A DNA stretch of 64,000 bases from an uncultured Gammaproteobacteria bacterium (lineage in GTDB: Bacteria > Patescibacteriota > Microgenomatia > Daviesbacterales > UBA10151), in the NCBI GenBank assembly GCA_964387865.1, contig CAYLXC010000001.1:50597-114596 (forward strand), in the 5' to 3' direction. The translations under genes were made by a program, and so were the position numbers. Within the stretch, counting starts at the first letter, position 1. Each line of letters starts with the position of its first letter. Below, one piece after another: positions 1-64,000 of this stretch. The notes beneath the pieces are model-generated. The model did no database searches. It had not been told where the DNA came from and saw nothing but the letters and a program-made list of their open reading frames with translations.

Positions 1-441
1 AAAAGAAGCAGCCAGTGTACTCAAAAGAGTCAAAGTTAGATATACCTTTTGGATGCTTTGAGGTTTTTGTCCCATTCATATATTCTATCAGGTATTCAAA
101 AACTTACCAGCCATGTATTCCAGTTTCTACGGACGGTCCTAAGAAAGCTTTCTGTAACATTCTAAACTAAGCATAAATTTTAGTGAGCTGAGCACTCCGG
201 TCTAGAACCTTTGTGTCACTATAGTCATTGTATCATTTCGAGGCTAAATGAGACAAATGAGACACTATAAAAAGGAATGTCTCATTTCCCAAGAAGTTAT
301 CCCATAGTTATTTATATAGTAAAAAATCCACAACTAATAAAATCTATTTCCCTACAAACCAACTCACCACTTAAACCCCAAATATAAAACCAAACTTAAG
401 TTATAGTTGAAATGCTGCTAGTCTTGAGATAGTATTTACGC

Positions 442-1470
442 ATGACAGAAGTTATAGTTAGCCCGCCACCAGTATTTGACTTTGAAAAAGCGTTGCTGGC
501 TAAAGAAACTACAGGAAAGGAAGGTTATAAAGACTTGCCTAATGTAAGAGCTGCTGGTAATTTGTGGTTATATAACAGCCCAGCTGAAAGATGGCCTGCT
601 GTTTTGAGAAAACTAGATGTTTTAAGACAAGCAGAAAAGTCTGTGTCTGGGCCGGATAACCCACTCCCGACAATCGGCTGGGAGGTAGAAATCCCCAGAA
701 AGCCATTCCAGACTTCCAGAGCTGGAATGTATGCATTATTCTTTGATTTTATGGGTTTACCACGGAATAAGAATCATACTTCCATCGTTCCTGGTGACAC
801 CCCATCTACCTCCCCATTCTTCTGGGAGTTTTCTACAGCACCTGCTTACAGTGCGGTAGTTGCTAACAGAACCTTATGTGAGTTAATAAAAGGTGGATTT
901 ATTCCTTATCTTGAGGGTCCTGCCACAGCCTTAGATAGGCGTAACCTGCTGGATGATAAACTGGTATCCTTACACATTAATCTGGGTATTCCTTCTTGGC
1001 TATTTAATAGACCTAGGGAGGGAGCTATTGATTCACAAGAAGATGCTGTACTTTTAGCATCTGGTTTTGAGTTTGCCTATACTTCACCTGAACGGTTTAC
1101 TCACCGTTCGCAAACTTCAGTGGTAGTTTCTAAGCCAGCGGAGCAAACAGCTAAAAACAATGACCCTCAAGCTTACAGATTAGAACTAAAAGCATTCGAA
1201 GTTGGAAGTGCTAATACCTATCGTCTAATGGAAGAAATACAGTTGGCTACAGCAGCTACCTTTAGTGCCATGGCTGATCGTGATCTTCCACTTACTACGG
1301 TTTGGCAGAAGACCAAAAGCAGAATCCAAGCAGTCTATAAGAAATATTATCTTGAACCCAATATGATAATTAATAGGACTGCAGCAGACAAAGTTAGAGA
1401 TGATGATGTTCAAAGGGACTTAAGACAAATTTTAACTGATGCTGCTCATCAAGTCAGGTTAGAGCTGTAA
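442..1470 (+). CDS. hypothetical protein (342 aa); lies in a block that looks GC-richer than the rest of the window
   Basis: Long ORF with no recognised motifs. Codon usage looks GC-richer than neighbouring housekeeping genes. No obvious SD. Confidence 0.45.
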   Translation: MTEVIVSPPPVFDFEKALLAKETTGKEGYKDLPNVRAAGNLWLYNSPAERWPAVLRKLDVLRQAEKSVSGPDNPLPTIGWEVEIPRKPFQTSRAGMYALFFDFMGLPRNKNHTSIVPGDTPSTSPFFWEFSTAPAYSAVVANRTLCELIKGGFIPYLEGPATALDRRNLLDDKLVSLHINLGIPSWLFNRPREGAIDSQEDAVLLASGFEFAYTSPERFTHRSQTSVVVSKPAEQTAKNNDPQAYRLELKAFEVGSANTYRLMEEIQLATAATFSAMADRDLPLTTVWQKTKSRIQAVYKKYYLEPNMIINRTAADKVRDDDVQRDLRQILTDAAHQVRLEL

Positions 1471-1500
1471 ACTTACTAGCCTGAAGTATAGAAAGACAAA

Positions 1501-1827
1501 ATGACTGAAATAGTTCCGAATAATCCTATTGAACTGCAACAAAGACTGGCTGCCTCAGGACTCGAAAACGCCCAGCTCCATAATCAAGTTGGTGAACAAG
1601 GTGATACCATTATTCAACTTAGAAGAACAATTCATGGAAAGGATGCCATTATTAAGACATTAAAAGATGTTCTTGGACATGATGAAGCTGTTGATCAACT
1701 CTCAGCAGCAAATGCCACTATTGTTGAAGCTGAGTTTGACACACATCATACTTTAAGCATGAGAGGTGTCTTTAGACAGATAATTAAATCCTACAGACAA
1801 CTTCGTATTACCACTGCGATAGAGTAA
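1501..1827 (+). CDS. hypothetical protein (108 aa)
   Basis: ORF co-oriented with and 30 nt after the previous one, with the same GC-richer composition. Confidence 0.35.
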   Translation: MTEIVPNNPIELQQRLAASGLENAQLHNQVGEQGDTIIQLRRTIHGKDAIIKTLKDVLGHDEAVDQLSAANATIVEAEFDTHHTLSMRGVFRQIIKSYRQLRITTAIE

Positions 1828-1901
1828 AAGATTATAATTGCAAAGAGCCCTATTTAGATGAAGTTACATTAATTAAATCACTTTTCCGCTATATTAATTT
1901 T

Positions 1902-2150
1902 ATGTATATGGCACATCCTCAGGTATTAAATTTTACTGAAGGTATCAGGCAGAGTATGGAAGATTACAGAAAAATTAGAGACCAAGTATTACTTCATCAA
2001 GATATAGATCCTGACACTAAACCAATGGATCTCAGGGATTATGCAAGGTATGCCCTAAAAGATGGAGGTATGGATCAAAAGAGACAACTTATACAGTTAT
2101 TTAACACCCAGCTGTACATAAAAGACAAAACTATAATCTCCAAAGCTTAA
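1902..2150 (+). CDS. hypothetical protein (82 aa)
   Basis: Co-oriented ORF in the same GC-richer block. Confidence 0.3.
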   Translation: MYMAHPQVLNFTEGIRQSMEDYRKIRDQVLLHQDIDPDTKPMDLRDYARYALKDGGMDQKRQLIQLFNTQLYIKDKTIISKA

Positions 2151-2280
2151 ACAAAGAATGTCCAAAGAGTAAGTTTCCTGAATAACAGGAGTGTGGTACG
2201 AATCTTTAATCAAAAATGTGGAGATTAGCAAGACCTATCAACCTATTCTAGAGACTACGGTCACAGGGTGTCCAATTGTG

Positions 2281-2351
2281 CTGCGGGACTAGGATTTGAA
2301 CCTAGATTAACGGATCCAGAGTCCGCTGTGCTACCGTTACACCATCCCGCA
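2281..2351 (-). tRNA. tRNA-Gln (anticodon CUG)
   Basis: Minus-strand read UGCGGGA-UG-GUGU/AACGGUAG/CACA... with anticodon stem GCGGA/UCCGU and loop CUCUGGA (anticodon CUG). T-arm CUAGG-UUCAAAU-CCUAG, 7-bp acceptor UGCGGGA/UCCCGCA, discriminator G. No encoded CCA, consistent with a cca gene in the window. Confidence 0.8.
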
Positions 2352-2387
2352 ATATATGAGAATTTTACCAAATTATGAATCGAGAAA

Positions 2388-2738
2388 CTAATGAGGAAAT
2401 TTTTTGAGGCCCCAGCCTATTACCACAACTGCAGCTGAAAAAAGACCCAATGAAAGGATAGGAAAACCTGTGTTTGGTAAAGTCTGGGCGCTGCCTTGCA
2501 TCCTTTGGGCAATCGTGTTAAATGCTGACTGAGAAGTCGGGGAAGGAGAAACAGTTGCTGTATCCTGCCCCAAAACAGAAGGAGAAGGTGAAAGAGAACC
2601 TTCAACAGATATTTCTTGAGGCTGCGTTTGAGTAGTACTATTTGTAAATAATCTTCCGCTAATTAAAAAATATCCAACAGCAACAGCTGCTAAAATTAAC
2701 CCGATAGTAACAAGCCTAATCCATCTTGGATCATCCAT
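2388..2738 (-). CDS. small Ser/Thr/Pro-rich surface protein with N-terminal signal/TM and C-terminal LPXTG-type sorting signal (LPNTG, hydrophobic stretch, KKFPH)
   Basis: The C-terminus reads ...QTLPNTGFPILSLGLFSAAVVVIGWGLKKFPH, the classical tripartite sortase substrate signal. An N-terminal hydrophobic segment is followed by a low-complexity S/T/P/Q region. Confidence 0.55.
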   Translation of the reverse strand: MDDPRWIRLVTIGLILAAVAVGYFLISGRLFTNSTTQTQPQEISVEGSLSPSPSVLGQDTATVSPSPTSQSAFNTIAQRMQGSAQTLPNTGFPILSLGLFSAAVVVIGWGLKKFPH

Positions 2739-2830
2739 GAGCGCAATTCTACCATGATCCTATAAGATATGCAATAGTTCCCTCACATCCAGACTTGACA
2801 TACTTCTGAAACTAGGTCTTACTGATTATA

Positions 2831-4486
2831 ATGGCCAAATTAAATCAAAGAGCTGCTGCCCATATTCTTCTTCTTGTAACAGCAATAGGCATTATTGCAT
2901 TAACTCTGGTTACTAATACATTCTCTTTTAAGGACAAACTATTCTCCCAGCTTTTTCCCAAATCTAAATCATTCGCATCACAATTGTATGAATCTACTCC
3001 TCTAAATGAATTATCCATGTACCCTAAAGCAAGTAATAATATTCAGTTATTTGCCTATTTTGGGGTAAATAAATTCCAACAAAACGTTCCTCAATTCGTC
3101 AAGGATTATCTGGCAAAAGAAATGGACTTTTTTTTATTTGATTTCCAACATGATTACCCCTGCATTGATAGTGGAAATTACGATTTTCCCTGTCCAAACA
3201 ATAATTATAATTTTTCAGGGCTTTGGAATTTAACAAGCGATCTTAAAGCGATTTTACCCAACAAATTAAAAGTTATTATTCATGGCTGCGAAGCATTTGG
3301 GAATCACCCCTGGTGCCCCTCTTTTCCAATACTTACTGATAATGACATTATGCACAACAAAGATAGTTCTATTAAAAGGTATATCTTAGGTTCAAGACTT
3401 TTTAATGTAAATAATCCCACAACCAGAGATAAGATTGCTTTGTATTGGAGAGATACATTTAATACAAAAAATGTAGATGGAGTTGTTTTTGATTCATTTA
3501 ATCCTGATCAGGCAGCCTCACTTGGCAGGGGGTCCTGTTTGGATGATACTTGCGACACCACTATTAATCCTGCGTCATTTATTACTGATCGGGCCGAATT
3601 CCAAAGCTGTTTGGAAGGACCTTGCGAAACTTATGATTTTTGGACAGAAAGGATGGGAGCATTTGGAAGGGAAACTATGAATTCCTCTCCTGGAAGAGAA
3701 GTTATATATAATGGTTTCTCACTGGATCCAAATTCAAAATACGGTCCTTACAACAGTAATTTTACGGATTACTTCACAGGAGCTTTAATTGAATATCCCC
3801 AGGAAATGATATTTAGCCCGGAAAAGTTTAAAAACTACTTGGACGCCATTAATTATATTCTGAACAAAGGCAAAAAATTATTCATTATTTTTCAGCCTCA
3901 GCTATCAAGCATCCCCTCATTAAATATCAATTTGAATTTGGAAAGATTTTTCCTTGCAACTTATCTTCTGCTTCAAAAGAATTCTTATACTTTTTTTAGC
4001 TACCATCCGGGAGAACCATATAGATTGGATTCTTCGGAATGGCTTTATTTTTATAAAGACTGGAATTTGGATTTTGGTACACCTTTAGATTTCTACAGAA
4101 GTGTAAACTCGCCTGATTTATATTACCGCCAATATAGCAATGGCTATGCAGTTGTTAACTCATCAGATTTTTCTGTAAACTTTCCGTTCCCGCCGGGTGA
4201 ATGGCGTGAGTGGGATCCTTATGATAGTTCAAAAGGTGTTAGCGGATCAACAGCAATACCACCTAAAACTGGAAAATTTTTCTTTGAAGCTTCCAAGTTC
4301 CCAACTCCTTCCCCTACTCCCCCACCCAAGATAGGCGATATAAATGGGGATGGGGCTGTAAATGTAGTGGATTTCTCGATTCTATTATCTAAATGGAATA
4401 CAGCAGATATAGGTGCTGATTTAAATGGAGACGGAATAGTTAATGTAGTTGATTTCTCAATCCTTTTATCTAATTGGGGGACATAG
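2831..4486 (+). CDS. secreted/membrane-anchored protein (551 aa) with a C-terminal tandem type-I dockerin module after a Pro/Thr linker; the central domain is possibly glycoside-hydrolase-like
   Basis: N-terminal signal-anchor (MAKLNQRAAAHILLLVTAIGIIALTLV), linker PTPSPTPPPK, and two dockerin repeats GDINGDGAVNVVDFSILLSKW / DLNGDGIVNVVDFSILLSNWGT (DxNxDGxVNxxD calcium-binding pattern). Confidence 0.7.
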   Translation: MAKLNQRAAAHILLLVTAIGIIALTLVTNTFSFKDKLFSQLFPKSKSFASQLYESTPLNELSMYPKASNNIQLFAYFGVNKFQQNVPQFVKDYLAKEMDFFLFDFQHDYPCIDSGNYDFPCPNNNYNFSGLWNLTSDLKAILPNKLKVIIHGCEAFGNHPWCPSFPILTDNDIMHNKDSSIKRYILGSRLFNVNNPTTRDKIALYWRDTFNTKNVDGVVFDSFNPDQAASLGRGSCLDDTCDTTINPASFITDRAEFQSCLEGPCETYDFWTERMGAFGRETMNSSPGREVIYNGFSLDPNSKYGPYNSNFTDYFTGALIEYPQEMIFSPEKFKNYLDAINYILNKGKKLFIIFQPQLSSIPSLNINLNLERFFLATYLLLQKNSYTFFSYHPGEPYRLDSSEWLYFYKDWNLDFGTPLDFYRSVNSPDLYYRQYSNGYAVVNSSDFSVNFPFPPGEWREWDPYDSSKGVSGSTAIPPKTGKFFFEASKFPTPSPTPPPKIGDINGDGAVNVVDFSILLSKWNTADIGADLNGDGIVNVVDFSILLSNWGT

Positions 4487-4528
4487 AAAGTTGACTTTAA
4501 TCCCAACTTAGCTGTTAATTAAACTAGA

Positions 4529-6316
4529 GTGAATAAATTAAATCAGGCAGGTGCTTCTCATATACTCATTCTTGTTGCTGTTGTAGGCTTTCTCTTTTTT
4601 CTACTAATATCCAACGCTTTCGACTTTAAAGATAAACTTTTTAGCAATTTATTCCCTAAACCTCCATCACATGCAGTTTCTCCATATAAAATCGGTGCCT
4701 ATTATTTTGGTATGTGGTCATCTACAGATACTGTACCGGATCATCTGGATAATGTTGAAAGAGTTTATGGAAGACGAGATCTGTGGGGAGGAGTAAAAGA
4801 CTTTTATGGTTTAGAGCCGGGAATCCCAAAAGATACCAGAGGCTGGACCGGAGATTTTTCTCATCTCAAACCGGAAATTGGATACTATGATTACAGTATT
4901 TCTGGTCCTACTATTCTAGAACAACAAATAATTCAGGCTAAACAAAACGGGTTAAGTTTTTTTAATTTTTACTGGTATTGGGATTCCACATATAAAAAAG
5001 AATTTCTTAGCAGTGGAATAAATTCTTTCTTGCAAGCAACCAATAAAAATCAGCTGCAGTTTATGATTTCAATTGCAGCTCATCCTTGGTGTAATGGCCC
5101 TACATGCCTATCAATACCTCTTCAGGATGGAGTGCAAACTACTCAAATTATTGTGGATAAATATTTCTCTCAACCAAATTATCTTAAAACTCAAAATGGA
5201 AGACCGATTATATTTATACTTGACTCACGAGGTATGTATGGAGGAACAATACAAGATACTCAAGACTATATTTCCCTTTTAAAACTAACTTCACAAAACA
5301 GATTAGGTGTTGAACCAATTGTGCTGATTTCCGTTGAAAATCCAGATGCCAGATCAATTACTAATACTGATGGATATTCTTGCGTAGCCACCTATATTCA
5401 ACCTTCTGGAGCACAATCATATCAATATTATCTTGATAATTTTACAAACCATTTTGCAACTTTCACTGATAAACCGCTCATGCCATGTTTTGTGAGTAAC
5501 TTTGATGAACGTCCAAGGCAAGATATATCAATAACAGATAGGAACCAAATACGATATTTTAGTGATTTTTCAGAAACACTTTTTAGGGATGGGGTTACTC
5601 GGGTTAAACAATACATGGATTCCCAAACAAATGAACTTAGTAAGATATTAACAATTTATGCATGGAATGAATGGCATGAAGGTGGAATAATAGAGCCTAA
5701 TGTGAGAGATAAAAATAAAAGGTTAAGCATAATAGCTGAAACATTTAGCTTAACAACAAACCCTATCGGTACTTTTGATCTTGCAAACTGCTCCTTAATA
5801 GAAGGCTGGACCTGTGATGCTGATGATTATAATGCTACGTTGAATGTTCACCTTTACAAGGATGGGCCCTATGGAAGTGGGATATTCATCGCATCAACAT
5901 CTGCAAATATTACAAGGGAGCCAGCTGTTGGAAGTTCTTGTGGAGGAAATCCCAATCATGGATTTTCTTATGTAACACCACCCTCACTAATGGATAGCCA
6001 GCCGCATACAATTTATGCATATGGTATAGATATCCCTTCCGGAACTAATTCCATTCTAAATGGTAATCCTAAAACTATTCAGTGTAATCCCACTCCCTCA
6101 CCTACCCCAACCCCAAGTCCTTCCCCATCTCCTACTCCTACCCCTACTCCACCTCCTAAGACTGGGGATATTAATGGAGATGGATCCGTAAATGTAGTTG
6201 ATTTCTCGATCCTTTTATCTAAATGGAACACATCAGATTCTGCATCTGATCTAAATGGAGATGGGATAGTTAATGTAGTAGATTTTTCTATACTTCTATC
6301 TAACTGGGGGACGTAA
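4529..6316 (+). CDS. paralogous secreted protein (595 aa) with the same N-terminal anchor and C-terminal dockerin module but a different central (putative carbohydrate-active) domain
   Basis: N-terminus MNKLNQAGASHILILVAVVGFLFFLL...DFKDKLFSNLFPK is near-identical in pattern to the upstream gene. Linker PTPSPTPTPSPSPSPTPTPTPPPK. Dockerin repeats GDINGDGSVNVVDFSILLSKW / DLNGDGIVNVVDFSILLSNWGT. The last ~170 nt of each gene are nearly identical at the DNA level. Confidence 0.7.
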   Translation: MNKLNQAGASHILILVAVVGFLFFLLISNAFDFKDKLFSNLFPKPPSHAVSPYKIGAYYFGMWSSTDTVPDHLDNVERVYGRRDLWGGVKDFYGLEPGIPKDTRGWTGDFSHLKPEIGYYDYSISGPTILEQQIIQAKQNGLSFFNFYWYWDSTYKKEFLSSGINSFLQATNKNQLQFMISIAAHPWCNGPTCLSIPLQDGVQTTQIIVDKYFSQPNYLKTQNGRPIIFILDSRGMYGGTIQDTQDYISLLKLTSQNRLGVEPIVLISVENPDARSITNTDGYSCVATYIQPSGAQSYQYYLDNFTNHFATFTDKPLMPCFVSNFDERPRQDISITDRNQIRYFSDFSETLFRDGVTRVKQYMDSQTNELSKILTIYAWNEWHEGGIIEPNVRDKNKRLSIIAETFSLTTNPIGTFDLANCSLIEGWTCDADDYNATLNVHLYKDGPYGSGIFIASTSANITREPAVGSSCGGNPNHGFSYVTPPSLMDSQPHTIYAYGIDIPSGTNSILNGNPKTIQCNPTPSPTPTPSPSPSPTPTPTPPPKTGDINGDGSVNVVDFSILLSKWNTSDSASDLNGDGIVNVVDFSILLSNWGT

Positions 6317-7652
6317 GAAATTTATGTGCTTCCTTAATCCTTTTTATACTTTCCTCCTCGCCTAAAATTTTCATGCATTCAAAAAGCGGTGGGGTTACAA
6401 TCTGGCCTGAGATTGCAACCCTAATTAGTTGAAACATATCAGATGCTGACAAACCTTCTTGACTAGCCAATTCCCTGAAAGTTTTTTCAAACACCTCTGC
6501 TTTCCATGGTTTTTCCATTCTTTCCAGCTCTTCCGCAACTCTTCCAATCTTTAATCTTAAATCTTTAATCCCTGCCTTGCCGGCAGGCAGGTTTAATCTA
6601 TTAAATACCTCTATTTCATATTCCGGCTTTTCCCATAAAAAATCTGTTAATGGCACAAAATCTGATAATTTCTTTATCCTCTCCTTTATTAAAGGTATAA
6701 CTTTTCCAATCTCTTCCTCTGTTGGATGATCCAAGGCTCCCCCTGAAATATTTTTTAAATATTCTAAAATTTGAGATTTAAGATTTGAGTTTTGAGATTT
6801 CCTTATGTATTCCCCATTTAACCACTCAAGTTTTGTTACATCAAAATACGCTGATGAAGCATTCACGTCTTTAAAATCAAAAAGTTTTATCATCTCCTCT
6901 ATTTCAAAAATTTCTTTCCCTTCAGGATGAGTCCAGCCTAAAAGTGCCAAAAAATTAAGTACAGCCTCTTTTAAATACCCATCATCCCTAAACTCTAGTG
7001 TGGATTTTGCCCCATGTCTTTTGGATAACTTAGCTCTGTCAGATCCAACCAAAACAGGCATATGGGCAAATTGCGGATGAATCCACTCAAAAGTATCATA
7101 AATCATCAAATGTTTCGGGGTTGAAGAAATAAACTCATTACCCCGGATTACATGAGTAATTTCCATTAAATGATCATCCACTACATTCGCAAAATTGTAA
7201 GTCGGATACCCGTCTGATTTTAGAATCACAAAATCTTCTTGGGTATTATTAGGAAAACTAATTTTTTTATCTCCTACCAAATCTTGCCAAACAGTTTCCC
7301 CTTCCTTCTTAACCTTAAACCTTATTGCTTTTCCGTCTTTATAAGCAAACCCTTTTTCTAAAAGCTCAAAAGCATATTTTTTATAAATATCCAGTCTTTC
7401 GGATTGAATATAGGGTGCATATGGACCACCGATATCAGGCCCTTCATCATACTCTAAACCTAACCATTTTAAAGTTTGATAAATTTGCTCAACACTTTCC
7501 GCAACAAATCTTTCCCTATCCGTATCCTCAAGCCTTAATATGAATTTCCCTCCCATTTTTTTTGCAAACACAAAATCAAATAGCGCTTGCCAGGCTGTTC
7601 CAATATGTGGTGCGCCTGTTGGGGATGGCGCAAGTCTAACCCTAACTTCCAT
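6300..7652 (-). CDS. gltX: glutamate--tRNA ligase
   Basis: Class I aaRS signatures: PSPTGAPHIG (HIGH) and KLSKR (KMSKS). Typical GluRS N-terminal catalytic-domain organisation. 450 aa. The 3' end overlaps the convergent dockerin gene by 17 nt. Confidence 0.9.
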   Translation of the reverse strand: MEVRVRLAPSPTGAPHIGTAWQALFDFVFAKKMGGKFILRLEDTDRERFVAESVEQIYQTLKWLGLEYDEGPDIGGPYAPYIQSERLDIYKKYAFELLEKGFAYKDGKAIRFKVKKEGETVWQDLVGDKKISFPNNTQEDFVILKSDGYPTYNFANVVDDHLMEITHVIRGNEFISSTPKHLMIYDTFEWIHPQFAHMPVLVGSDRAKLSKRHGAKSTLEFRDDGYLKEAVLNFLALLGWTHPEGKEIFEIEEMIKLFDFKDVNASSAYFDVTKLEWLNGEYIRKSQNSNLKSQILEYLKNISGGALDHPTEEEIGKVIPLIKERIKKLSDFVPLTDFLWEKPEYEIEVFNRLNLPAGKAGIKDLRLKIGRVAEELERMEKPWKAEVFEKTFRELASQEGLSASDMFQLIRVAISGQIVTPPLFECMKILGEEESIKRIKEAHKFLTSPS

Positions 7653-7681
7653 GCACTAATTATAACAGTTATAATTGTTAT

Positions 7682-8725
7682 ATGACCTTGACCCAAACTG
7701 CCGTTCTTACCAAACAATCCATAAAACTTACAATTATCGCCTTAATTGTAATTATATTAAGTTTTATTGGCTACAAAATCTGGTATGCATATTATCTTTC
7801 AACCCTTCCTCCTGTTGAAGAAAAGCCAGACACAAAATTTGGTAAATTACCGCCTCCTAATTTTCCAAAAATTGATGTTTCATCTTCAAACTTCTCATAT
7901 AATCTGGACACAACAACAGGCTCTTTACCAAAATTAGGAGATGAAGGTTTTGAAAAAATTATCAAAGTTTACTTTGTAATAAAACCTTTAGCAAGTTTAC
8001 TTTCTTCTGAAAGAAGCCAAACCCTTGCTCAAAAGTTTGGCATTTCTACCCCTCCACAAATTATATCTGAAACAAACTATGCTTTTAGAGAAGCAGGGAA
8101 AAATCTTAATGTGGACTTGGATAGCGGAAATTTTACTTATATAAATCTAATTAGCTCACCTCCTAATGAGCAGTTGGATGATGATAATAAACTTGTAAAA
8201 GACTTTGAAAATATTTTGGCAAACTTGGGAGTTTTGAAAAACGAGCTTAGAGAAGGACGAAGTAAAGTAACACTTTTAAAAAAAGAGGGGGCAAACTATA
8301 TTCCTACTACGCTAAGAACTGAAGCTACATCAGCCCAAATATCCCTTTGGCCTAAAGATTTGGATAAAAGATCAATTTTTACTTCGGATTTCAATAAATC
8401 TTTAGTTAATGCCCAAATTTTTGACTCTTCATCTAATTTGGATAATTATTTATCAATAAACTTTACTAATTGGCCAATTGAGAAAGAAGTTTTTGCAACT
8501 TACCCTACCAAAAGCCCGGAGGATGCTTTTAATGACTTAAAAGGAGGAAAAGGAGCAATTATTTTAAAACCTGCAAAAGGAGAGGTTTCCGTCACATCCA
8601 TCTATTTAGGATATTATCTTTCAGATACTTATACTCCCTACTTACACCCCATATATATTTTCGAAGGTCCCCAATTTGTAGCATATGTTTCAGCAGTAGA
8701 TTCTAATTTTGTTGAGGCCAAATAA
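7682..8725 (+). CDS. hypothetical membrane-anchored protein (347 aa)
   Basis: N-terminal TM helix (LTIIALIVIILSFIGYKIWYAYY) followed by a soluble domain. No recognised motif. Confidence 0.5.
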   Translation: MTLTQTAVLTKQSIKLTIIALIVIILSFIGYKIWYAYYLSTLPPVEEKPDTKFGKLPPPNFPKIDVSSSNFSYNLDTTTGSLPKLGDEGFEKIIKVYFVIKPLASLLSSERSQTLAQKFGISTPPQIISETNYAFREAGKNLNVDLDSGNFTYINLISSPPNEQLDDDNKLVKDFENILANLGVLKNELREGRSKVTLLKKEGANYIPTTLRTEATSAQISLWPKDLDKRSIFTSDFNKSLVNAQIFDSSSNLDNYLSINFTNWPIEKEVFATYPTKSPEDAFNDLKGGKGAIILKPAKGEVSVTSIYLGYYLSDTYTPYLHPIYIFEGPQFVAYVSAVDSNFVEAK

Positions 8726-8726
8726 A

Positions 8727-8798
8727 GTTGACGATTTGTGTAAAATTCCCAAAACACAAATTGTCATCCTGATCCGGCGAAGCCGGAGAAGGATCTAT
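8727..8798 (+). repeat. copy of compound stem-loop repeat family A (hairpin 'atttgtg...cacaaat' + 'ttgtcatcctga' + 'tccggcgaagccgga' + 'gaaggatct')
   Basis: Shares the 'caaattgtcatcctgatccggcgaagccggagaaggatct' core with the copies at 27846-27933, 59502-59590, 60962-61036 and 62524-62632. Lies between convergent genes. Confidence 0.7.
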
Positions 8799-9716
8799 TC
8801 AATTAGGCCATTGAAAATTCGCATATGTCCAATTTATAAGGCTCGTTGTTTCACCAAACCTGTCATCAGATCCTAAAACTATTAGCAAGACTTTATGTCC
8901 CCCTCTTTCAACCAGAGTAACCAAATTTTCCTTTGCCCCCTCAGTGTAGCCGGTTTTCACACCTAAAACTCCGCTAACTTGTGACAAAAGCTTATTTAAA
9001 TTTCTAAGCTGATGCTTATACTTTTTATCCAAAGAAACAATATCCGTATCTTTTGTTGAAAATATTCTTGAAAGTTGAGAATCCTTTAAGGCCTCTTGAG
9101 TAATTTTTGATAAATCCGAAGCAGATGAATAGTGATTGGGTGAATCAAAACCAGCCGGGTTTTCAAAATGTGTATTATTTAAATTTAACTCAATCGCTTT
9201 CTTATTCATGGCAGAAACAAAACCTAAGACTCCCCCGGGATAATTTTCGGAAATTGCGTACGCAGCATCATTTCCGGAATTTAGGAGCATTCCATAAAGA
9301 AGTGATCTGAAAGTCAAATCTTCCCCGCTAAAAAGACCTACCTTTGCACCGGGAATTTTTGCTCCATCATTTACAGTCAATACTGAGTTAGGCTGAAAAT
9401 ACCCGGATGCAACCAAAGCTGTCATAATCTTTGTGGTTGAGGCAATCGGCAAGGGAATAAATGCATCTTTTTGATATAAAATTGTATCTGTTTCCAAATC
9501 CTTAACCAAAATTGACCGTGAAGTAGAGAATGGAACTTCAATATTTTTACTTATTGGCGGAATATTATATTTTTGAACTCCGGCCACCTCAGAATTGTTT
9601 TGAGGGATTTGGGATGTAACGAAAACATCTTCTGCAAATGATAATCCTAAGGGTAGTAAAGCAACAACACAGATTGCGAAAATAATTAAAGCAGCGGAGA
9701 AAAAATAATACTTCAC
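8799..9716 (-). CDS. D-alanyl-D-alanine carboxypeptidase (peptidase S11, PBP5/6-like)
   Basis: STTKIMT (SxxK), LLNSGND (SxN) and KTGYT (KTG) motifs. N-terminal signal peptide/TM. Confidence 0.8.
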   Translation of the reverse strand: MKYYFFSAALIIFAICVVALLPLGLSFAEDVFVTSQIPQNNSEVAGVQKYNIPPISKNIEVPFSTSRSILVKDLETDTILYQKDAFIPLPIASTTKIMTALVASGYFQPNSVLTVNDGAKIPGAKVGLFSGEDLTFRSLLYGMLLNSGNDAAYAISENYPGGVLGFVSAMNKKAIELNLNNTHFENPAGFDSPNHYSSASDLSKITQEALKDSQLSRIFSTKDTDIVSLDKKYKHQLRNLNKLLSQVSGVLGVKTGYTEGAKENLVTLVERGGHKVLLIVLGSDDRFGETTSLINWTYANFQWPN

Positions 9717-9726
9717 TTTTTACTTT

Positions 9727-11079
9727 TTACTTTTTACTTAATCTAACATCCACTCTTTCCATATCCCTTGGAAATAGAGAAGCTTCCCTTATATTGGCAA
9801 GATTAAGAATATGCATAGTTATTCTCTCAAGTCCAAATGAAAAACCACCTTCAGAGGGCATGCCAAATTTAAAAGCCATCAAATACATCTCAAAATTTTT
9901 TGGATCCATGCCATGAGATTTAATTGACTCAACTAGCTGGTCATAGTTATTTATTCTCTGGCTACCACTCATTATCTCCACTCCTCTGAAAAGAAGGTCA
10001 TAGCTTAAAGAATAATTAGGATCTTTTGGATCTGGCATAGTATAAAAAGGTTTTGCAGCAATTGGAAAATGAGTCACTGTGACAAAATCGCTCCTATGTT
10101 TTTCTTTTGCCCAATTACATAAATCAATCTCATCTTGTGGAGTTAAATCTTTTTCATTGCGATTATCTCTCCCGAATTCTTTGAAGATTAATTCCTGCGC
10201 TTCCCTCAGTGTAAGCCTTGGGATCTTACCGTAGGCAACGGCATCCACACCAAACTCATCCAGTATATCTTTACATTTTTCTTCTGCATGTTTAATAGTT
10301 TCAATAGCAACTTTTTCCAAAAGGTCCAAAAGGTCTTCAAATTCAACAAATCCAATCTCACAATCCATTTGGGTGATTTCTGCCAAATGTCTGGTTGTAA
10401 CTGAAGGTTCTGCTCTGTAAGCCTTAGTCACTGTAAATACACGTTCAAAAACAGGAACTAGCATTTGTTTATAAAGCTGGGGACTTTGAGTAAGAAAAGC
10501 TTTGTGTTCAAAATAATCTATTTTAAAAACTTCTGCTCCTCCTTCTGTTGCAGATGCAGCAATTGTGGGAACAACAATTTCAGTACATCTTAATTCTCTT
10601 GCAGATTTTCTAAAACCATCCAGAATTGCCTCTTGAACCTTAAAAATTGCTTTAACCTTTGGATGCCTTAAAGTTAAAGATCTAAAATCCAAAAGGGTTG
10701 GAAGTTGTAAATCTAAATTCTTTCCTCCCATATCAAACGGTAATTCTGATGCTTTTGATAAAACTTGAATACTTTCTGCAGAAATTTCAATTTCACCGGT
10801 TGGGATTTTTTTGTTTACCATATGTGGAGGCCTTTTATTAACCTTTCCTGTTACGGAAACAACATCTTGGGGATGTAGATCCCTCACCTCGAAGGTGGGC
10901 TTTGACTCCTTCGAGGTGAATGTGGTCTGCTGCGATACTACAACTTGAATTAGTCCACTTCGATCCCCTATATCCAAGAACAAAATTTTCCCATGATCAC
11001 GCCTGGTTTGCACCCAGCCATTAATTTTCACATTTTCACCTATTTTGTTATTACAATCTAATATTAATGTCCTATTCAT
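9727..11079 (-). CDS. aspS: class IIb aminoacyl-tRNA synthetase, aspartate--tRNA ligase (archaeal/short type; AsnRS cannot be excluded)
   Basis: N-terminal OB anticodon-binding fold. Motif 2 FRAE...TRHLAE and motif 3 GGFSFGLERI. 450 aa. Carries a 39-nt palindromic in-frame insert (see the repeat at 10885-10923). Confidence 0.8.
   Translation of the reverse strand: MNRTLILDCNNKIGENVKINGWVQTRRDHGKILFLDIGDRSGLIQVVVSQQTTFTSKESKPTFEVRDLHPQDVVSVTGKVNKRPPHMVNKKIPTGEIEISAESIQVLSKASELPFDMGGKNLDLQLPTLLDFRSLTLRHPKVKAIFKVQEAILDGFRKSARELRCTEIVVPTIAASATEGGAEVFKIDYFEHKAFLTQSPQLYKQMLVPVFERVFTVTKAYRAEPSVTTRHLAEITQMDCEIGFVEFEDLLDLLEKVAIETIKHAEEKCKDILDEFGVDAVAYGKIPRLTLREAQELIFKEFGRDNRNEKDLTPQDEIDLCNWAKEKHRSDFVTVTHFPIAAKPFYTMPDPKDPNYSLSYDLLFRGVEIMSGSQRINNYDQLVESIKSHGMDPKNFEMYLMAFKFGMPSEGGFSFGLERITMHILNLANIREASLFPRDMERVDVRLSKK
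10885..10923. repeat. palindromic element family B ('cacctcgaagg-tgggctttgactc-cttcgaggtg') inserted in-frame in aspS
   Basis: Perfect 11-bp inverted repeat around a 13-nt loop. A near-identical copy lies in cca (15823-15861). It encodes ...TSKESKPTFEVRD... in the aspS frame. Confidence 0.75.
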
Positions 11080-11124
11080 TACTTAAAAACTAGATGAATG
11101 CATAATAGCAGTTTAAATCCAATC

Positions 11125-11153
11125 TTGACAAGGATTGAATTAGCTGATATATT
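11125..11153 (+). promoter_or_regulatory. sigma70-like promoter (TTGACA - 17 nt - TATATT)
   Basis: Consensus -35 hexamer at 11125-11130 and -10 hexamer at 11148-11153. An ATG follows 7 nt downstream. Confidence 0.5.
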
Positions 11154-11160
11154 ATCTTTT

Positions 11161-11208
11161 ATGCAAAACCTAAGAAGATATTTTAATTTCTTCTTTACCT
11201 TCGCTTAA
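11161..11208 (+). CDS. putative 15-aa Phe-rich leader peptide MQNLRRYFNFFFTFA
   Basis: Near-leaderless ORF directly after the promoter. Its stop codon sits at the base of hairpin A. The composition (FNFFFTF) resembles E. coli pheL ([15 protein letters not shown]). Confidence 0.35.
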   Translation: MQNLRRYFNFFFTFA

Positions 11209-11277
11209 ACGGAGGTTGGTTTTTGTGTAAAAAAACCAACATAACTTAACCTCCGTTTATAAGTGGAGGTTTTTTTT
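11207..11277 (+). promoter_or_regulatory. attenuator-like leader unit 1: hairpin A (aaacggaggtt...aacctccgttt) and alternative terminator B (acctcc..ggaggt + T8) whose 3' arm is the SD for the ATG at 11278
   Basis: Direct reading: 'ggaggt' (11211-11216), 'acctcc' (11249-11254), 'ggaggt' (11265-11270), 'tttttttt', then ATG. Confidence 0.5.
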
Positions 11278-11520
11278 ATGGAGAAAAGAAAGGAAGGTGA
11301 AAAAATGGTAGAAAGAATAATTGTAAAACCCGAATATCCCGAACAAAAAGGTATTACTCGGGCTTTAGCTGATCTTGATCGAATTCAAGTAGATATTAGA
11401 GGAAGAATGATTGGTTCAGAGCCAGTCGCACAGACAGGATCATCAAGTTTACAAACTAGAGTAAAAATATCACTAGAATATCCAGATCCTACTGAACGAA
11501 AACCATATTTCGTTCGCTAA
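11278..11520 (+). CDS. hypothetical small protein (80 aa from ATG 11278; table ORF starts at GTG 11263)
   Basis: SD GGAGGT lies 8 nt upstream of ATG 11278. The product has no recognised motif. Confidence 0.45.
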   Translation: MEKRKEGEKMVERIIVKPEYPEQKGITRALADLDRIQVDIRGRMIGSEPVAQTGSSSLQTRVKISLEYPDPTERKPYFVR

Positions 11521-11522
11521 AC

Positions 11523-11552
11523 TTGACAAAATACATAAACTGCCCTTATAAT
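11523..11552 (+). promoter_or_regulatory. sigma70-like promoter (TTGACA - 18 nt - TATAAT)
   Basis: Consensus hexamers at 11523-11528 and 11547-11552. An ATG follows 11 nt downstream. Confidence 0.5.
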
Positions 11553-11563
11553 TTAAATAGTCT

Positions 11564-11668
11564 ATGTCAAAAGTTGAAGTAATTGATTTAAGAAAAGTAG
11601 AAGTTATTCTTGGCCTCCTTATTTTAGTGCTCGTTACGGGCACTTTTTTGGGAGGTCTTTTTAGGTAA
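11564..11668 (+). CDS. putative 34-aa Leu/Val/Ile-rich leader peptide MSKVEVIDLRKVEVILGLLILVLVTGTFLGGLFR
   Basis: It starts right after the promoter. Its last codons (gggaggtcttttt) form the 5' arm of hairpin A of unit 2. Branched-chain residues (L8, V6, I3) are enriched, as in leu/ilv leader peptides. Confidence 0.35.
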   Translation: MSKVEVIDLRKVEVILGLLILVLVTGTFLGGLFR

Positions 11669-11720
11669 AAAATAACCTAAAAAAGAAAGTAATCAGACCT
11701 CCCTAACGGGAGGTTTTTTA
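11650..11720 (+). promoter_or_regulatory. attenuator-like leader unit 2: hairpin A (gggaggtct...agacctccc) and terminator B (cctccc-taac-gggagg + T6) that contains the SD of the next gene
   Basis: Direct reading of the sequence. Terminator B is a 6-bp GC stem with a 4-nt loop and a U6 tract, immediately followed by start codon TTG 11721. Confidence 0.5.
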
Positions 11721-12011
11721 TTGGGAAAAAATATGAGTGAAAGATTTAGACCAGATACAATACATAGAAGGGCCTATAAAATAGCCTCAGAAACCTTTGC
11801 GAATGTCGAAAGTTTAACTGATGAACAAGTAGGAGTAGTAGAAAATGACAGAAGAGGTAGAAGAAGAATGATCCATTCATTACAGCAAAGTCTGAAGGAA
11901 ACTTCAGGAGAAGAACGAAGACGGTTACTTGAGCAGTTACATGATCTGGAATCGCATCAATTCGCATCAAGATATGCAATCGAAAAACGTTCAGGTAAAA
12001 GATTTTTTTAA
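11721..12011 (+). CDS. hypothetical small basic protein (96 aa, Arg-rich)
   Basis: The ORF follows SD GGGAGGT at optimal spacing from start TTG 11721. No recognised domain. Confidence 0.45.
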   Translation: MGKNMSERFRPDTIHRRAYKIASETFANVESLTDEQVGVVENDRRGRRRMIHSLQQSLKETSGEERRRLLEQLHDLESHQFASRYAIEKRSGKRFF

Positions 12012-12041
12012 TATAACGAAAGAAAGGGGGTGTTTAAATTT

Positions 12042-12248
12042 ATGACAGAACGTGGAGAAATACCTGTTGAACAGCGTGGAATCTTGAATTCAACCATGGA
12101 GCCAGGAGATGTGGCATTCGGGACATTGGATATATACTACAATCCCGGCCCTGACAAAAGCGTGCCAAATTCAGAAGATGGAAATGGAACTGTACGTGAT
12201 CCTGAACCAGTAGAAGTAGTCACAGATATACGCGGTGTACCTTTTTAA
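12042..12248 (+). CDS. hypothetical small protein (68 aa from ATG 12042; table ORF starts at 12030)
   Basis: SD AAGGGGGTG lies 7 nt upstream of ATG 12042. Confidence 0.35.
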   Translation: MTERGEIPVEQRGILNSTMEPGDVAFGTLDIYYNPGPDKSVPNSEDGNGTVRDPEPVEVVTDIRGVPF

Positions 12249-12291
12249 TTCTAAAAACGACCTATTGCACAGAAAAATCAATTACGGTAGC

Positions 12292-12378
12292 ATGTATTCC
12301 ATATGCATACTAAAGCTGAAATTATTATTGGAATTATTATTACTTCTAAAAAGGGAGGTTGTTTGGCGTAAGTCTTAA
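12292..12378 (+). CDS. putative 28-aa Leu-rich leader peptide MYSICILKLKLLLELLLLLKREVVWRKS
   Basis: Ten Leu including LLLELLLLL. The ORF ends inside the 5' arm of hairpin A of unit 3. It is preceded by a weak TTGCAC-17-TAGCAT promoter-like pair. Confidence 0.4.
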   Translation: MYSICILKLKLLLELLLLLKREVVWRKS

Positions 12379-12431
12379 AAAAAGATTCCGCAACAAACCT
12401 CCTGAAAGGGAGGTTTTTTAATGAGAAAAAT
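12348..12431 (+). promoter_or_regulatory. attenuator-like leader unit 3 upstream of the cimA/leuA-family gene: hairpin A (gggaggttgtttggcg...cgcaacaaacctcc), terminator B (acctcc-tgaaag-ggaggt + T6), and an 8-codon uORF (ATG 12421, MRKIWQKL) overlapping the cimA start
   Basis: Direct reading of the sequence. SD GGGAGGT (12408-12414) is optimally spaced for ATG 12421. The cimA ATG at 12432 is in another frame. Confidence 0.5.
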
Positions 12432-14003
12432 ATGGCAGAAACTTTAAAAATAGTACCTTACGATACAACGTTAAGAGATGGTGCTCAGGATGCAAGGGCT
12501 AGACTCTCTGTAAAGAAGAAACTAAAAATTGCTCAAAGATTGGACCAACTTAGGTTCCCCTTTATAGAAGGTGGTTGGCCTGGGGCAAATGAAATTGATA
12601 CAGAATTTTTTAGACAAGCAAGAGGTATGTTTGAGAATAGCCAGTTTGTTGCGTTCGGAATGACCGCAAGAATCGGTGGCAGACCTGAAAACGACGATGG
12701 GCTAAATGCACTTCTTGAGTCTGGAACAAATTTCATCACTATTTTCGGAAAAACATGGGAGACTCATGTCCAAAATGCGTTAAGAGCACCCAGCTATAAG
12801 AACTTGGATACTATTTTCGAAAGTGTTCGCTTTCTAAAAGCTGAAGGACGAGAGGTAATATTTGATGCAGAACACTGGTTTAGTGGTTATAGAGAAAATC
12901 CAGATTATGCTCTTGAATGTTTAGAAGCAGCAGAAGCTGCTGGTGCCAGAACACTAGTTCTTTGTGATACCAATGGAGGCAGTAATCATAGATTTGTAGA
13001 AAGTGGGGTTAAAGCAGCGAGAAGTAGATTTCCAGATACAGAGTTGGGGATCCATGTACATAACGACAGTGCTCTAGCGGTTATTAACACAATCGTTGCA
13101 GTAGAAGCAGGAGTAATACAGGTTCAAGGGACTATTAACGGCTCCGGAGAAAGGGCAGGAAATGTGGATCTGTGCCAAGTATTGCCAACAGCAGAATTTA
13201 AATATGAAATACCTAGCGGTATAGATTTGAGAACTTTAACTAAAGCATCTCGCTTTGTTGAAAGTATAAACGAGATACCTGTACCGGATAATACTCCATA
13301 TGTTGGCAGAAATGCGTTTGCCCACAAGGGAGGAGTACATCAATCCGGCCAGAGGCGAGCTGATAAAAGGCAAGCGAGTGATGAGGCGGCATATGAACAT
13401 ATAGAACCAGCTTTAGTAGGAAATAAGAGAATTTATATTATGTCAGAACAAGGCGGGTCGACAAATATAGAGATTATGGCAGAAAAGCATGGATTTCAAG
13501 TTGACAGAACTGATCCATTATTTACCTTACTCGTTGAAAAAATGAAGCAAAAAGGTATTTTTGGAGATGCACAGGAGTATCTCCTGCTCTATGAAACTTT
13601 AACAAATGAACAAATACCTTTTGATGTTTTAGAAAGCCGTGTTGTAGACGAACGGGGTAGAGATCCTGAAGCTAGCATTAGAGTGCGGGTAAATGGCGAC
13701 ACTCTACATGAAGCTAATTTAGGCAAAGGTCTTATAAATGCTTTTGATAATGCTTTAAGAAAAGCTTTATTACAAAAGTATAAGGAAGTTGCAGACATAA
13801 CACTTGTTCCAGGAAGTTATAGAGTTACACTTCCCATGGGGGATAGTGATTCAGCTGCTGAAGTGGAAGTATACGCTGAGTTTGCCGCAGATGGCCAACA
13901 ATGGAGTTCACGTGTTCGCGGAACGGATCAACAACGTGCCGGAGAAGATACTTTTATCCAGGCTTACCAATATTACATTTTAAGAAGGCGTTCAGGTTTC
14001 TAA
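12432..14003 (+). CDS. cimA: (R)-citramalate synthase / 2-isopropylmalate synthase family protein (DRE-TIM metallolyase with C-terminal LeuA-dimer regulatory domain)
   Basis: N-terminal DTTLRDGAQ hallmark, HxH metal site (IHVHND), 523 aa with a C-terminal regulatory domain typical of CimA/LeuA. Composition is GC-richer than the flanking genes. Confidence 0.8.
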   Translation: MAETLKIVPYDTTLRDGAQDARARLSVKKKLKIAQRLDQLRFPFIEGGWPGANEIDTEFFRQARGMFENSQFVAFGMTARIGGRPENDDGLNALLESGTNFITIFGKTWETHVQNALRAPSYKNLDTIFESVRFLKAEGREVIFDAEHWFSGYRENPDYALECLEAAEAAGARTLVLCDTNGGSNHRFVESGVKAARSRFPDTELGIHVHNDSALAVINTIVAVEAGVIQVQGTINGSGERAGNVDLCQVLPTAEFKYEIPSGIDLRTLTKASRFVESINEIPVPDNTPYVGRNAFAHKGGVHQSGQRRADKRQASDEAAYEHIEPALVGNKRIYIMSEQGGSTNIEIMAEKHGFQVDRTDPLFTLLVEKMKQKGIFGDAQEYLLLYETLTNEQIPFDVLESRVVDERGRDPEASIRVRVNGDTLHEANLGKGLINAFDNALRKALLQKYKEVADITLVPGSYRVTLPMGDSDSAAEVEVYAEFAADGQQWSSRVRGTDQQRAGEDTFIQAYQYYILRRRSGF

Positions 14004-15574
14004 ATCCTAATATCTTTCACCTTAAGCTGTAATTTTTCAAAGCCATTAAAATCATCCAGCTCTAGATTATATGCAATATCTATTTGCCGCCCGTTCTGCA
14101 GCATATTTTCCAGCTCCCCCATGCCAAAGGCGATTGTATCCAGTCCAGAGGTCTTAAATTTTAGATGTTTTCCCTGCCCTACTGTCCTTAAATCCGAAAT
14201 TTGCATCCCGTATGTTGCAAATACAGGTCTTGGATTTCCAAAACCGTGAGGCTCAAACTTTTTTAATTCTTTAACCAAATCCAATTTTAATTTTTCATAG
14301 TCAATTTCCGCATCTATATTTAACACCTTTTCATTCTCTTCCAATTCCAACTTAACTTCCTCCATTCTTTTTTTAAAAATATTTATATGTTTAGTTAAAA
14401 TTGAAAAACCTGCTGCACCCGGATGACCCCCAACATCAACCAAGATATCCGCGTGTTTTCTTATAAGCTCTACTATATTTATTCCATTAATTGACCTTGC
14501 TGACCCTTTTGAAATACTCTCTCCAACAGAAATTGCAATTGCGGGACGATAAAATTCTTCTGTAATCCTTCCGGCAACAAGTCCGATTATCCCTGGTGAC
14601 CAGCTTTTGCTGTATAGAACATGAATCAAGTTCTCCTGAACAATTAACTTTTTTGCCTCCTCTAATGCATTAATTGTCATTTGTTGCCTGGTAGTATTTG
14701 TGTCAGAAAGCAATTTGGAAAGTTTTCTTGCTTTTACTGGATCTTTTGTGCAAAGAAGTCTTAAAGAATCTATTGCATGCTCAAGCCTTCCCATGGCATT
14801 TATTCTTGGCCCCAGAATATGACCTATTTCATATGATGAGATATTGCCAAAACTAAGTCCTGACTCATTCATTAAAGATAAAAGTCCAATATTTGTAGTT
14901 TTATTTAAAATTCTTAACCCCTCCACCGTAAACGCTCTACCCAGACTAACAAGGGGTAATAAATCACAAACAGTTGCTATTGCTGCAAATTGTAATAATT
15001 CATTTGCCAAATCTTTTTTAATAAGTCCACGGATTAAACACCATCCAACAGCTGCCCCGCACATTTTTGTGGAATGCACTATTGCAAATGAATCCGGCTT
15101 TTCATCAAGTGGAATATGATGATCGGTTATTATTAAATCCAACCCCAATTCTTTTGCATATTTCGCCTGCTCTATAGCAGTTATTCCATTATCTACAGTA
15201 ATCACAACAGTAGCTCCGGAATCTCTGGCAAACTCCAAACCCAATCTTGACAACCCATATCCTTCTTTTTCCCTATGAGGAATATAGGGCAATACTTTTG
15301 CGCCTATTGATGTTAAAGCTTTATACAAAATTGCACATCCGCAAATCCCGTCAACATCATAATCCCCAAAAACTATAATCTGTTCATTATTTTCTATAGC
15401 TTCCAGGATTCTTTTTTGTCCCTTTTCAATACCGGGTATTTCTAGATCCTTATCATAATCAGAAAGCTTTGGATGAAGAAATTGATCCTTTTCTATATCA
15501 GTTTTTATACCGCGGTTTATTAGAAGCTGCTCAGCTAAATCATCGCTTTTCTTTGGTAATACTTTCCATTTCAT
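14000..15574 (-). CDS. recJ: single-stranded-DNA-specific exonuclease RecJ (DHH/DHHA1)
   Basis: DHH-family motifs (DYDVDG, ITVDNG, IITDHH) and a C-terminal DHHA1 region with a GG motif. Confidence 0.85.
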   Translation of the reverse strand: MKWKVLPKKSDDLAEQLLINRGIKTDIEKDQFLHPKLSDYDKDLEIPGIEKGQKRILEAIENNEQIIVFGDYDVDGICGCAILYKALTSIGAKVLPYIPHREKEGYGLSRLGLEFARDSGATVVITVDNGITAIEQAKYAKELGLDLIITDHHIPLDEKPDSFAIVHSTKMCGAAVGWCLIRGLIKKDLANELLQFAAIATVCDLLPLVSLGRAFTVEGLRILNKTTNIGLLSLMNESGLSFGNISSYEIGHILGPRINAMGRLEHAIDSLRLLCTKDPVKARKLSKLLSDTNTTRQQMTINALEEAKKLIVQENLIHVLYSKSWSPGIIGLVAGRITEEFYRPAIAISVGESISKGSARSINGINIVELIRKHADILVDVGGHPGAAGFSILTKHINIFKKRMEEVKLELEENEKVLNIDAEIDYEKLKLDLVKELKKFEPHGFGNPRPVFATYGMQISDLRTVGQGKHLKFKTSGLDTIAFGMGELENMLQNGRQIDIAYNLELDDFNGFEKLQLKVKDIRI

Positions 15575-15597
15575 ACTACTCGGGGTAAAATTACATC

Positions 15598-17034
15598 ATG
15601 CATTATACACTACCTAATGAGGTAAAAAATATTTTAGATAAATTTAGAAAATCCGGATACCAAATTTATATTGTTGGAGGGGCAGTACGTGATCTTTTGA
15701 TGGGAAAAGAGATTAAGGACTGGGATTTTACAACAGATGCTAAACCTGAGGAAATCTTGAAAGTAATCCCGGAAGGTTTTTACGATAATAAATTCGGAAC
15801 AGTAGGAGTACCAACAGAGAACACCTCGAAGGTGGGCTCTGACTCCTTCGAGGTGAATGATGAAATCATGGAGATCACAACAATGAGAAAGGAAGGTAAG
15901 TATACTGATTTTCGCCACCCATCCGAAGTTTCCTGGACCAACAAAATTGAGGAAGATTTGGCAAGAAGGGACTTTACCATAAATGCTATGGCTTTGGGAA
16001 TCCCAAGCAAACACCTCCGAGGTGAAGATAATGGTGTAACACCAAGAGAACACCTCGGAGGTGAAATCCTGGAAACTGTGGATCCCTTCAGCGGCCAAAA
16101 TGATATTAAAAACCACCTCATCAGGGCTGTCGGAGACCCAACCAAACGCTTCCAGGAAGATGCTCTTCGTCTTATCAGAGCAATCAGGATTGCAACTGAA
16201 TTGGAATTTGACATAGATAAGGAAACATTTGAAGCCATCAAAAAAAATGCCAATCTTTTAAAAGAAATTGCCTGGGAAAGGATAAGAGATGAACTATTTA
16301 AACTCCTTGCATCCACGAATCCATACATGGGTACCTTGAAACTTAGGGAAGCGGGGATACTGCAAATGATTCTTCCAGAGCTTGAGCGCTGTTTTGGGAT
16401 AGTTCAGGAAGGTCCAAAACATGACAGAACTTATGACATTGGTGAGCACTCACTACTAACTTTAAAACATACCCCATCTTCCGATGCACTGACTAGATTT
16501 GCTGCACTTCTTCATGACATTGGCAAACCGGATACAGTGGAAAAGGCTCAAGATGGGAATGTCACATTTTATCAACATGATGTAGTTGGTGGAAATTTGG
16601 TTTTAAAAATAGCAAAAAGATTAAATTTATCAAGAAAACAAACAGATAAATTATTTAGATTAGTAAGATTCCATATGTTTACAGTTGCAGAGAATCAGAC
16701 GGATTCAGCAATAAGAAGATTTATTAAAAATGTAGGTCTGGAAAATATTGAAGACATGATGGCCTTAAGAGTTGGCGACAGGTTGGGAGGAGGGACACAA
16801 ACGGAAACCTCTTGGAGAATGGAAAAATTCAAAGAAAGAATTAAAGAAGTATTAAAAAAGCCATTTTCACTTTCAGATTTAAAAGTAAATGGTAATGATG
16901 TAATGGAAATTCTAAAGATTAAACCCGGCCCAAAAGTAGGTGAAATCCTCCAAAAACTCTTTGAAGAAGTCTTAGAAGATGCTTCTAAAAATAACAAAGA
17001 ATATTTATTAAAAAGGCTCCAAGAACTTAAATAA
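15598..17034 (+). CDS. cca: CCA-adding tRNA nucleotidyltransferase with C-terminal HD domain
   Basis: PolyA-pol/CCA head (GGAVRDLLMG...DWDFTT, RRDFTINA) and HD motif LLHDIGK. Contains three palindromic repeat inserts (15823-15861, 16023-16035, 16061-16073). Confidence 0.85.
   Translation: MHYTLPNEVKNILDKFRKSGYQIYIVGGAVRDLLMGKEIKDWDFTTDAKPEEILKVIPEGFYDNKFGTVGVPTENTSKVGSDSFEVNDEIMEITTMRKEGKYTDFRHPSEVSWTNKIEEDLARRDFTINAMALGIPSKHLRGEDNGVTPREHLGGEILETVDPFSGQNDIKNHLIRAVGDPTKRFQEDALRLIRAIRIATELEFDIDKETFEAIKKNANLLKEIAWERIRDELFKLLASTNPYMGTLKLREAGILQMILPELERCFGIVQEGPKHDRTYDIGEHSLLTLKHTPSSDALTRFAALLHDIGKPDTVEKAQDGNVTFYQHDVVGGNLVLKIAKRLNLSRKQTDKLFRLVRFHMFTVAENQTDSAIRRFIKNVGLENIEDMMALRVGDRLGGGTQTETSWRMEKFKERIKEVLKKPFSLSDLKVNGNDVMEILKIKPGPKVGEILQKLFEEVLEDASKNNKEYLLKRLQELK
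15823..15861. repeat. palindromic element family B copy ('cacctcgaagg-tgggctctgactc-cttcgaggtg') inserted in-frame in cca
   Basis: It differs from the aspS copy by one nucleotide in the loop. It encodes ENTSKVGSDSFEVND. Confidence 0.75.
16023..16073. repeat. two short palindromes, 'cacctccgaggtg' and 'cacctcggaggtg', which are reverse complements of each other, in-frame in cca
   Basis: Both are preceded by 'gaacacctc' and related to family B. They encode the cca-specific insertion ...KHLRGEDNGVTPREHLGGE... Confidence 0.6.
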
Positions 17035-17035
17035 T

Positions 17036-17914
17036 ATGGGTACTGAAGAAACTCAAGAAATAGCTTTCCCAGAAGGCGAAATTCAAGGCCGTGGAGATTT
17101 AGAAAATATACTTGTACAAGCAGTTAGAGAGGATAAATCAATACTACCTGAAGAACTACCAGATCAATTGACCTCGTTTGGAATTGAGAGATATATTAAT
17201 TGGATATCAGAACAAGCAAAGAATGATCCAAGAAATAGAGAGTATGCGGGAGAACTTCACATTGATGCGAATGGTAGATTTATCTACTCGAAAAGACCTA
17301 ACAAAGGATCTGAAATTTCAGTTACACCTAGGGTCACGAAAAACTACGATAAGTTTGCGACAGCTGTCTTAGTACATACCCATCCAGATTCTACATCCTT
17401 CTCAGATAGAGACTTATTAAATGTAAATCTCACAATAATACAATCAGTATCCACAACTGAATTTAATTACATTCTAATAAGAAACCCTGAAATTCTTATC
17501 GCCGAAGGTGAAAGTGATAAATTCCGCGAGGATTCCGATGAAAACCAAAAAGAATGGGCAGCGAGCATAGGTGGACTTAGGGGGACTATTACAGGTGTTG
17601 TTATGAGAGAAAACGGATTAACTTTGAATAACCCACAAGGCCAAAAATATAAATCAATTATATTGAATCTAGTAAAACATATGGAAGTTAGTATCTTTGG
17701 AGCAGACTTGACTAGATACATGCATACACTCGATTTTGCTCGTTTGACAGCTAATAAATACGGCTTAGGATTTTATTATTCGGAGAAAGATGGAATATAT
17801 AGAAGGGTTAAACCATCATTTCTTAATGACTTCACAACAAGAGTAAATCAAGAATTAGTAGAACGGGCCTACCAAGAATTACCAGGTAAACTTGCAGTCA
17901 TAAAAGAAGGCTAA
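17036..17914 (+). CDS. hypothetical protein (292 aa) with a possible JAB/MPN-like metal site (LVHTHPDSTSFSDRD)
   Basis: Its start is 1 nt after the cca stop, so it is co-transcribed. There is an HxH-x6-S-x2-D pattern preceded by acidic residues. Composition is GC-richer. Confidence 0.45.
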   Translation: MGTEETQEIAFPEGEIQGRGDLENILVQAVREDKSILPEELPDQLTSFGIERYINWISEQAKNDPRNREYAGELHIDANGRFIYSKRPNKGSEISVTPRVTKNYDKFATAVLVHTHPDSTSFSDRDLLNVNLTIIQSVSTTEFNYILIRNPEILIAEGESDKFREDSDENQKEWAASIGGLRGTITGVVMRENGLTLNNPQGQKYKSIILNLVKHMEVSIFGADLTRYMHTLDFARLTANKYGLGFYYSEKDGIYRRVKPSFLNDFTTRVNQELVERAYQELPGKLAVIKEG

Positions 17915-17984
17915 AAATAATTATGGGCTAGCTTGCTAGAGTATATTTTTTGATCCATTGATTTAAATCATTAAAACAAAAAAT

Positions 17985-18176
17985 CTAAACAGTTTGCTGC
18001 TTTAAACGTTGATTCTCTAGATGTTTACCAATAGCATGATCAATCCCTGCTCCAATTGCCATAATCGCTGCAAAACCCATATGACCTAGAAATAGTGCTA
18101 TAGCAGCAGCCCCTATTTCTACATTTCTTAGTGTATATGATACTTTCTCTAAAAATCCTCCTTTTTCTCTTTCCAT
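17985..18176 (-). CDS. small hydrophobic protein (63 aa), possible
   Basis: ORF at the end of the secF operon with one predicted TM segment. Weak support. Confidence 0.25.
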   Translation of the reverse strand: MEREKGGFLEKVSYTLRNVEIGAAAIALFLGHMGFAAIMAIGAGIDHAIGKHLENQRLKQQTV

Positions 18177-18191
18177 ATGGGTATTTTACCA

Positions 18192-19079
18192 CTAATGCCT
18201 TAATTTTTCTTCCCACCAGACCAAAAGAGCTGTTGCATTAAATATTGAAGAGTATGTTCCGGAAATTATCCCAATTAAAAGTGCTACAACAAACCACCTG
18301 ATTGTTTCCCCACCAAATAATAGCAGTGCTATTAAAACAAAAACCACAGTTAAAGATGTATTTAACGATCTTCCCAAAGTTTGTATAACAGATAAATTTG
18401 CAACATCAATAAATTTTCTTCCAATATTTTTCAAAAGATTTTCCCTGATTCTGTCAAAAACAACAATCGTGTCATGTACTGAAAATCCAATAACTGTTAA
18501 AAGCGCTGTCACAAAGAGTGTGTCCACTTCAACTGACAAAAATTTCCCCAAGATAGCAAATACCCCAACCACAACCAAAATATCATGAATTAAAGCAATC
18601 ACTGCTGCAATTCCAAACCGCCATGAAGAAGCAGGTTTAGGAACTTTTCTAAAAGAAAATGAAATATATAAAACAATCATTAAAGAAGTCAGAAGCAAAG
18701 CATAAGCTGCTTTTTGCTCAAGCTCTTTCCCGATAACTGGGCCTACAAATTCCTGCCTTCTCTCTTCCACAATTCCGAACTTTTCAGTCAAGCTTTTCTT
18801 AACGGCAGAGATTTTCCCTTGCTCCAGTGGTTTAGTTCTAATAATGTAGGTTTTATCTCCTGATTGAGTTATCTGACCCACTTCTACTCCATTCTCTGAC
18901 ACTATTTTTTTCAGCTCTTCCCTATCAACATTTCCTTCTATTCTGTACTCAAGCAATGCCCCTCCAGTAAAATCTATTCCAAGTTTTAGTCCTGAAGTTA
19001 AAAGAAAATAAAGCCCGGGTAAAATTATTAAAATTGAAAAAACAAAATAAAAAACTTTGTAACGCATTAAATTAATCAT
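18192..19079 (-). CDS. secF: protein translocase subunit SecF
   Basis: GIDFTGGALLEY motif and six-TM SecF architecture. Confidence 0.85.
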   Translation of the reverse strand: MINLMRYKVFYFVFSILIILPGLYFLLTSGLKLGIDFTGGALLEYRIEGNVDREELKKIVSENGVEVGQITQSGDKTYIIRTKPLEQGKISAVKKSLTEKFGIVEERRQEFVGPVIGKELEQKAAYALLLTSLMIVLYISFSFRKVPKPASSWRFGIAAVIALIHDILVVVGVFAILGKFLSVEVDTLFVTALLTVIGFSVHDTIVVFDRIRENLLKNIGRKFIDVANLSVIQTLGRSLNTSLTVVFVLIALLLFGGETIRWFVVALLIGIISGTYSSIFNATALLVWWEEKLRH

Positions 19080-19086
19080 TTTTTCT

Positions 19087-19416
19087 TTACCGCCTTTGGC
19101 GAATCTCCTTAATATCCTGGTGAAGCTCTACTGTCAAATCATCTGCTACTTTTTTAATCTTTTCTTCAATATTATCTACTTTTCCATTCAAAAATTCCCA
19201 GATTTTATCATCATCCCCTTCATGGACATGTTTTAAAAATACTCTTTTATCCTCCTCTGATAATTCTGAAAGGATTGCATCTAAAATAGTATGGTGAAGT
19301 GATGAATCTATAAGCGTTGCAAGATGTAATCGTTGCTCCTCAGACAAATCTAACTTATCAAGTTCTAAAGTTATAGATTCTATCTCAATTAGATGATGGT
19401 AAAATTGTTTTTTCAT
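19087..19416 (-). CDS. hypothetical acidic protein (109 aa)
   Basis: ORF overlapping neighbours by 4 nt within the secD-secF operon. Confidence 0.45.
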   Translation of the reverse strand: MKKQFYHHLIEIESITLELDKLDLSEEQRLHLATLIDSSLHHTILDAILSELSEEDKRVFLKHVHEGDDDKIWEFLNGKVDNIEEKIKKVADDLTVELHQDIKEIRQRR

Positions 19417-20312
19417 CCTAGATTGTTTACCTTAACTGGACCTAAAGGCACTTTATTATCCGGATCATTTATAAAAAAATAAAGCACTGGTCCTTTCCTT
19501 GGCCCGGTTGCCAATCCAACCATATCCATAACCTCAGGTGAACCCCCTAAGTGTTTACCTGTCCACTGAGCAGGACCAGCATCCCCAATAACCGCAACAA
19601 CAGCCTGCCCTGTTTTAGGATTTGCAATAAGCATTTTTCTATATTTAAAAAAGTCTCTATATTTTCCTACATTTTCCGCAAAACCAGGAGCCAAAAATGT
19701 TTGAATTGCCAAATAATATTTTTCCCTTTGTTTATCAATTTCACTAAATTCTTGTTTCGAGTGAGAAAAATATCCCCAAGCCCCTAAACCATGTGCAATA
19801 CCGGATGATCCGTACTTTGCCCAATCTACGGAAGTGTCTGCATGAGCATGTAAATTATCACCGGGATAGCGGTAAAGATGTTGCTCTCCTCCAATCAATC
19901 CGTAATTCCTGTTAAGTCTAATTCCATCAATTTGAGAAACCACGCTAAATTCAAAATTTTTGGAAAGTATATCTAAAATTTTTGCCTCCTCCTCTTCCGA
20001 TAAAGACCTCACTTCCTCGGGAACCTCTTTAGATAACTCATGAGCAAGTAATATATTTTGATCGAAACCTTCTAAAATATCATCTTTGCTTTGGGCTAAA
20101 GGAGTTTGTGGCAAAATAGGATTATGTGGAACTGATAATAGTAAAAGTCCACTCAATGATCCTAAAGCCAAATGTTTTGCTGAAACATTTTTGCTAAGCC
20201 AGTTTAGAGAATCCTTATGTTTGTCCCATAAATTTTGTTGGATTGTCCTGTGTTTGGCAACCCATTTTTTCCTTAAATTCTCATAATGCGGCCTTTTAGA
20301 TTTAAATTTCAT
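19413..20312 (-). CDS. membrane-anchored protein with C-terminal RlpA-like double-psi beta-barrel (lytic transglycosylase-like) domain
   Basis: N-terminal TM. The C-terminus LIANPKTGQAVVAVIGDAGP...GSPEVMDMVGL resembles the RlpA/3D-domain consensus (V.V.N..NG.SV.V.V.DRGP...IDLS). Confidence 0.45.
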   Translation of the reverse strand: MKFKSKRPHYENLRKKWVAKHRTIQQNLWDKHKDSLNWLSKNVSAKHLALGSLSGLLLLSVPHNPILPQTPLAQSKDDILEGFDQNILLAHELSKEVPEEVRSLSEEEEAKILDILSKNFEFSVVSQIDGIRLNRNYGLIGGEQHLYRYPGDNLHAHADTSVDWAKYGSSGIAHGLGAWGYFSHSKQEFSEIDKQREKYYLAIQTFLAPGFAENVGKYRDFFKYRKMLIANPKTGQAVVAVIGDAGPAQWTGKHLGGSPEVMDMVGLATGPRKGPVLYFFINDPDNKVPLGPVKVNNLG

Positions 20313-20316
20313 AAAT

Positions 20317-21582
20317 TTAGCGGATAATAAGTTTTAAAAATGTCCTGGTTACAACTATTGCTGAAAACATGGAGACTAAAACTCCGATTGAAAGCGTTAT
20401 TGCAAAACCCCTAACAATTGATGTACCAAAATAATATAGTATTGATGCAGTTATTAGGGAAGAAACATTTGAGGCCCAAATTGATGTCCAGGCTCTTTTA
20501 AACCCAAGCTCCAGTGCCGTTGTTTCAGATTTTCCCCATCTTTTCTCTTCTTTCATTCTTTCAAAAATCAAAATATTTGCATCAACCGCCATACCTATTG
20601 ATAAAATAAATCCTGCAATCCCTGCCAAAGTTAATGTAACTGGTGGGAGTAAGAATAATCCGGTTTTAAAAATTGCCAAAACCAAAATCGTATAAATTAT
20701 TAAAGCTAAATCTGCAACTAAACCTAAAAGTCCATAATATACTCCCATGTATATAGCGACAATTCCCAATCCTATAATTCCTGCAATCAGACTTTTATTA
20801 ACAGACTCCTCTCCTAAAGTTGGACCAATATGGCGCTGTTCCAAAATTTTAATTGGAACTGGTAATGCTCCTGCATTAAGTTGTACCGCCAAATTTTTAG
20901 CCTCATCTGTTGAAAATTGTCCTGTAATTACCGCGTTTCCTCCTAAAATTTCCTGCTGAACAATCGGAGGAGGCCAGCTAATTGGCACCTCATCCAAAAA
21001 CATAGCCAAAGGTTTATTTACATTTCTTTTTGTTATATCGGCAAATTTTTTTGCCCCATCAGCTGAAAACTCAATTGCAACTTGTGGTCCAGCTTGCGCT
21101 ACCCCTCCCCCAAAGGTAACCTGAGCTCTTTTTAGATCAGCTCCTGTTAGTCCGGTTGATTTAAACTGGCCTAACATTGCCTCAGCAGATTGAGTCGCCT
21201 CTGCAGATGGAGTTCCAATCATCTCTCTAAAATCCAACTGGGCAGTTTTACCAACTAAATCTGCTGCGGCAGAGGCATCCTTCAAACCAGGTAACTCCAC
21301 AAGTATTCTCCTCTCATCACCAATCTTGGAAGTCTGAACTAATGCCTCTGAAATCCCAAATAAATTAACCCTTCTTTCAATTACCTCTTTTGCAGATTCC
21401 AAGGCACTATCCCGATCTGCTTTTTCAATTTTATCCATTTGTGTTTGCAAAACCAATTGTGTCCCACCCTGTAAATCTAACCCTAATTTAAGTGGGAAGT
21501 TTATAGGTAATGGAAGATCTATAACTAATGCGAGTAAGGCAATAGCAACAATAAACCAAGGTAGAATCCGAGGTTTCATCAC
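20317..21582 (-). CDS. secD: protein translocase subunit SecD
   Basis: SecD periplasmic domain and C-terminal six-TM bundle (LDLQGGTQLVL near the N-terminus). Confidence 0.85.
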   Translation of the reverse strand: MMKPRILPWFIVAIALLALVIDLPLPINFPLKLGLDLQGGTQLVLQTQMDKIEKADRDSALESAKEVIERRVNLFGISEALVQTSKIGDERRILVELPGLKDASAAADLVGKTAQLDFREMIGTPSAEATQSAEAMLGQFKSTGLTGADLKRAQVTFGGGVAQAGPQVAIEFSADGAKKFADITKRNVNKPLAMFLDEVPISWPPPIVQQEILGGNAVITGQFSTDEAKNLAVQLNAGALPVPIKILEQRHIGPTLGEESVNKSLIAGIIGLGIVAIYMGVYYGLLGLVADLALIIYTILVLAIFKTGLFLLPPVTLTLAGIAGFILSIGMAVDANILIFERMKEEKRWGKSETTALELGFKRAWTSIWASNVSSLITASILYYFGTSIVRGFAITLSIGVLVSMFSAIVVTRTFLKLIIR

Positions 21583-22179
21583 CTATACCAACACCCCTTC
21601 CAACATCTCATCTTCATCCCCTGAAAGCATTACTTTAGATTGAGTCAAAACTCTTAAAATAAAAGGGTCACGCCTCTTAACTCTAAATTGAAATTCCGCC
21701 TCATCCATAAATGAATAATTTATTTCCTGTTCCCTTTTTGCCTGCTCATCGGAAATTATCGCTTGAAGTTCTGGTAAAACTATACTTCCAACAACCAATA
21801 CATCAACATCTTCTGATTCCGATACTCCCCCTTTTAAAAATTTCGTGGATATAAAGGCAAATTTTATTTTGCCAAGCTTTACTTTATTTCTAATGAGATT
21901 TCCACCTAAACCTGTTGTTTTTGCAACCAAAGATAAAAGCTCTTTATAAAAAAGGTAATCTTTTCTAAATCTGTAAAGTCTTCTGTTTGCCCGCCACTCA
22001 GATGTAACCATACCAAATTTTTCCATTCTTCCAAGCTCTCTTCTAACTGCATTAATTTCCTCAGAGACTCTTCTTACAATTTCACGAACATGAAAAAGAC
22101 TATCTTGAGAAGATGATAAAAAAAGCTGTAATATTTTTACCCGGACTCTTGATACAAAAAGTTCTTCTAACATTGCCAC
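21583..22179 (-). CDS. winged-helix DNA-binding domain fused to a minimal nucleotidyltransferase domain (198 aa)
   Basis: N-terminal wHTH-like segment (VKILQLF...FHVREIVRRV). C-terminal GG...SESEDVDVLVVGS matches the hG[GS]...DxD minimal NTase motif. Confidence 0.45.
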   Translation of the reverse strand: MAMLEELFVSRVRVKILQLFLSSSQDSLFHVREIVRRVSEEINAVRRELGRMEKFGMVTSEWRANRRLYRFRKDYLFYKELLSLVAKTTGLGGNLIRNKVKLGKIKFAFISTKFLKGGVSESEDVDVLVVGSIVLPELQAIISDEQAKREQEINYSFMDEAEFQFRVKRRDPFILRVLTQSKVMLSGDEDEMLEGVLV

Positions 22180-22210
22180 CTCCTTTCAGGCAGGCAATAA
22201 GGACCTGAAT

Positions 22211-23401
22211 TTAGAATTCAACCTTGGATCCCTCCGGGACAGTTTGGATCCAGACTTGTCCTTTGTTAAATTCTATTTCTTGATTTCTAGAATCAACAAA
22301 CTTTGTTCTTACAGTTCTTGATGATTTATTCCACTTACCTTCTATTACATTTCCATCTTGGAAAATTAAAGCTTTCCCTACTCCTTTTGTACCATAAAGA
22401 AGATGTAAATTATTTGGATAACCATCATTTGCATTTGATTCTCTCATAAATTGTACAATGATATTTTTAGCCATTAGTTGCTCCTTATTATTTAGATCTA
22501 TATGATCCTCCCCATTTTTTCTTTTATAAGAACTAGACATTGGATCATACGTCCACTGAACCTGGTAATCCGGCTGAGACTCCCAGAAATTGACTTTAAT
22601 TTGAGTTACTTGCCCCGAGCTTACCGATTGGGTCGAAGGATCCTTAAACTTCCAAGGAACAAAGTTCTCATCCCATCTTACTCCATCTGAATCAGTTGCT
22701 ATCCATCCCCTTTTTGCTCCAACTTCCCAAAGCTTTTGTGTTGTTGAATACATTGTATGTTCTGTTGCAACAGAATGTCCTAACCTTTGATAATCTCTCC
22801 AAAATACAGGAAAACCAATAGAAAATTGATTCAAATCTTTTACTCCATATCTTATAATTTGGCCTAAAGCATCCGCAGGTCCAGGTGTATTTGCTCCACC
22901 AACATGAGCATAAAGTGCATCATATTCCCCTAACCAATCCAAATAATAAGTTCTTGCAGAGCGAACTGGCCCAACTTGAACATCTGATAAATGACAATAG
23001 AAAATTGCCATAAAGCGGGTGATCCCACCCTCTGCAACAGCCTCATAAATAATATCTGCAGAAGATAAACCAGATTGCGGTCTTGCTTCTTTGTGATTCT
23101 CAATCATAATAGCCAAAGGACGTCTTTTCTCCCAAAATTCTTTGGCCTTTTTTGTATGCATCCGTCCATTAAGAGGACAACTTTCTGTCCTTGGCTCGTT
23201 TGGATCTTCTGCTAAAGCACCTTCTGGAGTAGGAACAGAGGATTTTGATTCCTCCTCACTTGGCAGAGTCTTCACAAATTTACTAAACAGTGTATAGGAA
23301 ACAGATGATGATGCAGCATAAAAAACTACTGCCAAAATTATTAAAACTAAAATCTTTTGTAAATTAGTTAATCCTTGAAACGTCTCAGTAACTTTATCCA
23401 T
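22211..23401 (-). CDS. membrane-anchored/secreted hypothetical protein (396 aa; DUF3048-like by memory)
   Basis: N-terminal TM followed by a large extracytoplasmic domain. No catalytic motifs recognised. Confidence 0.5.
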   Translation of the reverse strand: MDKVTETFQGLTNLQKILVLIILAVVFYAASSSVSYTLFSKFVKTLPSEEESKSSVPTPEGALAEDPNEPRTESCPLNGRMHTKKAKEFWEKRRPLAIMIENHKEARPQSGLSSADIIYEAVAEGGITRFMAIFYCHLSDVQVGPVRSARTYYLDWLGEYDALYAHVGGANTPGPADALGQIIRYGVKDLNQFSIGFPVFWRDYQRLGHSVATEHTMYSTTQKLWEVGAKRGWIATDSDGVRWDENFVPWKFKDPSTQSVSSGQVTQIKVNFWESQPDYQVQWTYDPMSSSYKRKNGEDHIDLNNKEQLMAKNIIVQFMRESNANDGYPNNLHLLYGTKGVGKALIFQDGNVIEGKWNKSSRTVRTKFVDSRNQEIEFNKGQVWIQTVPEGSKVEF

Positions 23402-23867
23402 TTTGTAAAGCCCTCCTTACTATTGTCTCCTCTTCTTCAGAAAACTGATATTTGCTTGCTCTCCCCTCACTTACCGGTTTTGCAAAAATTCTTGTGCCAG
23501 ATCTTGCGTGTAAACTGGTCAAAACAATTCCTGATCCTTCTTCATCAAGCAAAGCCAAAGTAAAACTCTGATCCCCGCCTGTATCATCATATGGGTTATA
23601 ACGCAAGAGTTCTATTCTTTGAATATAACTCATTCCCTTTTTCTCAAAATTATTCAATTTCTTTTTAAATTCATCCGAGCCTAACTTAAATTCTTCAATC
23701 TGATTTAAAACTTCCTCAAACTTTTGCCTTATATCTCTTTCTCCTGATTTTGGAAAAAGAGATTTTAAGAAATTATTTTGCCTCCCAACCAAATAACTTA
23801 AAACCAAAAGCCAAATAAAAACTGTCGCAACTGCCCCTGCGGCAAAGACGGACCAATCCGAATACAT
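23394..23867 (-). CDS. membrane-anchored hypothetical protein (157 aa; DUF4446-like by memory)
   Basis: N-terminal TM and coiled-coil. First gene of the operon leading to secDF. Confidence 0.5.
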   Translation of the reverse strand: MYSDWSVFAAGAVATVFIWLLVLSYLVGRQNNFLKSLFPKSGERDIRQKFEEVLNQIEEFKLGSDEFKKKLNNFEKKGMSYIQRIELLRYNPYDDTGGDQSFTLALLDEEGSGIVLTSLHARSGTRIFAKPVSEGRASKYQFSEEEETIVRRALQNG

Positions 23868-24038
23868 ATATTACTCTTTTATAATAGAGGATGTGAACAA
23901 AATTTGTCAATCCCGATTAAACGGGATCAACTACTCAGACATTTATTTGTATTGACACAATAACCCATAGTTTTAGCTTCATTTGGTGCTTGACATGCGT
24001 GAGTGTTCATGCTAGGCTCAATTGTGCGTAGCCAAGTT

Positions 24039-24067
24039 TGACTTGGTGTATAGCTTGCGCATAATAT
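24039..24067 (+). promoter_or_regulatory. sigma70-like promoter (TTGACT - 17 nt - ATAATA)
   Basis: Hexamers at 24039-24044 and 24062-24067, immediately before ATG 24066. Possible leaderless start. Confidence 0.4.
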
Positions 24068-24380
24068 GGCCATCCATCAAACTAAGAAACAATCGGATCT
24101 GGAGAAAAGGCTAAAGCTTCTTCGTCAGCAAGTGTATGGAAAAGCACAGGATAACAGGTCAGTAGTGAGAGGTGAGAAATCCCACATCTCTGCCCTGAGC
24201 GCACTTGTGGTGAGCGCAGTCGAACCAGTCGAAGGGCCACATCCCACATCCCACACAGATGTTTCCTATCTTTACCAGGATCTTCTAAAAATTGGCATTT
24301 TTGCCTCTGTTGCAATAGGAGTTCAAATAATACTATTTATCCTTTCGAAAAACCATATTCTGAATCTAAATTTCTTTTGA
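24066..24380 (+). CDS. hypothetical small protein (104 aa) with N-terminal coiled-coil and C-terminal TM
   Basis: The ORF begins at the promoter. Its stop codon abuts hairpin 'ggaagtctaacttcc' upstream of the next gene. Confidence 0.3.
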   Translation: MAIHQTKKQSDLEKRLKLLRQQVYGKAQDNRSVVRGEKSHISALSALVVSAVEPVEGPHPTSHTDVSYLYQDLLKIGIFASVAIGVQIILFILSKNHILNLNFF

Positions 24381-24417
24381 GGAAGTCTAACTTCCTGAAG
24401 GGAGGTGAATTTATCTT

Positions 24418-24555
24418 ATGCAGATGTATTGCGTAAAATGCCGCACTAAAAGAGATGCTGAAAATGTTCAACAAGTTACCATGAAAAATGGTAAGAAAGC
24501 TTCAAAAGGAACTTGCCCGGTTTGCGGTACTTCTATGTTTAGAATTGGCGGTTAA
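24418..24555 (+). CDS. small zinc-ribbon protein (45 aa, CxxC...CxxC)
   Basis: SD GGGAGGTG lies 9 nt upstream. Sequence MQMYCVKCRTKRDAENVQQVTMKNGKKASKGTCPVCGTSMFRIGG has two CxxC pairs. It is below the ORF-table size cutoff. Confidence 0.5.
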   Translation: MQMYCVKCRTKRDAENVQQVTMKNGKKASKGTCPVCGTSMFRIGG

Positions 24556-24590
24556 TTTAGATGGTGAGATTTCACCAATTTCGAAAGGTC

Positions 24591-24616
24591 CTGCACCGTC
24601 TGGTGCGGGATTTTTC
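24591..24616. terminator. intrinsic terminator hairpin (gcacc-gtc-tggtgc + T5), potentially bidirectional between the zinc-ribbon gene and comM
   Basis: GC stem followed by TTTTT on the plus strand and preceded by an A-run on the minus strand. Confidence 0.45.
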
Positions 24617-24621
24617 GTGAC

Positions 24622-26151
24622 TTATAACTCTTCTCTTGCTCGATATTGTAATGCCTCTGCCACATGTTCTGTCTGAATATTTACCTCACCTGCTAAATCC
24701 GCAATAGTTCTTGCAAGTTTCAAAACCTTATGATATCCCCTTGCAGAAAGATTAAGGGAGGAGATTGCCATTTTCAAAAGATTTAATCCCTCTTGATCCA
24801 AATTACAATACTCTTTTATGTCACTATTGCTCATTTCAGAATTACTTATTATTCTTCCCTTGAATCTTCTCAGCTGGATTTTGCGAGCAGCGATAACCCT
24901 GTCCCTTATAGTTTTTGAATCTTCAAATTTCAAATCCGAAGATAATTTATCCACCTCAACTGCTGGTACTTCCAAATAAATATCAATCCTATCCAAGAGT
25001 GGGCCGGAAACTCTCCTTTTATACTTTGCAATTTGACCCGGCATACAAGAACAAATCCTTTTACGATCACCCAAAAATCCGCAAGGACAGGGGTTTTGTG
25101 CAGCAAAAAGCATAAATTGAGCTGGAAAAGTTAAAGAACCTGAAGCTCTTGAGACCGTTATTTTATGATCTTCTAAAGGCTGTCTTAAAGATTCCAAAAC
25201 ATGCCTTGGGAACTCCGGCAACTCGTCCAAAAACAATACCCCTCTGTGTGATAAAGAAATTTCCCCGGGCTTTATATTATTTCCTCCACCCAAAAGCCCA
25301 ACAGCTGAAGCACTGTGATGTGGTGACCTAAAAGGACGAGTTGTAATTAATGAAGATTTCCCATCCAAAAGCCCTGCAACAGAATAAATCTTTGTTATTT
25401 CCAAGGCTTCTTCAAAACTAAGTGGAGGCAAAATTGATGGAAAAGCTCTTGCAAGCATTGTTTTCCCAGCACCTGGTGGACCTTTCAATAAAATATTGTG
25501 TCCTCCTGCTGCAGCAATTTCTAAAGATCTTTTTGCCTGTTCCTGACCTTTTATTTGAGAAAAATCATAATCATATACCCCCTCACCATCCAGCTTTATA
25601 TTTGTTTTCTTAACAGATTTTAAATCTTTTTGCCCCAATAAATATTTGATTAAATCCTGTAAAGATTCAACTGAAAAAACATTCAAATTCTTAACAACAC
25701 TTGCCTCGGATGCATTATCTTTTGGAACAATGACCCCTTTTAATTTTTTCTCTTTTGCCAAAATTGCCAAAGGTAAAATACCATGAGTTCTTCTTAAAGC
25801 ACCGTCCAATGATAATTCCCCGACAAAAAGATAATTTTTCAAATCTTCAATTTTGTCAGTAGGGATTTGTCCGCTGGCAATAAGTAACCCCAAAGCAATT
25901 GGCAAATCATAAGATGGACCTTCCTTAGGCAGATCAGCAGGTGCCAAATTTACAGTAATTTTTCTGGAAGGAAATTCTGCCCCGCAATTTCTTATTGCGG
26001 ATCTAACTCTATCTTTGCTCTCTTCAACAGCCCTATCTGCCAAACCAACAATTGTAAAAGAAGGAAGGGATTGAGAGGAAATATCCACTTCAACAGTGAT
26101 AGGAACTGCATCCAACCCAATATTTGCCCCGGATAGTATTTTTGCAAGCAT
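24622..26151 (-). CDS. comM: YifB/ComM family Mg-chelatase-like AAA+ ATPase
   Basis: N-terminal ChlI-like domain, Walker A GPPGAGKT, and C-terminal Mg-chelatase C domain. 509 aa. Confidence 0.85.
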   Translation of the reverse strand: MLAKILSGANIGLDAVPITVEVDISSQSLPSFTIVGLADRAVEESKDRVRSAIRNCGAEFPSRKITVNLAPADLPKEGPSYDLPIALGLLIASGQIPTDKIEDLKNYLFVGELSLDGALRRTHGILPLAILAKEKKLKGVIVPKDNASEASVVKNLNVFSVESLQDLIKYLLGQKDLKSVKKTNIKLDGEGVYDYDFSQIKGQEQAKRSLEIAAAGGHNILLKGPPGAGKTMLARAFPSILPPLSFEEALEITKIYSVAGLLDGKSSLITTRPFRSPHHSASAVGLLGGGNNIKPGEISLSHRGVLFLDELPEFPRHVLESLRQPLEDHKITVSRASGSLTFPAQFMLFAAQNPCPCGFLGDRKRICSCMPGQIAKYKRRVSGPLLDRIDIYLEVPAVEVDKLSSDLKFEDSKTIRDRVIAARKIQLRRFKGRIISNSEMSNSDIKEYCNLDQEGLNLLKMAISSLNLSARGYHKVLKLARTIADLAGEVNIQTEHVAEALQYRAREEL

Positions 26152-26192
26152 CAGAAAAGGCAGGAATTTTTGGGGCAGAAATATTTTTTGTG

Positions 26193-26494
26193 CCTAGGAA
26201 GATAGTAAGCCAGATTCTGTTTCAAGATGATAATTTATCTAATGCTCCTGATTTCGAAAATCGAGCGAGCAGCTCTTTCGGTTCTAGGATTGCAGCGGGG
26301 AGGATTGCCCGTTTCACTCCCACACCAGATGGTGCGGGATTCGTCACTGTTGCTCTAACTAGTGATTACTCATGCCGATTTACATCGACCACCCTGCTCT
26401 ACGCTGTCTGGACTTTCCTCCACGTTCATGTAAACTACGTTCGTGTAAACCGAATCGTAGTAAACTGAACGTGGTAATCATCCTTCTTCCTAGG
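26193..26494 (-). ncRNA. rnpB: RNase P RNA (bacterial type, reduced)
   Basis: The minus strand contains the P4 signature GGAGGAAAGTCC...AGGGTGG and the 3' P4 strand ACAGAATCTGGCTTAC. P1 is closed by 'cctaggaaga'/'tcttcctagg'. It lies in a 360-nt gene-free gap. The overlapping plus-strand ORF 26124-26468 is spurious. Confidence 0.75.
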
Positions 26495-26510
26495 CCCATA
26501 TATTATACAT

Positions 26511-27497
26511 CTAAACCTTCTTTTCTTCAATTATCTCTGTTGCAATAATTTGTAAAACAACTGCCATAGGCACAGCTAAAAGAGCCCCTCCAAATCCCAA
26601 AAGGCGCGAACCTACTGCAATTGCCAAAATTACAACTAAAGGGTTTAAACCAACAGCCCTTTTCATAACCTGTGGCACAATCAAATGGTTCTCAAGTTGT
26701 TGAATAACAAAATACATTGCTGTAACAGCCAAACTCAAAATTGGGGATATTGTTAATGCTATCAAAATCGAAGGAATTGCTGAAACAATTGGTCCTATTA
26801 CCGGCACTACTTCTAAAACCCCTGCAACAACAGCAAGAGGTAGAGCATATGGAATACCTAAAATAATAAGTCCTATATAAGATAAAAGGCCTATTATTAA
26901 ACTTAAAAAAAGTTGTCCTCTAAGCCATCCTCCCAATTTTTCCTCAATTCTTACTATTATTTTCTTTACCTTATCTTTTCTTCCTATAAAAAGGGATGCA
27001 AATCTCTCTTCCAAATTGTCGCGTTCTAAAAGTAAATAAAATGTCAAAACAAGAAGAAATATGATCATTAAGAAATTATCAAAAATTGATAGTGTAATTG
27101 AGAAAACATTTCCAGGTATACTGCTTAATTGTGATTGTAAAACAGATTTATCTATTGCCGCATTATTTAATAATCTGTCTAGAATTGGTGGAAGTGTTGA
27201 GAATAACTTACGTGTTTCTTCAACAAGCGGAGGTATAATTATAGCAAGTAGACTTGATAAAATCGCTATTATAATAATGTAGGTTATACCAATACCCAAA
27301 GCTTTCGGAAGCTTTAAATTTGTGAAAAATTTAACCATTGGAGATAAAGCAGACATTAAAATTAACGCCACAAATAAAATCAAAAGCAAATCTCTAATTA
27401 AAAATATTAACCAAAGTGATAAGATAAATATGGTAATAAAAATAACTGTTTTATGGGAAATGTCTATTTTTTGTATCATTAATATGGATGATACCAT
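26511..27497 (-). CDS. AI-2E family transporter (PerM/YdiK-like permease)
   Basis: Eight-TM architecture with the AI-2E pattern (N-terminal TM pair, conserved central loop). Confidence 0.75.
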   Translation of the reverse strand: MVSSILMIQKIDISHKTVIFITIFILSLWLIFLIRDLLLILFVALILMSALSPMVKFFTNLKLPKALGIGITYIIIIAILSSLLAIIIPPLVEETRKLFSTLPPILDRLLNNAAIDKSVLQSQLSSIPGNVFSITLSIFDNFLMIIFLLVLTFYLLLERDNLEERFASLFIGRKDKVKKIIVRIEEKLGGWLRGQLFLSLIIGLLSYIGLIILGIPYALPLAVVAGVLEVVPVIGPIVSAIPSILIALTISPILSLAVTAMYFVIQQLENHLIVPQVMKRAVGLNPLVVILAIAVGSRLLGFGGALLAVPMAVVLQIIATEIIEEKKV

Positions 27498-28483
27498 TTA
27501 GCAACTTTATTTTCTACTCTAGTTACAAAATCTTCCTTTGTAATATCAAACCAAACTACATCTTTTTCTTTCTTAAACCAAGCCAATTGTCTTCTAACGT
27601 ATCCATGAATTTTGTGTTGCATTTTTCTAATTAATCCTTTATCCCCCCAAATCTCCCTTATCTCCCCACTCAAATAATCTGCCAAAACTCCATACTCTAA
27701 ACCCAACTGTCTCATTCTTTTTAAGCTCAATCCACCTTTATATAGTTTTTTAGCCTCCTCAATCATCCCGATTCTATCTACCACCCTATCATCCACTCTT
27801 TTATACAAAAGCTGCCGTGGAGCAGTTAAGCCAATCTTCAGCGTATTTGACAAACTGCGTACAATTTTTAAACGCAGTTTGTCATCCTGAGCGAGTCCCG
27901 AGTTTATCGAGGGACGAGTCGAAGGATCTCCTTTATGATTTGATAATGCCAGTTCTATTGCCCTCACTAACCTCCTGGGGTTTTTCCTATCTGAAGAATT
28001 CATCTTTTGCCACTTTCCTAAGGAAAGTTCCCGAAGTTTTCGCTGCAATTTATCTAAAGATAATTTCTCAAGTCTCTTTCTTAATTTTTTATCCACTGGA
28101 ATCACTAAATTTGATAAACCATAAAGGATCGCCTTAAGATATAACCCTGTTCCACCAACAATAATTGGAAGTTTTCCTCTTTTTATAATCTTCTGTATCG
28201 CCCTGCGAGCATCCTTAACATAGTCGGCCACACTATATTGTTTTTTCGGATCAACCAAATCATACATCCAGATTTTTACACCATCGACTACCCAGTATCC
28301 ATTCCCTTTGACATTTCCTCCATGTTTCGAGATTATTCCAGGCAACTTCCCAGTGCCGATATCTAAGCCTTTATATACCTGCCGTGAATCACAAGCTACG
28401 AGCTCACCATCAAATCTTTTGGCCAACTTCAGTGCCAGATCTGTTTTCCCTGTTGCAGTTGGACCTAAAATAACAAGTATCAT
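27479..28483 (-). CDS. miaA: tRNA dimethylallyltransferase
   Basis: P-loop GPTATGKT, DSRQVYKGLDIGTGK. Carries an in-frame copy of repeat family A (27846-27933). Confidence 0.85.
   Translation of the reverse strand: MILVILGPTATGKTDLALKLAKRFDGELVACDSRQVYKGLDIGTGKLPGIISKHGGNVKGNGYWVVDGVKIWMYDLVDPKKQYSVADYVKDARRAIQKIIKRGKLPIIVGGTGLYLKAILYGLSNLVIPVDKKLRKRLEKLSLDKLQRKLRELSLGKWQKMNSSDRKNPRRLVRAIELALSNHKGDPSTRPSINSGLAQDDKLRLKIVRSLSNTLKIGLTAPRQLLYKRVDDRVVDRIGMIEEAKKLYKGGLSLKRMRQLGLEYGVLADYLSGEIREIWGDKGLIRKMQHKIHGYVRRQLAWFKKEKDVVWFDITKEDFVTRVENKVAKWYHPY
27846..27933 (+). repeat. repeat family A copy inserted in-frame inside miaA
   Basis: 'tatttgacaaactgcgtacaatttttaaacgcagtttgtcatcctgagcgag...gacgagtcgaaggatctcc' has the same module order as the ribosomal-operon copies. 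It encodes the miaA-specific segment ...PSINSGLAQDDKLRLKIVRSLSNTLKIGL... Confidence 0.7.
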
Positions 28484-28486
28484 TAA

Positions 28487-29125
28487 CTATTTCTTCAAAA
28501 GAAATGAAACCTCCATTCCTAAATGAGAAAAATGTTTTCTTATTATTTTGAATCCCACCTTTTTGATTATTTGTTCCAGCTCATCATGATGAAAAGGATG
28601 AACATGAGCATCCTGCCAAACTTTACCTTTAGTTTTTTCCCAAATCCACCAAACAAAACGGAAAAGTAAGCTTCCCGAATCCATTGCCACAACAATCATT
28701 CCATCATTTTTAGAAACCCTTTTTAATTCTCGTAAAACCTTATCGGGATTTTTAACATGTTCAATTGTTTCATAACAAATTATCAGATCAAAAAAATTAT
28801 TTTCAAAAGGGAGTCTGTGAGCATCTGCTTTTATAAAATTAATATGGGGATACATTTTTTTACCAAACCTGACAGCATCTTTATAAACATCAACTCCTAT
28901 TATTTCACTTTTAGGAAATACTTTGGAAATTTTATTTGTTAATGTTCCCGATGCACATCCTACATCGAGTATTTTTCCAAAATTCCTATTATTTACTATA
29001 TTCTTAAAGGCTGTAATTTTTTTGTTATGCCATAGTCTCTGTAAAATATTATTCGTAATTCCTCTTTCATAATAATCTACAGGTACTTGTTGCCAAATTT
29101 CTGTAAGTTTTTTATTGTTCTTCAT
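28487..29125 (-). CDS. class I SAM-dependent methyltransferase
   Basis: Motif I LDVGCASGTLT and motif II/post-I acidic residues. Confidence 0.7.
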   Translation of the reverse strand: MKNNKKLTEIWQQVPVDYYERGITNNILQRLWHNKKITAFKNIVNNRNFGKILDVGCASGTLTNKISKVFPKSEIIGVDVYKDAVRFGKKMYPHINFIKADAHRLPFENNFFDLIICYETIEHVKNPDKVLRELKRVSKNDGMIVVAMDSGSLLFRFVWWIWEKTKGKVWQDAHVHPFHHDELEQIIKKVGFKIIRKHFSHLGMEVSFLLKK

Positions 29126-29147
29126 TTTGTAAATAGTTTAAAATTAT

Positions 29148-30383
29148 TTACATTGTATAAAGATGAAACTTATTTATAGTGATTGTTCCCCAAAAATTTA
29201 TAATAATGCTTAAAATTAATAATATATAAGCAATTTTTGAAGGCTTTTTACCTAAACCAATGGCCACTAAGATTAATAAAAATGGCATGAAATCCTGGGC
29301 AAAACGATAACCAAATTGAGAAAAACCAACGCCAGCCCATTGGATCACTACTAATAGAGCAGATATTATCGCCAAAGTACAACTAATCATCAAAAGAGAT
29401 TTTTTTGCTTTAAAAATATAAATTAGTAGAGGACTTGTAAACCAAATAGCAGTAGCATACAAGGAAGGAATAAAGTAAGGAGCTTGCTCACTTAGTTTAG
29501 GTACTCTAAAAAAAAGTGCATCAATATGGCGAGGAATATAGCTTATACTCATGTAAACTCCATTAACTACTGTGTTTGTATCAACATTTTGAATTAAATT
29601 ATAAGGCGCTAATGGACTGAAATTTCCAAATCTTAAAAAATTATAAAAAGCATCTATTAAAATAAAAAATGCTACACCAAAACTTAACTTAATAAAGTCA
29701 ACAATTTTTTCCTTACTAATCGGCCAAAATTTTTCATATAAATAGAGGTGGAAGAAAGGGATGGTAAATAAAACTGAAGTCCTTGCCCAAAATGAAGCCC
29801 CCAAAAGTAATCCAACTAAAATTAATCTTTTTTTTGTACAAGTTTCAATTAATGCTGAAAGCAAAAAGAATAAAGCAACAATATGCGCCAAATACCAGGA
29901 TGAACCAACGCTTGAAAGAAAGTAATGATTTGTGCCGAATGCAAAAAATACCGCCATAAAAACTGCTAGATGTTGAGAAAAATTTAACTTTTTAATTAAC
30001 AAATAAACTAATACCACATTAATACTACCTAAAGTTATAGAGAATACAGTTTCGGAAAAGAACTCACCAAAGATATAAACAAAAGGTGTCATAATAATTG
30101 CAGGCATTGGAGGAAGCGCAACGAAATACTTCCCATCAACAGGAATTAGTTCATTTAACCAGGATGGACTCTCGCTTGTATATAATTTAAAATGGATAAA
30201 ACCTTCAGAAAGTCGTGTAAAATAATCGTATGGGGTTTCACCAGGAGAAGATAAAAAATATATAAAGCAAGTTATGACAAATAAAAAAATAGCAGTTTTA
30301 ATTTCTTTATTAACTAACATAAAATTTCTGCTTCTAGTCGGTTTGATTTTCCGCCTTGTTTTTTCAATTCTACCAGGATTCAA
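29148..30383 (-). CDS. polytopic membrane protein, putative GT-C-fold glycosyltransferase (start probably ATG at 30320)
   Basis: About 10 TM segments. It overlaps the divergent gene at its 5' end. The table start is TTG; an internal ATG (MLVNKEIK) is more plausible. Confidence 0.5.
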   Translation of the reverse strand: MNPGRIEKTRRKIKPTRSRNFMLVNKEIKTAIFLFVITCFIYFLSSPGETPYDYFTRLSEGFIHFKLYTSESPSWLNELIPVDGKYFVALPPMPAIIMTPFVYIFGEFFSETVFSITLGSINVVLVYLLIKKLNFSQHLAVFMAVFFAFGTNHYFLSSVGSSWYLAHIVALFFLLSALIETCTKKRLILVGLLLGASFWARTSVLFTIPFFHLYLYEKFWPISKEKIVDFIKLSFGVAFFILIDAFYNFLRFGNFSPLAPYNLIQNVDTNTVVNGVYMSISYIPRHIDALFFRVPKLSEQAPYFIPSLYATAIWFTSPLLIYIFKAKKSLLMISCTLAIISALLVVIQWAGVGFSQFGYRFAQDFMPFLLILVAIGLGKKPSKIAYILLILSIIINFWGTITINKFHLYTM

Positions 30384-31512
30384 AATTGATGTCGATGCAT
30401 GGTTTGCTTGGGCGCAAAGATTGAATCAGGTAGGGTTACAAAACTTTTACTCTGATCAAATTTGGACAAATTATACTCCTGGATATTTATATATTTTATA
30501 TTTTTTGGGTTGGGTTAAGAATTTGTTTAATATAAATGATGCTCAATTTTATTTTATATTAAAATTGCCCTCGATTCTTGCAGAAATAATATTAGGGTTA
30601 TTTATATATAAGATAATTAGTAAAAAATCCTACATTTGGGCAAAGGTTGCTACAGCATCAGTTTTGTTAAACCCTGTCTTTATTTTTAACAGTGCAATTT
30701 GGGGACAAATAGATGGATTTTTTAGTTTGATACTCCTTTTAACGATTTATTTTTTAGTCGAAAAAGAATTAATTTTATCTTCTATATCATTTGGGTTGGC
30801 ATTCTTAATAAAACCTCAGGCAATTGCAATAATACCTATCTTGATTCTTTTCCTTATTAAAAATTTCAGTTATAAAAATGTTTTAAAATTAGTTTTCCCA
30901 ATCATTTTAGTTATATTCATTTTGCCATCACCCTTTTTTATAGATCAACCTTTCACAGGAATTATTCAACTATTTTCTAAGATGTTATCCGATTATTCCT
31001 ACATTTCTCTTTTTGCCTATAATTTTTGGGGGGGGATAGGGTTTTGGGTTCTCGACGATAAATATTGGAATAATTTATCTTACCAAAATTGGGGATACAT
31101 TTTATTCGTGATATATTGGTCCATCATTACATATTTCTATTTTAAAAAGAAGTTATCACTCTTTTCTTTAGCAGCTCTTGCTACTTTAAGTTTTTATTTT
31201 TTACCAACCCGTATCCACGAAAGATACTTATATCCTGCTATTGTTTTCTTAATAATTTATTCTTTTTCAATTAAATCCAAACTGCTAATAATACTAACAA
31301 CCGTTTTATCAATTATTCATTTCTTAAATCTTTACTATGTTTATGTTTATTACAATGAATTTTATCTAAAATTACCAAAAACACTCTATATTCCAATCTT
31401 GTATAATTTCTTAGATACAAACGGAAAACTTTTGTCTATTGTTTCCACAGCTCTTTTTGTTTTAATAAGCATTAGTATAATAAAATCACAAAATGAAAAT
31501 AAAAAATCTTAG
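30274..31512 (+). CDS. polytopic membrane protein, putative GT-C-fold glycosyltransferase (PIG-V/DUF2029-like pattern)
   Basis: Multiple TM segments with conserved periplasmic-loop aromatic/acidic residues (IDVDAWFAWAQRL). Confidence 0.5.
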   Translation: MTNKKIAVLISLLTNIKFLLLVGLIFRLVFSILPGFKIDVDAWFAWAQRLNQVGLQNFYSDQIWTNYTPGYLYILYFLGWVKNLFNINDAQFYFILKLPSILAEIILGLFIYKIISKKSYIWAKVATASVLLNPVFIFNSAIWGQIDGFFSLILLLTIYFLVEKELILSSISFGLAFLIKPQAIAIIPILILFLIKNFSYKNVLKLVFPIILVIFILPSPFFIDQPFTGIIQLFSKMLSDYSYISLFAYNFWGGIGFWVLDDKYWNNLSYQNWGYILFVIYWSIITYFYFKKKLSLFSLAALATLSFYFLPTRIHERYLYPAIVFLIIYSFSIKSKLLIILTTVLSIIHFLNLYYVYVYYNEFYLKLPKTLYIPILYNFLDTNGKLLSIVSTALFVLISISIIKSQNENKKS

Positions 31513-32707
31513 CCCGAAAAAAATATTAATTCTAATTTTACTGCTGACAACATTTTTACGACTATTCCGTTTGGATTTTCCAAATAAATATATTTTTGAT
31601 GAGGTTTACCACGCATTTACTGCCAAAGAATATTTAGCCTGGCATAAAGAGGCTTGGGAATGGTGGACAACACCTCCTCCTGGAGTTGCTTATGAATGGA
31701 CCCACCCTCCTTTAGCAAAAGAAATCATGGCAATTTCTATGTTTACTCTGCATTCCCAAGATGGATGGGCATGGCGTTTACCTGGAGCATTACTTGGAGT
31801 TTTATCAGTTTATATAGTTTATCTTTTGGGTATTAAATTGCTAAATAACCAACTAGCAGCATTAATTGCGGCATTTGTATTTTCCATAGATGGATTAAAT
31901 TTTGTCCAATCAAGAACTGGCATGAATGATATTTATTTTGTCACCTTCATGCTATGTAGTTTACTACTTTTGCTAAATAAAAAGTTTCTACTTTCTTCTA
32001 TTTTTCTAGGACTTGCCATATCAGGCAAGTGGGCCGCAGTCTACACCTATTTAATAATAGTACCGCTTATACTTTTGTATCATAAGTATTTGCAGATTTT
32101 ATATTTTATTGCAGTTCCTATTATCGTTTACTTAATAATCTACATCCCATTTTTCCTACAAGGACACGGTTTAGAACAATTTATCCATCTTCAACAGCAA
32201 ATGTGGTGGTATCATACAAATTTGAAAGCAACTCATGGATATTCTTCACCTTGGTGGTCATGGCCTCTAAATTTATATCCTGTTTGGTATTTTGTAGATT
32301 ACCAAAAAAATAACATTGCCAATATTTTTGCATCCGGTAATCCTGTTATTTTTTGGTTAGGATTCGTATCAATTGCCTTAACTTCTTGGGAAGCAGTTAA
32401 GAAAAGATCAAAAAATTTGATGATCATTCTCTTAGGATTTTTTATTTTCTGGTTACCCTGGGCAATTTCTCCCAGGATCATGTTTTTATATCATTATTCC
32501 CCATCTGTCCCTTTTATGTGTTTGAGCTTAGGATATTTATTAAGTTCTATTCTTAAAGATAGAGAACGTCAAAAATTCTTAATTATTCTGCTTACTTTGT
32601 GTATACTTTCCTTTATTTTAATTTATCCATTTTTAACAGCCATTCCAATTCCTAGAGAAATGGTTAAAATTTTCTTTTCAACAAACCTAGGTAAAAATCC
32701 TTTTTAA
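31493..32707 (+). CDS. GT39-family (PMT-like) phospholipid-carrier-dependent glycosyltransferase
   Basis: N-terminal loop motif FDEVYHAFTAKEYLAWH (DE motif of PMT/GT39) and a multi-TM body. Confidence 0.7.
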   Translation: MKIKNLSPKKILILILLLTTFLRLFRLDFPNKYIFDEVYHAFTAKEYLAWHKEAWEWWTTPPPGVAYEWTHPPLAKEIMAISMFTLHSQDGWAWRLPGALLGVLSVYIVYLLGIKLLNNQLAALIAAFVFSIDGLNFVQSRTGMNDIYFVTFMLCSLLLLLNKKFLLSSIFLGLAISGKWAAVYTYLIIVPLILLYHKYLQILYFIAVPIIVYLIIYIPFFLQGHGLEQFIHLQQQMWWYHTNLKATHGYSSPWWSWPLNLYPVWYFVDYQKNNIANIFASGNPVIFWLGFVSIALTSWEAVKKRSKNLMIILLGFFIFWLPWAISPRIMFLYHYSPSVPFMCLSLGYLLSSILKDRERQKFLIILLTLCILSFILIYPFLTAIPIPREMVKIFFSTNLGKNPF

Positions 32708-33501
32708 GATGAGGCTGATGAATAACTTCTTAAAGACCAATTCCATACTCTTAATGAAAGATAAAATATAGCAATTGAAAAAATCACTGCATAAATTATT
32801 AAGTAAGGATTTAACAAACCCAATAAGGCCTTAGTTGGAAAGCTCATCATTATTCCTACAGGTATAACAAATGTCAAAAATCCCCTTAAAGGTTCTCTAT
32901 AAATATCTATGGGGAATCTTCCCATTCCAACAATATCTCTATACATCATTATTGCATGATCTATTTCCGTTGTTACCACAGCCAGTGACAAAACTAGAAT
33001 ATGAAAAGATAATGCAATTAAAAAGGCACAAGAAATTAAGATAATATAGATAAAAATATTAACTGGATTAATTAAATTCAACTTGTCCATAAAAAATATA
33101 ATTGCAAAAATTAATGGGAAAAGCGTAATAAAATCCATAACATCCGGCCCCCCGAAAAGAGAACGAAATAAAACATTAACAGGTCTTATAAGATAGAAAT
33201 CAAAATTTCCACTAACAACCGCTTGTCTAAAACGGTATACTTCACGAAACAAAAGTTGGGCTAAAATATCCACCAGATTAAAAGATAAAAAGAAAAAAAT
33301 TGTCTGATCCAAACTATATCCTGCTAAAACTTTAGTTTTTCCAACTAATATGATAATAAAAAACGTGTATACCCCAAATCTTAAAATTTTTCCAAGTAAA
33401 AAAATAATTAGAGCAAATCGAACAGAAATTTGTGTTTGAAATCCATTTATTGCAAAACGCAGCCATATTTTAAAATATTTTTTTGCCAATTTAATAACCA
33501 T
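32704..33501 (-). CDS. ABC-2 family transporter permease
   Basis: Six-TM ABC-2 pattern. In an operon with the ABC ATPase. Confidence 0.6.
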   Translation of the reverse strand: MVIKLAKKYFKIWLRFAINGFQTQISVRFALIIFLLGKILRFGVYTFFIIILVGKTKVLAGYSLDQTIFFFLSFNLVDILAQLLFREVYRFRQAVVSGNFDFYLIRPVNVLFRSLFGGPDVMDFITLFPLIFAIIFFMDKLNLINPVNIFIYIILISCAFLIALSFHILVLSLAVVTTEIDHAIMMYRDIVGMGRFPIDIYREPLRGFLTFVIPVGIMMSFPTKALLGLLNPYLIIYAVIFSIAIFYLSLRVWNWSLRSYSSASS

Positions 33502-34285
33502 AAGCAGTATATTTTCTTAAGCCAGCCTGCAAAATTTTAATCATAAAATACCAGGAAACCAAAACCCAAATACATAAAATAGAAAACCCATAAAATACCT
33601 GCTCCAAAGGAAGATTTCCCAGATAAATTTTGGCAGGAAAGTAAATAAAATAGGGAAATGGGGTCAAAAGCAAAATATCTGCAATACGCTCAGGTAAAAT
33701 ATCTATGGGAAAAAGTCCGCCTCCAAATCCCTCCAAAAGTATGCTCATTAAAAATAACGGACCCCAGGCATTTTCAACCCAGAAAGCTAACATACTTATG
33801 ATAAAAGCTATGGCAAAATATAAAAGAAGTCCCAGGAGAATTGACAAAGTGAAAAATATTAATACATTAGGTTCACGCTGAAATATAATGTTAGGTTTTA
33901 AAAGAATTACTAGTAAAGTTATTTCAACCAATACAAATAAAATATTTAGTAATTTATCGGCCAAATCTCTTGAAAAATAGTATTGGATAAATCCCAAAGG
34001 TTTGACTAAAAAATTAACTATCGAGCCCTCATTAATTTGTCCTGCTAGATCAATCGCTCTTGAAGAAAGTATAATTGCCCTTATTAGGCTTGAAACCAAA
34101 ATATATGTAAGAATTGAGGCTTTTGTATATCCAAAAACTTCAGTCTGTGATTGAAAAACACTCCACCATATAAAGTAGACCAAAAGTAACTGTAAAACTG
34201 ACCTGACTCTCCAAAGAAAAAAATTTAGTCTGTAGATCAAACCCTGTTCCCAGGATATTTTAAATACTGCTAAATATTTATTCAT
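33491..34285 (-). CDS. ABC-2 family transporter permease
   Basis: Six-TM ABC-2 pattern, paralogous to the downstream permease. Confidence 0.6.
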   Translation of the reverse strand: MNKYLAVFKISWEQGLIYRLNFFLWRVRSVLQLLLVYFIWWSVFQSQTEVFGYTKASILTYILVSSLIRAIILSSRAIDLAGQINEGSIVNFLVKPLGFIQYYFSRDLADKLLNILFVLVEITLLVILLKPNIIFQREPNVLIFFTLSILLGLLLYFAIAFIISMLAFWVENAWGPLFLMSILLEGFGGGLFPIDILPERIADILLLTPFPYFIYFPAKIYLGNLPLEQVFYGFSILCIWVLVSWYFMIKILQAGLRKYTAYGY

Positions 34286-34288
34286 AAA

Positions 34289-34618
34289 TCACGAGGATTT
34301 ACCAAAAATCCAGGGAGTGTTTGTTTTAATCTTTCTAGAAATTCCCGACTTTTGTAATGCTCCACGTAAATTCCCCTTCTCAAGCATTCTGGCAACCCTT
34401 ACAACCGTATCTGTTCCAACTTTCACTTGTTTGGCAATATTTCTTATTGATAAACCATCTTCCAATAAATTAACAATTTGGAATCTGTTTTTGAGCATCC
34501 GAAGTTCTGAATGGGTTAGCAGTTGTCTTAAAATTTCATCTGGTATATGTAAATTAATATCTCTTTTAGGTTTAGCCATGTATGGATTCATAGTGACACA
34601 TGCAATAGAAAGTGTCAA
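34289..34618 (-). CDS. TrpR/YerC-YecD family HTH protein
   Basis: HTH region LSIRNIAKQVKVGTDTVVRV and size (109 aa) match YerC/YecD Trp-repressor-like proteins. Confidence 0.55.
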   Translation of the reverse strand: MTLSIACVTMNPYMAKPKRDINLHIPDEILRQLLTHSELRMLKNRFQIVNLLEDGLSIRNIAKQVKVGTDTVVRVARMLEKGNLRGALQKSGISRKIKTNTPWIFGKSS

Positions 34619-35595
34619 GTAGTTTTACCGCTGCTAAAAATTTTGCGAATAATTTCTTCTATAGCCGGATCTTCAATAGTTAAATCTGCAACATCAAAAT
34701 TAGATAGGAGACTACTTGTTATCTCAGATATCTTACTTTTTTTAACCTGAATCTTAGCATGAAATCCATCAAACTCCTCTAAATTACCAAAGCTCCTTAA
34801 CTTTCCTCTTTCGATTTCTTTTTCAAAATCAATATTTATTACCTTAAATGGTGCATACCTTTGAACAATTTTTTCCAAAGACCCATCATATAAAATCTTC
34901 CCCTCATTGATGATAATGATCCTTTTACAAAGAGCCTTAACATCGCCCATATAATGGGATGTTAGAATAATCGTCGCCTTAAACCTTTGATTATATTCTT
35001 TTATAAAATCCCTCATAGTTTTTTGTGCAACCACATCCAACCCAATTGTTGGCTCATCCAAAAATAAAACTTTGGGGGAGTGAAGTAAGGCTGCTACCAG
35101 CTCACATTTCATCCTTTGTCCTAAAGACAATTTTCTAACCTGGATTTTAAGGATATCCTCAATATCAAGCATCTCTGATAATTCCTTCACCACTTTTTTA
35201 AATCTATCTTCCCCTATCTCATAAATTTCTTTATTTAAAATAAAACTTTCCCAAGGAGGTAAATCCCACCAAAGTTGATTTTTCTGACCCATAATTAAAG
35301 AAAATTGCTTTTGAAATTCAGCTTGCCTTTTAAATGGATCAAAGCCCAAAACTTTTACTTCTCCAGAGGTAGGATACAAAAGTCCGGATAGTACTTTCAA
35401 AGTAGTTGTCTTACCAGCGCCATTAGGACCAATAAATCCAATTAATTCTCCTTCATTAATTTCAAAAGAAATATTATCAACTGCCTTTACGTCATAATAT
35501 TTACGAGAAAATAAGGATTTAATAGATCCCCAAAAACCCGGTTCTTTCTGATGAATACTGTAATATTTCTTTAAGTTTTTAACTGAAACAGCCAC
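34615..35595 (-). CDS. ABC transporter ATP-binding protein
   Basis: Walker A GPNGAGKTTT, signature LSLGQRMK, and Walker B LFLDEPT. Confidence 0.85.
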   Translation of the reverse strand: MAVSVKNLKKYYSIHQKEPGFWGSIKSLFSRKYYDVKAVDNISFEINEGELIGFIGPNGAGKTTTLKVLSGLLYPTSGEVKVLGFDPFKRQAEFQKQFSLIMGQKNQLWWDLPPWESFILNKEIYEIGEDRFKKVVKELSEMLDIEDILKIQVRKLSLGQRMKCELVAALLHSPKVLFLDEPTIGLDVVAQKTMRDFIKEYNQRFKATIILTSHYMGDVKALCKRIIIINEGKILYDGSLEKIVQRYAPFKVINIDFEKEIERGKLRSFGNLEEFDGFHAKIQVKKSKISEITSSLLSNFDVADLTIEDPAIEEIIRKIFSSGKTT

Positions 35596-35800
35596 ACGTT
35601 AATGGTAGCATTTTACTAAAGAAGTGATCAATAACCGTATGGAGAGGATACACCTTGGCGCATGAAGAAATAGTAAACAAATATATAGATTATCCCACCA
35701 ACTATAATATAAATTAAAACCCACTGCCACAACGGCCTTTTACCATAACCTGCCATAATATTAGTGAACCACCAATAAGGAGAGCTTGTCAATATCTAAT

Positions 35801-36073
35801 TTATTTAATAAGTCTTTTTAATGTTTTCCCGGCTGTAAATCCCGGAGTTTTTTTGTTGGGGATTTGAATTGTTTCCCCTGTTTGAGGATTACGTCCACGG
35901 CGTGCTGCCCTTGATCTTATAAGAAAAGTCCCAAAACCAGTTATAACAACCTTTTCTCCTCTTACCAACCCATCCCTTACTAAATTAAATGTAGAATTTA
36001 CAGCATCAGCTGCTGCTCTTTTAGTTAAATTAGCCTTCTTAGCTACCTTTTCAATAAGCTCGTTTTTTGTCAT
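35801..36073 (-). CDS. hup: HU-family DNA-binding protein
   Basis: MTKNELIEKVAK...GFGTF...RNPQTGE, the canonical HU/IHF fold. 90 aa. Confidence 0.85.
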   Translation of the reverse strand: MTKNELIEKVAKKANLTKRAAADAVNSTFNLVRDGLVRGEKVVITGFGTFLIRSRAARRGRNPQTGETIQIPNKKTPGFTAGKTLKRLIK

Positions 36074-36157
36074 GCCACTAAATTACCAGAAGTTTTACCT
36101 TTTGTAAAGCCCCAAAATAAACTTGTCAGGCAGCTTGAATTAATCTAAACTGAAATA

Positions 36158-37294
36158 ATGAAACTATTCTCCTGGGCAATTGTGCAAATTTTTATTTTAG
36201 TCTTTCTCCAATTTTTGATTAGCAACATCAAACTTCTTGGTAAACCTCCTAGCGGAGATTTTGCTTATTTTTATAATACGGGCCAAAGAGTATTAATAGG
36301 ACAAAATCCTTATATAAGAGAGGGTGAACCATTTTTAAGAAATCCTCCACCTGCCTTATTGATTTATTCCCTATTGCCGTTGGTTCCTATTAAGATCAGT
36401 CAGATTACTTTTTTTGCTATTTCCTTTATGGCATTTTTTATTGGATCATATTTCCTTTTTAATGCTATTGGCTACAGACCAGGCTGGACACATTGGCTAA
36501 TTTATTTTATAGCAGTTTTGATTTTTTTCCCTTTTAGGTATACACTTGGTTCAGGACACATTAATAATTTATTATTTTTGTTTATTGTGCTAACTTTTTA
36601 CTTTCTTAAACGAAAGAATGAAATTGCCTCAGGATTTTTTCTGGCAACTGCAATATTATTATCTGTCACTCCTCTATTTTTAGCAGTTATTTTATTTTTA
36701 CAAAAAAAGTTCAAAATCCTTCTTTGGACTATTTTAAGTTTAATTACTGTATCTTTTGTAACTCTTTTAAGATTTGGGTTCGAAATATTCAAGAATTATC
36801 TCTCTGCTTCAACCTCATATTTAGATTTTGGTATATCCGCATATTATAATCAATCGCTAGCTGCTTTATTTACCAGAATTTTTAATGATCCAGGACTTAC
36901 ACAAAGTATTATATTTATTATTTTGATATGTTCTTTATTATATTTCTTCTACTTAATATTTAAGACCAAAGACAATACAGATCAAGGTATAATCATTTGG
37001 AATATTGGTGTAATTTATTTAATTATATTTGCTCCATTTGCGTGGCAATATCATTTTGTAATAACTATTTTCCCACTACTTACAACTTCTTATTTGATCT
37101 TAAAAACTAAGCAAGGTTTCATATTTTTATTCATTGTTGCGCTTTCTTATTCTTTGATCGGTTACAATATCAAACATCCGCAAATATTTGATAAACTAAA
37201 TATTATTGGACAAATTATTCTATCTCACGTTTTGATAGGTACTTTTATCTTGCTTATATTAAATTTTTATCTTTTAAGAAAAGTTAAAATTTAA
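36158..37294 (+). CDS. polytopic membrane protein, GT87/DUF2029-like glycosyltransferase
   Basis: N-terminal GDFAYFYNTGQRVLIGQNPY resembles the DUF2029 start motif. There are 10+ TM segments. Confidence 0.5.
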   Translation: MKLFSWAIVQIFILVFLQFLISNIKLLGKPPSGDFAYFYNTGQRVLIGQNPYIREGEPFLRNPPPALLIYSLLPLVPIKISQITFFAISFMAFFIGSYFLFNAIGYRPGWTHWLIYFIAVLIFFPFRYTLGSGHINNLLFLFIVLTFYFLKRKNEIASGFFLATAILLSVTPLFLAVILFLQKKFKILLWTILSLITVSFVTLLRFGFEIFKNYLSASTSYLDFGISAYYNQSLAALFTRIFNDPGLTQSIIFIILICSLLYFFYLIFKTKDNTDQGIIIWNIGVIYLIIFAPFAWQYHFVITIFPLLTTSYLILKTKQGFIFLFIVALSYSLIGYNIKHPQIFDKLNIIGQIILSHVLIGTFILLILNFYLLRKVKI

Positions 37295-38674
37295 CTATTG
37301 CGGTGCAGTCATTGTTGTTTCTGTGGCACGAGTTTCTCTTACGGCAGTAATTTTAACAGCTCCCGGAACCATAACTTCTTTGGAGATTCTCTCAGCTATA
37401 TCATGAACTAACTTAGGCAATTCATCATCTGAAATTTTCTCAGGAACAACAATCACCCTTACTTCCCTTCCTGCCTGAACTGCAAAAGCTCTCTCAACTC
37501 CCTCAAATGAAACTGCAATTTTTTCTATATCATCCATCCTCTTTATATAATCTTCAACATTTTCATGTCTTGCACCCGGTCTTCCACCTGATATGGCATC
37601 AGCAATGTATACCAGAATTGATTCAATTGAAGAGAAAGGTTGATCTTCATGATGTTCAGCAATACAATTAACAACTTTTTCGGGCATGTGGAATTTTTTA
37701 GCAAGTTGAACACCTTTCTCCACATGAGTCCCCTCATCACCTTCAGTTACAACTTTACCTACATCATGCAAAAGACAACCGAGTCTAACGATATTGGCAT
37801 CTGCCCCAATTTCTTTTGCCAAAGCCACACCTATTCTTGTTTCCTCTAGAGTATGTTGGATTAAATTTTGACCAAATGAAAATCTATACTTGAATCGTCC
37901 TAAAATAGTTACAAGTTCCGCAGATAAATTATAAACACCTGCATCTTTACAAAGTTTTTCACCCTCCTCAAGCATTATTTTTTCAAAGTCTTCTTCAGTC
38001 TTTTTGACAATTTCCTCAATTCTTTGAGGCTGGATTCTCCCATCAGCAATTAATCTTTCCAGAGAAACTCTGGCAATCTCACGCCTTACACTATCAAATG
38101 ATGAAATAATCAAACTGTTGGGAATCTCATCATCCATAATCACATCAACTCCAGTTGCTTGCTCAAAAGTCCTAATATTTCTTCCCTCCTTTCCAATAAT
38201 CCTTCCTTTAACTTCTTCATCCGGCAAATTCACTCTTGATGTTGTAAACTCTGAGATATAATCAGTAAAACCATGACGCATGGCATCTGCTAATATTTCT
38301 TTTGCTTTCTCATTTGCCGTCACTTTTATTTCTTCTTCTGCCTCAACAATTTTTTTGGAAATCTCGACTGCCAGATCATTCTCAACTTGTTCCAAAAGAA
38401 TTTTCTTGGCTTCATCGGCAGACATCCTGGACGATTTTTCTAACTTCTCTATTAAATCTTTTCTTATTTTTTCTAATTGTTCTAATTTTTCATCAATTAA
38501 TTTTTGCTTTTCTGATATTTGTCTTTCCCGCTCTTCTAGAATTCCTTCTCTCTTTGCCAAATCCGATTCACGATTAGAAAAATTTCCACCAGATTGTGGA
38601 ATACTTTGAGAACCAAAATTCTTGGGGCCGAAGCTTCTTTGCATATTTTTTGGAAAATTAGAAAATAACTCCAA
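37295..38674 (-). CDS. rny: ribonuclease Y
   Basis: N-terminal coiled-coil, KH domain (IGKEGRNIRTFEQATGVDVIMDD), and HD domain (LLHDVGK). Confidence 0.85.
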   Translation of the reverse strand: MELFSNFPKNMQRSFGPKNFGSQSIPQSGGNFSNRESDLAKREGILEERERQISEKQKLIDEKLEQLEKIRKDLIEKLEKSSRMSADEAKKILLEQVENDLAVEISKKIVEAEEEIKVTANEKAKEILADAMRHGFTDYISEFTTSRVNLPDEEVKGRIIGKEGRNIRTFEQATGVDVIMDDEIPNSLIISSFDSVRREIARVSLERLIADGRIQPQRIEEIVKKTEEDFEKIMLEEGEKLCKDAGVYNLSAELVTILGRFKYRFSFGQNLIQHTLEETRIGVALAKEIGADANIVRLGCLLHDVGKVVTEGDEGTHVEKGVQLAKKFHMPEKVVNCIAEHHEDQPFSSIESILVYIADAISGGRPGARHENVEDYIKRMDDIEKIAVSFEGVERAFAVQAGREVRVIVVPEKISDDELPKLVHDIAERISKEVMVPGAVKITAVRETRATETTMTAPQ

Positions 38675-38759
38675 ATTAAATGGAGCTTTGAGGATTTAAA
38701 GTTGTAGAAACTAATACATTCATAACTTATCCTATATTTCTGATTTTCCTATACTTATT

Positions 38760-39419
38760 TTACCGCTTTTCAATAAAGTTTGCAACAATATCTTTAACTT
38801 GGGAATATCCAAAACCTCTCCTCAAAAGAAAATCATATGCTTTCTTTTTAAATACCAGGGAAGGTAAATTTCTCCAAACCTCCACTTTTTTCGCCAGCAA
38901 TTTCACTGCAACTTCTTTTTCTCTGTCGACTGTAGACTGTAGACTGATGACTTCTTCAATAATTTCCCTTCCAATTCCTTTTTGAAATAACTCCGCTTTT
39001 ATTCTCTGAGGCCCATATTTTCGCAATCTACTCTCTGTCCATGCTCGTGCAAACTGCACATCATCTAAAATACCTTTCTTTTTTAGTTTATCCACTATGG
39101 AATCAACAACAATCTGGGATATTTCATCTTTCTCTTTAATTTTTCTCTTAAAAGACAAATTTCTTAAATACTCCCTTGCTTCTTTTTCCGACCTTTGCCT
39201 TATTCCAAACCATCTATACATTCGTTCCATCATCTTTCCAACCTCTGCCTCAAATAAAATTTTATCCAGGTCCTCCAGATTAATCTCTTTTCCCACCACT
39301 AAACGTCTGTTAACAACCAAATCCTCACCTGCCCCAAAAGCAAATTCCCCATCCAAAAAAATATTAAAACGACGCGGGGTATTTTTCTGCGGATCAACTG
39401 AAGTAATTTTCATTAACAA
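38760..39419 (-). CDS. recX: regulatory protein RecX
   Basis: RecX three-helix repeat pattern. Sits downstream of recA in the same orientation. Confidence 0.7.
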   Translation of the reverse strand: MLMKITSVDPQKNTPRRFNIFLDGEFAFGAGEDLVVNRRLVVGKEINLEDLDKILFEAEVGKMMERMYRWFGIRQRSEKEAREYLRNLSFKRKIKEKDEISQIVVDSIVDKLKKKGILDDVQFARAWTESRLRKYGPQRIKAELFQKGIGREIIEEVISLQSTVDREKEVAVKLLAKKVEVWRNLPSLVFKKKAYDFLLRRGFGYSQVKDIVANFIEKR

Positions 39420-39452
39420 GATTATACTCCTTGTTATTTATAAGAGAAAAAA

Positions 39453-39605
39453 CTACTTTCTTATTCTGTGCTCAGTTCTTTTGGAGGAACTTTTTCTTTC
39501 CGGCAGAAAGTAAGCATATAGAAAAACACCTACGATAAGTCCCACAAAAACCATAATAGGGTAGACTATTCCAATTAAAATGGCTCCCAATGTCTTATCA
39601 TCCAT
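39453..39605 (-). CDS. possible small membrane peptide (50 aa)
   Basis: ATG overlaps the upstream stop (ATGGATGA). Sequence MDDKTLGAILIGIVYPIMVFVGLIVGVFLYAYFLPERKSSSKRTEHRIRK has one TM. Below the table cutoff. Confidence 0.25.
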   Translation of the reverse strand: MDDKTLGAILIGIVYPIMVFVGLIVGVFLYAYFLPERKSSSKRTEHRIRK

Positions 39606-39837
39606 AATTCTTAACTATCCTTTTTGAATACCTTTTAAAATAAAAGGATAAACTTATAAATCCTAAAGCTAAAATGAAGTTTACCACAGCAACAATTGCC
39701 AATACAAGAAGAGGAAAACTTGAAACTAAATAAATAACTAATGGAGCTCCTAACACCCCTTTTGCAATATCCATAAAGAATTTCGCAAGATCCTTAAGTT
39801 CATCCGCTTCCAATTTTCCCAAAATTCTCTTAACCAT
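39598..39837 (-). CDS. small membrane protein (79 aa)
   Basis: Two predicted TM helices. Lies between recA and recX. Confidence 0.35.
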   Translation of the reverse strand: MVKRILGKLEADELKDLAKFFMDIAKGVLGAPLVIYLVSSFPLLVLAIVAVVNFILALGFISLSFYFKRYSKRIVKNYG

Positions 39838-39845
39838 TAAATTTC

Positions 39846-40913
39846 TTATGCCGCTTCTTCGACTACGCCTGCACCTTCTTCTTGGGGTCCAACTACAATT
39901 TTATCCCCTCCGTTACTCTTTTTTCCCCAGGCTTCCCTGATTTCCTTTTCCAATTTTTCAGCTTCTTTTTTATTTTCTTTAAGATAGGCACTGGCAGCCC
40001 CTCTTCCTTGACCCAATAACTTTTCACCCCATTTTATAAATGCTCCTGATTTAGTTAAAATCCCAAGTTCAATACCTACATCCAAAAGTTCACCTTCGTG
40101 AGATACTCCATTTTCATTCATATCAAATTCTGCAATCCTGAATGGAGGAGCAACTTTATTTTTTACAACCTTAACTCTGTGTCTTGATCCAACAACCATA
40201 TCCCCGTCTTTAATATTTTCAATTCTTCTAATATCAAGTCTTATTGAAGTATAAAACTTTAGAGCCAGACCACCAGGAGTTGTTTCCGGATTTCCAAACA
40301 TAACTCCAATTTTTTGTCGAAGTTGGTTGGTAAAAATTACTATGGTATTAGTATTGGAAATAGCCGCAGTTAATTTGCGTAAAGCTTGAGACATAAGTCT
40401 TGCTTGCATCCCCATAACTGCATCACCCATCTCGCCCTCCAACTCTGCGCGAGGTACCAGTGCGGCAACAGAATCAATTACCAAAACATCAATACCTCCC
40501 GAGCGAATCAACGTTTCTGCAATTTCTAAAGCCTGCTCACCGGTATCCGGTTGAGAAATCAAAAGATCATCCAAATTTACCCCGATTTTTTGAGCCCTTT
40601 GAGGATCCAAAGCATGTTCAGCATCTATAAATGCCGCAACCCCATCTTTTTTTTGTGCCTCAGCTATAACATGAAGACAGATAGTAGTTTTTCCAGATGC
40701 CTCAGGGCCAAAAACTTCAATAATCCTTCCTTTTGGCAAGCCGCCAACACCTAATGCAAGATCTAAAGCAATGGAACCTGTGGGGATAACTTGTGTGGTT
40801 AACTTTTCAACTCTTTCTCCAAGCCTCATTATTGCACCCATGCCATATTGTTTTTGAATTTGAGCCAAAGCGGCAGAAATAGCCAATTTTTTTGCTTCAC
40901 CATCTTGTGCCAT
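39846..40913 (-). CDS. recA: recombinase RecA
   Basis: GPEASGKTT Walker A, loops L1 and L2. 355 aa. Confidence 0.95.
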
Positions 40914-40985
40914 AAAACATTTATACCAAATATTTACCGAATGTCAATACCCCAAAATAGATGATGTATCAATGTATCCATACAT

Positions 40986-41501
40986 CTAAATTAATGGTAT
41001 GGGGTAGAGAGGAGGTATCCTCAATTTAATCTTTCTCAGCTCGTCATACCTTTGATGCTCGCCTGCTAATCCAAAATATTCAATAAATTTGTTTCCTATC
41101 TTAAAATCTGCTGTATAAATACCTTCAGGATATAAAACAGCTCTTTCATGCTCAATTTCTTTTTCAAATAAATAATCATCAATTATCTTTTCAGCTATAG
41201 AGTCACAAATGTGACCATCAGTCGCCAAACATTTATCAGCAAACATAATCGGATTGGGTTTATAACCTGCTGCTCTTACCGCATTATTCCAGTTACCAAA
41301 CCGATTTCTGGCAGCATGATAATGGTTGAATTCTCTTTTAAGAGGAATTCGTCCGTGTTCAGCATAGAACTTTTTAATCTGATCAAGAATTTCCTTTTCA
41401 TTTATGGATTGATGTTCTGACCTACACTTTACTGAGCAATAAATTCTGTAGTTAAAAATTCTCTTACCACAGAAAGAACAAATGATCCAACTCTTTGCCA
41501 T
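40986..41501 (-). CDS. zinc-ribbon + HNH-repeat (homing-endonuclease-associated repeat) protein with C-terminal nuclease-like region
   Basis: N-terminal CSFCGK...CSVKC, the repeat signature GRIPLKREF...ARNRFGNWNNAVRAAGY, and a C-terminal D/E/K-rich segment (YTADFKIGNKFIEYFG). Confidence 0.45.
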   Translation of the reverse strand: MAKSWIICSFCGKRIFNYRIYCSVKCRSEHQSINEKEILDQIKKFYAEHGRIPLKREFNHYHAARNRFGNWNNAVRAAGYKPNPIMFADKCLATDGHICDSIAEKIIDDYLFEKEIEHERAVLYPEGIYTADFKIGNKFIEYFGLAGEHQRYDELRKIKLRIPPLYPIPLI

Positions 41502-41569
41502 ATCGCCACGATACCCAAACTAAACCCAAATGTCAATAGAAAAACAAATCCTCAAATGAAAACCTATAG

Positions 41570-41641
41570 TCGGAGATAAGGGAATTGGACCCTTTGCCTC
41601 TCGGACCCCATCCGAGCGTTCTACCGATGAACTAATCTCCG
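41570..41641 (-). tRNA. tRNA-Pro (anticodon GGG)
   Basis: Minus-strand read CGGAGAU-UA-GUUC/AUCGGUA/GAAC-G-CUCGG/AUGGGGU/CCGAG-AGGCA-AAGGG/UCCAAUU/CCCUU-AUCUCCG-A. All four stems pair and the anticodon is GGG. Confidence 0.8.
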
Positions 41642-41690
41642 TAAACCTTTGTATTTTATCATCGCTCTTGTTAGAATACTACAAATATAT

Positions 41691-42305
41691 ATGAAATCTA
41701 TTATTGATGTATCACTACCTATATATGAAGGGATGATTAGTTATCCTAATAATCCTCCATTTAAAGTTAAGCCATTAAAAACCAAAACCACTTTTATTTC
41801 AGAGCTAAATATGAGCTCCCATACTGGGACCCATATTGATGTCCCCCGCCATGTTTTTGAAGATGGTATTGGAGTTGATAAAATAAATCTTGATCAGCTA
41901 ATCGGTCCTTGCAGAGTTTTAGACATGACACACTGCGAGATATCCATCCAAACTGGGGATCTGGTAAAAGAAAATATCCAGGAAGGTGAGAGAATTTTAG
42001 TAAAGACTAAAAATTCACTCCGTGGATTCAAAGAATTTTTTCCGGATTATGTTTACTTAGATGGTGATGCAGCTGAATTTCTGGCCCGGAAAAAGATTTC
42101 CATTTTCGGCATTGATTCTTTATCCATAAAACAAACAGGAAGCGATGATACAAGACCTCACACGGAACTTCTGAAAAATAACATCATTATCATAGAGGGT
42201 CTGGACTTATCAGATGTGATACCAGAAGAATATAATCTTTTTTGTTTACCTCTAAACCTTGTAGGATTAGATGGGACTCCGGCAAGAGTAATACTTACCA
42301 GATGA
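41691..42305 (+). CDS. cyclase-family protein / kynurenine formamidase-like (PF04199)
   Basis: HTGTHIDVPRH metal-binding motif. The start is reset to ATG 41691 because the table ORF (41649) would overlap the tRNA-Pro region. Confidence 0.7.
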   Translation: MKSIIDVSLPIYEGMISYPNNPPFKVKPLKTKTTFISELNMSSHTGTHIDVPRHVFEDGIGVDKINLDQLIGPCRVLDMTHCEISIQTGDLVKENIQEGERILVKTKNSLRGFKEFFPDYVYLDGDAAEFLARKKISIFGIDSLSIKQTGSDDTRPHTELLKNNIIIIEGLDLSDVIPEEYNLFCLPLNLVGLDGTPARVILTR

Positions 42306-43090
42306 AATTAATATCTTTAAATACATGGGGAGGGAAATTTTTTGATCATTTTATTCAATTTGTTAAAGAACATAAAATTAGTACAGACATTTTCTGTTTC
42401 CAGGAAATTTTTAGTACTACATCCAGTGTGAAACAGTTCAATTCTATTCTTAGAGCCAATCTTTTAGAAGAGCTTAACGCTATCTTAACTGATTTTAGAT
42501 CTTTTTATTTCCCAACACTAGAAGGTTTTGATGTAAAAGCAAACAAAGTAGATTTTGATCTTCTATACGGACAAGCAATTTTTATAAAAAAGGTTTTAAA
42601 AGTAAATAAGTATAAAAATTATTTTATATACCAAGATAAATCATTTAAAACTTTAAAGAAAAATTTTTCCAATCTGTCAACACCTCTTCAATATATTCAA
42701 TTTACAAAGGATTATAAAGTATTTTCTATTTTTAATTTCCATGGAACTGCCCATCCTGCAGCAAAGAAGGATACCCCAAAAAGATTAGAACAATCAAGAA
42801 AAGTTAAAAAAATCATTGATAAAACGAAAGGAGTAAAAATTTTAGTGGGTGATTTTAATTTGTCAATGTATACAAAAAGTATAGATATATTTGAAAAAGA
42901 TTTATTAAATCTCACTAGAAAATATGATATAGAAAGAACCCGAAGTAAACTTAGTCCTTTTTTTGGTAAAAGAAATTTCCAAAAATTTGCTGATTATGCT
43001 TTTGTATCTCCTGATGTTAATGTTCTAAATTTTGAGGTTCCAGACATTAAAATTTCAGATCATCTCCCAATGATCCTTGAATTTTCATAA
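42302..43090 (+). CDS. endonuclease/exonuclease/phosphatase (EEP) family protein
   Basis: MKLISLNTWGG N-terminal motif and C-terminal SDHLP. ATG overlaps the upstream stop (ATGA). Confidence 0.6.
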   Translation: MKLISLNTWGGKFFDHFIQFVKEHKISTDIFCFQEIFSTTSSVKQFNSILRANLLEELNAILTDFRSFYFPTLEGFDVKANKVDFDLLYGQAIFIKKVLKVNKYKNYFIYQDKSFKTLKKNFSNLSTPLQYIQFTKDYKVFSIFNFHGTAHPAAKKDTPKRLEQSRKVKKIIDKTKGVKILVGDFNLSMYTKSIDIFEKDLLNLTRKYDIERTRSKLSPFFGKRNFQKFADYAFVSPDVNVLNFEVPDIKISDHLPMILEFS

Positions 43091-43114
43091 CATATCAAAT
43101 ATCATTAGTCTTCT

Positions 43115-43687
43115 ATGGCTGTTGAATCTAACATGTTACCACTTGGAACTAAAGCTCCTGATTTTAATTTGATTGACGTGGTATCCGGAGAAACTGTCGC
43201 TATCCATGACTTTAAAGATAAAAAAGTTTTGCTCATTATGTTTATTTGCAGACATTGTCCATACGTTAAACATGTCCAAAATCATTTGGCACAACTTGGC
43301 AAAGATTATGCTGATAAAAATATAGCTATAGTTGCAATATCCTCCAATGACCCGGAAGCTTATCCGGAGGATGCGCCTGAATCCTTAAAAGAGCAAGCCC
43401 AAGAATTAAAATTCACCTTTCCCTACCTTTTTGATGAAACTCAAAATGTTGCAAAAACTTATACTGCAGCTTGTACTCCTGACTTTTTTCTTTTTGATGC
43501 TGATAGGAAATTAGTATATAGAGGTCAACTGGATGACTCCAGACCAGAAAGTAATATTCCTGTAACAGGTACTGACTTAAGGGAAGCCATAGATGCTGTA
43601 TTAAGTAATAATATCCCTGATGTAAATCAAAAACCTTCCGTAGGGTGCGGCATCAAATGGAAAGCAGACAACCAACCAAACACTTAA
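43115..43687 (+). CDS. thioredoxin-fold redoxin (AhpC/TSA-like thiol-disulfide oxidoreductase)
   Basis: CRHCPYV CxxC motif in a thioredoxin-fold context (APDF...VLLIMF). Confidence 0.7.
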   Translation: MAVESNMLPLGTKAPDFNLIDVVSGETVAIHDFKDKKVLLIMFICRHCPYVKHVQNHLAQLGKDYADKNIAIVAISSNDPEAYPEDAPESLKEQAQELKFTFPYLFDETQNVAKTYTAACTPDFFLFDADRKLVYRGQLDDSRPESNIPVTGTDLREAIDAVLSNNIPDVNQKPSVGCGIKWKADNQPNT

Positions 43688-43941
43688 ACATAAAAATTTC
43701 AGGTTTTGTCCAGGGAATTTTTTTCAGATTAACAGCAAAAGAAAAAGCGGAAAAATTGGACATCAGGGGATTTTCAAGAAATCAGCCAGACGGATCTGTT
43801 TATATTGAGGCAGAGGGAGATGAGAAAAGTTTAAGTGAATTTATAAAATGGTGCCACCAAGGTCCGTCCTTAGCAAAAGTGGAAAAAGTTGAAATATCAG
43901 AGGGATTGCTGAAGCATTTCTCAGAATTTGAAGCTTATTAA
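43657..43941 (+). CDS. acyP: acylphosphatase
   Basis: ISGFVQGIFFR and GFSRNQPDGSVYIEAEG signatures. Start taken as ATG 43657 (about 94 aa). Confidence 0.75.
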   Translation: MESRQPTKHLNIKISGFVQGIFFRLTAKEKAEKLDIRGFSRNQPDGSVYIEAEGDEKSLSEFIKWCHQGPSLAKVEKVEISEGLLKHFSEFEAY

Positions 43942-45047
43942 ACAATTCTTTCCCAGGGGAATTCTTCGCGCCCGAAGTGGCCATACGCGGCTGTTGGTAA
44001 ATAAATTGGCCTTTGTAAATCCAAGCCTTCCAAAATTCCTGCAACTGATGTATCCAAAATTTTATCCATAAAAGAAAGAATTATCTTGTGTGATTTTTTG
44101 TTAGTTCCAAAAGTTTCTACATCCTGCATAGTTGGCTTTTTTGCCCCAATAAAATAAGCAAGTCTTACCTCCGCTTTTTCAGCTAAGCCATGAGCTACAA
44201 CATTTTTTGCTAAAAATCTTGCAGCATAGGCCCCGCCCCTATCAACCTTTGATGGCTCTTTTCCTGAAAAGCATCCTCCTCCAACCCTTGCATATCCTCC
44301 ATAAGTATCAACAACAATTTTTCTTCCGGTTAACCCGCAATCCGATGCAGGCCCGCCATTATGCCAAATTCCTGTCCCATTAACAATTAATTCCTTCTTC
44401 TTAATTTTATATCCGAAAGTATCCAAAACCGGAGTTACTACTATATTATAAACATCATCCTTTACTTGATTTAAATTTATGGATTCTTTGTGAGGTATAG
44501 CAACAACAACTTGCAAAACTTTGTAAGGTTTGCCGTTTCTATATTCTATAGTTACTTGCGATTTCCCATCCGGTCTAAGATAATCCAACATTTTCTCCTC
44601 CCTTACTTGATCCATTCTTTTAACTAAAGCATGTGCAATCATAATTGGAACGGGCATTAATGTGGAAGTTTCTCTGCAGGCAAAACCAAACATCATGCCC
44701 TGGTCTCCTGCCCCTTTTTTCTTAACTCCTACTGCAATTTCAGGGGATTGTTCATGCACAAAAACCTCAATAGGTGACTTATCTGAAAAATTAAATTTGG
44801 GATTTGTATATCCAAGTCTCCTTATTTGCTCCCTGGCAATTTTTTTGTAATCCACTTTTGCATTCGCGCCTATTTCTCCTGCAATAATTAACCTGTTATT
44901 TGCCGCCAGACACTCAATTGCAGTCCTGCCTTTTGGATCTTGTTTTAATACTTCATCCAAAATTGCATCAGAGATCTGGTCACAAATTTTATCAGGGTGA
45001 CCGGCACAAACAGATTCTGATGTAAAAGTTGTTATACCGTTTTTCAT
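43938..45047 (-). CDS. metK: S-adenosylmethionine synthetase
   Basis: FTSESVCAGHPDKICDQISDAILD N-terminus and the GGGAFSGKD-like motif (GGGCFSGKEPSKVDRGGAYAAR). Confidence 0.9.
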   Translation of the reverse strand: MKNGITTFTSESVCAGHPDKICDQISDAILDEVLKQDPKGRTAIECLAANNRLIIAGEIGANAKVDYKKIAREQIRRLGYTNPKFNFSDKSPIEVFVHEQSPEIAVGVKKKGAGDQGMMFGFACRETSTLMPVPIMIAHALVKRMDQVREEKMLDYLRPDGKSQVTIEYRNGKPYKVLQVVVAIPHKESINLNQVKDDVYNIVVTPVLDTFGYKIKKKELIVNGTGIWHNGGPASDCGLTGRKIVVDTYGGYARVGGGCFSGKEPSKVDRGGAYAARFLAKNVVAHGLAEKAEVRLAYFIGAKKPTMQDVETFGTNKKSHKIILSFMDKILDTSVAGILEGLDLQRPIYLPTAAYGHFGREEFPWERIV

Positions 45048-45048
45048 G

Positions 45049-45190
45049 AAAAAAACCTCTCATCAAGAGAGGTCCAAAGTTTGCCCATACTGGACCACAT
45101 CCCACAATTATGTAAACTAATTGTGATTGGCACCGTTCTTTCCGGTTGCCGCCCCGTACCATACAATACAGGATCTCTTGATGCAGATAC
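45049..45190 (-). promoter_or_regulatory. metK leader: terminator/SD-sequestering hairpin (acctctc-ttgat-gagaggt + U7 + AUG), a long-range competing segment (gcatcaagagatcc), and a SAM-I-like core (GGCAACC-GAAAGAAC-GGUGCCAAU); putative SAM-responsive riboswitch
   Basis: Read from the minus strand: P3-like 'ggcggcaaccggaaagaacggtgccaatcac', the 5' strand 'catcaagagat' complementary to 'tctcttgatg' in the terminator 5' arm, and terminator stem acctctc/gagaggt followed by TTTTTTT and the metK ATG. Confidence 0.45.
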
Positions 45191-45211
45191 TAGTAAACCA
45201 TAAATCGTCTA

Positions 45212-46633
45212 TTATTGCAAGGCATCTGTATTAACCCCGTCCTTAAAATCAATTTCCGGGTATTTATGTAAAATATCAGAAAGAGTTTTTTTCAATTTTA
45301 CATATTCATCTGCTGTTTTTGCCTCATATTTTATAGTAAGATACGGACCATTTTGAGATGCCCTTATTACCCCCATCTCATCTTCTGTATCAAATCTTAC
45401 ACCATCAATTTCAACATAACTGGCATTAGGATATACCGCTTTTATATCTTTAGTTATTCCCTCTGATACCATTTTAAATTTAATATTATCCGGACAACCC
45501 ACTTTTATTTCCGGACTGCTATGATATTTTGGTAACTCATCGACAACTTGGTCTAAAGATTTATCTACTCTTGTAAGATATGCCAAAAGTCTTAAGGTTG
45601 CATATGCCTCATCATCATGACCATAAAAATTATCTGCAAAAAACATATGCCCGGAAAGTTCTCCTGCAAAAGGGGCTCTTTCTTCTTTAAGCTTTGCTTT
45701 AATAAATGAATGGCCTGTAATCCAAATTACCGGCTCACCACCATGTGCTTCAATTACATCCCTGGTTTGTTTTGAACAGAGCACGTTAAAAACAATTTTT
45801 GCTCCCGGCATAAAATCCAAAACATCCATAGCAAATATTGCAACCAAAGTATCATTCCAAATTAACCTCCCCTGCCCATCAACAATCCCCATCCTGTCAC
45901 CGTCAGTATCATATGAAAAACCAATATCTGCCTTCTCCTTAACCACTCTTTCTGCCAGTCTTTCTTGTACTTCCCTTTCAGTTGGATCAGCTGTTCCTAA
46001 AGGAAAGGTACCATCAAGTTCCGTGTGCTGCTCTATTACCTCACATCCTGCTTCTCTTAAAATTTTAGGCAAAAACATACCTGCTGTTCCATAAATTGTA
46101 TCAACAACAACTTTAAACTTTCCAATTTTTCCAGTCCGTCTTAATATATCTTTTTTATATTCAGGAAAAATATCAACTTTTTTATACTTTGCTTTGCGGT
46201 TAAACTTTTTAAACTGTCCGTCTTTTGCAATTTCCTTAAGTTTTTGAATCTCAATACCAGTCATTGTATCCGAAAAACCTACAGCCATTTTTATTCCGTT
46301 ATACTCTGCCGGATTATGGGAAGCTGTAATCATTACAGCTCCCTTAAAACGCAACGGGTATTGAGCAAAGTAAACAATTTGAGCCAAGGCCAATCCTATA
46401 TCAACAACATCTATCCCAGAATCTAAAAGTCCCTTAATAAATGCTTTGGAATAACTTTCAGATGTTGTCCTATTATCCCTTCCTATAACAACTTCCCAAA
46501 TCCTTCGCTGATAAAGAAATGTTGCATATGCCTTACCCAAAAGTTCCATTATATCTTCATTTAAATCCACCCCGGAAACTCCCCGAAGGTCATATCCTCT
46601 GAAAATATGGTCATTGATGGTTGCTTTAGACAT
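45212..46633 (-). CDS. phosphoglucomutase/phosphomannomutase family protein
   Basis: Active-site TASHNP (ITASHNPAEYNGIKM) and metal loop DTDGDR. Confidence 0.85.
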   Translation of the reverse strand: MSKATINDHIFRGYDLRGVSGVDLNEDIMELLGKAYATFLYQRRIWEVVIGRDNRTTSESYSKAFIKGLLDSGIDVVDIGLALAQIVYFAQYPLRFKGAVMITASHNPAEYNGIKMAVGFSDTMTGIEIQKLKEIAKDGQFKKFNRKAKYKKVDIFPEYKKDILRRTGKIGKFKVVVDTIYGTAGMFLPKILREAGCEVIEQHTELDGTFPLGTADPTEREVQERLAERVVKEKADIGFSYDTDGDRMGIVDGQGRLIWNDTLVAIFAMDVLDFMPGAKIVFNVLCSKQTRDVIEAHGGEPVIWITGHSFIKAKLKEERAPFAGELSGHMFFADNFYGHDDEAYATLRLLAYLTRVDKSLDQVVDELPKYHSSPEIKVGCPDNIKFKMVSEGITKDIKAVYPNASYVEIDGVRFDTEDEMGVIRASQNGPYLTIKYEAKTADEYVKLKKTLSDILHKYPEIDFKDGVNTDALQ

Positions 46634-46649
46634 AGCTTAAAATATTACC

Positions 46650-47135
46650 ATGAATCAGCTAATTAAGAAATTTTGGGCTTGGTATGAAAGACACTATACC
46701 ATAAATGTCACGGTTGCTGCCATTTTATTTACTCTTCAAATTGTTCATCTTTATTGGTTAACTACCCATGTTGTTATTCACAAAATTTTCGGCTTCAGCC
46801 TTTGGGATCCCACTGTTTTTTTACAGACCATAATAATTATTGTAGATTACACGGAAATCCCGGCAATTATTACAACATCTTTAGTTTATATTAATGATTT
46901 AAGAAAAGGGTTTAAAATAAAACCATCACTATACTTATTTTTTCTAGATATCCAACTACTTCACATTTTTTGGATTACGGATGAATTTGTTATAGAATCT
47001 TTCACAGGAACTGGTGGAGGAACTATATTACCCCTCTGGCTTGCCTGGATCGCCATAATGATTGACTACCTGGAACTTCCGGTAATTTTTGAAACCATCA
47101 AGAAAGCCCTTATTGCTTTAAAAAAATTCTCTTAA
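46650..47135 (+). CDS. hypothetical membrane protein (161 aa, 4 TM)
   Basis: Hydrophobic ORF with no recognised motif. Confidence 0.45.
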   Translation: MNQLIKKFWAWYERHYTINVTVAAILFTLQIVHLYWLTTHVVIHKIFGFSLWDPTVFLQTIIIIVDYTEIPAIITTSLVYINDLRKGFKIKPSLYLFFLDIQLLHIFWITDEFVIESFTGTGGGTILPLWLAWIAIMIDYLELPVIFETIKKALIALKKFS

Positions 47136-47163
47136 CCGAATATGTCTGCTTCAATGATTTAAA

Positions 47164-48456
47164 TCATTTTATGTTTGCTCTAATGATTCGTATCATATAA
47201 ATGGAGAGTCTTCTCTCATTGCGTCTTGCTCTCAAGTATATTGGAATTAAGAATAAAAGTAGTATTCCAGCTATAAACCATGAAGTCTGTATACTTGTAT
47301 TTTTTGCTATCCAACCTAAAACTACTAATCCTAGAGCTGCTCCAAACTTTCCCATCATAGAATCGAAAGATAAAACAGTGGCTCTTTGTTCTCCTGGAAT
47401 ATGCTTATTAAGATATGCTTTATGGGCAGGAGTTAGCATACCTCTTCCAATCTCATAAGTGAAAAAACTTACTAATACAACAGCAAAAATATTTGAAACG
47501 GAAGAAATTAATATTGGTACAGCCAAAAATATAGCAGTTAAGATAAGAATCCATGAGTATGCTCTCTCCTTTTTTAGAAGCATTTTAACGAGATAGCTTC
47601 CAATTATCATAAATAAACACATACCGGCCCAGACCCAACCCATTAGCCAAATTTGATTGCCAGCAAGATCATTCATTCTGGGTGACCAATACATATTAAG
47701 AGGCTGGAAAGCAAACATTGAAACTATAGAAGATAAAATCAACCAAAGTATGACTTTATGCTTTATACCATAAGTAATACTATCTTTAGCTACCTTTCCA
47801 ATTTGACCTATGTTTCCAACTAGATTAAGGGTCTTTTTTATTTTTGTGTCTTCATTTATATAAAATATAGAAACCAATAGCCCGGCAAATGCTACAACAG
47901 CACCAATTCCGAAAGGTAAGTTCAATGCTATAGCCCCTAGATATCCTCCCAATAACCCCCCTAAAAGGGCTGCTACTTTTCCAATAATTGCCGCATGGGA
48001 GAATATGAAATCTATTTTACCAATATAATTTTTTCTTTCCATAGAATCCACCATCCATGCATCCAAAGCACCTGAGGCAAAAGTAAAATGTATGGCGGCC
48101 AAAATTTCAGCCAAAATAAACATTGCAATATTTTTTGATTCAAAATAAACAAGCAAGGCAACTACTAAAAAGACAAAGCTTAATACGATAGCTTTTCTTC
48201 TCCCAAAATAATCTGCATAAGCCCCAGTCGGAATTTCAAAAATAAAATTTGCTACCATAAATACCAAATTAACTAGCATCACTTGAAAGACATCTAAACC
48301 TTTGCTTAAAAGAAATAGTACATATGTCGCAGCCGTTAAACCGACAGCAAAATCAAATAGAAAAGTTAGTAGATAATAAACTGCCCTCGTGTCTTTTGCA
48401 CGAATGCTATTTGAAAAACTACTTACTCTTTTATCCATGTTATTTAAGTGTAACAT
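47164..48456 (-). CDS. MFS transporter
   Basis: Twelve-TM pattern with the MFS loop 2-3 motif (GAYADYFGRRK). Confidence 0.75.
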   Translation of the reverse strand: MLHLNNMDKRVSSFSNSIRAKDTRAVYYLLTFLFDFAVGLTAATYVLFLLSKGLDVFQVMLVNLVFMVANFIFEIPTGAYADYFGRRKAIVLSFVFLVVALLVYFESKNIAMFILAEILAAIHFTFASGALDAWMVDSMERKNYIGKIDFIFSHAAIIGKVAALLGGLLGGYLGAIALNLPFGIGAVVAFAGLLVSIFYINEDTKIKKTLNLVGNIGQIGKVAKDSITYGIKHKVILWLILSSIVSMFAFQPLNMYWSPRMNDLAGNQIWLMGWVWAGMCLFMIIGSYLVKMLLKKERAYSWILILTAIFLAVPILISSVSNIFAVVLVSFFTYEIGRGMLTPAHKAYLNKHIPGEQRATVLSFDSMMGKFGAALGLVVLGWIAKNTSIQTSWFIAGILLLFLIPIYLRARRNERRLSIYMIRIIRANIK

Positions 48457-48944
48457 TATCTAAATATTGTTCTTTGTTTTTTCCTGACACTGACAATATG
48501 ATCATGCGGAATACAGTATCTAAATGATATACCTCTTATTTCATCCTCCAAATCTGATATTTTTTGTATTGCATCAGAAATTGTCTCCATGCTCCACTCA
48601 GGCAAGTTGGGTTTTATAAAGGTTTTCACTTTTGGAACTTTAACCTTTATCCAGTAACCAGGAAAAGGAGGGTCTTCCCTAATTGGCCCTTTATCTAAAA
48701 CACTTCTGACAATATGGTAATTTCTATCGAGTTCTACTACTCCTTTTAAAACTACTCTCCATACCCTACCTCTATGTTCAGTCAGAAGAATTCCATTACC
48801 CATATCAACTCCTAATGACAAAGCACTATTTGCTATATGCAAATACTCGGAAGGGTCAACTTCCAATTTGTGTCTTTCTATATGATCTACAACATGATCT
48901 ACACTTGAGCAAACATTTTCAAAATATAATCTTTCCATAACCAT
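48456..48944 (-). CDS. hypothetical protein (162 aa)
   Basis: ORF preceded by SD GGGAGGT + T7 + ATG, which is embedded in a terminator hairpin. GC-richer composition. Confidence 0.5.
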   Translation of the reverse strand: MVMERLYFENVCSSVDHVVDHIERHKLEVDPSEYLHIANSALSLGVDMGNGILLTEHRGRVWRVVLKGVVELDRNYHIVRSVLDKGPIREDPPFPGYWIKVKVPKVKTFIKPNLPEWSMETISDAIQKISDLEDEIRGISFRYCIPHDHIVSVRKKQRTIFR

Positions 48945-49120
48945 AAAAAAACCTCCCTTTTGGGAGGCTTCTGTGAATTTATTAAAATCTTCTTAGATTA
49001 AGACTTATTTACCACAGGAATAAACCTCCCACTTGAGAGGTACCAATAAGCACACGAAAAGTTGTCATTTAAAATTTTCATACTTTAATCATTGTAACAT
49101 AAAGAAAATTAACTTGTCAA
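48945..49120 (-). promoter_or_regulatory. leader with promoter (TTGACA-18-TACAAT, plus-strand coordinates 49091-49120), 27-aa leader ORF (48998-49081), hairpin A and terminator B (gcctccc-aaaa-gggaggt + U7) whose 3' arm is the SD
   Basis: Read from the minus strand. It has the same architecture as the three units at 11.1-12.4 kb. Leader peptide: MKILNDNFSCAYWYLSSGRFIPVVNKS. Confidence 0.45.
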
Positions 49121-49133
49121 CTATGGGGTATAT

Positions 49134-49394
49134 TTAAGTAGATACTGAGACAAACTTCCAAGGTTCTTTTTTACTCTTAGTTTCTTCTGCTTTTACTACC
49201 TTTTTACCTTCTTCTAAAAGATCTTTAACTAACTCATCATTTATTTCATTCAGTTTTTTATCTGTTGCAGAGAAAGGCACTACTGAAGCATTTGAAGAAT
49301 AAAAATTCTTAGAGTCTTCAGGATGTGAAGCTAGATAATCAGTTAACTTTACTGTTAAATCCATATTTTTAACTGCTTGTTGTTTTTTACTCAT
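49134..49394 (-). CDS. hypothetical small protein (86 aa)
   Basis: ORF between rpsI and the leader. Lys/Glu-rich C-terminus. Confidence 0.4.
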   Translation of the reverse strand: MSKKQQAVKNMDLTVKLTDYLASHPEDSKNFYSSNASVVPFSATDKKLNEINDELVKDLLEEGKKVVKAEETKSKKEPWKFVSVST

Positions 49395-49475
49395 ATATCA
49401 TTAATAATACACAAAAAATATTAAGAATTCAATAATTAATTAGTAAGGTTGATCAGATAAAATTCAATAGGGAGG

Positions 49476-49871
49476 TTACCTCTTTGGAGATTGTTTTTTA
49501 GCCCTTGCTTTTCCTGCATTACCATATTTTCTTCTTTCTTTAACCCTTGCATCACGAGTTAAGTAACCCTCTTTTTTTAAACTTACACGTAGTGATGGTT
49601 CAGCTTTTACAATAGCCCTTGCTATTCCATGTATAACTGCCTCAAGTTGAGAAACTCTCCCCCCACCTTCCACTTTTACTGAAATACTATATTTACCAAT
49701 AGTTTTAGTAATCTCTAATGGTCTTGTATAAAGTTTTTGGAAAATTGACCCCAAAAAATATTCTGAAATAGGCTTTCCGTTAACAGTAGTTTGACCATTT
49801 CCGGATATTAGTCTCACCCTTGCAATTGCTTCTTTTCTTCTGCCTACTGTGTTTATAAAAGATTCAGCCAC
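49476..49871 (-). CDS. rpsI: 30S ribosomal protein S9
   Basis: C-terminal ...GKARAKKQSPKR and conserved S9 core. Confidence 0.9.
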   Translation of the reverse strand: MAESFINTVGRRKEAIARVRLISGNGQTTVNGKPISEYFLGSIFQKLYTRPLEITKTIGKYSISVKVEGGGRVSQLEAVIHGIARAIVKAEPSLRVSLKKEGYLTRDARVKERRKYGNAGKARAKKQSPKR

Positions 49872-50269
49872 TAAATTACTGCCTCCTCCCCTCTATATAC
49901 TCTTAACTTTTTTATCATTTGCCTTCCCAATCTACTGTGAGGTAACATACCTTTTACGGCATGTTCAATTATATACTCAGGTCTTCTTTCAATAAGTTTA
50001 TCAAACTTTTCAACCTTTAAACCTCCCGGATAACCTGAATGTCTCATATAAATCTTTGTCTGATACTTCTTACCGGAAACTTTTATCTTACTGGCATTTT
50101 TTACAACCACAAAATCTCCTGTATCTAAATAAGGTACATATGAAGCCTTATTTTTTCCCATTAAAATAGTAGCAACTTCTGTTGCTAGCCTTCCCAAAAT
50201 TTTTCCAGATGCATCAATTACGTGCTTTGCTCTTTTTATATCTTTTGCTGATAAAACATTAGTACTCAT
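49871..50269 (-). CDS. rplM: 50S ribosomal protein L13
   Basis: L13 N-terminal pattern ([13 protein letters not shown]). Confidence 0.9.
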
Positions 50270-50297
50270 AATAGAATAAAACTGTTAGAATTATGAA

Positions 50298-50810
50298 TTA
50301 AGCTTTTTTACTCCTTCCTCGTGATTTAATCTTAGGAGAAATGACTTTGGGCTTTGATGTTTTCACAGACACTCCTCTACTTACATCTTTAGTATTTTTC
50401 TCTTCTTTGCTTAATTCTTTATTCTTAATTCTTAATTCTTTTTCCAAAGGTTTCAGCTCCTCTGCTCCAATTAAGCTCATTTTTACCATCATTGTTTGAT
50501 CTCCAAATCTAGTTCCCAATCTTACCAATGATGTGTACCCGGAATTTCTATTAGCTAATTTTGGCACAATCTCTTTAATTAATCTTTCCCTTAAATTTTT
50601 ATCATTAAGAAAAGTCTGCAACCTAGATTGAGTATTTTTTTCTTTTGCAAGATTTACAACCTTATCAACTAAACCTTTAATTGCTTTTGCCTTAGCTTCC
50701 GAGGTCTGGATAGTTCCGTAAGTAAAAAGGGATTGCACTAAACCCTTAAAAAGAGTGTCTCTTTGATCTTTATTTCTACCAAGGTGTTTACCATAAACTC
50801 TATGCCTCAC
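50298..50810 (-). CDS. rplQ: 50S ribosomal protein L17 (with Lys-rich C-terminal extension)
   Basis: MRHRVYGKHLGRNKDQRDTLFKGL L17 signature. Confidence 0.9.
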   Translation of the reverse strand: MRHRVYGKHLGRNKDQRDTLFKGLVQSLFTYGTIQTSEAKAKAIKGLVDKVVNLAKEKNTQSRLQTFLNDKNLRERLIKEIVPKLANRNSGYTSLVRLGTRFGDQTMMVKMSLIGAEELKPLEKELRIKNKELSKEEKNTKDVSRGVSVKTSKPKVISPKIKSRGRSKKA

Positions 50811-51705
50811 TAAGAGTCAACCCCCTTTCAGAAAGCTTTTCTGAAATTAGACTTAATGATTTGGTACCTAAATTTTTAGCTTTTAAAAGTTGAGGTTTCG
50901 GAATATTTATTAAATCCTCAATTGTATTTATCTCAATTGCCTTCAAAGCATTTGTAATACGTACAGGCAAATCCAATTCTTCTATTGTAAGTTTTAAAGT
51001 TTCCTCAGAAATTTTTGATCCCTCTTCTTTAATCTCCTCTTCCATATCAGGTTCATAAACTTTCTTAAAAGTTTCTGATAAAATTTTTGATGCCTCATTT
51101 AAAGCGTCAAGCGGTGTAACAGCTCCATTAGTTGTAATGTCCAAAGTCAATTTATCAAAATCCGCCTTTCTTCCAACTCTGGTTGGATCAACAGAATAAT
51201 TTACGGCAACAACAGGAGAAAATAGCGAATCAATTGAAATTACTCCTATCTCATTTATTTTCCTCTCATCTGCAACTGAATAACCTTTACCAACTTCTGC
51301 TGTTGCTTCCATATTTAATTTAGATTTGGAATCTGTAAGAGTTGCAATTACTTGATCTCCATTTACTATTTCCCCGTCCCCCTCTATCTCAAAATCCGAA
51401 GCTTTTACAACTTTTTTGCCTGATGCTTTAACAGTCAATTTTATCCCTTTTTCTGAATGAATTTGAAGGCGAACCTTTTTTAAATTTAAAATTATTTCAA
51501 TTACATCTTCCAAGATTCCATCAATTGTTGAAAATTGATGTGAAACTCCATCAATTTTTACAGAAGTTATAGCAGCACCCTTAAGGGATGCGAGCAGTAC
51601 CCTCCTTAGACTGTTTCCCAAAGTATGACCAAAACCCTCCTCTAAAGGTTCAAGTACGATCTTTGCAAAATTATCTTTTTCAACTACTATCTTTACTTTA
51701 AACAT
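50800..51705 (-). CDS. rpoA: DNA-directed RNA polymerase subunit alpha
   Basis: N-terminal domain plus alpha-CTD. The start is reset to the ATG at 51705 (MFKVKIV...); the table extension to 51744 runs through an intergenic hairpin. Confidence 0.85.
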   Translation of the reverse strand: MFKVKIVVEKDNFAKIVLEPLEEGFGHTLGNSLRRVLLASLKGAAITSVKIDGVSHQFSTIDGILEDVIEIILNLKKVRLQIHSEKGIKLTVKASGKKVVKASDFEIEGDGEIVNGDQVIATLTDSKSKLNMEATAEVGKGYSVADERKINEIGVISIDSLFSPVVAVNYSVDPTRVGRKADFDKLTLDITTNGAVTPLDALNEASKILSETFKKVYEPDMEEEIKEEGSKISEETLKLTIEELDLPVRITNALKAIEINTIEDLINIPKPQLLKAKNLGTKSLSLISEKLSERGLTLSEA

Positions 51706-51795
51706 ATCGTTCCTTCTGTCATTCCTGCGAAAGCAGGAATCCATACAAATAATTATTATATGGATCCCGTATCAAGTACGGGATGACGTTTCATG

Positions 51796-52398
51796 TCATC
51801 TTGAATAATATTCAACAATCAACTGCTCATCAATTGATTGTTCCATCTCATCTCTTGTAGGAATTCTTAAAACCCTGCCTATTGTAGCTTTTCTTTCAAG
51901 CCACTCTGGCAAGGTTTCAATTTCCTCCAGGCTGCTTTTAATTTGAGTATTATCTCTTAATTTATCAGATAATGCAATAGTTTGACCTATCCTTACCTGA
52001 AAGGATGGGAAAGCTACCTTTTTGTCATCTATCCTAATATGGCCATGTGTTACAAGTTGTCTTGCCCCAGCTCTGCTTTTGGTAAAACCTAATTTATAAA
52101 CAATATTATCTAGTCTTGTTTCCAAAGCTTGTAATAAACTTAATCCTGTTGCGCCCTTAACTTTAGAAGCCTTTTGAACATATCCCTTAAACTGTTTCTC
52201 CAATATTCCATATAATCTTTTTGCTTTTTGTTTCTCGCGAAGCTGTAAACCGTATTCGGATACGCGTCTTCGCATTCTTGCACCATGTTGTCCAGGAGGT
52301 ACTGCCCCTTTTCTCTCCAACGCCTTTACATCCTTTGTAAATAAGGGTAAACCTTCACGTCTACTTAATCTTCGTTTTGGTCCAGTATACCTAGCCAT
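51796..52398 (-). CDS. rpsD: 30S ribosomal protein S4
   Basis: MARYTGPKRRLSRREG N-terminus. Confidence 0.9.
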   Translation of the reverse strand: MARYTGPKRRLSRREGLPLFTKDVKALERKGAVPPGQHGARMRRRVSEYGLQLREKQKAKRLYGILEKQFKGYVQKASKVKGATGLSLLQALETRLDNIVYKLGFTKSRAGARQLVTHGHIRIDDKKVAFPSFQVRIGQTIALSDKLRDNTQIKSSLEEIETLPEWLERKATIGRVLRIPTRDEMEQSIDEQLIVEYYSR

Positions 52399-52524
52399 TT
52401 TTATTTGGACTTTTCTGAATTTCCTTTTTCAATGATTTAGGTTTATCTCACGAAAAGTCCAGTTCTACCTCCTTCTTGTCATTTATTTTTTTAATTCTTT
52501 ATTCATAATTCTTAATTCATAATT

Positions 52525-52923
52525 CTAAACGCGTCTGCGTTTTTTTGGTCTTGGTCCATTATGTGGAATTGGCGTCACATCAGCAATCATTGTTATATTT
52601 ATTCCTGCAGACCTTAAAGCTTTAATTGTTGCATCTCTTCCTGATCCAGGACCTTTTATATACACTTCACAACTACTCATCCCAAAACCTTTGGCTTTTT
52701 GTGCAACTGTCTCCATGGCAGAGATTGCAGCAAAAGGGGTTGCTTTTCTTGCCCCCTTAAATCCGGATCCGCCGGATGATCCCCATGCAAGAGTATTACC
52801 TTGAGAATCAGTTAAAGTTACCAAAGTATTATTAAAAGTTGCAGTCACATATACTCTACCGGATGTTAACTTCCGTTCTACTACCTTCTTTGTTGGTCTA
52901 GATTTTATTTGTTTCTTAGTCAT
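52525..52923 (-). CDS. rpsK: 30S ribosomal protein S11
   Basis: Conserved S11 core (TFNNTLVTLTD...GSS). Confidence 0.9.
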   Translation of the reverse strand: MTKKQIKSRPTKKVVERKLTSGRVYVTATFNNTLVTLTDSQGNTLAWGSSGGSGFKGARKATPFAAISAMETVAQKAKGFGMSSCEVYIKGPGSGRDATIKALRSAGINITMIADVTPIPHNGPRPKKRRRV

Positions 52924-52963
52924 AATATTGTTCCATCTCCTTCATGTTATCCTCTCACCTAAT

Positions 52964-53407
52964 TTATTTAACTCCTCCTTCTACACTCTTAACCTCTTCC
53001 GTTGTCTTTACTGCTGTTGGTCCGCCCATTTTCTCAACTGCTTCTTTTCTGAGAGTACCAACGGTTTTTCTTTTACCTCTTTTTGTTCTGGCATTTGATC
53101 TGGTTCTTTGGCCTCTTGAGGGTAAACCTCTCCTGTGTCTTAAACCCCTATAACTTCCAATCTCCTCAAGCCTTTTTATATTTTGTTCAACTTCCTGCCT
53201 TAAATCTCCCTCCACTTTAATTTGCTCAACAGCTTTTTGAAGTTTTTTTACTTCTTCCTCAGTTAAATCCTTAATTCTTTTTGCTCCATCAACTCCGGAA
53301 TCTTTAATTATCCCAACCACGTTTGACCTCCCTATACCAAATATATAGGTAAGCCCAATATCAACTCGTTTTTGTTCCGGCAAATCAACTCCAGCTATAC
53401 GTGCCAT
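52964..53407 (-). CDS. rpsM: 30S ribosomal protein S13 (C-terminal basic extension)
   Basis: [11 protein letters not shown]-terminus. Confidence 0.9.
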
Positions 53408-53412
53408 TAGAC

Positions 53413-53447
53413 AATTCTCCTTTTTTGATATTTGATATTTGATATTT
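53413..53447. repeat. heptanucleotide tandem repeat (gatattt)x5 in the rpmJ-rpsM spacer
   Basis: 'ttgatatttgatatttgatatttgatatttgaaatt' read directly from the sequence. Confidence 0.8.
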
Positions 53448-53464
53448 GATATTTGAAATTCATA

Positions 53465-53581
53465 TTATCCTTGTCTCTGTTTATGCCTCGGGTCACGAGG
53501 GCATATAACATACAACACGCCTTCGCGCTTTACTATTTTGCAAAATTTACATCTTGTTTTTATGCTTGCCTGTACTTTCAT
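53465..53581 (-). CDS. rpmJ: 50S ribosomal protein L36
   Basis: Minus-strand [41 protein letters not shown] (38 aa). Zinc-ribbon L36 consensus. Not in the table because of the size cutoff. Confidence 0.85.
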
Positions 53582-53641
53582 AGTTAAGTTAAAAGTAGAA
53601 AGTTTAAAGTAAAAAAATTTTTCCTTTTTACTTTTGCCTTT

Positions 53642-53884
53642 TTACTTTAATCTAAATGTAATCCTCCCTTTATCCAAATCATACTGCGGACTCATCTCAA
53701 CCCTTACCCTATCTCCTTCCAAAAGCCTGATGTAGTGCATCCTCATTTTACCCGAGATATGGCACAAAATCACTCTGCCTACTAATTCAGGCAGTTTGGA
53801 ACTTTCCTCAATCTCGACTCTAAACAAGGTATTGGGTAAAACCTCTTGGACTTTACCCGCAATCTCTATTACATCCTTAGCCAT
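53642..53884 (-). CDS. infA: translation initiation factor IF-1
   Basis: S1-like OB fold ([12 protein letters not shown]...FRVE...). Confidence 0.9.
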
Positions 53885-53941
53885 ATGTTTTTTGGATCGT
53901 ATGATTGTATCAGAACCAACCTACAAATACAACCCATAGCA

Positions 53942-54715
53942 TTAATCTTCCAAAGACGTCAAAACTTTAGCACTTTCTCTACCCACAATAACCGTCATTT
54001 CAAAAAGGCCACCCCATGACTTATCTGCAGCAGAGTATGTCCATCCATCCTCTGATAAAACTACATCCGGTGATCCTTTCGTATAAATAACCTCAAGCGC
54101 TAAACTCATCCCGACTTTTAGAATTGGACCCTTATTTTTTTCTCCATAACCTGGAATTTCAGGTTCCTCATGCAAACTCCTGCCTACCCCGTGTCCAACC
54201 AAAGCTCTGACAATACTATACCTTGCCCCTTCTACTCTACTTTGTATAGCATTTGAAATATCTCCAACCCTGTTTCCATCTAAAGCCTTTGAAACCCCAT
54301 CCCACAAAGCCTTCTCTCCAGTATTCAAAAACCTTTCCTTTTCATCATACTTTCCCCTTTCCCCTTTCCCCTTTCCCCTAACCAATACACTCCACGCACA
54401 ATCTGTATGCCAACCCTTAAAACTTACTGCCAAATCAACTGAAACCAAATCCCCCTCCTCAAATTTTCTATCAGTTGGTATACCATGTACAACTTTCTCA
54501 TTTACCGTAATACAAGTTGCATATTTATATCCAGCTACACTCTTGTAAGATAAATCGCCGCCTAATCTATAAATCTCTTCTTGAGCAATCCTATCAACTT
54601 CAAGTTCTGAAACCCCTACCTTTATTGATTCCAAGGACTTTCTTAAAGCAGAGGATGCAATCTTGCCACTTTTTCTCATAAGCTTTAATTCATATTTGTT
54701 TAATCTTCTAATCAT
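53942..54715 (-). CDS. map: type I methionine aminopeptidase
   Basis: Pita-bread fold with metal ligands (D..D, H, E, E). Confidence 0.85.
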   Translation of the reverse strand: MIRRLNKYELKLMRKSGKIASSALRKSLESIKVGVSELEVDRIAQEEIYRLGGDLSYKSVAGYKYATCITVNEKVVHGIPTDRKFEEGDLVSVDLAVSFKGWHTDCAWSVLVRGKGKGERGKYDEKERFLNTGEKALWDGVSKALDGNRVGDISNAIQSRVEGARYSIVRALVGHGVGRSLHEEPEIPGYGEKNKGPILKVGMSLALEVIYTKGSPDVVLSEDGWTYSAADKSWGGLFEMTVIVGRESAKVLTSLED

Positions 54716-55245
54716 TTAGACAAATTTGATCTTAATCTTTTCTGGATTGCATCCACCTCCCCCACCCCATCTATTTCAACTAATATTCCCTTATTTTTGT
54801 AGTATTCAAGTAATGGTTGCGTTTGCAGATAATAAAGTCCCAACCTTGTTCTGATTAATTCTTCGCTGTCATCTTCCCTGCCTCTTTTTAAAAGCCTTTC
54901 TAACACCACATCTTCCGCTACTTTTAAATAAAATACTTTATTAAAATTTGGATCAAAAGTTTTAAGCTGTACAATATTTCTGGGATAACCATCCATAATA
55001 AAACCGTTCTTGCAATCCTCCTTCTTTAACCTTTCCTGAACTATCTTGGATGTTGTCTCATCATTAATAAGTCTACCTTCATCCAAAATCTGCTTTACAC
55101 TTTTACCCTGATCTGTGTCCTGATTTGACAAATTTCTAAAAATATCTCCTGTACTTACAAGGGGAACTTTTAGAAATTGCGATAATAATTTTGCCTGAGT
55201 GGACTTACCCGATCCCTGAGAACCAATAAGTAGTACTTTTGTCAT
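54712..55245 (-). CDS. adk: adenylate kinase (short form without zinc lid)
   Basis: P-loop [10 protein letters not shown]. Confidence 0.85.
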
Positions 55246-56534
55246 CTTCTTGCAAATACCTCATAACTTCTTTCAATAAGCTTTGATTCAAACTGCTTTG
55301 CTGTATCCATAATAACTGAAACAACTATCAAAAGTCCTGTTCCACCTAAAACCAAGGTCTCTATCCCCGTAATTTGTGAGGCAATGGATGGCAAAATTGC
55401 AATTGATCCTAAAAAAATTGCTCCAGCCAGCGTGATTCTTACCATAATATAGTTTAGATATGCAGCTGTTTGAGTACCTGGTCTTATTCCAGGAATAAAT
55501 CCACCATATTTTTTGATTTCATCGGAAACTTTAGTTGGATTAAAAATAACGGCCGTATAAAAAAAAGTAAATCCTACTACCAAAAGAAAATACGTCAGAT
55601 TATAAACCAGACTTGAGGGATCAAAATTTGCAGCCAAAATCCTTCCTAAAAAAGACAGTTGTGGTTGATTTAATTGAGCAAGATAAGATCCTGCAAAAGA
55701 GGGAATCAATACTAAAGATACTGCAAAAATTATTGGGATGACTCCTGCCTGGTTAACTCTAAGCGGAAGATAAGTTTGAGCACCGGTTCCACCCTCTTTT
55801 CCCCCTATAAATCTTCTTGCATAAGCAACTTTTACTTGTCTTCTGCCTTCATTTATAAATACAATTCCTGCAATTACCAAAATTGATAGGCCTAAGAAAA
55901 TTAAGATATTTAAGCTTTGCGTCTGATCAAATACAGTTGCTGTTTGGGTTAAAACAACAGGTAGTCTTGCCACAATTCCCGCAAAAATAAGAAGTGATAT
56001 TCCGTTTCCAATCCCGTACTCTGTTATAAGTTCTCCAAGCCACATTAAAAAAATAGTTCCTGCAGTCATACCAATTATAATGGCTGCAATTTGTATCGGG
56101 GTTGTCTGATGCAAAACTCCCTGGTTCTTTAGTAAAACAAACATCCCGATGGCTTGGAGTGCGCTTAAAGGGACAGTCAGATATCTTGTGTATTGATTAA
56201 TCATTTGCCTTCCCATTTCACCTTCTTTAGATAAGGCTTCAAGGCGGGGTATAATCATTGTTAAAAGCTGCATGATAATCGATGCATTAATATATGGATT
56301 AAGTCCTAAAGAAATAATTGAAAAATTTGCCAAAGTTCCACCGGAGAAAATATCCAAAAGACTTAAAAATTGATTAGATGCAAAAAGTTGCTGCAGCGCT
56401 ATTAAGTCTACCCCGGAAACAGGGATGTGAGAAACTATCCGAAAAATTATAACTATTATTACAGTTATGATAATTTTTCTTCTTAATTCCTTAATTTTGA
56501 ACGCAGAAATTATGGGTGAGAGGATATTAGACAT
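55242..56534 (-). CDS. secY: preprotein translocase subunit SecY
   Basis: Ten-TM SecY pattern. 430 aa. Canonical position in the spc operon. Confidence 0.9.
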
Positions 56535-56964
56535 TTTCTACTTTCCCTCCCTTTTTCTCAATTTCTATCTTTGCTTTTTTAGAAACTGGCAATCTGATAA
56601 TTAAGGATTGGGTCAACCCCCCACCTGACAAAATCTTAACTCCCCTTTTAATATCTTTTTCACCAATAAGTTTTGCCTTCAAAAGATATTCTAAATCAAT
56701 TACGGTCTTCGACTTAAAGATATTTAATTTATTTAAATTAATTGGTTTGGGTTTTAAAGATATAACTCTATTTCCTAAACCACGTCTCAATGGAAGTTTC
56801 TTATAAGTTGGAAGCCCTGCCCCGCTAAATCCCACAGGCATCTTGCCTCGCGCTTTTTGACCTTTAGAGCCACGTCCTGCTGTTCTCCCTTTTCCAGAAC
56901 CAAGCCCACGTCCAAGACGTTTATTACTTTTAGTAACTGCCTTTTGTAATTGGTTCAGTTTCAT
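56527..56964 (-). CDS. rplO: 50S ribosomal protein L15
   Basis: Gly/Arg/Lys-rich N-terminus ([15 protein letters not shown]). Confidence 0.9.
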
Positions 56965-57497
56965 ACTCCACCCCTCATCTGTCTCAGCTCACCTAATGCT
57001 TTCATTGTTGCATAAACATTAGATGTCCTGTTTTTGGTTCCCAAAGATTTTGATACAACATCATGAACACCAGCTGCCTCAACAACCACTCTGACTGCCC
57101 CACCTGCAATTACTCCGCTACCCTCTGGTGCAGGTTTTAGCAAAACTTGCGCTGCTCCATATTTTACTAAAATTTGGTGAGGAATGGTTCTTCCCTTAAG
57201 TGGAACATTAATTAAGTGTTTTTTTGCATATGTTGTTGCCTTCCTTACCGCTGATTGAACTTCTGATGCTTTGCCCAACCCCACCCCAACTCTTCCTTTC
57301 CTATCTCCAACAACAACGAGTACTGAAAGAGATCTTCTGTCTCCTCCTTTTGTCTTTTTAGAAACACGATTAATTTGAACAACCCTTTCAAAAAATTCTG
57401 AATCTTGCTCAAGCTGATTTCTATTGCTTGAATAGTTTCTGTTACCTCTATTATATTGATTCATAAAACTAAAACTCCAACCCCCTTTCTCTTGCAC
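56961..57497 (-). CDS. rpsE: 30S ribosomal protein S5 (start possibly ATG at 57464)
   Basis: S5 dsRBD and C-terminal domain. The table start overlaps rplR by 29 nt; the internal Met (MNQYN...) is more likely. It directly abuts rplO, so no L30 gene lies between them. Confidence 0.85.
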
Positions 57498-57810
57498 CTT
57501 TCGCTAATTCTGCTATTCTTCCCTGATACAAAAACCCGCCTCTATCAAAAACTACACTTTTAATTTTACTCTTTATAGCTTTTTCAGCCAACTTTTTACC
57601 AACCTCATAAGCTTTTTGCTTTTTATTCATCTTATTTCCCGCAATTTTTGCATCAGATGCTGACACTAAAGTTTTATTAACTGTATCATCAATAATCTGT
57701 GCATAGATATGTTTATTTGATCTAAACACAGAAAGTCTTGGGCGCCTCGCTGTCCCAAAAATTTTCTTTCTAATCTTCTTATGCTTTCTTACCCTTAATA
57801 CTTTATACAT
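57469..57810 (-). CDS. rplR: 50S ribosomal protein L18
   Basis: Conserved L18 C-terminus ([23 protein letters not shown]). Confidence 0.9.
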
Positions 57811-57818
57811 ACTACTTT

Positions 57819-58385
57819 CTACTTACTACCCACTGCCCCGGCAACTCCTACCTTGGCACTCTTACCAACTTTCTTTCTTATATATTCTCCTTGATATCTA
57901 ATTCCCTTACCTTTATAAACATCTGGCACTCTAACCTTTTTAATATTTGCTGCAATTTGTCCAACCAATTGTTTATCAATACCGGAAACTTTTATCTTTG
58001 TATTATCAGAAATCTCAAATGTTATACCCTCAGGTGATTCAATTTCCACAGGATGGGAATAACCAACATTCAAAATCAGTTTATTTCCATTTACTTGTGC
58101 CCTAAAACCAACTCCCTGAAGTTCCAAATCTTTACTCCATCCATCAGTTACCCCCAAAATCATATTGGCAATCAAGTTACGAATTAAGCCATGCAAAGCC
58201 TTGATTCTTTTTTGGTCATTATCCCTTTTAACAATCAATTTATCACCTTCAACCTCCACCTTAATTTCTGGAACCATATTTAAACTAAGTCTACCTTTGG
58301 GCCCATTAACCACCAAATCATTTCCAGTTTTTTCAACTGTTACTCCAGAAGGTATAATAATAGGTGTATCTCCAATCCTACTCAT
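57819..58385 (-). CDS. rplF: 50S ribosomal protein L6
   Basis: [16 protein letters not shown]-terminus. Confidence 0.9.
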
Positions 58386-58387
58386 AT

Positions 58388-58765
58388 CTACCAGACGAGC
58401 GCTAGGACCTCCCCTCCCACCTTTTGTTTTCTAGCTTCTCTTTCTGTCATTAATCCTTTAGGGGTTGAGATTACTGCAATACCTAACCCATTTAGCACAG
58501 AAGGTAAGGTGGAAACTCCTTTATAAACCCTTAAAGAGGGCTTAGAAACTCTTTTTATATCAACAATAGCAGGTTTTCGGCCCTCATATTTTAGCGAAAC
58601 AATAACTTCTCTACCTTTTGTCTCAACAGATTGAACATATCCCTCATTTTGTAAAAGTTTCATAAGTTTCACAATAAGTTTCGAGTATTTGACTGATACT
58701 GATTGTTTACCAACCATATACCCATTTTTTATTCTGATTAATGCATCTGCAATAGAGTCACTCAT
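58388..58765 (-). CDS. rpsH: 30S ribosomal protein S8
   Basis: MSDSIADALIRIKNG N-terminus. Confidence 0.9.
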   Translation of the reverse strand: MSDSIADALIRIKNGYMVGKQSVSVKYSKLIVKLMKLLQNEGYVQSVETKGREVIVSLKYEGRKPAIVDIKRVSKPSLRVYKGVSTLPSVLNGLGIAVISTPKGLMTEREARKQKVGGEVLALVW

Positions 58766-58771
58766 TTGTCA

Positions 58772-58951
58772 TCACCAACTCGCTTTCTTCACCCCAGGTA
58801 ATAACCCTTGGTGAGCTAAATCTCTGAAACAAAGCCTGCAAAGTCCGAATTTTCTAATAAATGCCCTTGCTCTTCCACAACGCATGCATCTGCTTCTTTT
58901 TTGAACATCATATTTAAATTTAGTTTTTACAATATTACTTACTTTTGCCAT
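58772..58951 (-). CDS. rpsZ: 30S ribosomal protein S14 type Z (zinc-binding, 59 aa)
   Basis: Minus-strand [62 protein letters not shown] with a CxxC...CxxC motif. Not in the table (size cutoff). Confidence 0.85.
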
Positions 58952-58953
58952 AG

Positions 58954-59493
58954 CTAACTCCTAAAAGGCATACCTAAATATTCCAATAGTTTTCTGCCTT
59001 CCTCTTTATTTTTTGCAGTTGTTGTAATAGTAATTGCCAAACCTCTTGTTTTATCAACGGTTTTATAATCCACCTCCGGAAAAATTGTCTGCTCCTTTAA
59101 ACCAATATTTAAATTTCCAAAACTGTCAAATGATTTTTCAGATATTCCTTTAAAATCTCTAACCTTTGGTAAAACAACGCTTACCACCTTATCCAAAAAA
59201 GCATACATTCTTACTCCTCTTAAAGTTACCATCATACCAATTGGCTGACCCTTAGTTACTTTAAATGAGGCAACAGATTTTTTTGCATGCGTTATAACAG
59301 GAGTTTGTCCTGCCAAAGATGACAAGTACACCTTAACTTTATCCAAAATCCCCTGATTATCTTTTGCTTCACCAAGACCTATATTTACAACAATTTTTTC
59401 AAGCCTTGGGACAGCCAGTCTGTTTTTTAACCCAAGCTCCTCTTGCAGTTTTTTCTGCACTTCATTTAGGTACTTATCTTTAAGTCTGTTCAT
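58954..59493 (-). CDS. rplE: 50S ribosomal protein L5
   Basis: [13 protein letters not shown]-terminus. Confidence 0.9.
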
Positions 59494-59501
59494 AATTCTT
59501 G

Positions 59502-59590
59502 CCGATTTGACAATTTGAATACAATTTTTAATTCAAATTGTCATCCTGATCCGGCGAAGCCGGAGAAGGATCTCCTTCATGAGTCCTCTC
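59502..59590 (+). repeat. repeat family A copy in the rplE-rplX spacer (13-bp-stem hairpin 'tgacaatttgaat/attcaaattgtca' + 'tcctga' + GC hairpin 'tccggcgaagccgga' + 'gaaggatctccttcatgagtcc')
   Basis: Read directly from the sequence. It fills almost the entire 103-nt spacer. Confidence 0.75.
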
Positions 59591-59596
59591 ACTTCC

Positions 59597-59902
59597 TCAT
59601 TTAAACTCCTTCTTACATTTTTTACATATCCTCATCTTGTCTTTACCAACCACCTTGAACCCCACCCTTGTTACTTTTTTACAATTTGGACAAATCAAGC
59701 CGACATTTGATACATCCAAAGGTTTTGGAATATTAATTATTCCACCTTCAATTTGTCCTTGTTTTTTTACATGTCTCTTATAAATATTTGCACCTTCAAC
59801 AAACACTTTTCCCTCTCCTGCTTTCACATAAGCCACATTTCCTTCTTTTCCCCTATCTTTACCAAGTATTATTTTAACTTTGTCGCCTTTTTTAATCTTC
59901 AT
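59597..59902 (-). CDS. rplX: 50S ribosomal protein L24 (KOW) with C-terminal zinc-ribbon (CPNC...CKKC)
   Basis: MKIKKGDKVKII KOW start. The table ORF begins 6 codons upstream. Confidence 0.85.
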   Translation of the reverse strand: MKIKKGDKVKIILGKDRGKEGNVAYVKAGEGKVFVEGANIYKRHVKKQGQIEGGIINIPKPLDVSNVGLICPNCKKVTRVGFKVVGKDKMRICKKCKKEFK

Positions 59903-59913
59903 CTTTTCTCTCC

Positions 59914-60282
59914 CTACCAAACCTCCTGTGCTAAAGAAACAATCTTGCTAAACCCTGCATCCCTTATTTCCCTTGCAATTGGTCCAAATATCCTTGTTGC
60001 TCTCAAATTTCCCTCATTATCAATAACAACACCTGCATTATCATCAAATTTTACATATGAACCATCCTCACGTCTTATTTCTTTTTTGCATCTGACAATA
60101 ACTATCCTTACAATTTCATGATCTTTAACCTGACCATTAGGGTCTGCCCCTTTCACAACCCCTACAACAAGTTGTCCTAATGTGGCTTTCCTTTTTCCGG
60201 ATCCGCCAAGAGGCTGAATTACCTGCAGCGCTTTTGCTCCGCTATTATCTGCAACTGTTAACATTGTCCTATGTTGTACCAT
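59914..60282 (-). CDS. rplN: 50S ribosomal protein L14
   Basis: [17 protein letters not shown] canonical start. The table ORF (to 60384) is an upstream read-through extension overlapping rpsQ. Confidence 0.85.
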
Positions 60283-60703
60283 GGGCCCCTTTCTTTTTTC
60301 GTGGCTTTTTCTGTTTCTCATCCATTTTTCTCTCTGTCTGAGGACTCGCTTCGCGAAGCGAGCTGGCGACTGACGACTCTTCAATCTTTTCTTCTGGCAT
60401 TACTTGCCTGCCGACAGGCACGGCCTCAGCAATTATTCCTTCTGCTTCTTTTTTCAGTTTTTCCTCAGCAATTTCAGCAAGGTTTCTGCCTAAAACTTTT
60501 GTAATCTTCCAATGTTTATTTTTAGAAATTGGTCGGCATTTAATAATATCTACGATATCCCCTATTTTTACTCCAATTGGGTCATCAACCAAAAATCTTT
60601 TGCTTTGCACATAGGTTTTTTTATACAAAGGATGCATTGCCATTCTCTCCACCAAAACCGTGACTGTATTTTTTAATTTTGTTGACACAACTCTTCCAAT
60701 CAT
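60269..60703 (-). CDS. rpsQ: 30S ribosomal protein S17 (about 60-aa Lys-rich C-terminal extension)
   Basis: [18 protein letters not shown]-fold start. Confidence 0.85.
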
Positions 60704-60948
60704 AACTTTGACTCCTTATGACTTATCTGACTCTTTGACTCTAATTCAGCAAGTAGCTCTTTTTGCCTCATAACTGTCAGCACTTGTGCCAAATCTCTTC
60801 TTTTTTTAGAAATCTTCTTCACATCCTTTAATTTCTTCATATTTTTATCCATTACCAAATTTGCTATTTCATCTTTAATGTTTTTAGCTTTATTTCTTAG
60901 TTCTTTTGGGTCCAAACCCTTTATTTGTGTTAGTTCGTTCTTTTTCAT
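60700..60948 (-). CDS. rpmC: 50S ribosomal protein L29
   Basis: Helical L29 pattern (ELRNK...L). 82 aa. Confidence 0.8.
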   Translation of the reverse strand: MKKNELTQIKGLDPKELRNKAKNIKDEIANLVMDKNMKKLKDVKKISKKRRDLAQVLTVMRQKELLAELESKSQISHKESKL

Positions 60949-60961
60949 AATTTTCTACTTA

Positions 60962-61036
60962 GCCGATTTGACAATTTGAATATAATTTCTGAATTCAAAT
61001 TGTCATCCTGAGCGAGCGTAGCGAGTCGAAGGATCT
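60962..61036 (+). repeat. repeat family A copy in the rpmC-rplP spacer
   Basis: 'ccgatttgacaatttgaatataatttctgaattcaaattgtcatcctgagcgagcgtagcgagtcgaaggatct'. Confidence 0.75.
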
Positions 61037-61039
61037 TCA

Positions 61040-61453
61040 TCATATTTTCCCCACGATCTTTGTATTAAGTGGCAGTTTATGGGAAGCTAACCTTAATGCT
61101 TCATGAGCAACAATTTCTGTAACTGCTCCCATTTCAAAAATTAACTGTCCTCTCTTTACAACAGCTACATACCCCTCTACATCACCTTTTCCAGATCCCA
61201 TCCTTGATTCTGCGGGATGTTTGGTAACAGGTTTATCCGGAAAAATCCTAATCCAAATTCTTCCACCTCTTTGGGTATAATGAGCCATTGCACGCCTTGC
61301 AGATTCAATTTGTCTTGCACTTATCCACCCATTTTCCATAGATTTTAGTCCAAATGCTCCAAAGGCAAGTCTGTTGCCTCTTGTGGCAACACCTCCTCTT
61401 GTCCCCTTAAACATTTTTCGGTATTTAGTTCTTTTCGGTTGTAACAGTGCCAT
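61040..61453 (-). CDS. rplP: 50S ribosomal protein L16
   Basis: [14 protein letters not shown]-terminus. Confidence 0.9.
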
Positions 61454-62094
61454 TAAATCTCAACCTCCCCTTTATTTATCCATACCTTTACACCAACATA
61501 TCCTGATTTTGTTAATGCAGGATAAACCGAAAAATCTATATCTGCTCTTAATGTATGTAAAGGCATTGTTCCTGAGGCTTTCCATTCACGTCTCGCAATT
61601 TCTGCCCCCCCAATCCTTCCTGATATAACAACTCTTACACCTTTTGCCCCGGATCTCATAACCCTATCTATTGCCTGATTCATTACTCTTTGTGCAGGCA
61701 ATCTCTTTGCAAGTTGTTCAGCAACAGATTGTGCAACTAAATAGGCAGAAAGATCAGCAGATTTCAACTCCATAGGCACAATTTCCAAACTATTTTCATC
61801 TTTTAAATTAAGTCCCTTCATCAAAAATTTCTTAATCTCAGTGAGCCCACTACCTCCTCTTCCAATTAAAACTCCCGGGCGGGATACGAAAATTATCACC
61901 TTGAGCTTATTAACTGCCCGTTCAATTTCAACGGATTGAATACTCGCAGGCCTTAATTTTTTCATAAGCAAATCCCTAATCTTTATGTCTTCTAAAACAT
62001 TTTGCTTATACTTTTCACCTTTGGCAAACCATCTTGATTTCCAGGTTGCCGAAGTACCCATTCTGAAACCGACAGGATGTATCTTTTGTCCCAT
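61453..62094 (-). CDS. rpsC: 30S ribosomal protein S3
   Basis: [11 protein letters not shown] and KH domain. Confidence 0.9.
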
Positions 62095-62125
62095 AAGTTA
62101 GGGTTAAGGGTTAAGGGAAAAGTTT

Positions 62126-62515
62126 TTATTCTTTACCCTTTACGCTTTCCGCTTTACCCTTACCTCCTTTCTTACTATCCACTTTTCCCTCATCACTTAA
62201 CACTATCTTTATATGACTCATTCTTCTTTTATACGGCTTAACCCTGCCTCTTGATCCTGCTCTAAAACGGCGCATTTTTGTGCTTTCATTAATTTCAAAT
62301 TTTTTAAATCCTACCTTTTCTACATCCATTCCAGCATGTTTAGCATTTGCCAAAACTGTTTGTATGGCTTTTACCAAATCTCTTCCAGCTACTTTTGGTG
62401 TTACCATTAAAACATCAACTGCCTTTTGAGGCTCCATTCCTCTAACCATATCAGCAACCAACCTCAGCTTCCTGGGGCTAGTATGTATATAGCGTTGTAT
62501 TGTTTGTATTTCCAT
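62126..62515 (-). CDS. rplV: 50S ribosomal protein L22
   Basis: L22 core (ISPRKLRLVADMVRG). Confidence 0.9.
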   Translation of the reverse strand: MEIQTIQRYIHTSPRKLRLVADMVRGMEPQKAVDVLMVTPKVAGRDLVKAIQTVLANAKHAGMDVEKVGFKKFEINESTKMRRFRAGSRGRVKPYKRRMSHIKIVLSDEGKVDSKKGGKGKAESVKGKE

Positions 62516-62523
62516 ATTTGTTA

Positions 62524-62632
62524 TTTGACAATTTGCGTAAAATTACTAAACGCAAATTGTCATCCTGAGCGAGCGAAGTCGAGTCAGACTCGACGGAGCG
62601 AGTCGAAGGATCTCCTTCATGAGTCCGCTCAC
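62524..62632 (+). repeat. repeat family A copy in the rplV-rpsS spacer (longest copy, extra GC hairpin 'gtcgagtcagactcgac')
   Basis: 'tttgacaatttgcgtaaaattactaaacgcaaattgtcatcctgagcgagcgaagtcgagtcagactcgacggagcgagtcgaaggatctccttcatgagtccgctcac'. Confidence 0.75.
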
Positions 62633-62647
62633 TCTTTTTAACCTACT

Positions 62648-62932
62648 TTAAGTTTTAGCCGTGCTTTTCTCAGTTACTTTTCCATGTGACCTAAATATTC
62701 TTGTTGGTGCAAATTCACCTAATCTTTGTCCAACCATAGACTCTGTCACAAAAACAGACACAAAATTTTTGCCTTGATGAACCAAAAATGTATGCCCCAC
62801 AAACTCGGGTGGAATTTGTGACCTTCTGGCCCAGGTTTTTATAGGTGTTTTAGCACCACCAGCCTTTTGAGCCATTACTTTTTTCAAGAGCTTCTCATCA
62901 ATAAAAGGTCCTTTTTTAGTTGATCTACTCAT
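62648..62932 (-). CDS. rpsS: 30S ribosomal protein S19
   Basis: [13 protein letters not shown]-terminus. Confidence 0.9.
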
Positions 62933-63002
62933 AATAGTCGTAAACTGTCAGCTCTCAGCTATCAGGCAAGCTGTCTGACGACTGAATACTGATGACTGAT
63001 AG

Positions 63003-63758
63003 CTAACTTTTCCTCCTTTTCAAAATATATCTATTAGATCTATTTTTCTTATTTCTTGTTTTTCCTACTGCCGGCCTTCCATAAACTGTCATAGGCCTTT
63101 TTCTTCCAATTCCGGATCTTCCTTCTCCACCTCCATGCGGATGAGAATCCGGATCTTGAGCAACACCTCTGACATTTGGTTTTATCCCCATATGTCTGGA
63201 TCTGCCTGCCTTACCTATTACCATTTGTTTAACATCTTCATTCCCCAATACCCCAATTGTTGCCAAGCAGTCCAAAGGTATCATTCTAACTTCTCCTGAC
63301 GGCATTTTCAAATGAGCAAATCCACTCTCTTTTGCAAGAAGCTGCAATCCTACTCCCGCACTTCTACCAATTTGTCCACCTCTTCCGGGCATAAGTTCCA
63401 CATTATGAACCAAAGTTCCTATTGTTATATTTTTAAGCTTCATAGCATTACCTGTTTTCATATCACTTTTTTCGGAAGATAAAACTATATCTCCAATCTT
63501 CATTCCTTTTGGAGATAAAATATATCTGTATTCCCCGTCTTTGTATTTAATAAGAGCAATTTCAATATTTCTGTTTGGATCATATTCTATCCCCGCTACT
63601 TCTCCCTCTACCCCAAATTTATCTCTTTTAAAATCTATTTCCCGATAAAATCTTTTATGTCTTCCACCCTGGCTTCTAACAGTAACCATTCCTCCTGCAG
63701 ACCTACCAGAATGCTTTTTAAGTATCGTTTTCAAATGTTTAATGCTTTGTGTTTGCAT
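63003..63758 (-). CDS. rplB: 50S ribosomal protein L2 (short N-terminus)
   Basis: EYDPNRN...GMKIGD... and C-terminal GGGEGR motif. Confidence 0.9.
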   Translation of the reverse strand: MQTQSIKHLKTILKKHSGRSAGGMVTVRSQGGRHKRFYREIDFKRDKFGVEGEVAGIEYDPNRNIEIALIKYKDGEYRYILSPKGMKIGDIVLSSEKSDMKTGNAMKLKNITIGTLVHNVELMPGRGGQIGRSAGVGLQLLAKESGFAHLKMPSGEVRMIPLDCLATIGVLGNEDVKQMVIGKAGRSRHMGIKPNVRGVAQDPDSHPHGGGEGRSGIGRKRPMTVYGRPAVGKTRNKKNRSNRYILKRRKS

Positions 63759-63779
63759 AGTTTTTTAATTGATTCCTCC

Positions 63780-64000
63780 TTACGTCGGAATCACCTTTCT
63801 TTGTGTTGTTGGTGCAGCTCCTACTGCACTTTTTTCCACTTTTACCTTAGTTCTTCCTAAAATATCTTTTCTCTCTTTTAATTTAATTGGTTCACCCTCA
63901 GCAGTTGTAACGGTTACCTCCTCTTTTGGTGTTTCAAAAAGTGCTATCTTTTGAGTCTTGCCAATCTGAACAATTGCTTTTTTAAACCCGGAAGTTTTAT
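63780..64000 (-). CDS. rplW: 50S ribosomal protein L23, partial (N-terminus beyond window end), with unusual C-terminal extension
   Basis: Minus-strand frame ends ...KKAIVQIGKTQKIALFE..., matching the L23 C-terminal core (WKKAYVTLKEG), followed by about 45 extra residues ending ...QRKVIPT. Confidence 0.6.
   Translation of the reverse strand, partial: KTSGFKKAIVQIGKTQKIALFETPKEEVTVTTAEGEPIKLKERKDILGRTKVKVEKSAVGAAPTTQRKVIPT

Follow-up and report, generated by a model that had tools for sequence, protein, structure and literature searches.

Two adjacent genes of a Candidatus Daviesbacteria genome encode glycosidase-like proteins with a shared export leader and compact dockerins

In cellulosomes, dockerins vary with the species-specific cohesin. 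Among the glycosidases closest to those considered here, the characterised members of family GH99 are endo-α-mannosidases or mannanases, and we know of no member of its WbsX-type branch with a defined substrate. Family GH168, formerly GHL15 (Pfam PF14885), has to our knowledge been known so far only from marine degraders of sulfated fucans. Dockerins of a non-cellulosomal kind have also been described: dockerin-like modules were treated by Peer et al. 2009, as cited in PMC10066038, where non-cellulosomal dockerins are discussed as proposed adhesins of other ultra-small bacteria. The dockerin-domain envelope protein SEML1_0315 is essential in Southlakia epibionticum, the one genetically tractable member of the candidate phyla radiation (PMC10633639). 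In a Microgenomates genome, that of Ca. Shapirobacterales, genes with cohesin and dockerin domains were reported to be expressed, and a cellulosome was claimed (PMC9123182). Dockerin and cohesin annotations have already been published for this bacterial group. We describe here two further dockerin genes from it, A and B.

The genes lie in a 64-kb stretch of DNA, which we call the window. Every named best match of its RecA belongs to Candidatus Daviesbacteria (84–89% identity), which assigns the genome to that groundwater lineage of the candidate phyla radiation; an earlier note on this DNA had supposed a reduced, likely episymbiotic lineage. Genes A (551 residues) and B (595 residues) are separated by 42 nt on the plus strand, and the ORF list confirms their position exactly as it had been stated. 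The features of the locus are as follows.

2388–2738, minus strand: divergent 116-residue ORF, membership in the locus uncertain (translation, motif scan)
2831–4486, plus strand: gene A, with N-terminal export/anchor module, GH168/GHL15-like barrel, β-sandwich, Pro/Thr linker and dockerin (ORF list, AlphaFold)
2831–2977, plus strand: N-terminal module of A, residues 1–49 (14-module alignment, AlphaFold model)
3026–4075, plus strand: GH168/GHL15-like (β/α)8 barrel of A, residues ~66–415
3491–3493, plus strand: putative nucleophile D221 of A
3524–3640, plus strand: Cys-rich insertion of A, residues 232–270 (C..C ... C...C, GC.EGPC-type motif; gap in the profile-to-PDB alignment)
3710–3712, plus strand: N294 of A
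3791–3793, plus strand: putative acid/base E321 of A
4082–4291, plus strand: C-terminal β-sandwich subdomain of A, residues 418–487 (model strands 430–486)
4301–4327, plus strand: Pro/Thr linker of A, PTPSPTPPP (translation)
4328–4483, plus strand: compact dockerin of A, residues 500–551 (PF00404, dockerin_GC, motif scan, model)
4337–4372 and 4418–4453, plus strand: Ca-binding loops D503–D514 and D530–D541 of A, each followed by a helix FSILLS.W
4529–6316, plus strand: gene B, GTG start, with N-terminal module, GH99-like/WbsX barrel, β-sandwich, Pro/Thr linker and dockerin (ORF list, AlphaFold)
4529–4675, plus strand: N-terminal module of B, residues 1–49
4682–5743, plus strand: GH99-like barrel of B (Pfam Glyco_tran_WbsX), residues ~52–405
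5669–5671 and 5678–5680, plus strand: E381 and E384 of the NEWHEG motif of B
5756–6085, plus strand: β-sandwich domain of B, residues 410–519 (model strands 417–519)
6086–6157, plus strand: Pro/Thr/Ser linker of B, 24 residues (translation; model pLDDT below 50 at 527–539)
6158–6313, plus strand: compact dockerin of B, residues 544–595 (PF00404)
6167–6202 and 6248–6283, plus strand: Ca-binding loops of B
6300–7652, minus strand: glutamyl-tRNA synthetase gene (gltX), convergent with B

The last of these carries the tRNA-synt_1c and Anticodon_2 families, as fits a Glu-tRNA synthetase, and overlaps the final 17 nt of B, just as had been described. A protein identical to A is present in NCBI, ENA and Logan assemblies, and AlphaFold models both proteins well (pLDDT 84.9 and pTM 0.78 for A; pLDDT 87.7 for B). 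At the DNA level the two genes share a direct repeat of 203 nt (4290–4492 versus 6120–6322) at 79% identity, far above chance. Their final 170 nt are 80.6% identical, somewhat less than the ~85% claimed previously. The description of A and B as tandem paralogues is right for the terminal modules and fails for the cores, which share no sequence-profile similarity; hhalign pairs the dockerins only. The central domains are indeed unrelated, as had been said, and belong to two different (β/α)8 glycosidase families, both of them folds of carbohydrate-active enzymes. Their reported richness in aromatic residues is real but mild, with Trp at 1.8% versus 1.2% and Tyr at 4.9–5.3% versus 3.4% in A and B relative to the long ORFs of the window.

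Taken by itself, A finds no Pfam glycosidase at E ≤ 0.1. Among 35 relatives, 21 match GHL15 (PF14885), with a best E of 3e-18, and the family profile matches GH168 sequences in the PDB at E 1.3e-22, so that the guess of a GHL-type domain proved a good one for this protein. The model has the GH168 architecture, a (β/α)8 barrel followed by a β-sandwich. The catalytic pair of GH168 is D152/E228 in Rho5174 and D206/E264 in Fun168A (PMC11685898). In a sequence-profile alignment, rather than a superposition of structures, D221 and E321 of A align with the Rho5174 motifs DG.F.D and EH that hold this pair. D221 is kept in 34 of the 35 relatives and E321 in all 35. A resembles the GH168 endo-α-1,3-L-fucanases (Fun168A/D, Rho5174, PbFucA) in its aligned Asp nucleophile, Glu acid/base and YNG asparagine. 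It differs from them in an identity of only 15–17% to the solved enzymes, in falling below the Pfam threshold, in coming from a groundwater rather than a marine host, and in the Cys-rich insertion of ~39 residues. This insertion is specific to the subfamily and missing from the solved GH168 enzymes; it contains a 24-nt direct repeat (3535–3558 versus 3607–3630) and is modeled with low confidence at residues 238–256. Only ~20 close relatives (E ≤ 1e-30) were found among 1.8 billion representatives. We infer that A is a divergent endo-glycanase of the GH168/GHL15 type, which would extend GH168 to a groundwater lineage.

The core of B scores above threshold for both families of the GH99/WbsX group, with 69 bits for PF14307 (threshold 25.1) and 36.2 bits for PF16317 (threshold 33). 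It has the GH99 fold together with both catalytic glutamates of EWHE, and NEWHEG is invariant or nearly so among 120 homologues. The NCBI label of the homologues is 'glycoside hydrolase family 99-like'. With this motif and these scores B resembles the GH99 endo-α-1,2-mannosidases and mannanases as well as the WbsX family, and it differs from the solved GH99 enzymes in sequence (15–16% identity) and from most of its homologues in carrying a dockerin where they have DUF5648 repeats. The β-sandwich that follows the barrel has no Pfam match up to E 10 and recurs at the N terminus of one homologue (P0086). Because the top Pfam match bears the name 'Glycosyltransferase WbsX', and because the window also encodes membrane glycosyltransferases of the PMT/GT39 and GT87 types, B might instead be a transferase that modifies a polysaccharide or glycoprotein on the surface of its own cell, with no hydrolase activity. 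We regard this as very unlikely: both the fold and the motif belong to retaining GH99 hydrolases, the NCBI name of the homologues points the same way, and the domain is predicted to be extracellular, where nucleotide-sugar donors would be lacking. A GH99-like enzyme, presumably a hydrolase, is the assignment that we retain.

At their N termini, A and B begin with related modules that are less alike than the near-identical anchor previously described, with 27 of 48 residues (56%) and, in the DNA, ~60% of the first 135 nt identical. In A, a short basic, Asn/Gln-containing segment leads into a hydrophobic helix ~20 residues long; then come FKDKLFSQLFPK, a conserved juxtamembrane motif, and an S-x-A site at residues 47–49. 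In the AlphaFold model a single helix spans residues 6–41. The consensus after the hydrophobic helix is FKDKLFS.LFPK..S.A. Across 14 aligned modules G20, L41, K44 and A49 are invariant, and Q6, F33, P43 and S47 nearly so. The S-x-A site stands ~20 residues beyond the long hydrophobic helix, a placement atypical of a cleaved Sec signal. Directly ahead of that helix, Q6 is followed at +2 by Gly in 11 of the 14 modules, and some relatives begin with pilin-like leaders such as MYKNQKGF.., MHLNQKGF.. and MSQKGF... If the module were a class III signal like that of certain archaeal sugar-binding proteins, a prepilin peptidase would cut after Q-x-G, and by the remaining helix the enzymes would become part of a pilus-like fibre or membrane-anchored array. 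Such a prepilin-like signal seems to us improbable. None of the 14 modules has the Glu at +5 that is typical of bacterial type IV pilins, A has Ala rather than the Gly of B at the putative −1 position, the window has neither a pilin motif nor a prepilin peptidase, and the strictly conserved S-x-A better suits signal peptidase I.

The C-terminal modules are dockerins. With PF00404 (Dockerin_1), whose gathering threshold is 22.9 bits, A reaches 26.9 bits (E 5.7e-6, residues 502–545) and B 32.2 bits (E 1.3e-7, residues 546–589), so that the repeats of both proteins pass the HMM check that the earlier note had proposed, and its reading of both C termini as a Pro/Thr linker with tandem dockerin repeats stands. 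Its designation 'type I' is not established, PF00404 being a general model and the module a compact form of 52 residues. With the NCBIfam model dockerin_GC, A reaches 29.3 bits (cut-off 29), and B, at 27.6, lies slightly under. The dockerins have two tandem segments, which match each other at 18 of 23 residues, and each segment has a 12-residue Ca-binding loop, with Asp or Asn at positions 1, 3, 5, 9 and 12, plus a helix; A shows this in DINGDGAVNVVD and DLNGDGIVNVVD, and B in their equivalents. Both loops in each protein fit the pattern D.N.DG..N..D, and a six-frame motif scan of the 64 kb found four dockerin-type loops, all inside A and B. The model helices span residues 512–520 and 539–547 in A and 556–564 and 583–591 in B. 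The two dockerins are 88% identical, with a dN of 0.063 and a dS of 1.17, values that indicate old copies under strong purifying selection. Near-identity of the protein over such an age is what a common ligand would lead one to expect.

Neither end of the proteins is a private trait of the pair. The leader heads at least 24 different proteins, and the compact dockerin stands at the C terminus of many other exported proteins, enzymes as well as binding proteins (among them GH5, GH16, CBM6, CBM35, β-helix and S8 protease proteins). The two are independent, lineage-wide cassettes, and in related groundwater bacteria each recurs on many exported proteins that are otherwise unrelated. The SILLS.WG helices are conserved across a large and diverse set of 6709 representative proteins (E ≤ 1e-3, counting matches to any part of A). 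Since cellulosomal dockerins vary from species to species, such broad conservation points to a common non-cohesin ligand or to a purely structural role.

The window had been said to hold no obvious cohesin, and we likewise detected none (PF00963) by Pfam and other scans of the window and its flanks, ~76 kb of the genome in all, nor beside the homologues of A and B. These ~76 kb contain no scaffoldin either. The divergent ORF upstream of A is too short for a cohesin and matches nothing in Pfam or NCBIfam. It looks like a sortase substrate, since it starts with a hydrophobic helix, has a stretch rich in Ser, Thr and Gln, and carries LPNTG followed by a hydrophobic tail and KK; a motif scan found the sortase TLxTC motif in no plausible gene of the window. 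The dockerins may be non-cellulosomal, Ca-stabilised tags on enzymes that are free or held by their N termini rather than docked; the tag would then bind a glycan or cell-wall component, act as an adhesin to another cell, or merely stabilise the C terminus. This we consider possible but doubtful. Besides the lack of any cohesin in the inspected DNA, it is favoured by the conservation of the helix in thousands of compositionally varied proteins, by the adhesin role discussed for other ultra-small bacteria (PMC10066038) and by the conserved N-terminal helix, which alone could keep the protein on the cell. The strong purifying selection speaks for a functional module while saying nothing of its ligand, the ~76 kb are only a portion of the genome, and cohesin-domain genes are reported from another Microgenomates genome (PMC9123182). 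We know of no dockerin that binds carbohydrate directly.

Another rival is a true cellulosome-like complex, in which A, B and further dockerin enzymes would be gathered, for the degradation of plant polymers, on a multi-cohesin scaffold whose gene lies elsewhere. The dockerin HMM matches, the cellulosomal dockerins that are the closest PDB sequences to both modules, the related dockerins on GH5, GH16 and CBM6/35 proteins and the claim published for Shapirobacterales (PMC9123182) are all consistent with it. We nevertheless give it little credence: A and B fall outside the cellulase and hemicellulase families, just two dockerin genes occur in 64 kb, scaffoldin and cohesin are missing from the inspected ~76 kb, and alignment gaps show that the two repeats of the compact dockerin are joined without the longer segment that separates those of cellulosomal type I modules.

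The reading that we judge probable is that A and B are exported, modular, glycan-cleaving enzymes whose dockerins dock both to one receptor at the cell surface. The genes are probably co-transcribed. The 49-residue leader would carry each protein across the membrane by the Sec pathway and then either hold it as an N-terminal anchor or be cleaved after Ala49. Outside, the retaining-type (β/α)8 glycosidase domain with its β-sandwich would cut a glycan, most likely an extracellular or host-surface polysaccharide. The flexible Pro/Thr linker would join this enzymatic part to the dockerin, whose two intact Ca loops most likely provide Ca-dependent docking to a common receptor encoded elsewhere, which could be of the cohesin type or some other surface protein, so that the enzymes would stay at the cell surface. 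Such surface display is plausible; a role in host attachment or the degradation of host polysaccharides, as the earlier note proposed, is an inference from what is generally known of the bacterial group.

A bolder version, which we think unlikely, makes the leader and the dockerin the two ends of an undescribed Microgenomates surface-display pathway, and has A represent a branch of GH168 that is not marine and acts on a new substrate. The leader, prepilin-like or an extended signal, could send diverse enzymes to a specific envelope structure, where the dockerin could plug into a receptor other than a cohesin, for example a pilus, an S-layer or a sortase-anchored stalk. If true, this would be a glycan-cutting interface of ultra-small cells on hosts or biofilm polymers. 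In any case, the locus bears on how bacteria of the candidate phyla radiation contact their hosts and obtain sugars. The leader common to many exoproteins of the lineage may serve as a sorting signal and would merit closer definition. A and B offer two concrete, well-modeled enzymes whose catalytic residues are predicted and whose docking tag is defined, all of which can be expressed and tested.

Compared with cellulosomal dockerins of the Clostridium thermocellum type (type I, PF00404), those of A and B share the C-terminal position after a Pro/Thr linker, the two tandem segments of a 12-residue EF-hand-like Ca loop and a helix, a score above the Pfam threshold and, as in cellulosomal dockerins with a dual binding mode, the near-identity of the two segments. 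They differ in their 52-residue length with a very short connection between the repeats, in helix residues conserved over many lineages rather than species-specific, and in their setting, a candidate phyla radiation host with non-cellulase catalytic partners and neither cohesin nor scaffoldin in ~76 kb. By the descriptions available for the modules of Peer et al. 2009, SEML1_0315 and the Shapirobacterales proteins, non-cellulosomal dockerins resemble those of A and B in belonging to secreted or envelope proteins of organisms that make no classical cellulosome, and in the function proposed for them, which is adhesion or the targeting of glycans. Two of these cases, SEML1_0315 (PMC10633639) and Ca. 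Shapirobacterales (PMC9123182), come from the same bacterial supergroup. A and B differ from all of them in joining their dockerins to two identifiable glycosidase families and to a conserved, lineage-specific N-terminal module.

The two co-oriented open reading frames, A and B, are separated by 42 nt, and the ORF list places both exactly where an earlier note on this DNA had read them:

2831-4486, + strand: A, 551 aa, ATG start
4529-6316, + strand: B, 595 aa, GTG start

The 3' ends of the two genes form a 203-nt direct repeat of 79% identity and their 5' ends a 57-nt repeat of 72% identity, as detected with a repeat finder. Over the last 170 nt we measured 80.6% DNA identity against the claimed value of about 85%, and the first 49 residues, which had been described as a near-identical anchor, are 56% identical. 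With the ORFs, the dockerin matches and the end repeats all in place, the observation stands, and these two details were overstated. At its 3' end, B overlaps a convergent ORF (6300-7652) by its final 17 nt, and this ORF carries class I Glu/Gln-tRNA synthetase families, in agreement with the proposed overlap with gltX. Promoter and terminator scans were uninformative, giving counts equal to those of shuffled sequence. An ORF antisense to the dockerin of A (4219-4506, - strand) is a shadow ORF and probably spurious.

A and B are best read as exported glycosidases of the retaining type, drawn from two families, that probably stay on the surface and bear the same calcium-dependent docking tag. 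The core of B matches the Pfam families Glyco_tran_WbsX (69 bits) and Glyco_hydro_99 (36.2 bits, threshold 33), and its hundreds of homologues carry the NCBI name 'GH99-like domain-containing protein'. In most of them, DUF5648 repeats occupy the place of the dockerin of B. In a profile alignment, the YAWNEWHEGG motif of B aligns to SFNEWHEG of a Bacteroides GH99 enzyme (4acy), with E381 and E384 falling on 4acy residues 329 and 332, which we take to be the catalytic glutamates of GH99. Across 120 homologues of B, N380, W382 and E384 are invariant. The beta-sandwich of B (aa 410-519), between the barrel and the linker, has no Pfam or NCBIfam match.

On its own, A has no Pfam match outside the dockerin. 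A word-indexed search returned just two relatives; HMMER, run exhaustively against 1.8 billion representatives, returned about 20 close ones (E<=1e-30) together with more distant ones, and 21 of the 35 aligned relatives match Pfam GHL15 (PF14885). An AlphaFold model of A computed from the alignment of relatives (pLDDT 84.9, pTM 0.78) contains the following elements:

aa 6-41: N-terminal helix
core: (beta/alpha)8 barrel
about aa 420-486: beta-sandwich
linker: disordered
dockerin: two short helices

In GH168 enzymes the catalytic nucleophile is an Asp and the acid/base a Glu; the pair is D206/E264 in Fun168A and D152/E228 in Rho5174 (PMC11685898; PMC12534559). Profile alignment places this pair, found in the motifs DG.F.D and EH, on D221 and E321 of A, and the asparagine of the GH168 YNG motif on N294. 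All three are well conserved among the relatives of A (D221 in 34/35, E321 in 35/35 and N294 in 30/35). A, like B, would act as a hydrolase. Unlike the solved GH168 enzymes, A and its close relatives contain a Cys-rich insertion (aa 232-270; 3524-3640). Within this insertion, a 24-nt direct repeat (3535-3558 versus 3607-3630) encodes two C-x-x-x-C-like motifs. As A shares just 15-17% identity with the characterised GH168 enzymes and comes from a groundwater host whereas these are marine, the marine GH168 substrate is not transferable to it. A relationship between the cores of A and B is rejected at the sequence level. In profile-profile comparison of the two families, hhalign aligns the dockerin only, so the central domains, which the earlier note had called unrelated, belong to different families that have only the TIM-barrel fold in common.

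Both C-termini exceed the Dockerin_1 gathering score of 22.9 in the HMM search (A, 26.9 bits; B, 32.2 bits), confirming the dockerin repeats read from the sequence. Generic EF-hand repeats are rejected because Dockerin_1 is the sole above-threshold C-terminal family in A and B; EF-hand models match some multi-repeat relatives only. A six-frame motif scan found four dockerin-type calcium loops in the 64 kb, all within A and B. The module comprises 52 residues in two 23-residue segments that are identical to each other at 18 of 23 positions, and in each of them FSILLS.W comes directly after a complete D.N.DG..N..D loop. The NCBIfam 'GC-type dockerin' model scores at threshold, and the literature collection searched contained no paper on this type, nor on Daviesbacteria together with dockerin. 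Between A and B the dockerin is 88% identical in protein sequence, with a dN of 0.063 against a dS of 1.17, indicating old copies held near constant by selection. Because a dS of 1.17 is saturated, we reject the idea that the 3' ends underwent gene conversion recently. Very similar dockerins, up to about 70% identical, terminate many proteins in the representative library, and a Pfam census of 62 proteins with a similar dockerin recovered GH5, GH16, CBM6, CBM35, beta-helix, F5/8-type-C, S8 protease and other exported payloads.

If the dockerin acts as a docking tag, it would require a partner. The absence of an obvious cohesin from the window had been pointed out before, and we likewise found no cohesin family match for those of its ORFs that lack an obvious housekeeping role, none in the flanks (precomputed Pfam lists) and none around two homologues (P0002 and P0005). 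A sortase motif was not found in the window, and the neighbouring 347-aa and 342-aa proteins have no Pfam or NCBIfam match. Divergently adjoining A, a 116-aa ORF (2388-2738, - strand) encodes an N-terminal hydrophobic helix and a Ser/Thr/Gln-rich stretch, then LPNTG, a hydrophobic tail and KK; from its sequence it looks like a sortase substrate, and it is too short for a cohesin. The main rival to a docking tag is a dockerin that serves as an adhesin or structural tag with no cohesin partner, and both the absence of cohesin from the inspected DNA and the conservation of the dockerin helix residues across lineages speak for it. In another Microgenomates genome, cohesin- and dockerin-domain genes are reported to be expressed (PMC9123182), and in Southlakia a dockerin-domain envelope protein is reported to be essential (PMC10633639). 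A classical cellulosome is unlikely because the catalytic families of A and B are not plant-cell-wall hydrolases and there are just two dockerin genes in 64 kb.

A and B would be exported by means of a conserved 49-residue N-terminal module, which occurs at these loci:

2831-2977 and 4529-4675: modules heading A and B in the window
L003, 5989-9570, and L004, 5974-6972: loci on two further contigs
L012-L021: further loci

Used as the sole query, the module gave two loci in reference genomes and ten in metagenomes from groundwater, a Hainich aquifer assembly among them (12 further proteins). The module (NQ.G, a hydrophobic helix, then FKDKLFS.LFPK..S.A) stands at the start of many otherwise unrelated proteins, dockerin-bearing or not, that related groundwater bacteria export; they include a 1193-aa repeat protein and a subtilase-like protein. 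In 14 aligned copies, with the consensus M..NQ.G..H.L.LVA..G.IAF.LI...ASFKD.LFS.LFPKP.S.A, residues G20, L41, K44 and A49 are invariant and Q6, F33, P43 and S47 nearly so. To our knowledge, the module has not been described; it could serve as a sorting or processing signal specific to the lineage. Judged by sequence, the conserved S-x-A at positions 47-49 fits cleavage by signal peptidase I. The Q-x-G ahead of the helix is reminiscent of a prepilin leader, but no Glu occupies position +5 and the Gly is replaced by Ala in A. Only one of the five complete further proteins with the module (L018) ends in a dockerin, so functional coupling of the two is not supported. This makes leader and dockerin independent cassettes that occur together on some of the lineage's exported proteins. 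In a DUF4446 protein (23394-23867, - strand), the N-terminal hydrophobic helix is immediately followed by FLKSLFPKS, which is similar to the juxtamembrane motif FKDKLFSQLFPKS in A and B, possibly by chance.

The Pro/Thr linkers of A and B would make typical O-mannosylation targets. The window also encodes a polytopic membrane glycosyltransferase cluster (29148-32707 and 36158-37294) with PMT/GT39 protein O-mannosyltransferase-like and GT87-like members, beside which we note the mannosidase-type fold of B.

The RecA protein (39846-40913, - strand) is 84-89% identical to its matches, and all of those bearing an organism name are Candidatus Daviesbacteria or labelled 'Patescibacteria group', which places the genome in Microgenomates, within the candidate phyla radiation. 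Identical proteins are present on a 116,723-bp NCBI contig, in ENA assembly ERZ27284378 and in run SRR8863434, and the reference genomes scanned do not include this genome. The records of L003 and L004 (CAZFYQ010000017.1 and CAZJNI010000014.1) are titled 'uncultured Gammaproteobacteria bacterium'; these titles look wrong, since the gene content and N-terminal module are typical of Microgenomates. Adjoining recA and a tRNA-Pro (41569-41641) is a 171-aa Cys-rich ORF (40986-41501, - strand) with a homing-endonuclease-associated repeat (PF18780). A probably spurious ORF (26124-26468, + strand) overlaps an RNase P RNA of bacterial class A (26190-26493, - strand, 117 bits). On the part of the ENA contig that lies upstream of the window (L005, 3620-6087), transketolase is encoded in two pieces, an N-terminal and a C-terminal gene, which are separated by two small ORFs of 103 and 92 aa, both unannotated.

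Beyond routine annotation, A represents a GH168-like clade that is divergent, non-marine and distinguished by its Cys-rich insertion, B a GH99-like enzyme with a dockerin in place of DUF5648 repeats, and both carry a conserved lineage-specific export leader. Dockerin-tagged glycosidases and non-cellulosomal dockerins are already known, also in the candidate phyla radiation group. The dockerin of A and B differs from cellulosomal dockerins in that, by alignment gaps, the connection between its segments is 6-9 residues shorter.

Follow-up and report, generated by a model that had tools for sequence, protein, structure and literature searches.

Palindromes within aspS and cca of a Candidatus Daviesbacteria genome probably belong to an interspersed hairpin repeat family of Microgenomates

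The window analysed here, a stretch of 64,000 nucleotides, carries a perfect palindrome within the aspartyl-tRNA synthetase gene aspS. With a probability of roughly 0.7, this palindrome is one copy of a very short interspersed hairpin repeat family that has colonised the Microgenomates (CPR), above all Candidatus Daviesbacteria, in a manner resembling Rickettsia palindromic elements (RPEs). The family units, which lie within essential genes, have lengths of 34–52 bp, and the family is apparently undescribed. No description was found in the literature on palindromic elements or MITEs of CPR, Microgenomates or Patescibacteria, or of these sequences. An RPE-like nature had already been proposed in the initial annotation, and it is supported by orthologue alignment, the recovery of more copies, AlphaFold loop positions and frame use. 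The guess of a CPR genome was right as well, the organism being Candidatus Daviesbacteria (Microgenomates, CPR). DNA synteny with Daviesbacteria loci was seen in MAGs carrying the label 'Gammaproteobacteria binchicken'.

Results

Hairpin elements in aspS and cca

The palindrome in aspS was found at the place given in the initial annotation. Its layout on the + strand is CACCTCGAAGG-TGGGCTTTGACT-CCTTCGAGGTG, with 11-bp arms enclosing the 12-nt loop TGGGCTTTGACT (Table 1). The length of 39 nt given previously is wrong: the perfect palindrome comprises 34 nt, and the final five bases of the longer range (AATGT) lie outside it. One further T/A pair extends the palindrome to 36 nt (10884–10919).

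The copy at site 1 of cca differs from the aspS copy by one loop base (T to C), as had been described. Both copies lie the same way round on the + strand and the two genes are antiparallel, which confirms the opposite gene orientation. The predicted similarity of the peptides also holds, since both copies are read in the frame C/ACC TCG AAG ... TTC GAG GTG. The sense (-) strand of aspS yields TSKESKPTFEV and the + strand of cca yields TSKVGSDSFEV. A third family member at site 2 of cca had been overlooked. Its arms differ from the type A arms by compensatory changes, and its 30-nt loop TGAAGATAATGGTGTAACACCAAGAGAACA results in the peptide (K)HLRGEDNGVTPREHLGG(E).

A chance origin is ruled out by shuffle tests of the 11-mer arm and the 22-mer core. 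With up to one mismatch the arm has 6 matches compared with 0.38 expected, a number reached in none of 100 shuffles, and the core has 2 matches compared with 0.00 expected. The type A elements have folding z-scores of -5 as DNA and -4.5 as RNA, the RNA hairpin having a stability of about -21 kcal/mol, and the 52-nt element at cca site 2 reaches -9. A search of the 64-kb window with a type A profile (nhmmer) revealed no additional decayed copies, and Rfam 15 gave no match over the three elements, neither at the gathering threshold nor at E <= 1.

Table 1. Hairpin elements in the window, their host genes and the shared flank.
Feature	Position	Strand	Description
Host gene aspS	9727..11079	-	archaeal-type non-discriminating AspRS, 450 aa
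Type A hairpin element in aspS	10885..10918	.	34-nt perfect palindrome, 11-bp arms
AATG flank	10919..10922	.	same in cca copy; comparison of aspS and cca copies
Host gene cca	15598..17034	+	class II CCA-adding enzyme with HD domain, 478 aa
Type A hairpin element in cca, site 1	15822..15855	.	loop TGGGCTCTGACT
52-nt family member in cca, site 2	16012..16063	.	arms CACCTCCGAGG/CCTCGGAGGTG

Orthologues and protein structure

In AspRS from the window 19 residues are found where most Daviesbacteria orthologues have 7, and in the CCA-adding enzyme 16 and 26 residues are found where orthologues typically have 3 and 5. The net insert lengths in both alignments are multiples of three, with a net gain of 12 amino acids in aspS. 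Homologous residues are absent from the insert sites in the structures of Thermus and Thermococcus AspRS and of Bacillus CCA-adding enzyme. Empty and solo sites could be read directly at the DNA level, and an empty orthologue (L243; GTT AAA AAT CAA GTT) lacks a palindrome seed. Judged from these alignments, the inserts at all three sites in aspS and cca are lineage-specific in-frame insertions, since the loop at each of these sites is short in most orthologues.

The assignment of the aspS insert to the anticodon-binding domain proved correct: it is located between β3 (residues 42–47) and β4 (residues 72–81) of the N-terminal OB-fold. In the AlphaFold models, all inserts map to low-confidence loops between β-strands, as the proposed structure mapping was meant to reveal. 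In the CCA-adding enzyme these are the low-pLDDT segments 76–87 and 139–155, which lie between strands 68–72/90–95 and 132–134/159–161, respectively. By inference from the reading frames, the inserts would be translated into short loops on the protein surface.

Family census and host lineage

The check for further copies was successful in public genomes. A scan with the exact arms resulted in 113 stretches, of which 88 are low-GC loci from 35 Microgenomates assemblies. Among the unique type A copies, 81 of 86 (94%) fall within ORFs of 100 aa or more and occur in either orientation. The host genes include those for CysRS, RF, MurB, GAPDH, UppS, thiolase and sortase. The type A loop is asymmetric (TGGGC-YY-TGACT) and is enclosed by GC-rich arms of about 11 bp, most commonly CACCTCGAAGG/CCTTCGAGGTG. 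In the flanks of the 86 copies, A is found at -1 and a weak RA bias at +1/+2, with A at +2 in 57 of 86. Including the RA bias would extend the inserted unit to 36 nt, i.e. 12 codons.

Copy number is low. The sampled loci of one assembly contain up to 13 copies, and the window contains 3 per 64 kb at a coding density of about 92%. Subfamilies are lineage-specific (11 copies in one assembly, all of type C/D, and 7 in another, all of type A), which points to bursts of spread.

Reading frames

Of the six possible readings of the element, five are free of stop codons. In-frame use independent of orientation, as seen in the aspS and cca copies, is general: five frame/orientation states account for the 81 of 86 copies inside genes (O1f1 27, O1f2 5, O2f0 23, O2f1 20, O2f2 6), and the state that contains a stop codon (O1f0, TGA) is never seen. 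A strong deficit affects one frame, with 11 of 81 copies, and few genes read the element in the Pro/Arg-rich frame. Three unrelated peptides result from one DNA element read in different frames. The loop orientations in the mRNA are distributed 32 to 49, and the stop-codon filter by itself predicts about 32 to 49. The overall picture agrees with insertion and later selection on the peptide product.

Conservation of stem, loop and arms

The stems covary across copies and the loop is conserved. When copies were gathered by loop sequence only, 69 cells were changed on both sides compared with 27.5 +/- 4.3 after shuffling, a value matched in none of 500 shuffles. At the orthologous aspS site a change of AAG to GAG is compensated by TTC to TCC, and in several copies loop positions 3 and 10 have swapped G.A for A.G. 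The initial annotation had interpreted the arms as an anti-SD/SD pair. This resemblance is probably incidental, since outer arms of the sequence CACCTG, CACCTT and CATCCC also occur with matching partners. We therefore rejected an SD/anti-SD function as the defining feature of the arms, given that copies gathered by the loop alone have different outer arms whose changes are compensated.

Only 21 of 183 identical-residue pairs differ in the arm codons, compared with about 47% gene-wide; arm synonymous sites are thus about four times more conserved than those of the host genes. Near-identical 34-mers are kept at orthologous sites of lineages whose synonymous sites are near saturation. Simple junk would not have survived in this state; the low number of differing codon pairs implies that a constraint or a homogenising force acts on the arms, and this could reflect a host function. 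Decay does occur in places: the proteins P0034 and P0256 are 97% identical overall and heavily diverged inside the element. Orthologous sites also differ in the form of the element. The loop is flipped at one site (L052 compared with L088), and solo and full forms differ in frame by 27 nt (L072 and L073) or 21 nt (L245 and L242).

Searches for an enzyme, a parent element and target-site duplications

Neither a transposase nor a recombinase with a link to the elements was found. A Pfam scan of 20 ORFs from the initial 24 kb of the window detected no transposase-type domain, only housekeeping genes or genes without assigned function. The 1.06 Mb of low-GC Microgenomates DNA that had been sampled gave nothing below E = 0.7 in a tblastn search with E. 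coli RayT, an insensitive result from a single distant query and fragmentary sampling. In 0.75 Mb of loci, neither a parent IS with these arms as terminal repeats nor arm pairs 0.7–3 kb apart were found; the solitary arms there belong to decayed copies or to type B units. Target-site duplications are visible neither in the listed flanks of the copies nor at filled, solo and empty orthologous sites. Viral contigs contained one unrelated 33-nt match to the exact-arm pattern and no sign of phage carriage.

No presence/absence polymorphism was found among near-identical genomes. In protein clusters at 90% identity, examined for presence/absence alleles, the length differences are start-site calls; the exception is the pair P0034/P0256, which differs inside the element. 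An RT gene beside aspS in L236 is a generic RT under the family cut-offs and has no link to the repeats.

Discussion

Proposed origin and alternative explanations

A copy of the RPE-like repeat family entered aspS in an ancestor of the lineage and is read through without interruption. We propose that the repeats would spread at the DNA level and in trans by an enzyme that recognises the folded single-stranded hairpin. Such an enzyme is suggested by stem covariation around a conserved loop, by a bias on one flank only, and by the fact that neither target-site duplications nor a parent IS were seen. The nearest known model for such a spread is the HUH/Y1 'peel-and-paste' mechanism of IS200/IS605 and REP-RAYT. 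After insertion, complementarity of the arms would be kept by hairpin-templated (quasipalindrome) correction, gene conversion or selection. The loop may flip in place, and internal GGTG/CACC direct repeats may give rise to in-frame deletions that leave 13-nt solo palindromes.

The strong conservation of synonymous sites in the arms, the persistence of near-identical 34-mers and the covarying stems around a conserved loop, including the G.A to A.G swap, would also be expected of functional genomic signals held by selection. These could be ssDNA or RNA sites for a CPR-specific protein, acting in recombination, replication, DNA uptake or RNA processing, with translation as a tolerated side effect. 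We consider this unlikely, given the low density of 3 per 64 kb, the many orthologues with plain short loops and no copy at all, the rapid decay of some copies (P0034/P0256) and the lineage-specific subfamilies; a loop-specific RNA function is further disfavoured by loop orientations at the ratio set by the stop filter. A broader and doubtful proposal is that the hairpins form a maintained ssDNA or RNA signal system of CPR, with a conserved loop, a covarying stem and a putative lineage-specific binding protein. Complementarity would then be actively preserved inside essential genes, and loop inversion together with module swapping at fixed protein loops would provide these minimal genomes with an inherent means of varying the surface loops of housekeeping enzymes.

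The elements might alternatively have arisen without transposition, by in-place growth at fragile short palindromes such as the 13-nt CACCTC-N-GAGGTG solos through template switching and hairpin-primed synthesis, their likeness being due to gene conversion between sites. Solo and full forms at orthologous sites, different inner modules at one site in different lineages, the loop flip and the missing target-site duplication would all agree with such growth. It is nevertheless quite improbable, since local templating cannot account for dozens of unrelated genes that share the same arms and 12-nt loop, empty orthologues (L243) have no palindrome seed, and the solos are more simply explained as deletions between internal GAGGTG or CACCTC direct repeats. 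Removal of the elements before or during translation, by intron-like excision or by ribosomal bypassing like that of mitochondrial 'byps', would add nothing to the proteins. Nothing direct speaks for it, although the stable RNA hairpin is of the kind used in bypassing. The host frame is continuous through every copy, loss of 34 nt would break it, net insert lengths are multiples of three, and the biases against the stop-containing reading and against one frame are sensible only if the sequence is read; hence, removal is highly improbable. Apart from the small copy number in the window, nothing favours chance similarity, selection for the peptide as a protein motif, or an artefact of assembly. 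These explanations are already refuted: chance by the shuffle tests, the protein motif by the three unrelated peptides from the same DNA, and the artefact by the presence of the element in independent assemblies of many studies, at orthologous positions and with natural variation.

Comparison with known systems

Rickettsia palindromic elements reportedly go back to work by Ogata et al. in 2000. They have lengths of about 100–150 bp, and each is said to code for a conserved peptide (PMC10969869). As in RPEs, a repeated palindrome occurs in frame in unrelated housekeeping genes of a reduced genome and is read through as an extra peptide, the insert lies on the surface or in a loop, where the fold can accommodate it, and there are several families per genome. 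In-frame read-through insertion and a surface or loop position, the latter seen in AlphaFold models and as gaps relative to solved structures, were both found here. In contrast to RPEs, the Microgenomates elements of 34–52 bp are three to four times shorter, have perfect arms of about 11 bp that covary at orthologous sites, and occur in five frame/orientation states; the host is a CPR Microgenomates lineage and not Rickettsia. They are analogous to RPEs and not members, being set apart by their length and the unrelated host.

At one of their ends, REP elements have an unpaired tag of the sequence GTAG or CGTC (Di Nocera et al. 2013, PMC3733652). With REP/REPIN-RAYT systems the elements share GC-rich hairpins (20–40 bp in REPs), many copies, compensatory stem changes and asymmetry at one end, and intragenic REPs are reported in some species. 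However, REPs are overwhelmingly extragenic and often form inverted doublets beside RAYT, whereas the Microgenomates units are single, 94% intragenic, devoid of a GTAG or CGTC tag and flanked by a weak RA bias only, with no RAYT found in the 1.06 Mb sampled. By analogy, REP-RAYT is the most plausible mechanistic analogue, given its recognition of single-stranded hairpins without target-site duplication.

MITEs that fuse in frame (Coxiella QMITE1, PMC5896051; ERIC; Correia elements) are likewise non-autonomous, have inverted ends and form in-frame fusions with host ORFs. They usually comprise 50–500 bp, lie mostly between genes and possess target-site duplications as well as an identifiable parent IS; these features were not seen in the Microgenomates elements. 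Coding palindromes in mitochondria of Nematomorpha (PMC6649704) and the translated GC-cluster/hairpin elements of fungal mitochondria are also perfect inverted repeats that are retained at the nucleotide level in functional protein-coding genes. These are organellar and up to 284 bp long, and both arms code for conserved protein regions, whereas the Microgenomates repeats are dispersed insertions that code for extra disordered loop residues. DNA uptake sequences (USS/DUS) occur about once per kb and arise by point mutation in existing sequence, unlike the three copies per 64 kb seen here, which are insertions relative to orthologues. Translational bypass elements and introns break the frame or tolerate stops; in the Microgenomates copies the frame is continuous and 0 of 81 contain a stop.

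Implications and recurrent insertion sites

Rickettsia is the most prominent host described for selfish palindromes lying in frame in housekeeping genes, and the Microgenomates family would be an independent, far smaller and widespread case. Even streamlined genomes would thus still be open to repeats hidden inside proteins, and the repeats account for many unusual lineage-specific insertions among the CPR proteins considered here. For annotation, the inserts can be recognised by the signatures TSKESKPTFEV, TSKVGFDSFEV, HLEGVKAHLRG and HLRG...HLGG. Preservation of the hairpin at the nucleotide level points to a putative hairpin-recognising activity or correction process in uncultivated bacteria.

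The same few permissive protein loops are struck repeatedly by different family variants, and this recurrent use maps insertion-tolerant sites in AspRS, the CCA-adding enzyme and other enzymes. Across orthologues, the AspRS loop and both CCA loops contain elements in different frames, with different arm variants and even from other repeat families, and one NadE loop contains three elements in tandem.

Palindromic elements in aspS and cca

Three palindromic elements are present in the window, one in aspS and two in cca. The perfect palindrome in aspS described in the initial annotation was found, but its length of 39 nt was a miscount. It comprises 34 nt, or 36 nt (10884-10919) with one more T/A pair; AATGT at 10919-10923 lies outside, and its AATG part is common to the cca copy. 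The second copy, deviating in a single loop base, was recovered in cca as described. The two copies are oriented alike on the + strand, aspS and cca being transcribed in opposite directions. Reading both ORFs gave the same frame (in codons, C ACC TCG AAG...TTC GAG GTG) and, as had been proposed, similar peptides, TSKESKPTFEV in aspS and TSKVGSDSFEV in cca.

At the DNA level the resemblance of the copies exceeds chance, since the arm 11-mer with at most one mismatch has six matches against 0.38 expected (0/100 shuffles reach six) and the 22-nt core two against 0.00. Both type A copies fold far better than shuffled sequences, as single-stranded DNA (-13 kcal/mol, z ~ -5) and as RNA (-21 kcal/mol, z ~ -4.5). 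The third element, absent from the initial annotation, encodes HLRGEDNGVTPREHLGG and folds as DNA at -19 kcal/mol (z = -9). No further family copies were detected in the 64 kb with an nhmmer family profile.

Coordinates of host genes, elements and neighbouring features in the window and in public contigs (L numbers)
Feature	Location	Strand	Remarks
aspS	window 9727-11079	-	archaeal-type, non-discriminating AspRS (PF01336 + PF00152)
cca	window 15598-17034	+	class II CCA-adding enzyme with HD domain
Type A element in aspS	window 10885-10918		CACCTCGAAGG-TGGGCTTTGACT-CCTTCGAGGTG; 11-bp arms, 12-nt loop
Type A element in cca (site 1)	window 15822-15855		
Third element, cca (site 2)	window 16012-16063		52 nt; arms CACCTCCGAGG/CCTCGGAGGTG, 30-nt loop
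Other-family insert in cca	L237 3176-3205		
Family members, recJ-cca spacer	L072 1410-1422; L073 2497-2509; L234 7718-7758; L238 2911-2950; L239 35-76		
NadE-like gene	L031 105-986		2.8-kb contig
NadD-like ORF	L031 1112-1744		nicotinate-nucleotide adenylyltransferase-like
RVT_1 gene beside aspS	L236 5082-6077		
RVT_1 gene beside cca	L237 2443-2670		
Nested hairpins beside aspS	window 11647-11706, 11206-11259; L234 9747-9805; L236 663-720		intergenic
Split cca	L235 563-720		metagenome contig
Inverted repeats	window 62095-62209, 53584-53656		
Dockerin ORFs	window 2831-6316		

Insertions in surface loops

Orthologue alignments identified lineage-specific insertions in both genes. In most of 120 aligned AspRS orthologues seven residues separate 'QVV.' from 'LHPQDVV', against 19 in the window, a net gain of 12 residues or 36 nt over the common state. 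Neither Thermus AspRS2 (1n9w) nor Thermococcus AspRS (3nel) has homologous residues at the insert. In 120 CCA orthologues, site 1 typically spans 3 residues and site 2 spans 5, against 16 and 26 in the window; the Bacillus enzyme (1miv) is gapped at either site. In the AlphaFold model of the CCA enzyme (mean pLDDT 81) the low-confidence segments 76-87 and 139-155 are the two inserts, modelled between strands 68-72/90-95 and 132-134/159-161. In the weaker AspRS model (mean pLDDT 68.8) the insert follows OB-fold strand 42-47 and precedes strand 72-81. Judged from alignments and models, the window elements are insertions, with predicted positions in surface loops.

The same loops are hit repeatedly. 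Other AspRS orthologues carry HLEGVKAHLRG (identical DNA in a different frame), HLRG...HLGG units or a short derivative (solo), HLRGE, and the two CCA loops contain NTSKVGSDSFEV, TTSKESKPTFEV, NTSEVGFDSSEV, NTSGVGFDSPEV, KHLRGE...HLGG or HLPG...HLEG. Both CCA loops also harbor other palindromic repeat families, translated as VIPAKAGIQL / LDSRFRGNDK, VIASEAKQS...RNDN, SSAISYQLSDKKQKKSDDRRLTTDD and KGSDPQKGPTL (from AGGGTCGGACCCT...), in the Daviesbacteria proteins P0140, P0141, P0146, P0152, P0153, P0200, P0211, P0239 and others, in locus L068 (site 1) and in L237. Hence, in-frame colonization of loops extends beyond one family. A NadE-like protein, similar to NAD synthetase, has three tandem elements in a single loop; the neighbouring NadD-like ORF has two elements. 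On the simplest reading of these hot spots, essential proteins offer few insert-tolerant positions, and surviving copies accumulate there.

Distribution, subfamilies and translation

The search for more arm copies covered one genome per species with the pattern CACCTCGAAGG-N4-30-CCTTCGAGGTG and returned 113 stretches. Low-GC loci account for 88; they belong to 35 assemblies, assigned to Daviesbacteria, Curtissbacteria, Gottesmanbacteria, Levyibacteriota and unclassified Microgenomates or Patescibacteria; the high-GC matches are unrelated hairpins. The nearest named homologues of the aspS and cca products belong to Candidatus Daviesbacteria and other Microgenomates (window: 35.6% GC, ~92% coding). 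The low-GC MAGs titled 'uncultured Gammaproteobacteria bacterium isolate binchicken_*' (L001-L112) show DNA synteny with Daviesbacteria contigs (71-92% flank identity) and share these elements with them at orthologous positions. By these sequence comparisons, their Gammaproteobacteria label is evidently wrong.

With the arms kept constant, four loop types were defined: A (TGGGCTTTGACT, 12 nt), B (TG...CA, 17-20 nt), C (e.g. TGGCCGAATGGACT) and D (at least 20 nt, with an extended inner stem). A T.T / G-C / G.A motif beside the main stem is common to A, C and D. In one assembly all 11 copies are of type C/D and none is of type A, and in another all seven are of type A; the subfamilies are lineage-specific and have expanded within lineages.

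ORFs of at least 100 aa contain 81 of the 86 unique type A copies. By loop orientation relative to the gene (O1, O2) and reading frame (f0-f2), these 81 encode TSKVGFDSFEV (O1f1, 27 copies), HLEGVKAHLRG (O2f0, 23), TSKESKPTFEV (O2f1, 20), PRRSQSPPSR (O2f2, 6) and PRRWALTPSR (O1f2, 5); O1f0, which contains TGA, has none. The orientation ratio of 32:49 is the value predicted from the stop-codon filter alone, and the scarcity of the Pro/Arg frame points to selection acting at the peptide level. Together they argue for translation of the elements. Sampled hosts include CysRS, release factor, MurB, GAPDH, undecaprenyl-PP synthase, polyprenyl synthase, thiolase, GHMP and PfkB kinases and sortase. 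The family represents insertions of a consensus DNA into many genes, which are read through and filtered by frame and position.

The short recJ-cca intergenic spacer also holds family members. In L072 and L073 the solo CACCTCCGAGGTG lies upstream of recJ, its end 7 nt from the ATG, and its GAGGTG could serve as Shine-Dalgarno (SD) sequence for recJ.

Constraint on the hairpin

Metagenome copies were gathered by loop sequence alone (GGTGGGCTYTGACTCC). In low-GC contigs this loop is flanked by varied yet complementary arms (CACCTCCGA, CACCTGGAA, CACCTTCCA, CACCTCGGG, CATCCCCGG and others). The stem covaries: two-sided changes occur in 69 cells against 27.5 +/- 4.3 in shuffles (0/500 reach 69), and 78% of cells pair, against 43-55% with partners slid. 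Since complementarity stays while the arm sequence varies, the SD/anti-SD identity of the arms remarked earlier is not conserved.

Codons were compared in orthologues chosen by protein similarity (aspS: window, L234-L236; cca: window, L237-L242). Among same-residue pairs, arm codons differ in 21/183 against 46-48% gene-wide, where the pairs are non-independent and the orthologues were picked with the peptide still recognisable. The cca arm codons TCG, AAG, TCC and TTC are each found in 7/7, and the L235 aspS site has compensatory AAG->GAG and TTC->TCC changes. Decayed and deleted copies also exist. The AspRS proteins P0034 and P0256 (97% identical overall) diverge heavily only within the element (HLRG-EPEVKSGL-HLGGGQ versus HLRGGDTSDVSSESKPGRHIGSVH). 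Within some lineages, inserts are local hot spots of change.

Quasipalindrome template-switch correction is an established mutational mechanism. This process, gene conversion or selection may keep the arms perfect.

Mode of spread and relation to known repeats

At one orthologous position L052 and L088 carry the element with the loop in opposite orientations. A full type B unit of 40 nt in L073 corresponds to the solo alone in L072, a difference of 27 nt, and L242 and L245 differ similarly by 21 nt. Deletion between internal GAGGTG or CACCTC direct repeats explains these solos. The truly empty orthologue L243 has no palindrome seed, and no target-site duplication is visible at the sites compared. 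Oriented by their loops, the copies have asymmetric flanks: 51% carry A at -1, position +1 is G or A, and 66% carry A at +2. This bias is compatible with a unit of 36 nt or with a weak preference for certain targets.

Presumably, the elements spread in trans via an enzyme recognising the folded single strand, for which IS200/IS605 and the REP-RAYT system are the nearest models. Twenty ORFs from the window's first 24 kb were scanned with Pfam, and none was a mobilising gene; RayT tblastn gave no match in 1.06 Mb of sampled DNA. No parent IS was seen in 0.75 Mb of loci, and no sign of phage carriage in the viral contigs scanned. RVT_1 reverse-transcriptase genes adjoin aspS in L236 and cca in L237; their best NCBIfam match is a group II intron RT, far under its cut-off, and no link to the hairpins was found.

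The proposed likeness to Rickettsia palindromic elements (PMC10969869) is supported by in-frame insertion, read-through and loop position, with the length and the SD/anti-SD remark corrected. The behaviour is alike, but the present units, found in a host of an unrelated phylum, are three to four times shorter. REPs (PMC3733652) are similar in size and hairpin nature; however, their defining extragenic location and GTAG/CGTC tag are not features of these elements. Rfam gave no match, and full-text searches turned up no account of it in CPR bacteria and no mention of the element sequences.

Other repeats and loci

Nested hairpins, (TTT)GGGAGGTCT...AGACCTCCC(AAA), lie beside aspS and are conserved in three related genomes; a second, similar one in the window is AAACGGAGGTT...AACCTCCGTTT. 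These intergenic hairpins are without Rfam match. In L235 a deletion with frameshift interrupts cca, with ~18 codons lost (SWTNKIEEDLARRDFTIN region); the break does not coincide with an element, and the gene could be a pseudogene or misassembled. Further along, the window contains two inverted repeats, one with short GGGTTAA-like repeats (AAGTTAGGGTTAAGGGTTAAGGG...) and the other AT-rich and 32 nt long. They lie near a candidate ribosomal-protein gene cluster, suggested by a series of short ORFs on the minus strand. Dockerin type I domains form the ends of two neighbouring large ORFs, and one of the two additionally has a glycosyltransferase WbsX / GH99-like domain. Cell-surface equipment of this sort is uncommon for small CPR genomes.

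Follow-up and report, generated by a model that had tools for sequence, protein, structure and literature searches.

Predicted leader-peptide attenuators in tandem upstream of citramalate synthase and small-protein genes in a Daviesbacteria-like bacterium

Background

Enterobacterial leader-peptide attenuators comprise trpL, pheL/pheA, pheM/pheST, ilvL/ilvGMEDA, ivbL/ilvBN, leuL, thrL, and hisL, and actinobacterial cases include trp and ilvB of Corynebacterium and Streptomyces, trpS and leuS of Streptomyces, and the leaderless poly-Cys short ORFs of mycobacteria. Attenuation of the enterobacterial type has been modelled (PMC1183508), classical attenuators were described outside Proteobacteria, some of them before aminoacyl-tRNA synthetase genes (PMC1262725), and in actinobacteria translation of leader ORFs starts on leaderless mRNAs (bioRxiv 10.1101/834739). 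In Staphylococcus aureus, likewise a non-proteobacterium, a branched-chain-rich leader peptide and a terminator lie upstream of the ilv-leu genes for branched-chain biosynthesis (PMC5794164).

Here, we analysed a 64-kb stretch of DNA (hereafter the window) and related genomes. Four units of the window share with the enterobacterial attenuators a leader ORF with cognate codons, the 1:2, 2:3, and 3:4 alternatives, and an intrinsic terminator ahead of the first structural gene, and the outcome predicted for them is likewise termination with the ribosome at the stop codon and read-through with the ribosome stalled; unit 2, with its multivalent Leu/Ile/Val leader, closely resembles ilvL. Unlike the enterobacterial examples, the units have no Shine-Dalgarno sequence (SD) for the leader, begin their ORF 7-11 nt past the -10 box, let the terminator abut the start codon, show no sequence-family membership (27-29 bits against 55 for Phe_leader), and precede not whole biosynthetic operons but a lone citramalate synthase gene, an MFS transporter operon, and orphan small proteins, in a Daviesbacteria-like CPR bacterium. 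The actinobacterial cases belong to another phylum and have no sequence similarity to the units, several of them lack terminators where complete terminator and antiterminator sets are present here, and tandem cassettes with variable cargo set the present locus apart, although a Trp-Trp leader before a TrpRS-like gene in a relative (L099) parallels Streptomyces trpS. With the T-box riboswitches of Firmicutes the units would share tRNA charging as the signal, and they share a terminator/antiterminator choice before genes of biosynthesis, transport, or aminoacyl-tRNA synthesis, but they have neither T-box sequence nor specifier loop, and the signal would pass through a translated ORF instead of tRNA binding. 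Finally, S. aureus ilv-leu is a single locus with CodY control, whereas several specificities and cargo beyond biosynthesis are found here. Full-text literature searches returned no paper joining leader-peptide attenuation with the Candidate Phyla Radiation or Patescibacteria, and none tying a leader peptide to citramalate synthase regulation. What is new here is the host group, the tandem arrangement, and the cargo rather than the mechanism, a textbook one that specialists would not find surprising.

Results

The pattern ACCTCC-N3-14-GGAGGTTTTT occurs exactly three times in the 64 kb (11249, 11697, and 12397), always at the locus singled out by an earlier note, and not once across 100 dinucleotide shuffles; with three occurrences against none expected, this recurrence is not due to chance. 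GGAGGTTTTT itself has four copies in the window, one per unit and none outside the four units, of which the last (48956, minus strand) lies inside unit 4, a unit of the same design at 49120-48945 on the minus strand, beyond the coordinates of that note. Units 1-3 precede three adjacent genes, and the common upstream layout that the note had described for them was found with all its elements in place: every unit combines a promoter of its own, a short ORF, four alternately complementary segments, a terminator made of a hairpin and T6-8, and an adjoining start codon. The alternative hairpins A and B of the note are likewise present, although the segments number four per unit and not three, as segment 1, CCUCC-like and situated inside the leader ORF, is able to pair with segment 2. 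The short ORFs of units 1, 2, and 3 start at distances of 7, 11, and 9 nt from the -10 box, within the claimed 7-11 nt, and consensus or near-consensus sigma70 promoters were confirmed for units 1 and 2, whereas that of unit 3 is weaker than claimed. Compared with shuffles, units 1, 2, and 3 fold with z = -6.0, -4.8, and -3.2, respectively, and the cognate-codon clusters of the window read FNFFFTF, LGLLILVLV, IIIGIII, and YWY. Units 1 and 2 with their cargo consist of the following elements.

11125..11153, + strand: unit 1 promoter, TTGACA-17-TG-TATATT, 11/12 consensus matches, with TG extension
11161..11208, + strand: unit 1 leader ORF MQNLRRYFNFFFTFA*, Phe/Tyr-rich, ATG 7 nt after the -10 box
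11197..11216, + strand: unit 1 segment 1:2 hairpin ACCTTCG/CGGAGGT, overlapping the last leader codons and the stop
11206..11258, + strand: unit 1 antiterminator 2:3, AAACGGAGGTTGG...AACCTCCGTTT, with inner hairpin, dG about -22.7 kcal/mol
11250..11277, + strand: unit 1 terminator CCTCCG/TGGAGG with T8 (11270-11277), dG -7.6 kcal/mol
11278..11520, + strand: cargo ORF1, orphan protein of 80 aa, 1 Phe in 80 residues
11523..11552, + strand: unit 2 promoter, TTGACA-18-TATAAT, 12/12 consensus matches
11564..11668, + strand: unit 2 leader ORF MSKVEVIDLRKVEVILGLLILVLVTGTFLGGLFR*, Leu/Ile/Val-rich, ilvL-like, with homologues in relatives
11612..11657, + strand: unit 2 segment 1:2 structure GGCCTCCT ... 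GGGAGGTC, with a small G+C hairpin inside
11650..11703, + strand: unit 2 antiterminator GGGAGGTCT...AGACCTCCC, dG -22.8 kcal/mol
11698..11719, + strand: unit 2 terminator CCTCCC/GGGAGG with T6 (11714-11719), dG -10.7 kcal/mol
11721..12011, + strand: cargo ORF2, start TTG 11721 or ATG 11733 (92 aa), hypothetical three-helix small protein family
12042..12248, + strand: cargo ORF3, 68 aa, predicted to be co-transcribed with ORF2, 51% identity to a 90-aa ORF in L104

The mRNA of unit 1 is probably leaderless, judging from the position of its ATG, and Phe-rich homologues of its leader are found in L093 (MNISRQTWFSFFYFTFQKEGGLK) and L103 (MQKTTVQAFIFYFTFRKEGGC). ORF1 has an alternative in-frame start at 11305 with its own GGAAGGTG. 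Homologues of the unit 2 leader occur in L003, L093, L101, and L103, and in L002 it was called as a gene. Word-indexed searches with ORF1 and with ORF2 returned the respective query only, and Pfam and NCBIfam gave no match for ORF1, ORF2, or ORF3; a full HMMER search recovered five relatives of ORF2, and those in L093, L101, L103, and L104 each stand behind the same leader type as in unit 2. ORF2 is confidently modelled as a three-helix protein (pLDDT 87), for which no significant match was obtained in the PDB.

Unit 3 and its cargo are composed as follows.

12265..12293, + strand: putative promoter TTGCAC-17-TAGCAT, weak, read by eye
12303..12371, + strand: leader ORF MHTKAEIIIGIIITSKKGGCLA*, IIIGIII with six Ile codons in seven, stop at 12369-12371
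12353..12403, + strand: antiterminator GGGAGGTTGTTTGGCG ... CCGCAACAAACCTCCT, dG -19.4 kcal/mol
12398..12419, + strand: terminator CCTCCT/GGGAGG with T6 (12414-12419), dG -9.0 kcal/mol
12421..12447, + strand: mini-ORF MRKIWQKL*, starting 1 nt past the T tract, which overlaps with the start of cimA
12432..14003, + strand: cargo cimA, citramalate synthase-like, 523 aa, domains HMGL-like, HCS_D2, and LeuA_dimer

A consensus scan did not return this promoter, whose weakness counts against the attenuation reading, and relatives carry TTGACA at the position of its -35 element. Two assignments of the earlier note had to be revised here. First, the leader had been placed in a Leu-rich frame ending at 12376-12378, which is the wrong frame, the true leader being Ile-rich with its ATG at 12303; the Leu-rich ORF is there, but its start falls inside the promoter or upstream of it, and the ATG of the Ile frame lies beside the promoter in all eleven Ile units. 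Second, the ATG after the T tract (12421) had been taken for the gene start, but it opens an ORF of 8 codons, for which a function may at most be inferred, and the 523-aa gene starts at 12432. The product of cimA scores 445.9 bits against the equivalog TIGR00977, just under the cutoff of 450, and at most 231 bits against LeuA or homocitrate synthase models, and its close relatives are named citramalate synthase in their sources. Citramalate synthase is an enzyme of the isoleucine pathway.

Unit 4 is located on the minus strand.

49091..49120, - strand: promoter TTGACA-18-TG-TACAAT, 11/12 consensus matches
48998..49081, - strand: leader ORF MKILNDNFSCAYWYLSSGRFIPVVNKS*, with Tyr-Trp-Tyr codons at segment 1
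49041-49024, - strand: 1:2 hairpin (the switch spans 48945..49041)
49030-48962, - strand: antiterminator, dG -24.3 kcal/mol
48967-48952, - strand: terminator, followed by the T7 tract at 48951-48945, dG -10.5 kcal/mol
48944-48456, - strand: cargo 1, hypothetical protein of 162 aa (cargo span 47164..48944)
48456-47164, - strand: cargo 2, MFS transporter

A similar leader, MKIHQLNFGYNYFWFTSRKGGLLMS, precedes DAHP synthase in L101. The 162-aa protein has no match in Pfam, and it counts against attenuation that only three aromatic codons occupy the critical place of this unit.

Besides the three pattern matches and unit 4 in the window, the search of related genomes that the earlier note had proposed gave the same design: a common layout is found in 23 units from about eleven related (Daviesbacteria-like) genomes. 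Ile-rich leaders stand at the position of unit 3 in L003, L091, L093, L095, and L096, and further in L097, L098, L100, L103, and L104; Ile leaders precede cimA in 9 loci, in several of which cimA adjoins an IleRS-like synthetase gene. A leuA-like gene lies behind the leader LLGLLLLALLL, DAHP synthase behind the aromatic leader FGYNYFWF, and the TrpRS-like gene of L099 behind HWWY. Hence, wherever the cargo is of known function, the leader amino acid agrees with it in every case (Ile with cimA, Leu with leuA, Phe-Tyr-Trp with DAHP synthase, Trp with the TrpRS-like gene). Phe and Leu/Ile/Val leaders of relatives precede small proteins, and for units 1, 2, and 4 the sole link between leader and cargo is the depletion of the cognate amino acid in the cargo. 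In related genomes, the aspS-recJ interval is syntenic, and the Phe, Leu/Ile/Val, and Ile leaders recur in it before different cargo, either cimA or hypothetical proteins of 66-176 aa. Across relatives, the short ORFs keep their position, length, and cognate-codon runs, the last conserved as clusters in the 23 units, and the remainder of each peptide drifts, which upholds the conservation on which the earlier note had made its proposal depend. In the Ile leaders, the runs persist with some synonymous exchange among ATT, ATA, and ATC, and the N-terminal residues vary freely, which is the pattern expected for an ORF that would serve as a translated sensor. The stems vary between units as well (CCUCCC/GGGAGG, CCUCGCC/GGCGGGG, CCCCGCA/UGCGGGG, CUAGCC/GGCUAG, and CUCGC/GCGGG), and segment 2 follows suit.

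Whether hairpins A and B exclude each other was one of the folding questions raised in the earlier note, and they do: in 19 of the 19 units examined the terminator 5' arm is covered over 4-7 nt by the antiterminator 3' arm. Antiterminators reach -18 to -30 kcal/mol, versus -6 to -13 kcal/mol for the terminators with their 5-7 bp G+C stem and T6-T8. Masked minimum-free-energy folding with a ribosome stalled on the cognate codons gave the antiterminator in 22/23 units, with the terminator absent or partly broken, and with a ribosome at the stop codon it gave the terminator in 23/23, fully formed except in one unit (4/5 pairs), so that the expected, position-dependent switch is predicted for 22 of the 23 units overall. 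When the spacer was shuffled, the antiterminator appeared in just 1-16% of trials. It counts against the model that a unit of the Leu/Ile/Val type (L101) shows no switch in the minimum-free-energy model, and that the free RNA of several units folds as 1:4 + 2:3 and not as 1:2 + 3:4. Because of the latter preference, a default 'off' state would depend on the order of co-transcriptional folding. At fixed columns of a model-derived alignment, 81% of cells were paired versus 79% in shuffles, and 19 of 500 shuffles attained the observed covariation score; most arms in the alignment are conserved and rich in G, with variant stems out of register. Since MAFFT and covariance-model alignments misregister variant stems, per-sequence folding, shuffles, and direct stem comparison were relied on instead. 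Furthermore, the terminator lies 0-26 nt from the cargo start in 18/19 units, a gap too small for a promoter, and cargo expression therefore needs read-through.

Discussion

Considering sequence and folding models together, we regard it as highly probable that the units are classical ribosome-mediated (leader-peptide) transcription attenuators in the form of self-contained cassettes, and the trp/leu/phe-type scheme of the earlier note, with terminator B forming when a ribosome reaches the leader stop, is supported by leader conservation, the match of leader and cargo, the overlap of the two helices, and ribosome-masked folding. In our model, a sigma-70-type promoter would yield an mRNA starting at or a few nt before the AUG of a leader of 15-34 codons, whose initiation is probably leaderless because no SD is present. 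The codons sensed would be those of Phe/Tyr for unit 1, Leu/Ile/Val for unit 2, Ile for unit 3, and Tyr-Trp-Tyr for unit 4, and the RNA would alternate between a CCUCC-like segment 1, GGGAGG (2), CCUCCC (3), and GGGAGG followed by U6-8 (4). With charged cognate tRNA plentiful, the ribosome would reach the stop codon and cover segment 2, which usually starts 12-19 nt before the leader stop, or else segment 2 would re-pair with segment 1 behind the ribosome; either way the 3:4 intrinsic terminator would form and transcription end ahead of the cargo gene. A ribosome stalled on the cognate codons would instead cover segment 1 and leave segment 2 free for the 2:3 antiterminator, allowing RNA polymerase to read through. 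In the read-through RNA, the single-stranded, G-rich segment 4 lies 6-9 nt before the start codon and may double as a ribosome-binding site, so that transcription and translation would be switched together.

Should the units be real, they would imply tight coupling of transcription and translation and working leaderless initiation in these uncultured bacteria, provide compact, portable sensor cassettes of ~150 nt, mark in the sequence which genes respond when Ile, Leu, Phe, or aromatic amino acids run short, and link several hypothetical small-protein families and an MFS transporter to starvation for a specified amino acid. The host group is generally held to depend on an external supply of most amino acids. 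The amino acid sensed is scarce in the cargo proteins: 1 Phe occurs in the 292 residues of the Phe cargo, compared with 5.8% in the long and 3.1% in the small genes of the window, and the sensed residues are also low in the Leu/Ile/Val and the Ile cargo. Because the same leaders front different cargo and this cargo is poor in the amino acid sensed, the orphans among the small proteins, namely ORF1, the ORF2 family of three-helix proteins, the ORF3 family, and a 66/69-aa family, could be dedicated effectors of amino-acid starvation. We offer only tentatively, and with more doubt than confidence, this wider reading of the units as modular amino-acid-sensor cassettes that drive a variable small-protein island. 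If true, the starvation response would be taken directly from tRNA charging, and terminator arm, U tract, and start codon would constitute a built-in translational gate. As another origin of the small ORFs, we considered relics of lost pheA, leuA, or aro genes, and rejected it, as tblastn detected no trace of these.

An alternative, which we consider unlikely, is control of translation only, in which the 3:4 hairpin hides GGGAGG and the start codon without termination and the leader ORF opens it by coupling or stalling. The merged layout lends itself to this, as the metK leader has the same arrangement, the start codon falls 0-2 nt past the T tract in 19/19 units, and GGGAGG often forms the 3' arm, ideally spaced for an SD; to this extent, the claim of the earlier note that the terminator 3' arm is the SD holds. 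Nevertheless, T6-8 directly follows the G+C stem in 23/23 units, including those relatives whose arms do not resemble an SD (GGCUAG, GCGGG or GCGGGG, and GGCGGGG), and about half of the adjacent start codons open mini-ORFs of just 2-8 codons, so that the claim does not extend to all units. In addition, 58 of the 68 genes in the window have no SD, which makes SD hiding improbable as the main lever. Transcriptional and translational modes may coexist.

Less probable still is that the short ORFs are independent small-protein genes, such as membrane peptides or toxins, with terminators of their own and constitutive leakage feeding the downstream genes. Such genes would suit the 34-residue peptide of unit 2, which is hydrophobic, conserved over its full length (MSKVE.IDL+K.E...GGLFR), and called as a gene by one pipeline, but its conserved C-terminal GGLFR coincides with RNA segment 2 (GGGAGGUCUUUUUAGG), and since it overlies this segment, its conservation is explained by RNA constraints. 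Moreover, the codon runs follow downstream function (Ile stands before cimA, Leu before leuA, aromatic residues before DAHP synthase, and Trp before TrpRS), there is little conservation in the Ile, Phe, and aromatic leaders outside the runs, and a stable antiterminator overlapping the terminator would have no role.

We assign the same very low probability to a trans-acting factor setting the switch, be it uncharged tRNA (T-box-like), a TRAP- or PyrR-like protein, or the 30S anti-SD acting on GGGAGG. The repeated GGGAGG/CCUCC segments do mimic SD and anti-SD, and unit 1 contains a weak match to a PyrR site (27.4 bits, threshold 54). However, neither a T-box (RF00230; gathering scan of the window and permissive scan of 11080-12440) nor any other riboswitch family was detected even at E <=10, and among Rfam leader families only Phe_leader (RF01859) matched at that E-value, over its full length with 29.3, 27.7, 28.6, and 26.8 bits for units 1-4, below its gathering threshold of 55. 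We count this resemblance in favour of attenuation. Helices, ORF, and codon runs alone are conserved, with no conserved unpaired core, the design is kept in relatives with non-GGAGG stems, and five amino-acid-class specificities are simply accounted for by the codon runs.

Finally, although recovery of the units by a single covariance model suggests duplication, a dispersed repeat or chance similarity of terminator-like palindromes without regulatory function is hardly credible, as every unit in the 64 kb is in sense orientation, with a promoter and short ORF on one side and a gene start on the other, and none is within a gene or in reverse orientation, the covariance model (R1) returned no unit in the window besides the four and no match in 558 kb of outgroup loci, and the differences in codon runs from unit to unit make functional sense. 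These outgroup loci stem from a metagenome scan with a CimA alignment, whose patterns proved too general and recovered only distant cimA loci (<=44% identity); two of them, L080 and L041, do possess Ile-rich leaders.

Probable attenuator units and their leader ORFs

The reading of units 1-3, the tandem units at ~11125-12431 (+), as classical ribosome-mediated attenuators appears essentially right, with termination, ribosome stalling and transcription-translation coupling predicted from sequence and folding. Sequence, relatives and ribosome-masked folding all support the leader-peptide mechanism proposed in the earlier note, with corrections concerning the frame of the Ile leader, a fourth unit and the Shine-Dalgarno (SD) claim. 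Inspection of the sequence confirmed that the elements described for the three consecutive units are present in the region. The count of three was incomplete: while ACCTCC-N3-14-GGAGGTTTTT has three matches in the 64-kb window (at 11249, 11697 and 12397) and none in 100 dinucleotide shuffles of it, the shorter GGAGGTTTTT has four copies, the fourth of which (48956, -) belongs to the previously unlisted unit 4 (~49120-48945, -) of the same design. The consensus or near-consensus promoters claimed for all three units hold for units 1 and 2, whose sigma-70-type promoters are near-perfect (11/12 and 12/12 consensus matches), but not for unit 3, where a weaker TTGCAC-17-TAGCAT was read by eye. At each promoter, the ATG of a short ORF follows the -10 box by 7-11 nt and lacks an SD.

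Leader ORFs in the window (coordinates, strand, unit, sequence)
11161-11208, +, unit 1 leader, MQNLRRYFNFFFTFA
11564-11668, +, unit 2 leader, MSKVEVIDLRKVEVILGLLILVLVTGTFLGGLFR
12303-12371, +, unit 3 leader, MHTKAEIIIGIIITSKKGGCLA; ATG 9 nt after the -10 box, 6 Ile codons in 7
49081-48998, -, unit 4 leader, MKILNDNFSCAYWYLSSGRFIPVVNKS

The unit 3 leader had been described as Leu-rich, which reflects a wrong frame: the promoter-adjacent ATG ORF at 12303-12371 is Ile-rich, and the Leu codons arise from its ATT repeats in the +1 frame, which opens upstream of or inside the promoter. Units 1-3 are flanked by aspS (divergent) and recJ (convergent), within a window of housekeeping content (aspS, a gltX-like gene, recJ, CCA-adding enzyme, secDF, recA, RNase P RNA, ribosomal proteins, metK). 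The nearest genomes are those of Candidatus Daviesbacteria of the Candidate Phyla Radiation (CPR), with a CimA (citramalate synthase-like protein) identity of 59%.

Proposed RNA switch

Each unit contains four alternately complementary segments, namely a CCUCC-like segment 1 within the leader ORF, GGGAGG (2), CCUCCC (3), and GGGAGG followed by U6-8 (4), which could pair as leader hairpin (1:2), antiterminator (2:3) or terminator (3:4). The RNAs of units 1-3 are more stable than their shuffles (z = -6.0, -4.8 and -3.2). The suggested competition between the two later hairpins was borne out by folding of 19 units and masked folding of 23: the helices are mutually exclusive, and the antiterminator is the more stable one (-18 to -30 vs -6 to -13 kcal/mol for the terminator). 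Its 3' arm overlaps the terminator 5' arm by 4-7 nt in all 19 units examined, and its 5' arm starts 12-19 nt upstream of the stop codon in 15 of the 19.

For ribosome-masked folding of 23 units, the nascent transcript, ending at the U tract, was folded with the ribosome-covered part kept unpaired. Wherever the ribosome stood within the main cognate codon cluster, the 2:3 helix formed and the terminator was lost in 22/23 units, in three of them partially, the exception being the Leu/Ile/Val unit of comparison locus L101. A ribosome placed on the stop codon allowed a complete terminator in 22/23; the Trp unit of locus L099 formed 4/5 terminator pairs. When the spacer between codon run and terminator was shuffled, the antiterminator appeared in just 1-16% of trials. 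Terminator stems vary among units (CCUCCC/GGGAGG, CCUCGCC/GGCGGGG, CCCCGCA/UGCGGGG, CUAGCC/GGCUAG, CUCGC/GCGGG), and segment 2 varies in step with them. In a column-wise covariation test on a model-derived alignment, whose arms are mostly conserved and G-rich and whose variants lie out of register, 81% of cells paired vs 79% in shuffles, and 19/500 shuffles attained the observed score. A covariance model of the switch recovers all four units of the window as well as the relatives' units, with no further match in the window and none in 558 kb of outgroup loci.

The attenuation mechanism itself is well known, classically from the enterobacterial trp, phe, ilv, leu, thr and his operons, which the window units resemble in every respect that sequence can test. 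The units are not T-boxes and belong to no Rfam leader family. No Rfam family reached threshold for them; the enterobacterial Phe_leader model gave full-length, sub-threshold matches in 4/4 units (27-29 bits vs 55). In Actinobacteria, attenuators precede synthetase genes (PMC1262725) and leader ORFs occur on leaderless mRNAs (bioRxiv 10.1101/834739). Full-text literature searches turned up no paper describing leader-peptide attenuation in CPR/Patescibacteria, and nothing that ties a leader peptide to cimA regulation. The interest of the present units lies in their host group, the tandem cassettes, the probably leaderless leader ORFs, and a small-protein cargo (the genes downstream of a unit) that has no assigned function and is depleted in the cognate amino acid.

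Leader composition and gene function in relatives

Comparison loci came from the surroundings of CimA relatives (50-61% identity) and of relatives of ORF2, a unit 2 cargo gene. The short-ORF design, which the earlier note had proposed to search for in related genomes, is conserved there in promoter spacing, length, frame and codon runs. Every relative with a recovered upstream region has an Ile-rich leader ahead of cimA, at unchanged promoter spacing (MSKQRAQIIIEIIIASPKGGLLR, MSKQVGQIIIAIIASPKGGLLR, MNIQNSISIIIAIITSRKGGFFA, MNAQRIEIIIEIITSKTGGFFA, and further MRLSSANIIIEIITSPLGGLLT, MDFRSNIIAEIIITPKGVSLA, MKIARQIFVIIIDHPLGRIG, MGSLALRIKIHTIIISR); conservation is limited to the Ile run, length and frame, and some codons of the run are synonymous variants. 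At three loci, the gene after cimA encodes an isoleucyl-tRNA-synthetase-like domain set. The same lineage also contains Phe-type and Leu/Ile/Val-type leaders homologous to those of units 1 and 2, as well as a Leu leader (LLGLLLLALLL) upstream of a leuA-like gene. In L101 (1262-1129, -), the aromatic leader FGYNYFWF (MKIHQLNFGYNYFWFTSRKGGLLMS) precedes DAHP synthase; it is divergent from the Leu/Ile/Val leader of an ORF2-family gene. In L099 (1793-1922), a class Ib TrpRS-like synthetase gene is preceded by the Trp-Trp leader HWWY (MDVRIFAHWWYRNN) and a terminator. No other single argument for the ORFs as putative amino-acid sensors is as strong as this agreement of leader composition with gene function.

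The Ile-cimA pairing is not unique to the Daviesbacteria-like lineage, since two distant non-CPR outgroup loci from metagenomes (L080 3316-3463; L041 134-309) have short ORFs rich in Ile (MKSSIGIIIPIIIDIIGIRPGGVGG; MNLIYRNIIAIITGVGIV...), with long terminator hairpins behind them, immediately ahead of cimA genes that share only ~40% identity with the window's. As a separate observation, a long intergenic region upstream of an Ile-cimA unit (L095 3560-3880), containing several hairpins and a promoter close to consensus, ends in a terminator-like hairpin ahead of a 239-aa ORF without assigned function, and may be another riboregulator.

Cargo genes

The unit 3 cargo encodes a 523-aa, citramalate synthase-like enzyme as judged by profile scores (TIGR00977, 445.9 bits vs a cutoff of 450; every LeuA model <=231). 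Citramalate synthase starts the pathway that leads from pyruvate to isoleucine. Unit 4 precedes genes for a 162-aa protein without assigned function and an MFS transporter, and Pfam/NCBIfam searches gave no family assignment for the cargo of units 1 and 2. ORF1 (unit 1) is an orphan in homologue searches. ORF2 belongs to a small family (five representatives, 38-47% identity, and a more distant member in L093) of predicted three-helix bundles with no PDB match in a structure search; those members with a complete upstream region (L093, L101, L103) each follow a Leu/Ile/Val-type leader. ORF3, the second unit 2 gene, has a 51% identical relative in L104. That these ORFs might be relics of biosynthetic genes was rejected, as tblastn found no trace.

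Comparison of L103 1215-2950 and L104 1-1590 with window 11080-14003 reveals the aspS-recJ interval as a variable island, in which Phe, Leu/Ile/Val and Ile leaders keep the window's order in front of other cargo. The Ile leaders of L103 (in the syntenic aspS-recJ interval) and L104 are nearly identical to that of the window, yet precede not cimA but a 66-aa protein (L103) or 176-aa and 69-aa proteins (L104). Because near-identical leaders precede different cargo, sensor cassettes and cargo are taken to be shuffled.

Cargo proteins are also poor in the amino acid of their leader.

Cognate residue in cargo, against long and small genes of the window (P vs long genes)
Phe cargo (292 residues), Phe: 1 residue (0.3%); long 5.8%; small 3.1%; P 5e-7
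Leu/Ile/Val cargo, Leu: 5.7%; long 11.2%; small 8.2%; P 1e-8
Small Ile cargo, Ile: 5.1%; long 9.2%; small 7.6%; P 0.006
CimA from nine genomes, Ile: 5.4%; long 9.2%; small 7.6%; P 2e-22

The depleted proteins include those of window 11278-12248 and cargo ORFs of L093, L103 and L104; the Phe cargo consists of three Phe-controlled proteins, for which P against small genes is ~1e-3 (an estimate). Tyr and Val in Phe cargo, and Leu and Val in Ile cargo, occur at normal frequency. The depletion fits proteins made while the cognate amino acid is scarce, and counts as no more than supporting evidence because the samples are small and partly homologous.

Possible Shine-Dalgarno role of the terminator

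The proposal that the terminator 3' arm is also the SD stands only in part. In its favor, a start codon lies 0-2 nt past the U tract in 19/19 units tabulated, which puts the G-rich 3' arm at SD spacing. This start is the cargo's own, or in frame with it, in about half of the units (1, 2 and 4 in the window); in the remaining ones it opens an ORF of 2-8 codons (MEKI*, MGKI*, MERRCL*, MD*; MRKIWQKL* in unit 3) that ends at or overlaps the cargo start codon, several times as ATGA, and some cargos behind such a mini-ORF have their own GGAGGTG. Against an essential SD role argue the units in relatives whose GGCUAG or GCGGG arms retain the design, the absence of an SD at 3-12 nt upstream in 58/68 long ORFs of the window (a rough count, as starts were taken as the longest ORF), and TATAAT boxes 6-11 nt ahead of the ATG at several genes. 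Both traits concern gene starts across the window, with the divergent pair 6300-7652 (-) / 7682-8725 (+) as an example. Given this scarcity of SDs and the TATAAT boxes near start codons, leaderless mRNAs may be common in the host. A combined transcriptional and translational switch is plausible.

The leader of metK (43938-45047, -) at 45053-45187 (-) matches SAM-I (RF00162) below threshold with a conserved core (29.1 bits vs 44.4, E 6.6e-5). The 3' arm (GAGAGG + T7) of its terminator-like hairpin (45075-45053) abuts the metK ATG, so that the leader looks like a divergent SAM riboswitch with the same merged terminator/ribosome-binding-site layout as the units.

Other features

Four short palindromes CACCTC(C/G/T)(C/G)GAGGTG lie within ~240 nt at 15822-16063 (-), inside the CCA-adding enzyme ORF region, and L093 7095-7130 carries a similar sequence. 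A 109-aa Trp-repressor-family (YerC-like) helix-turn-helix protein (34289-34618, -) is encoded within an ABC-2 transporter operon (32704-35595). Two large proteins encoded at 2831-6316 (+) have C-terminal dockerin type I domains, one also with a WbsX/GH99-like domain. Such surface or secreted machinery is unusual in a bacterium with a small genome.
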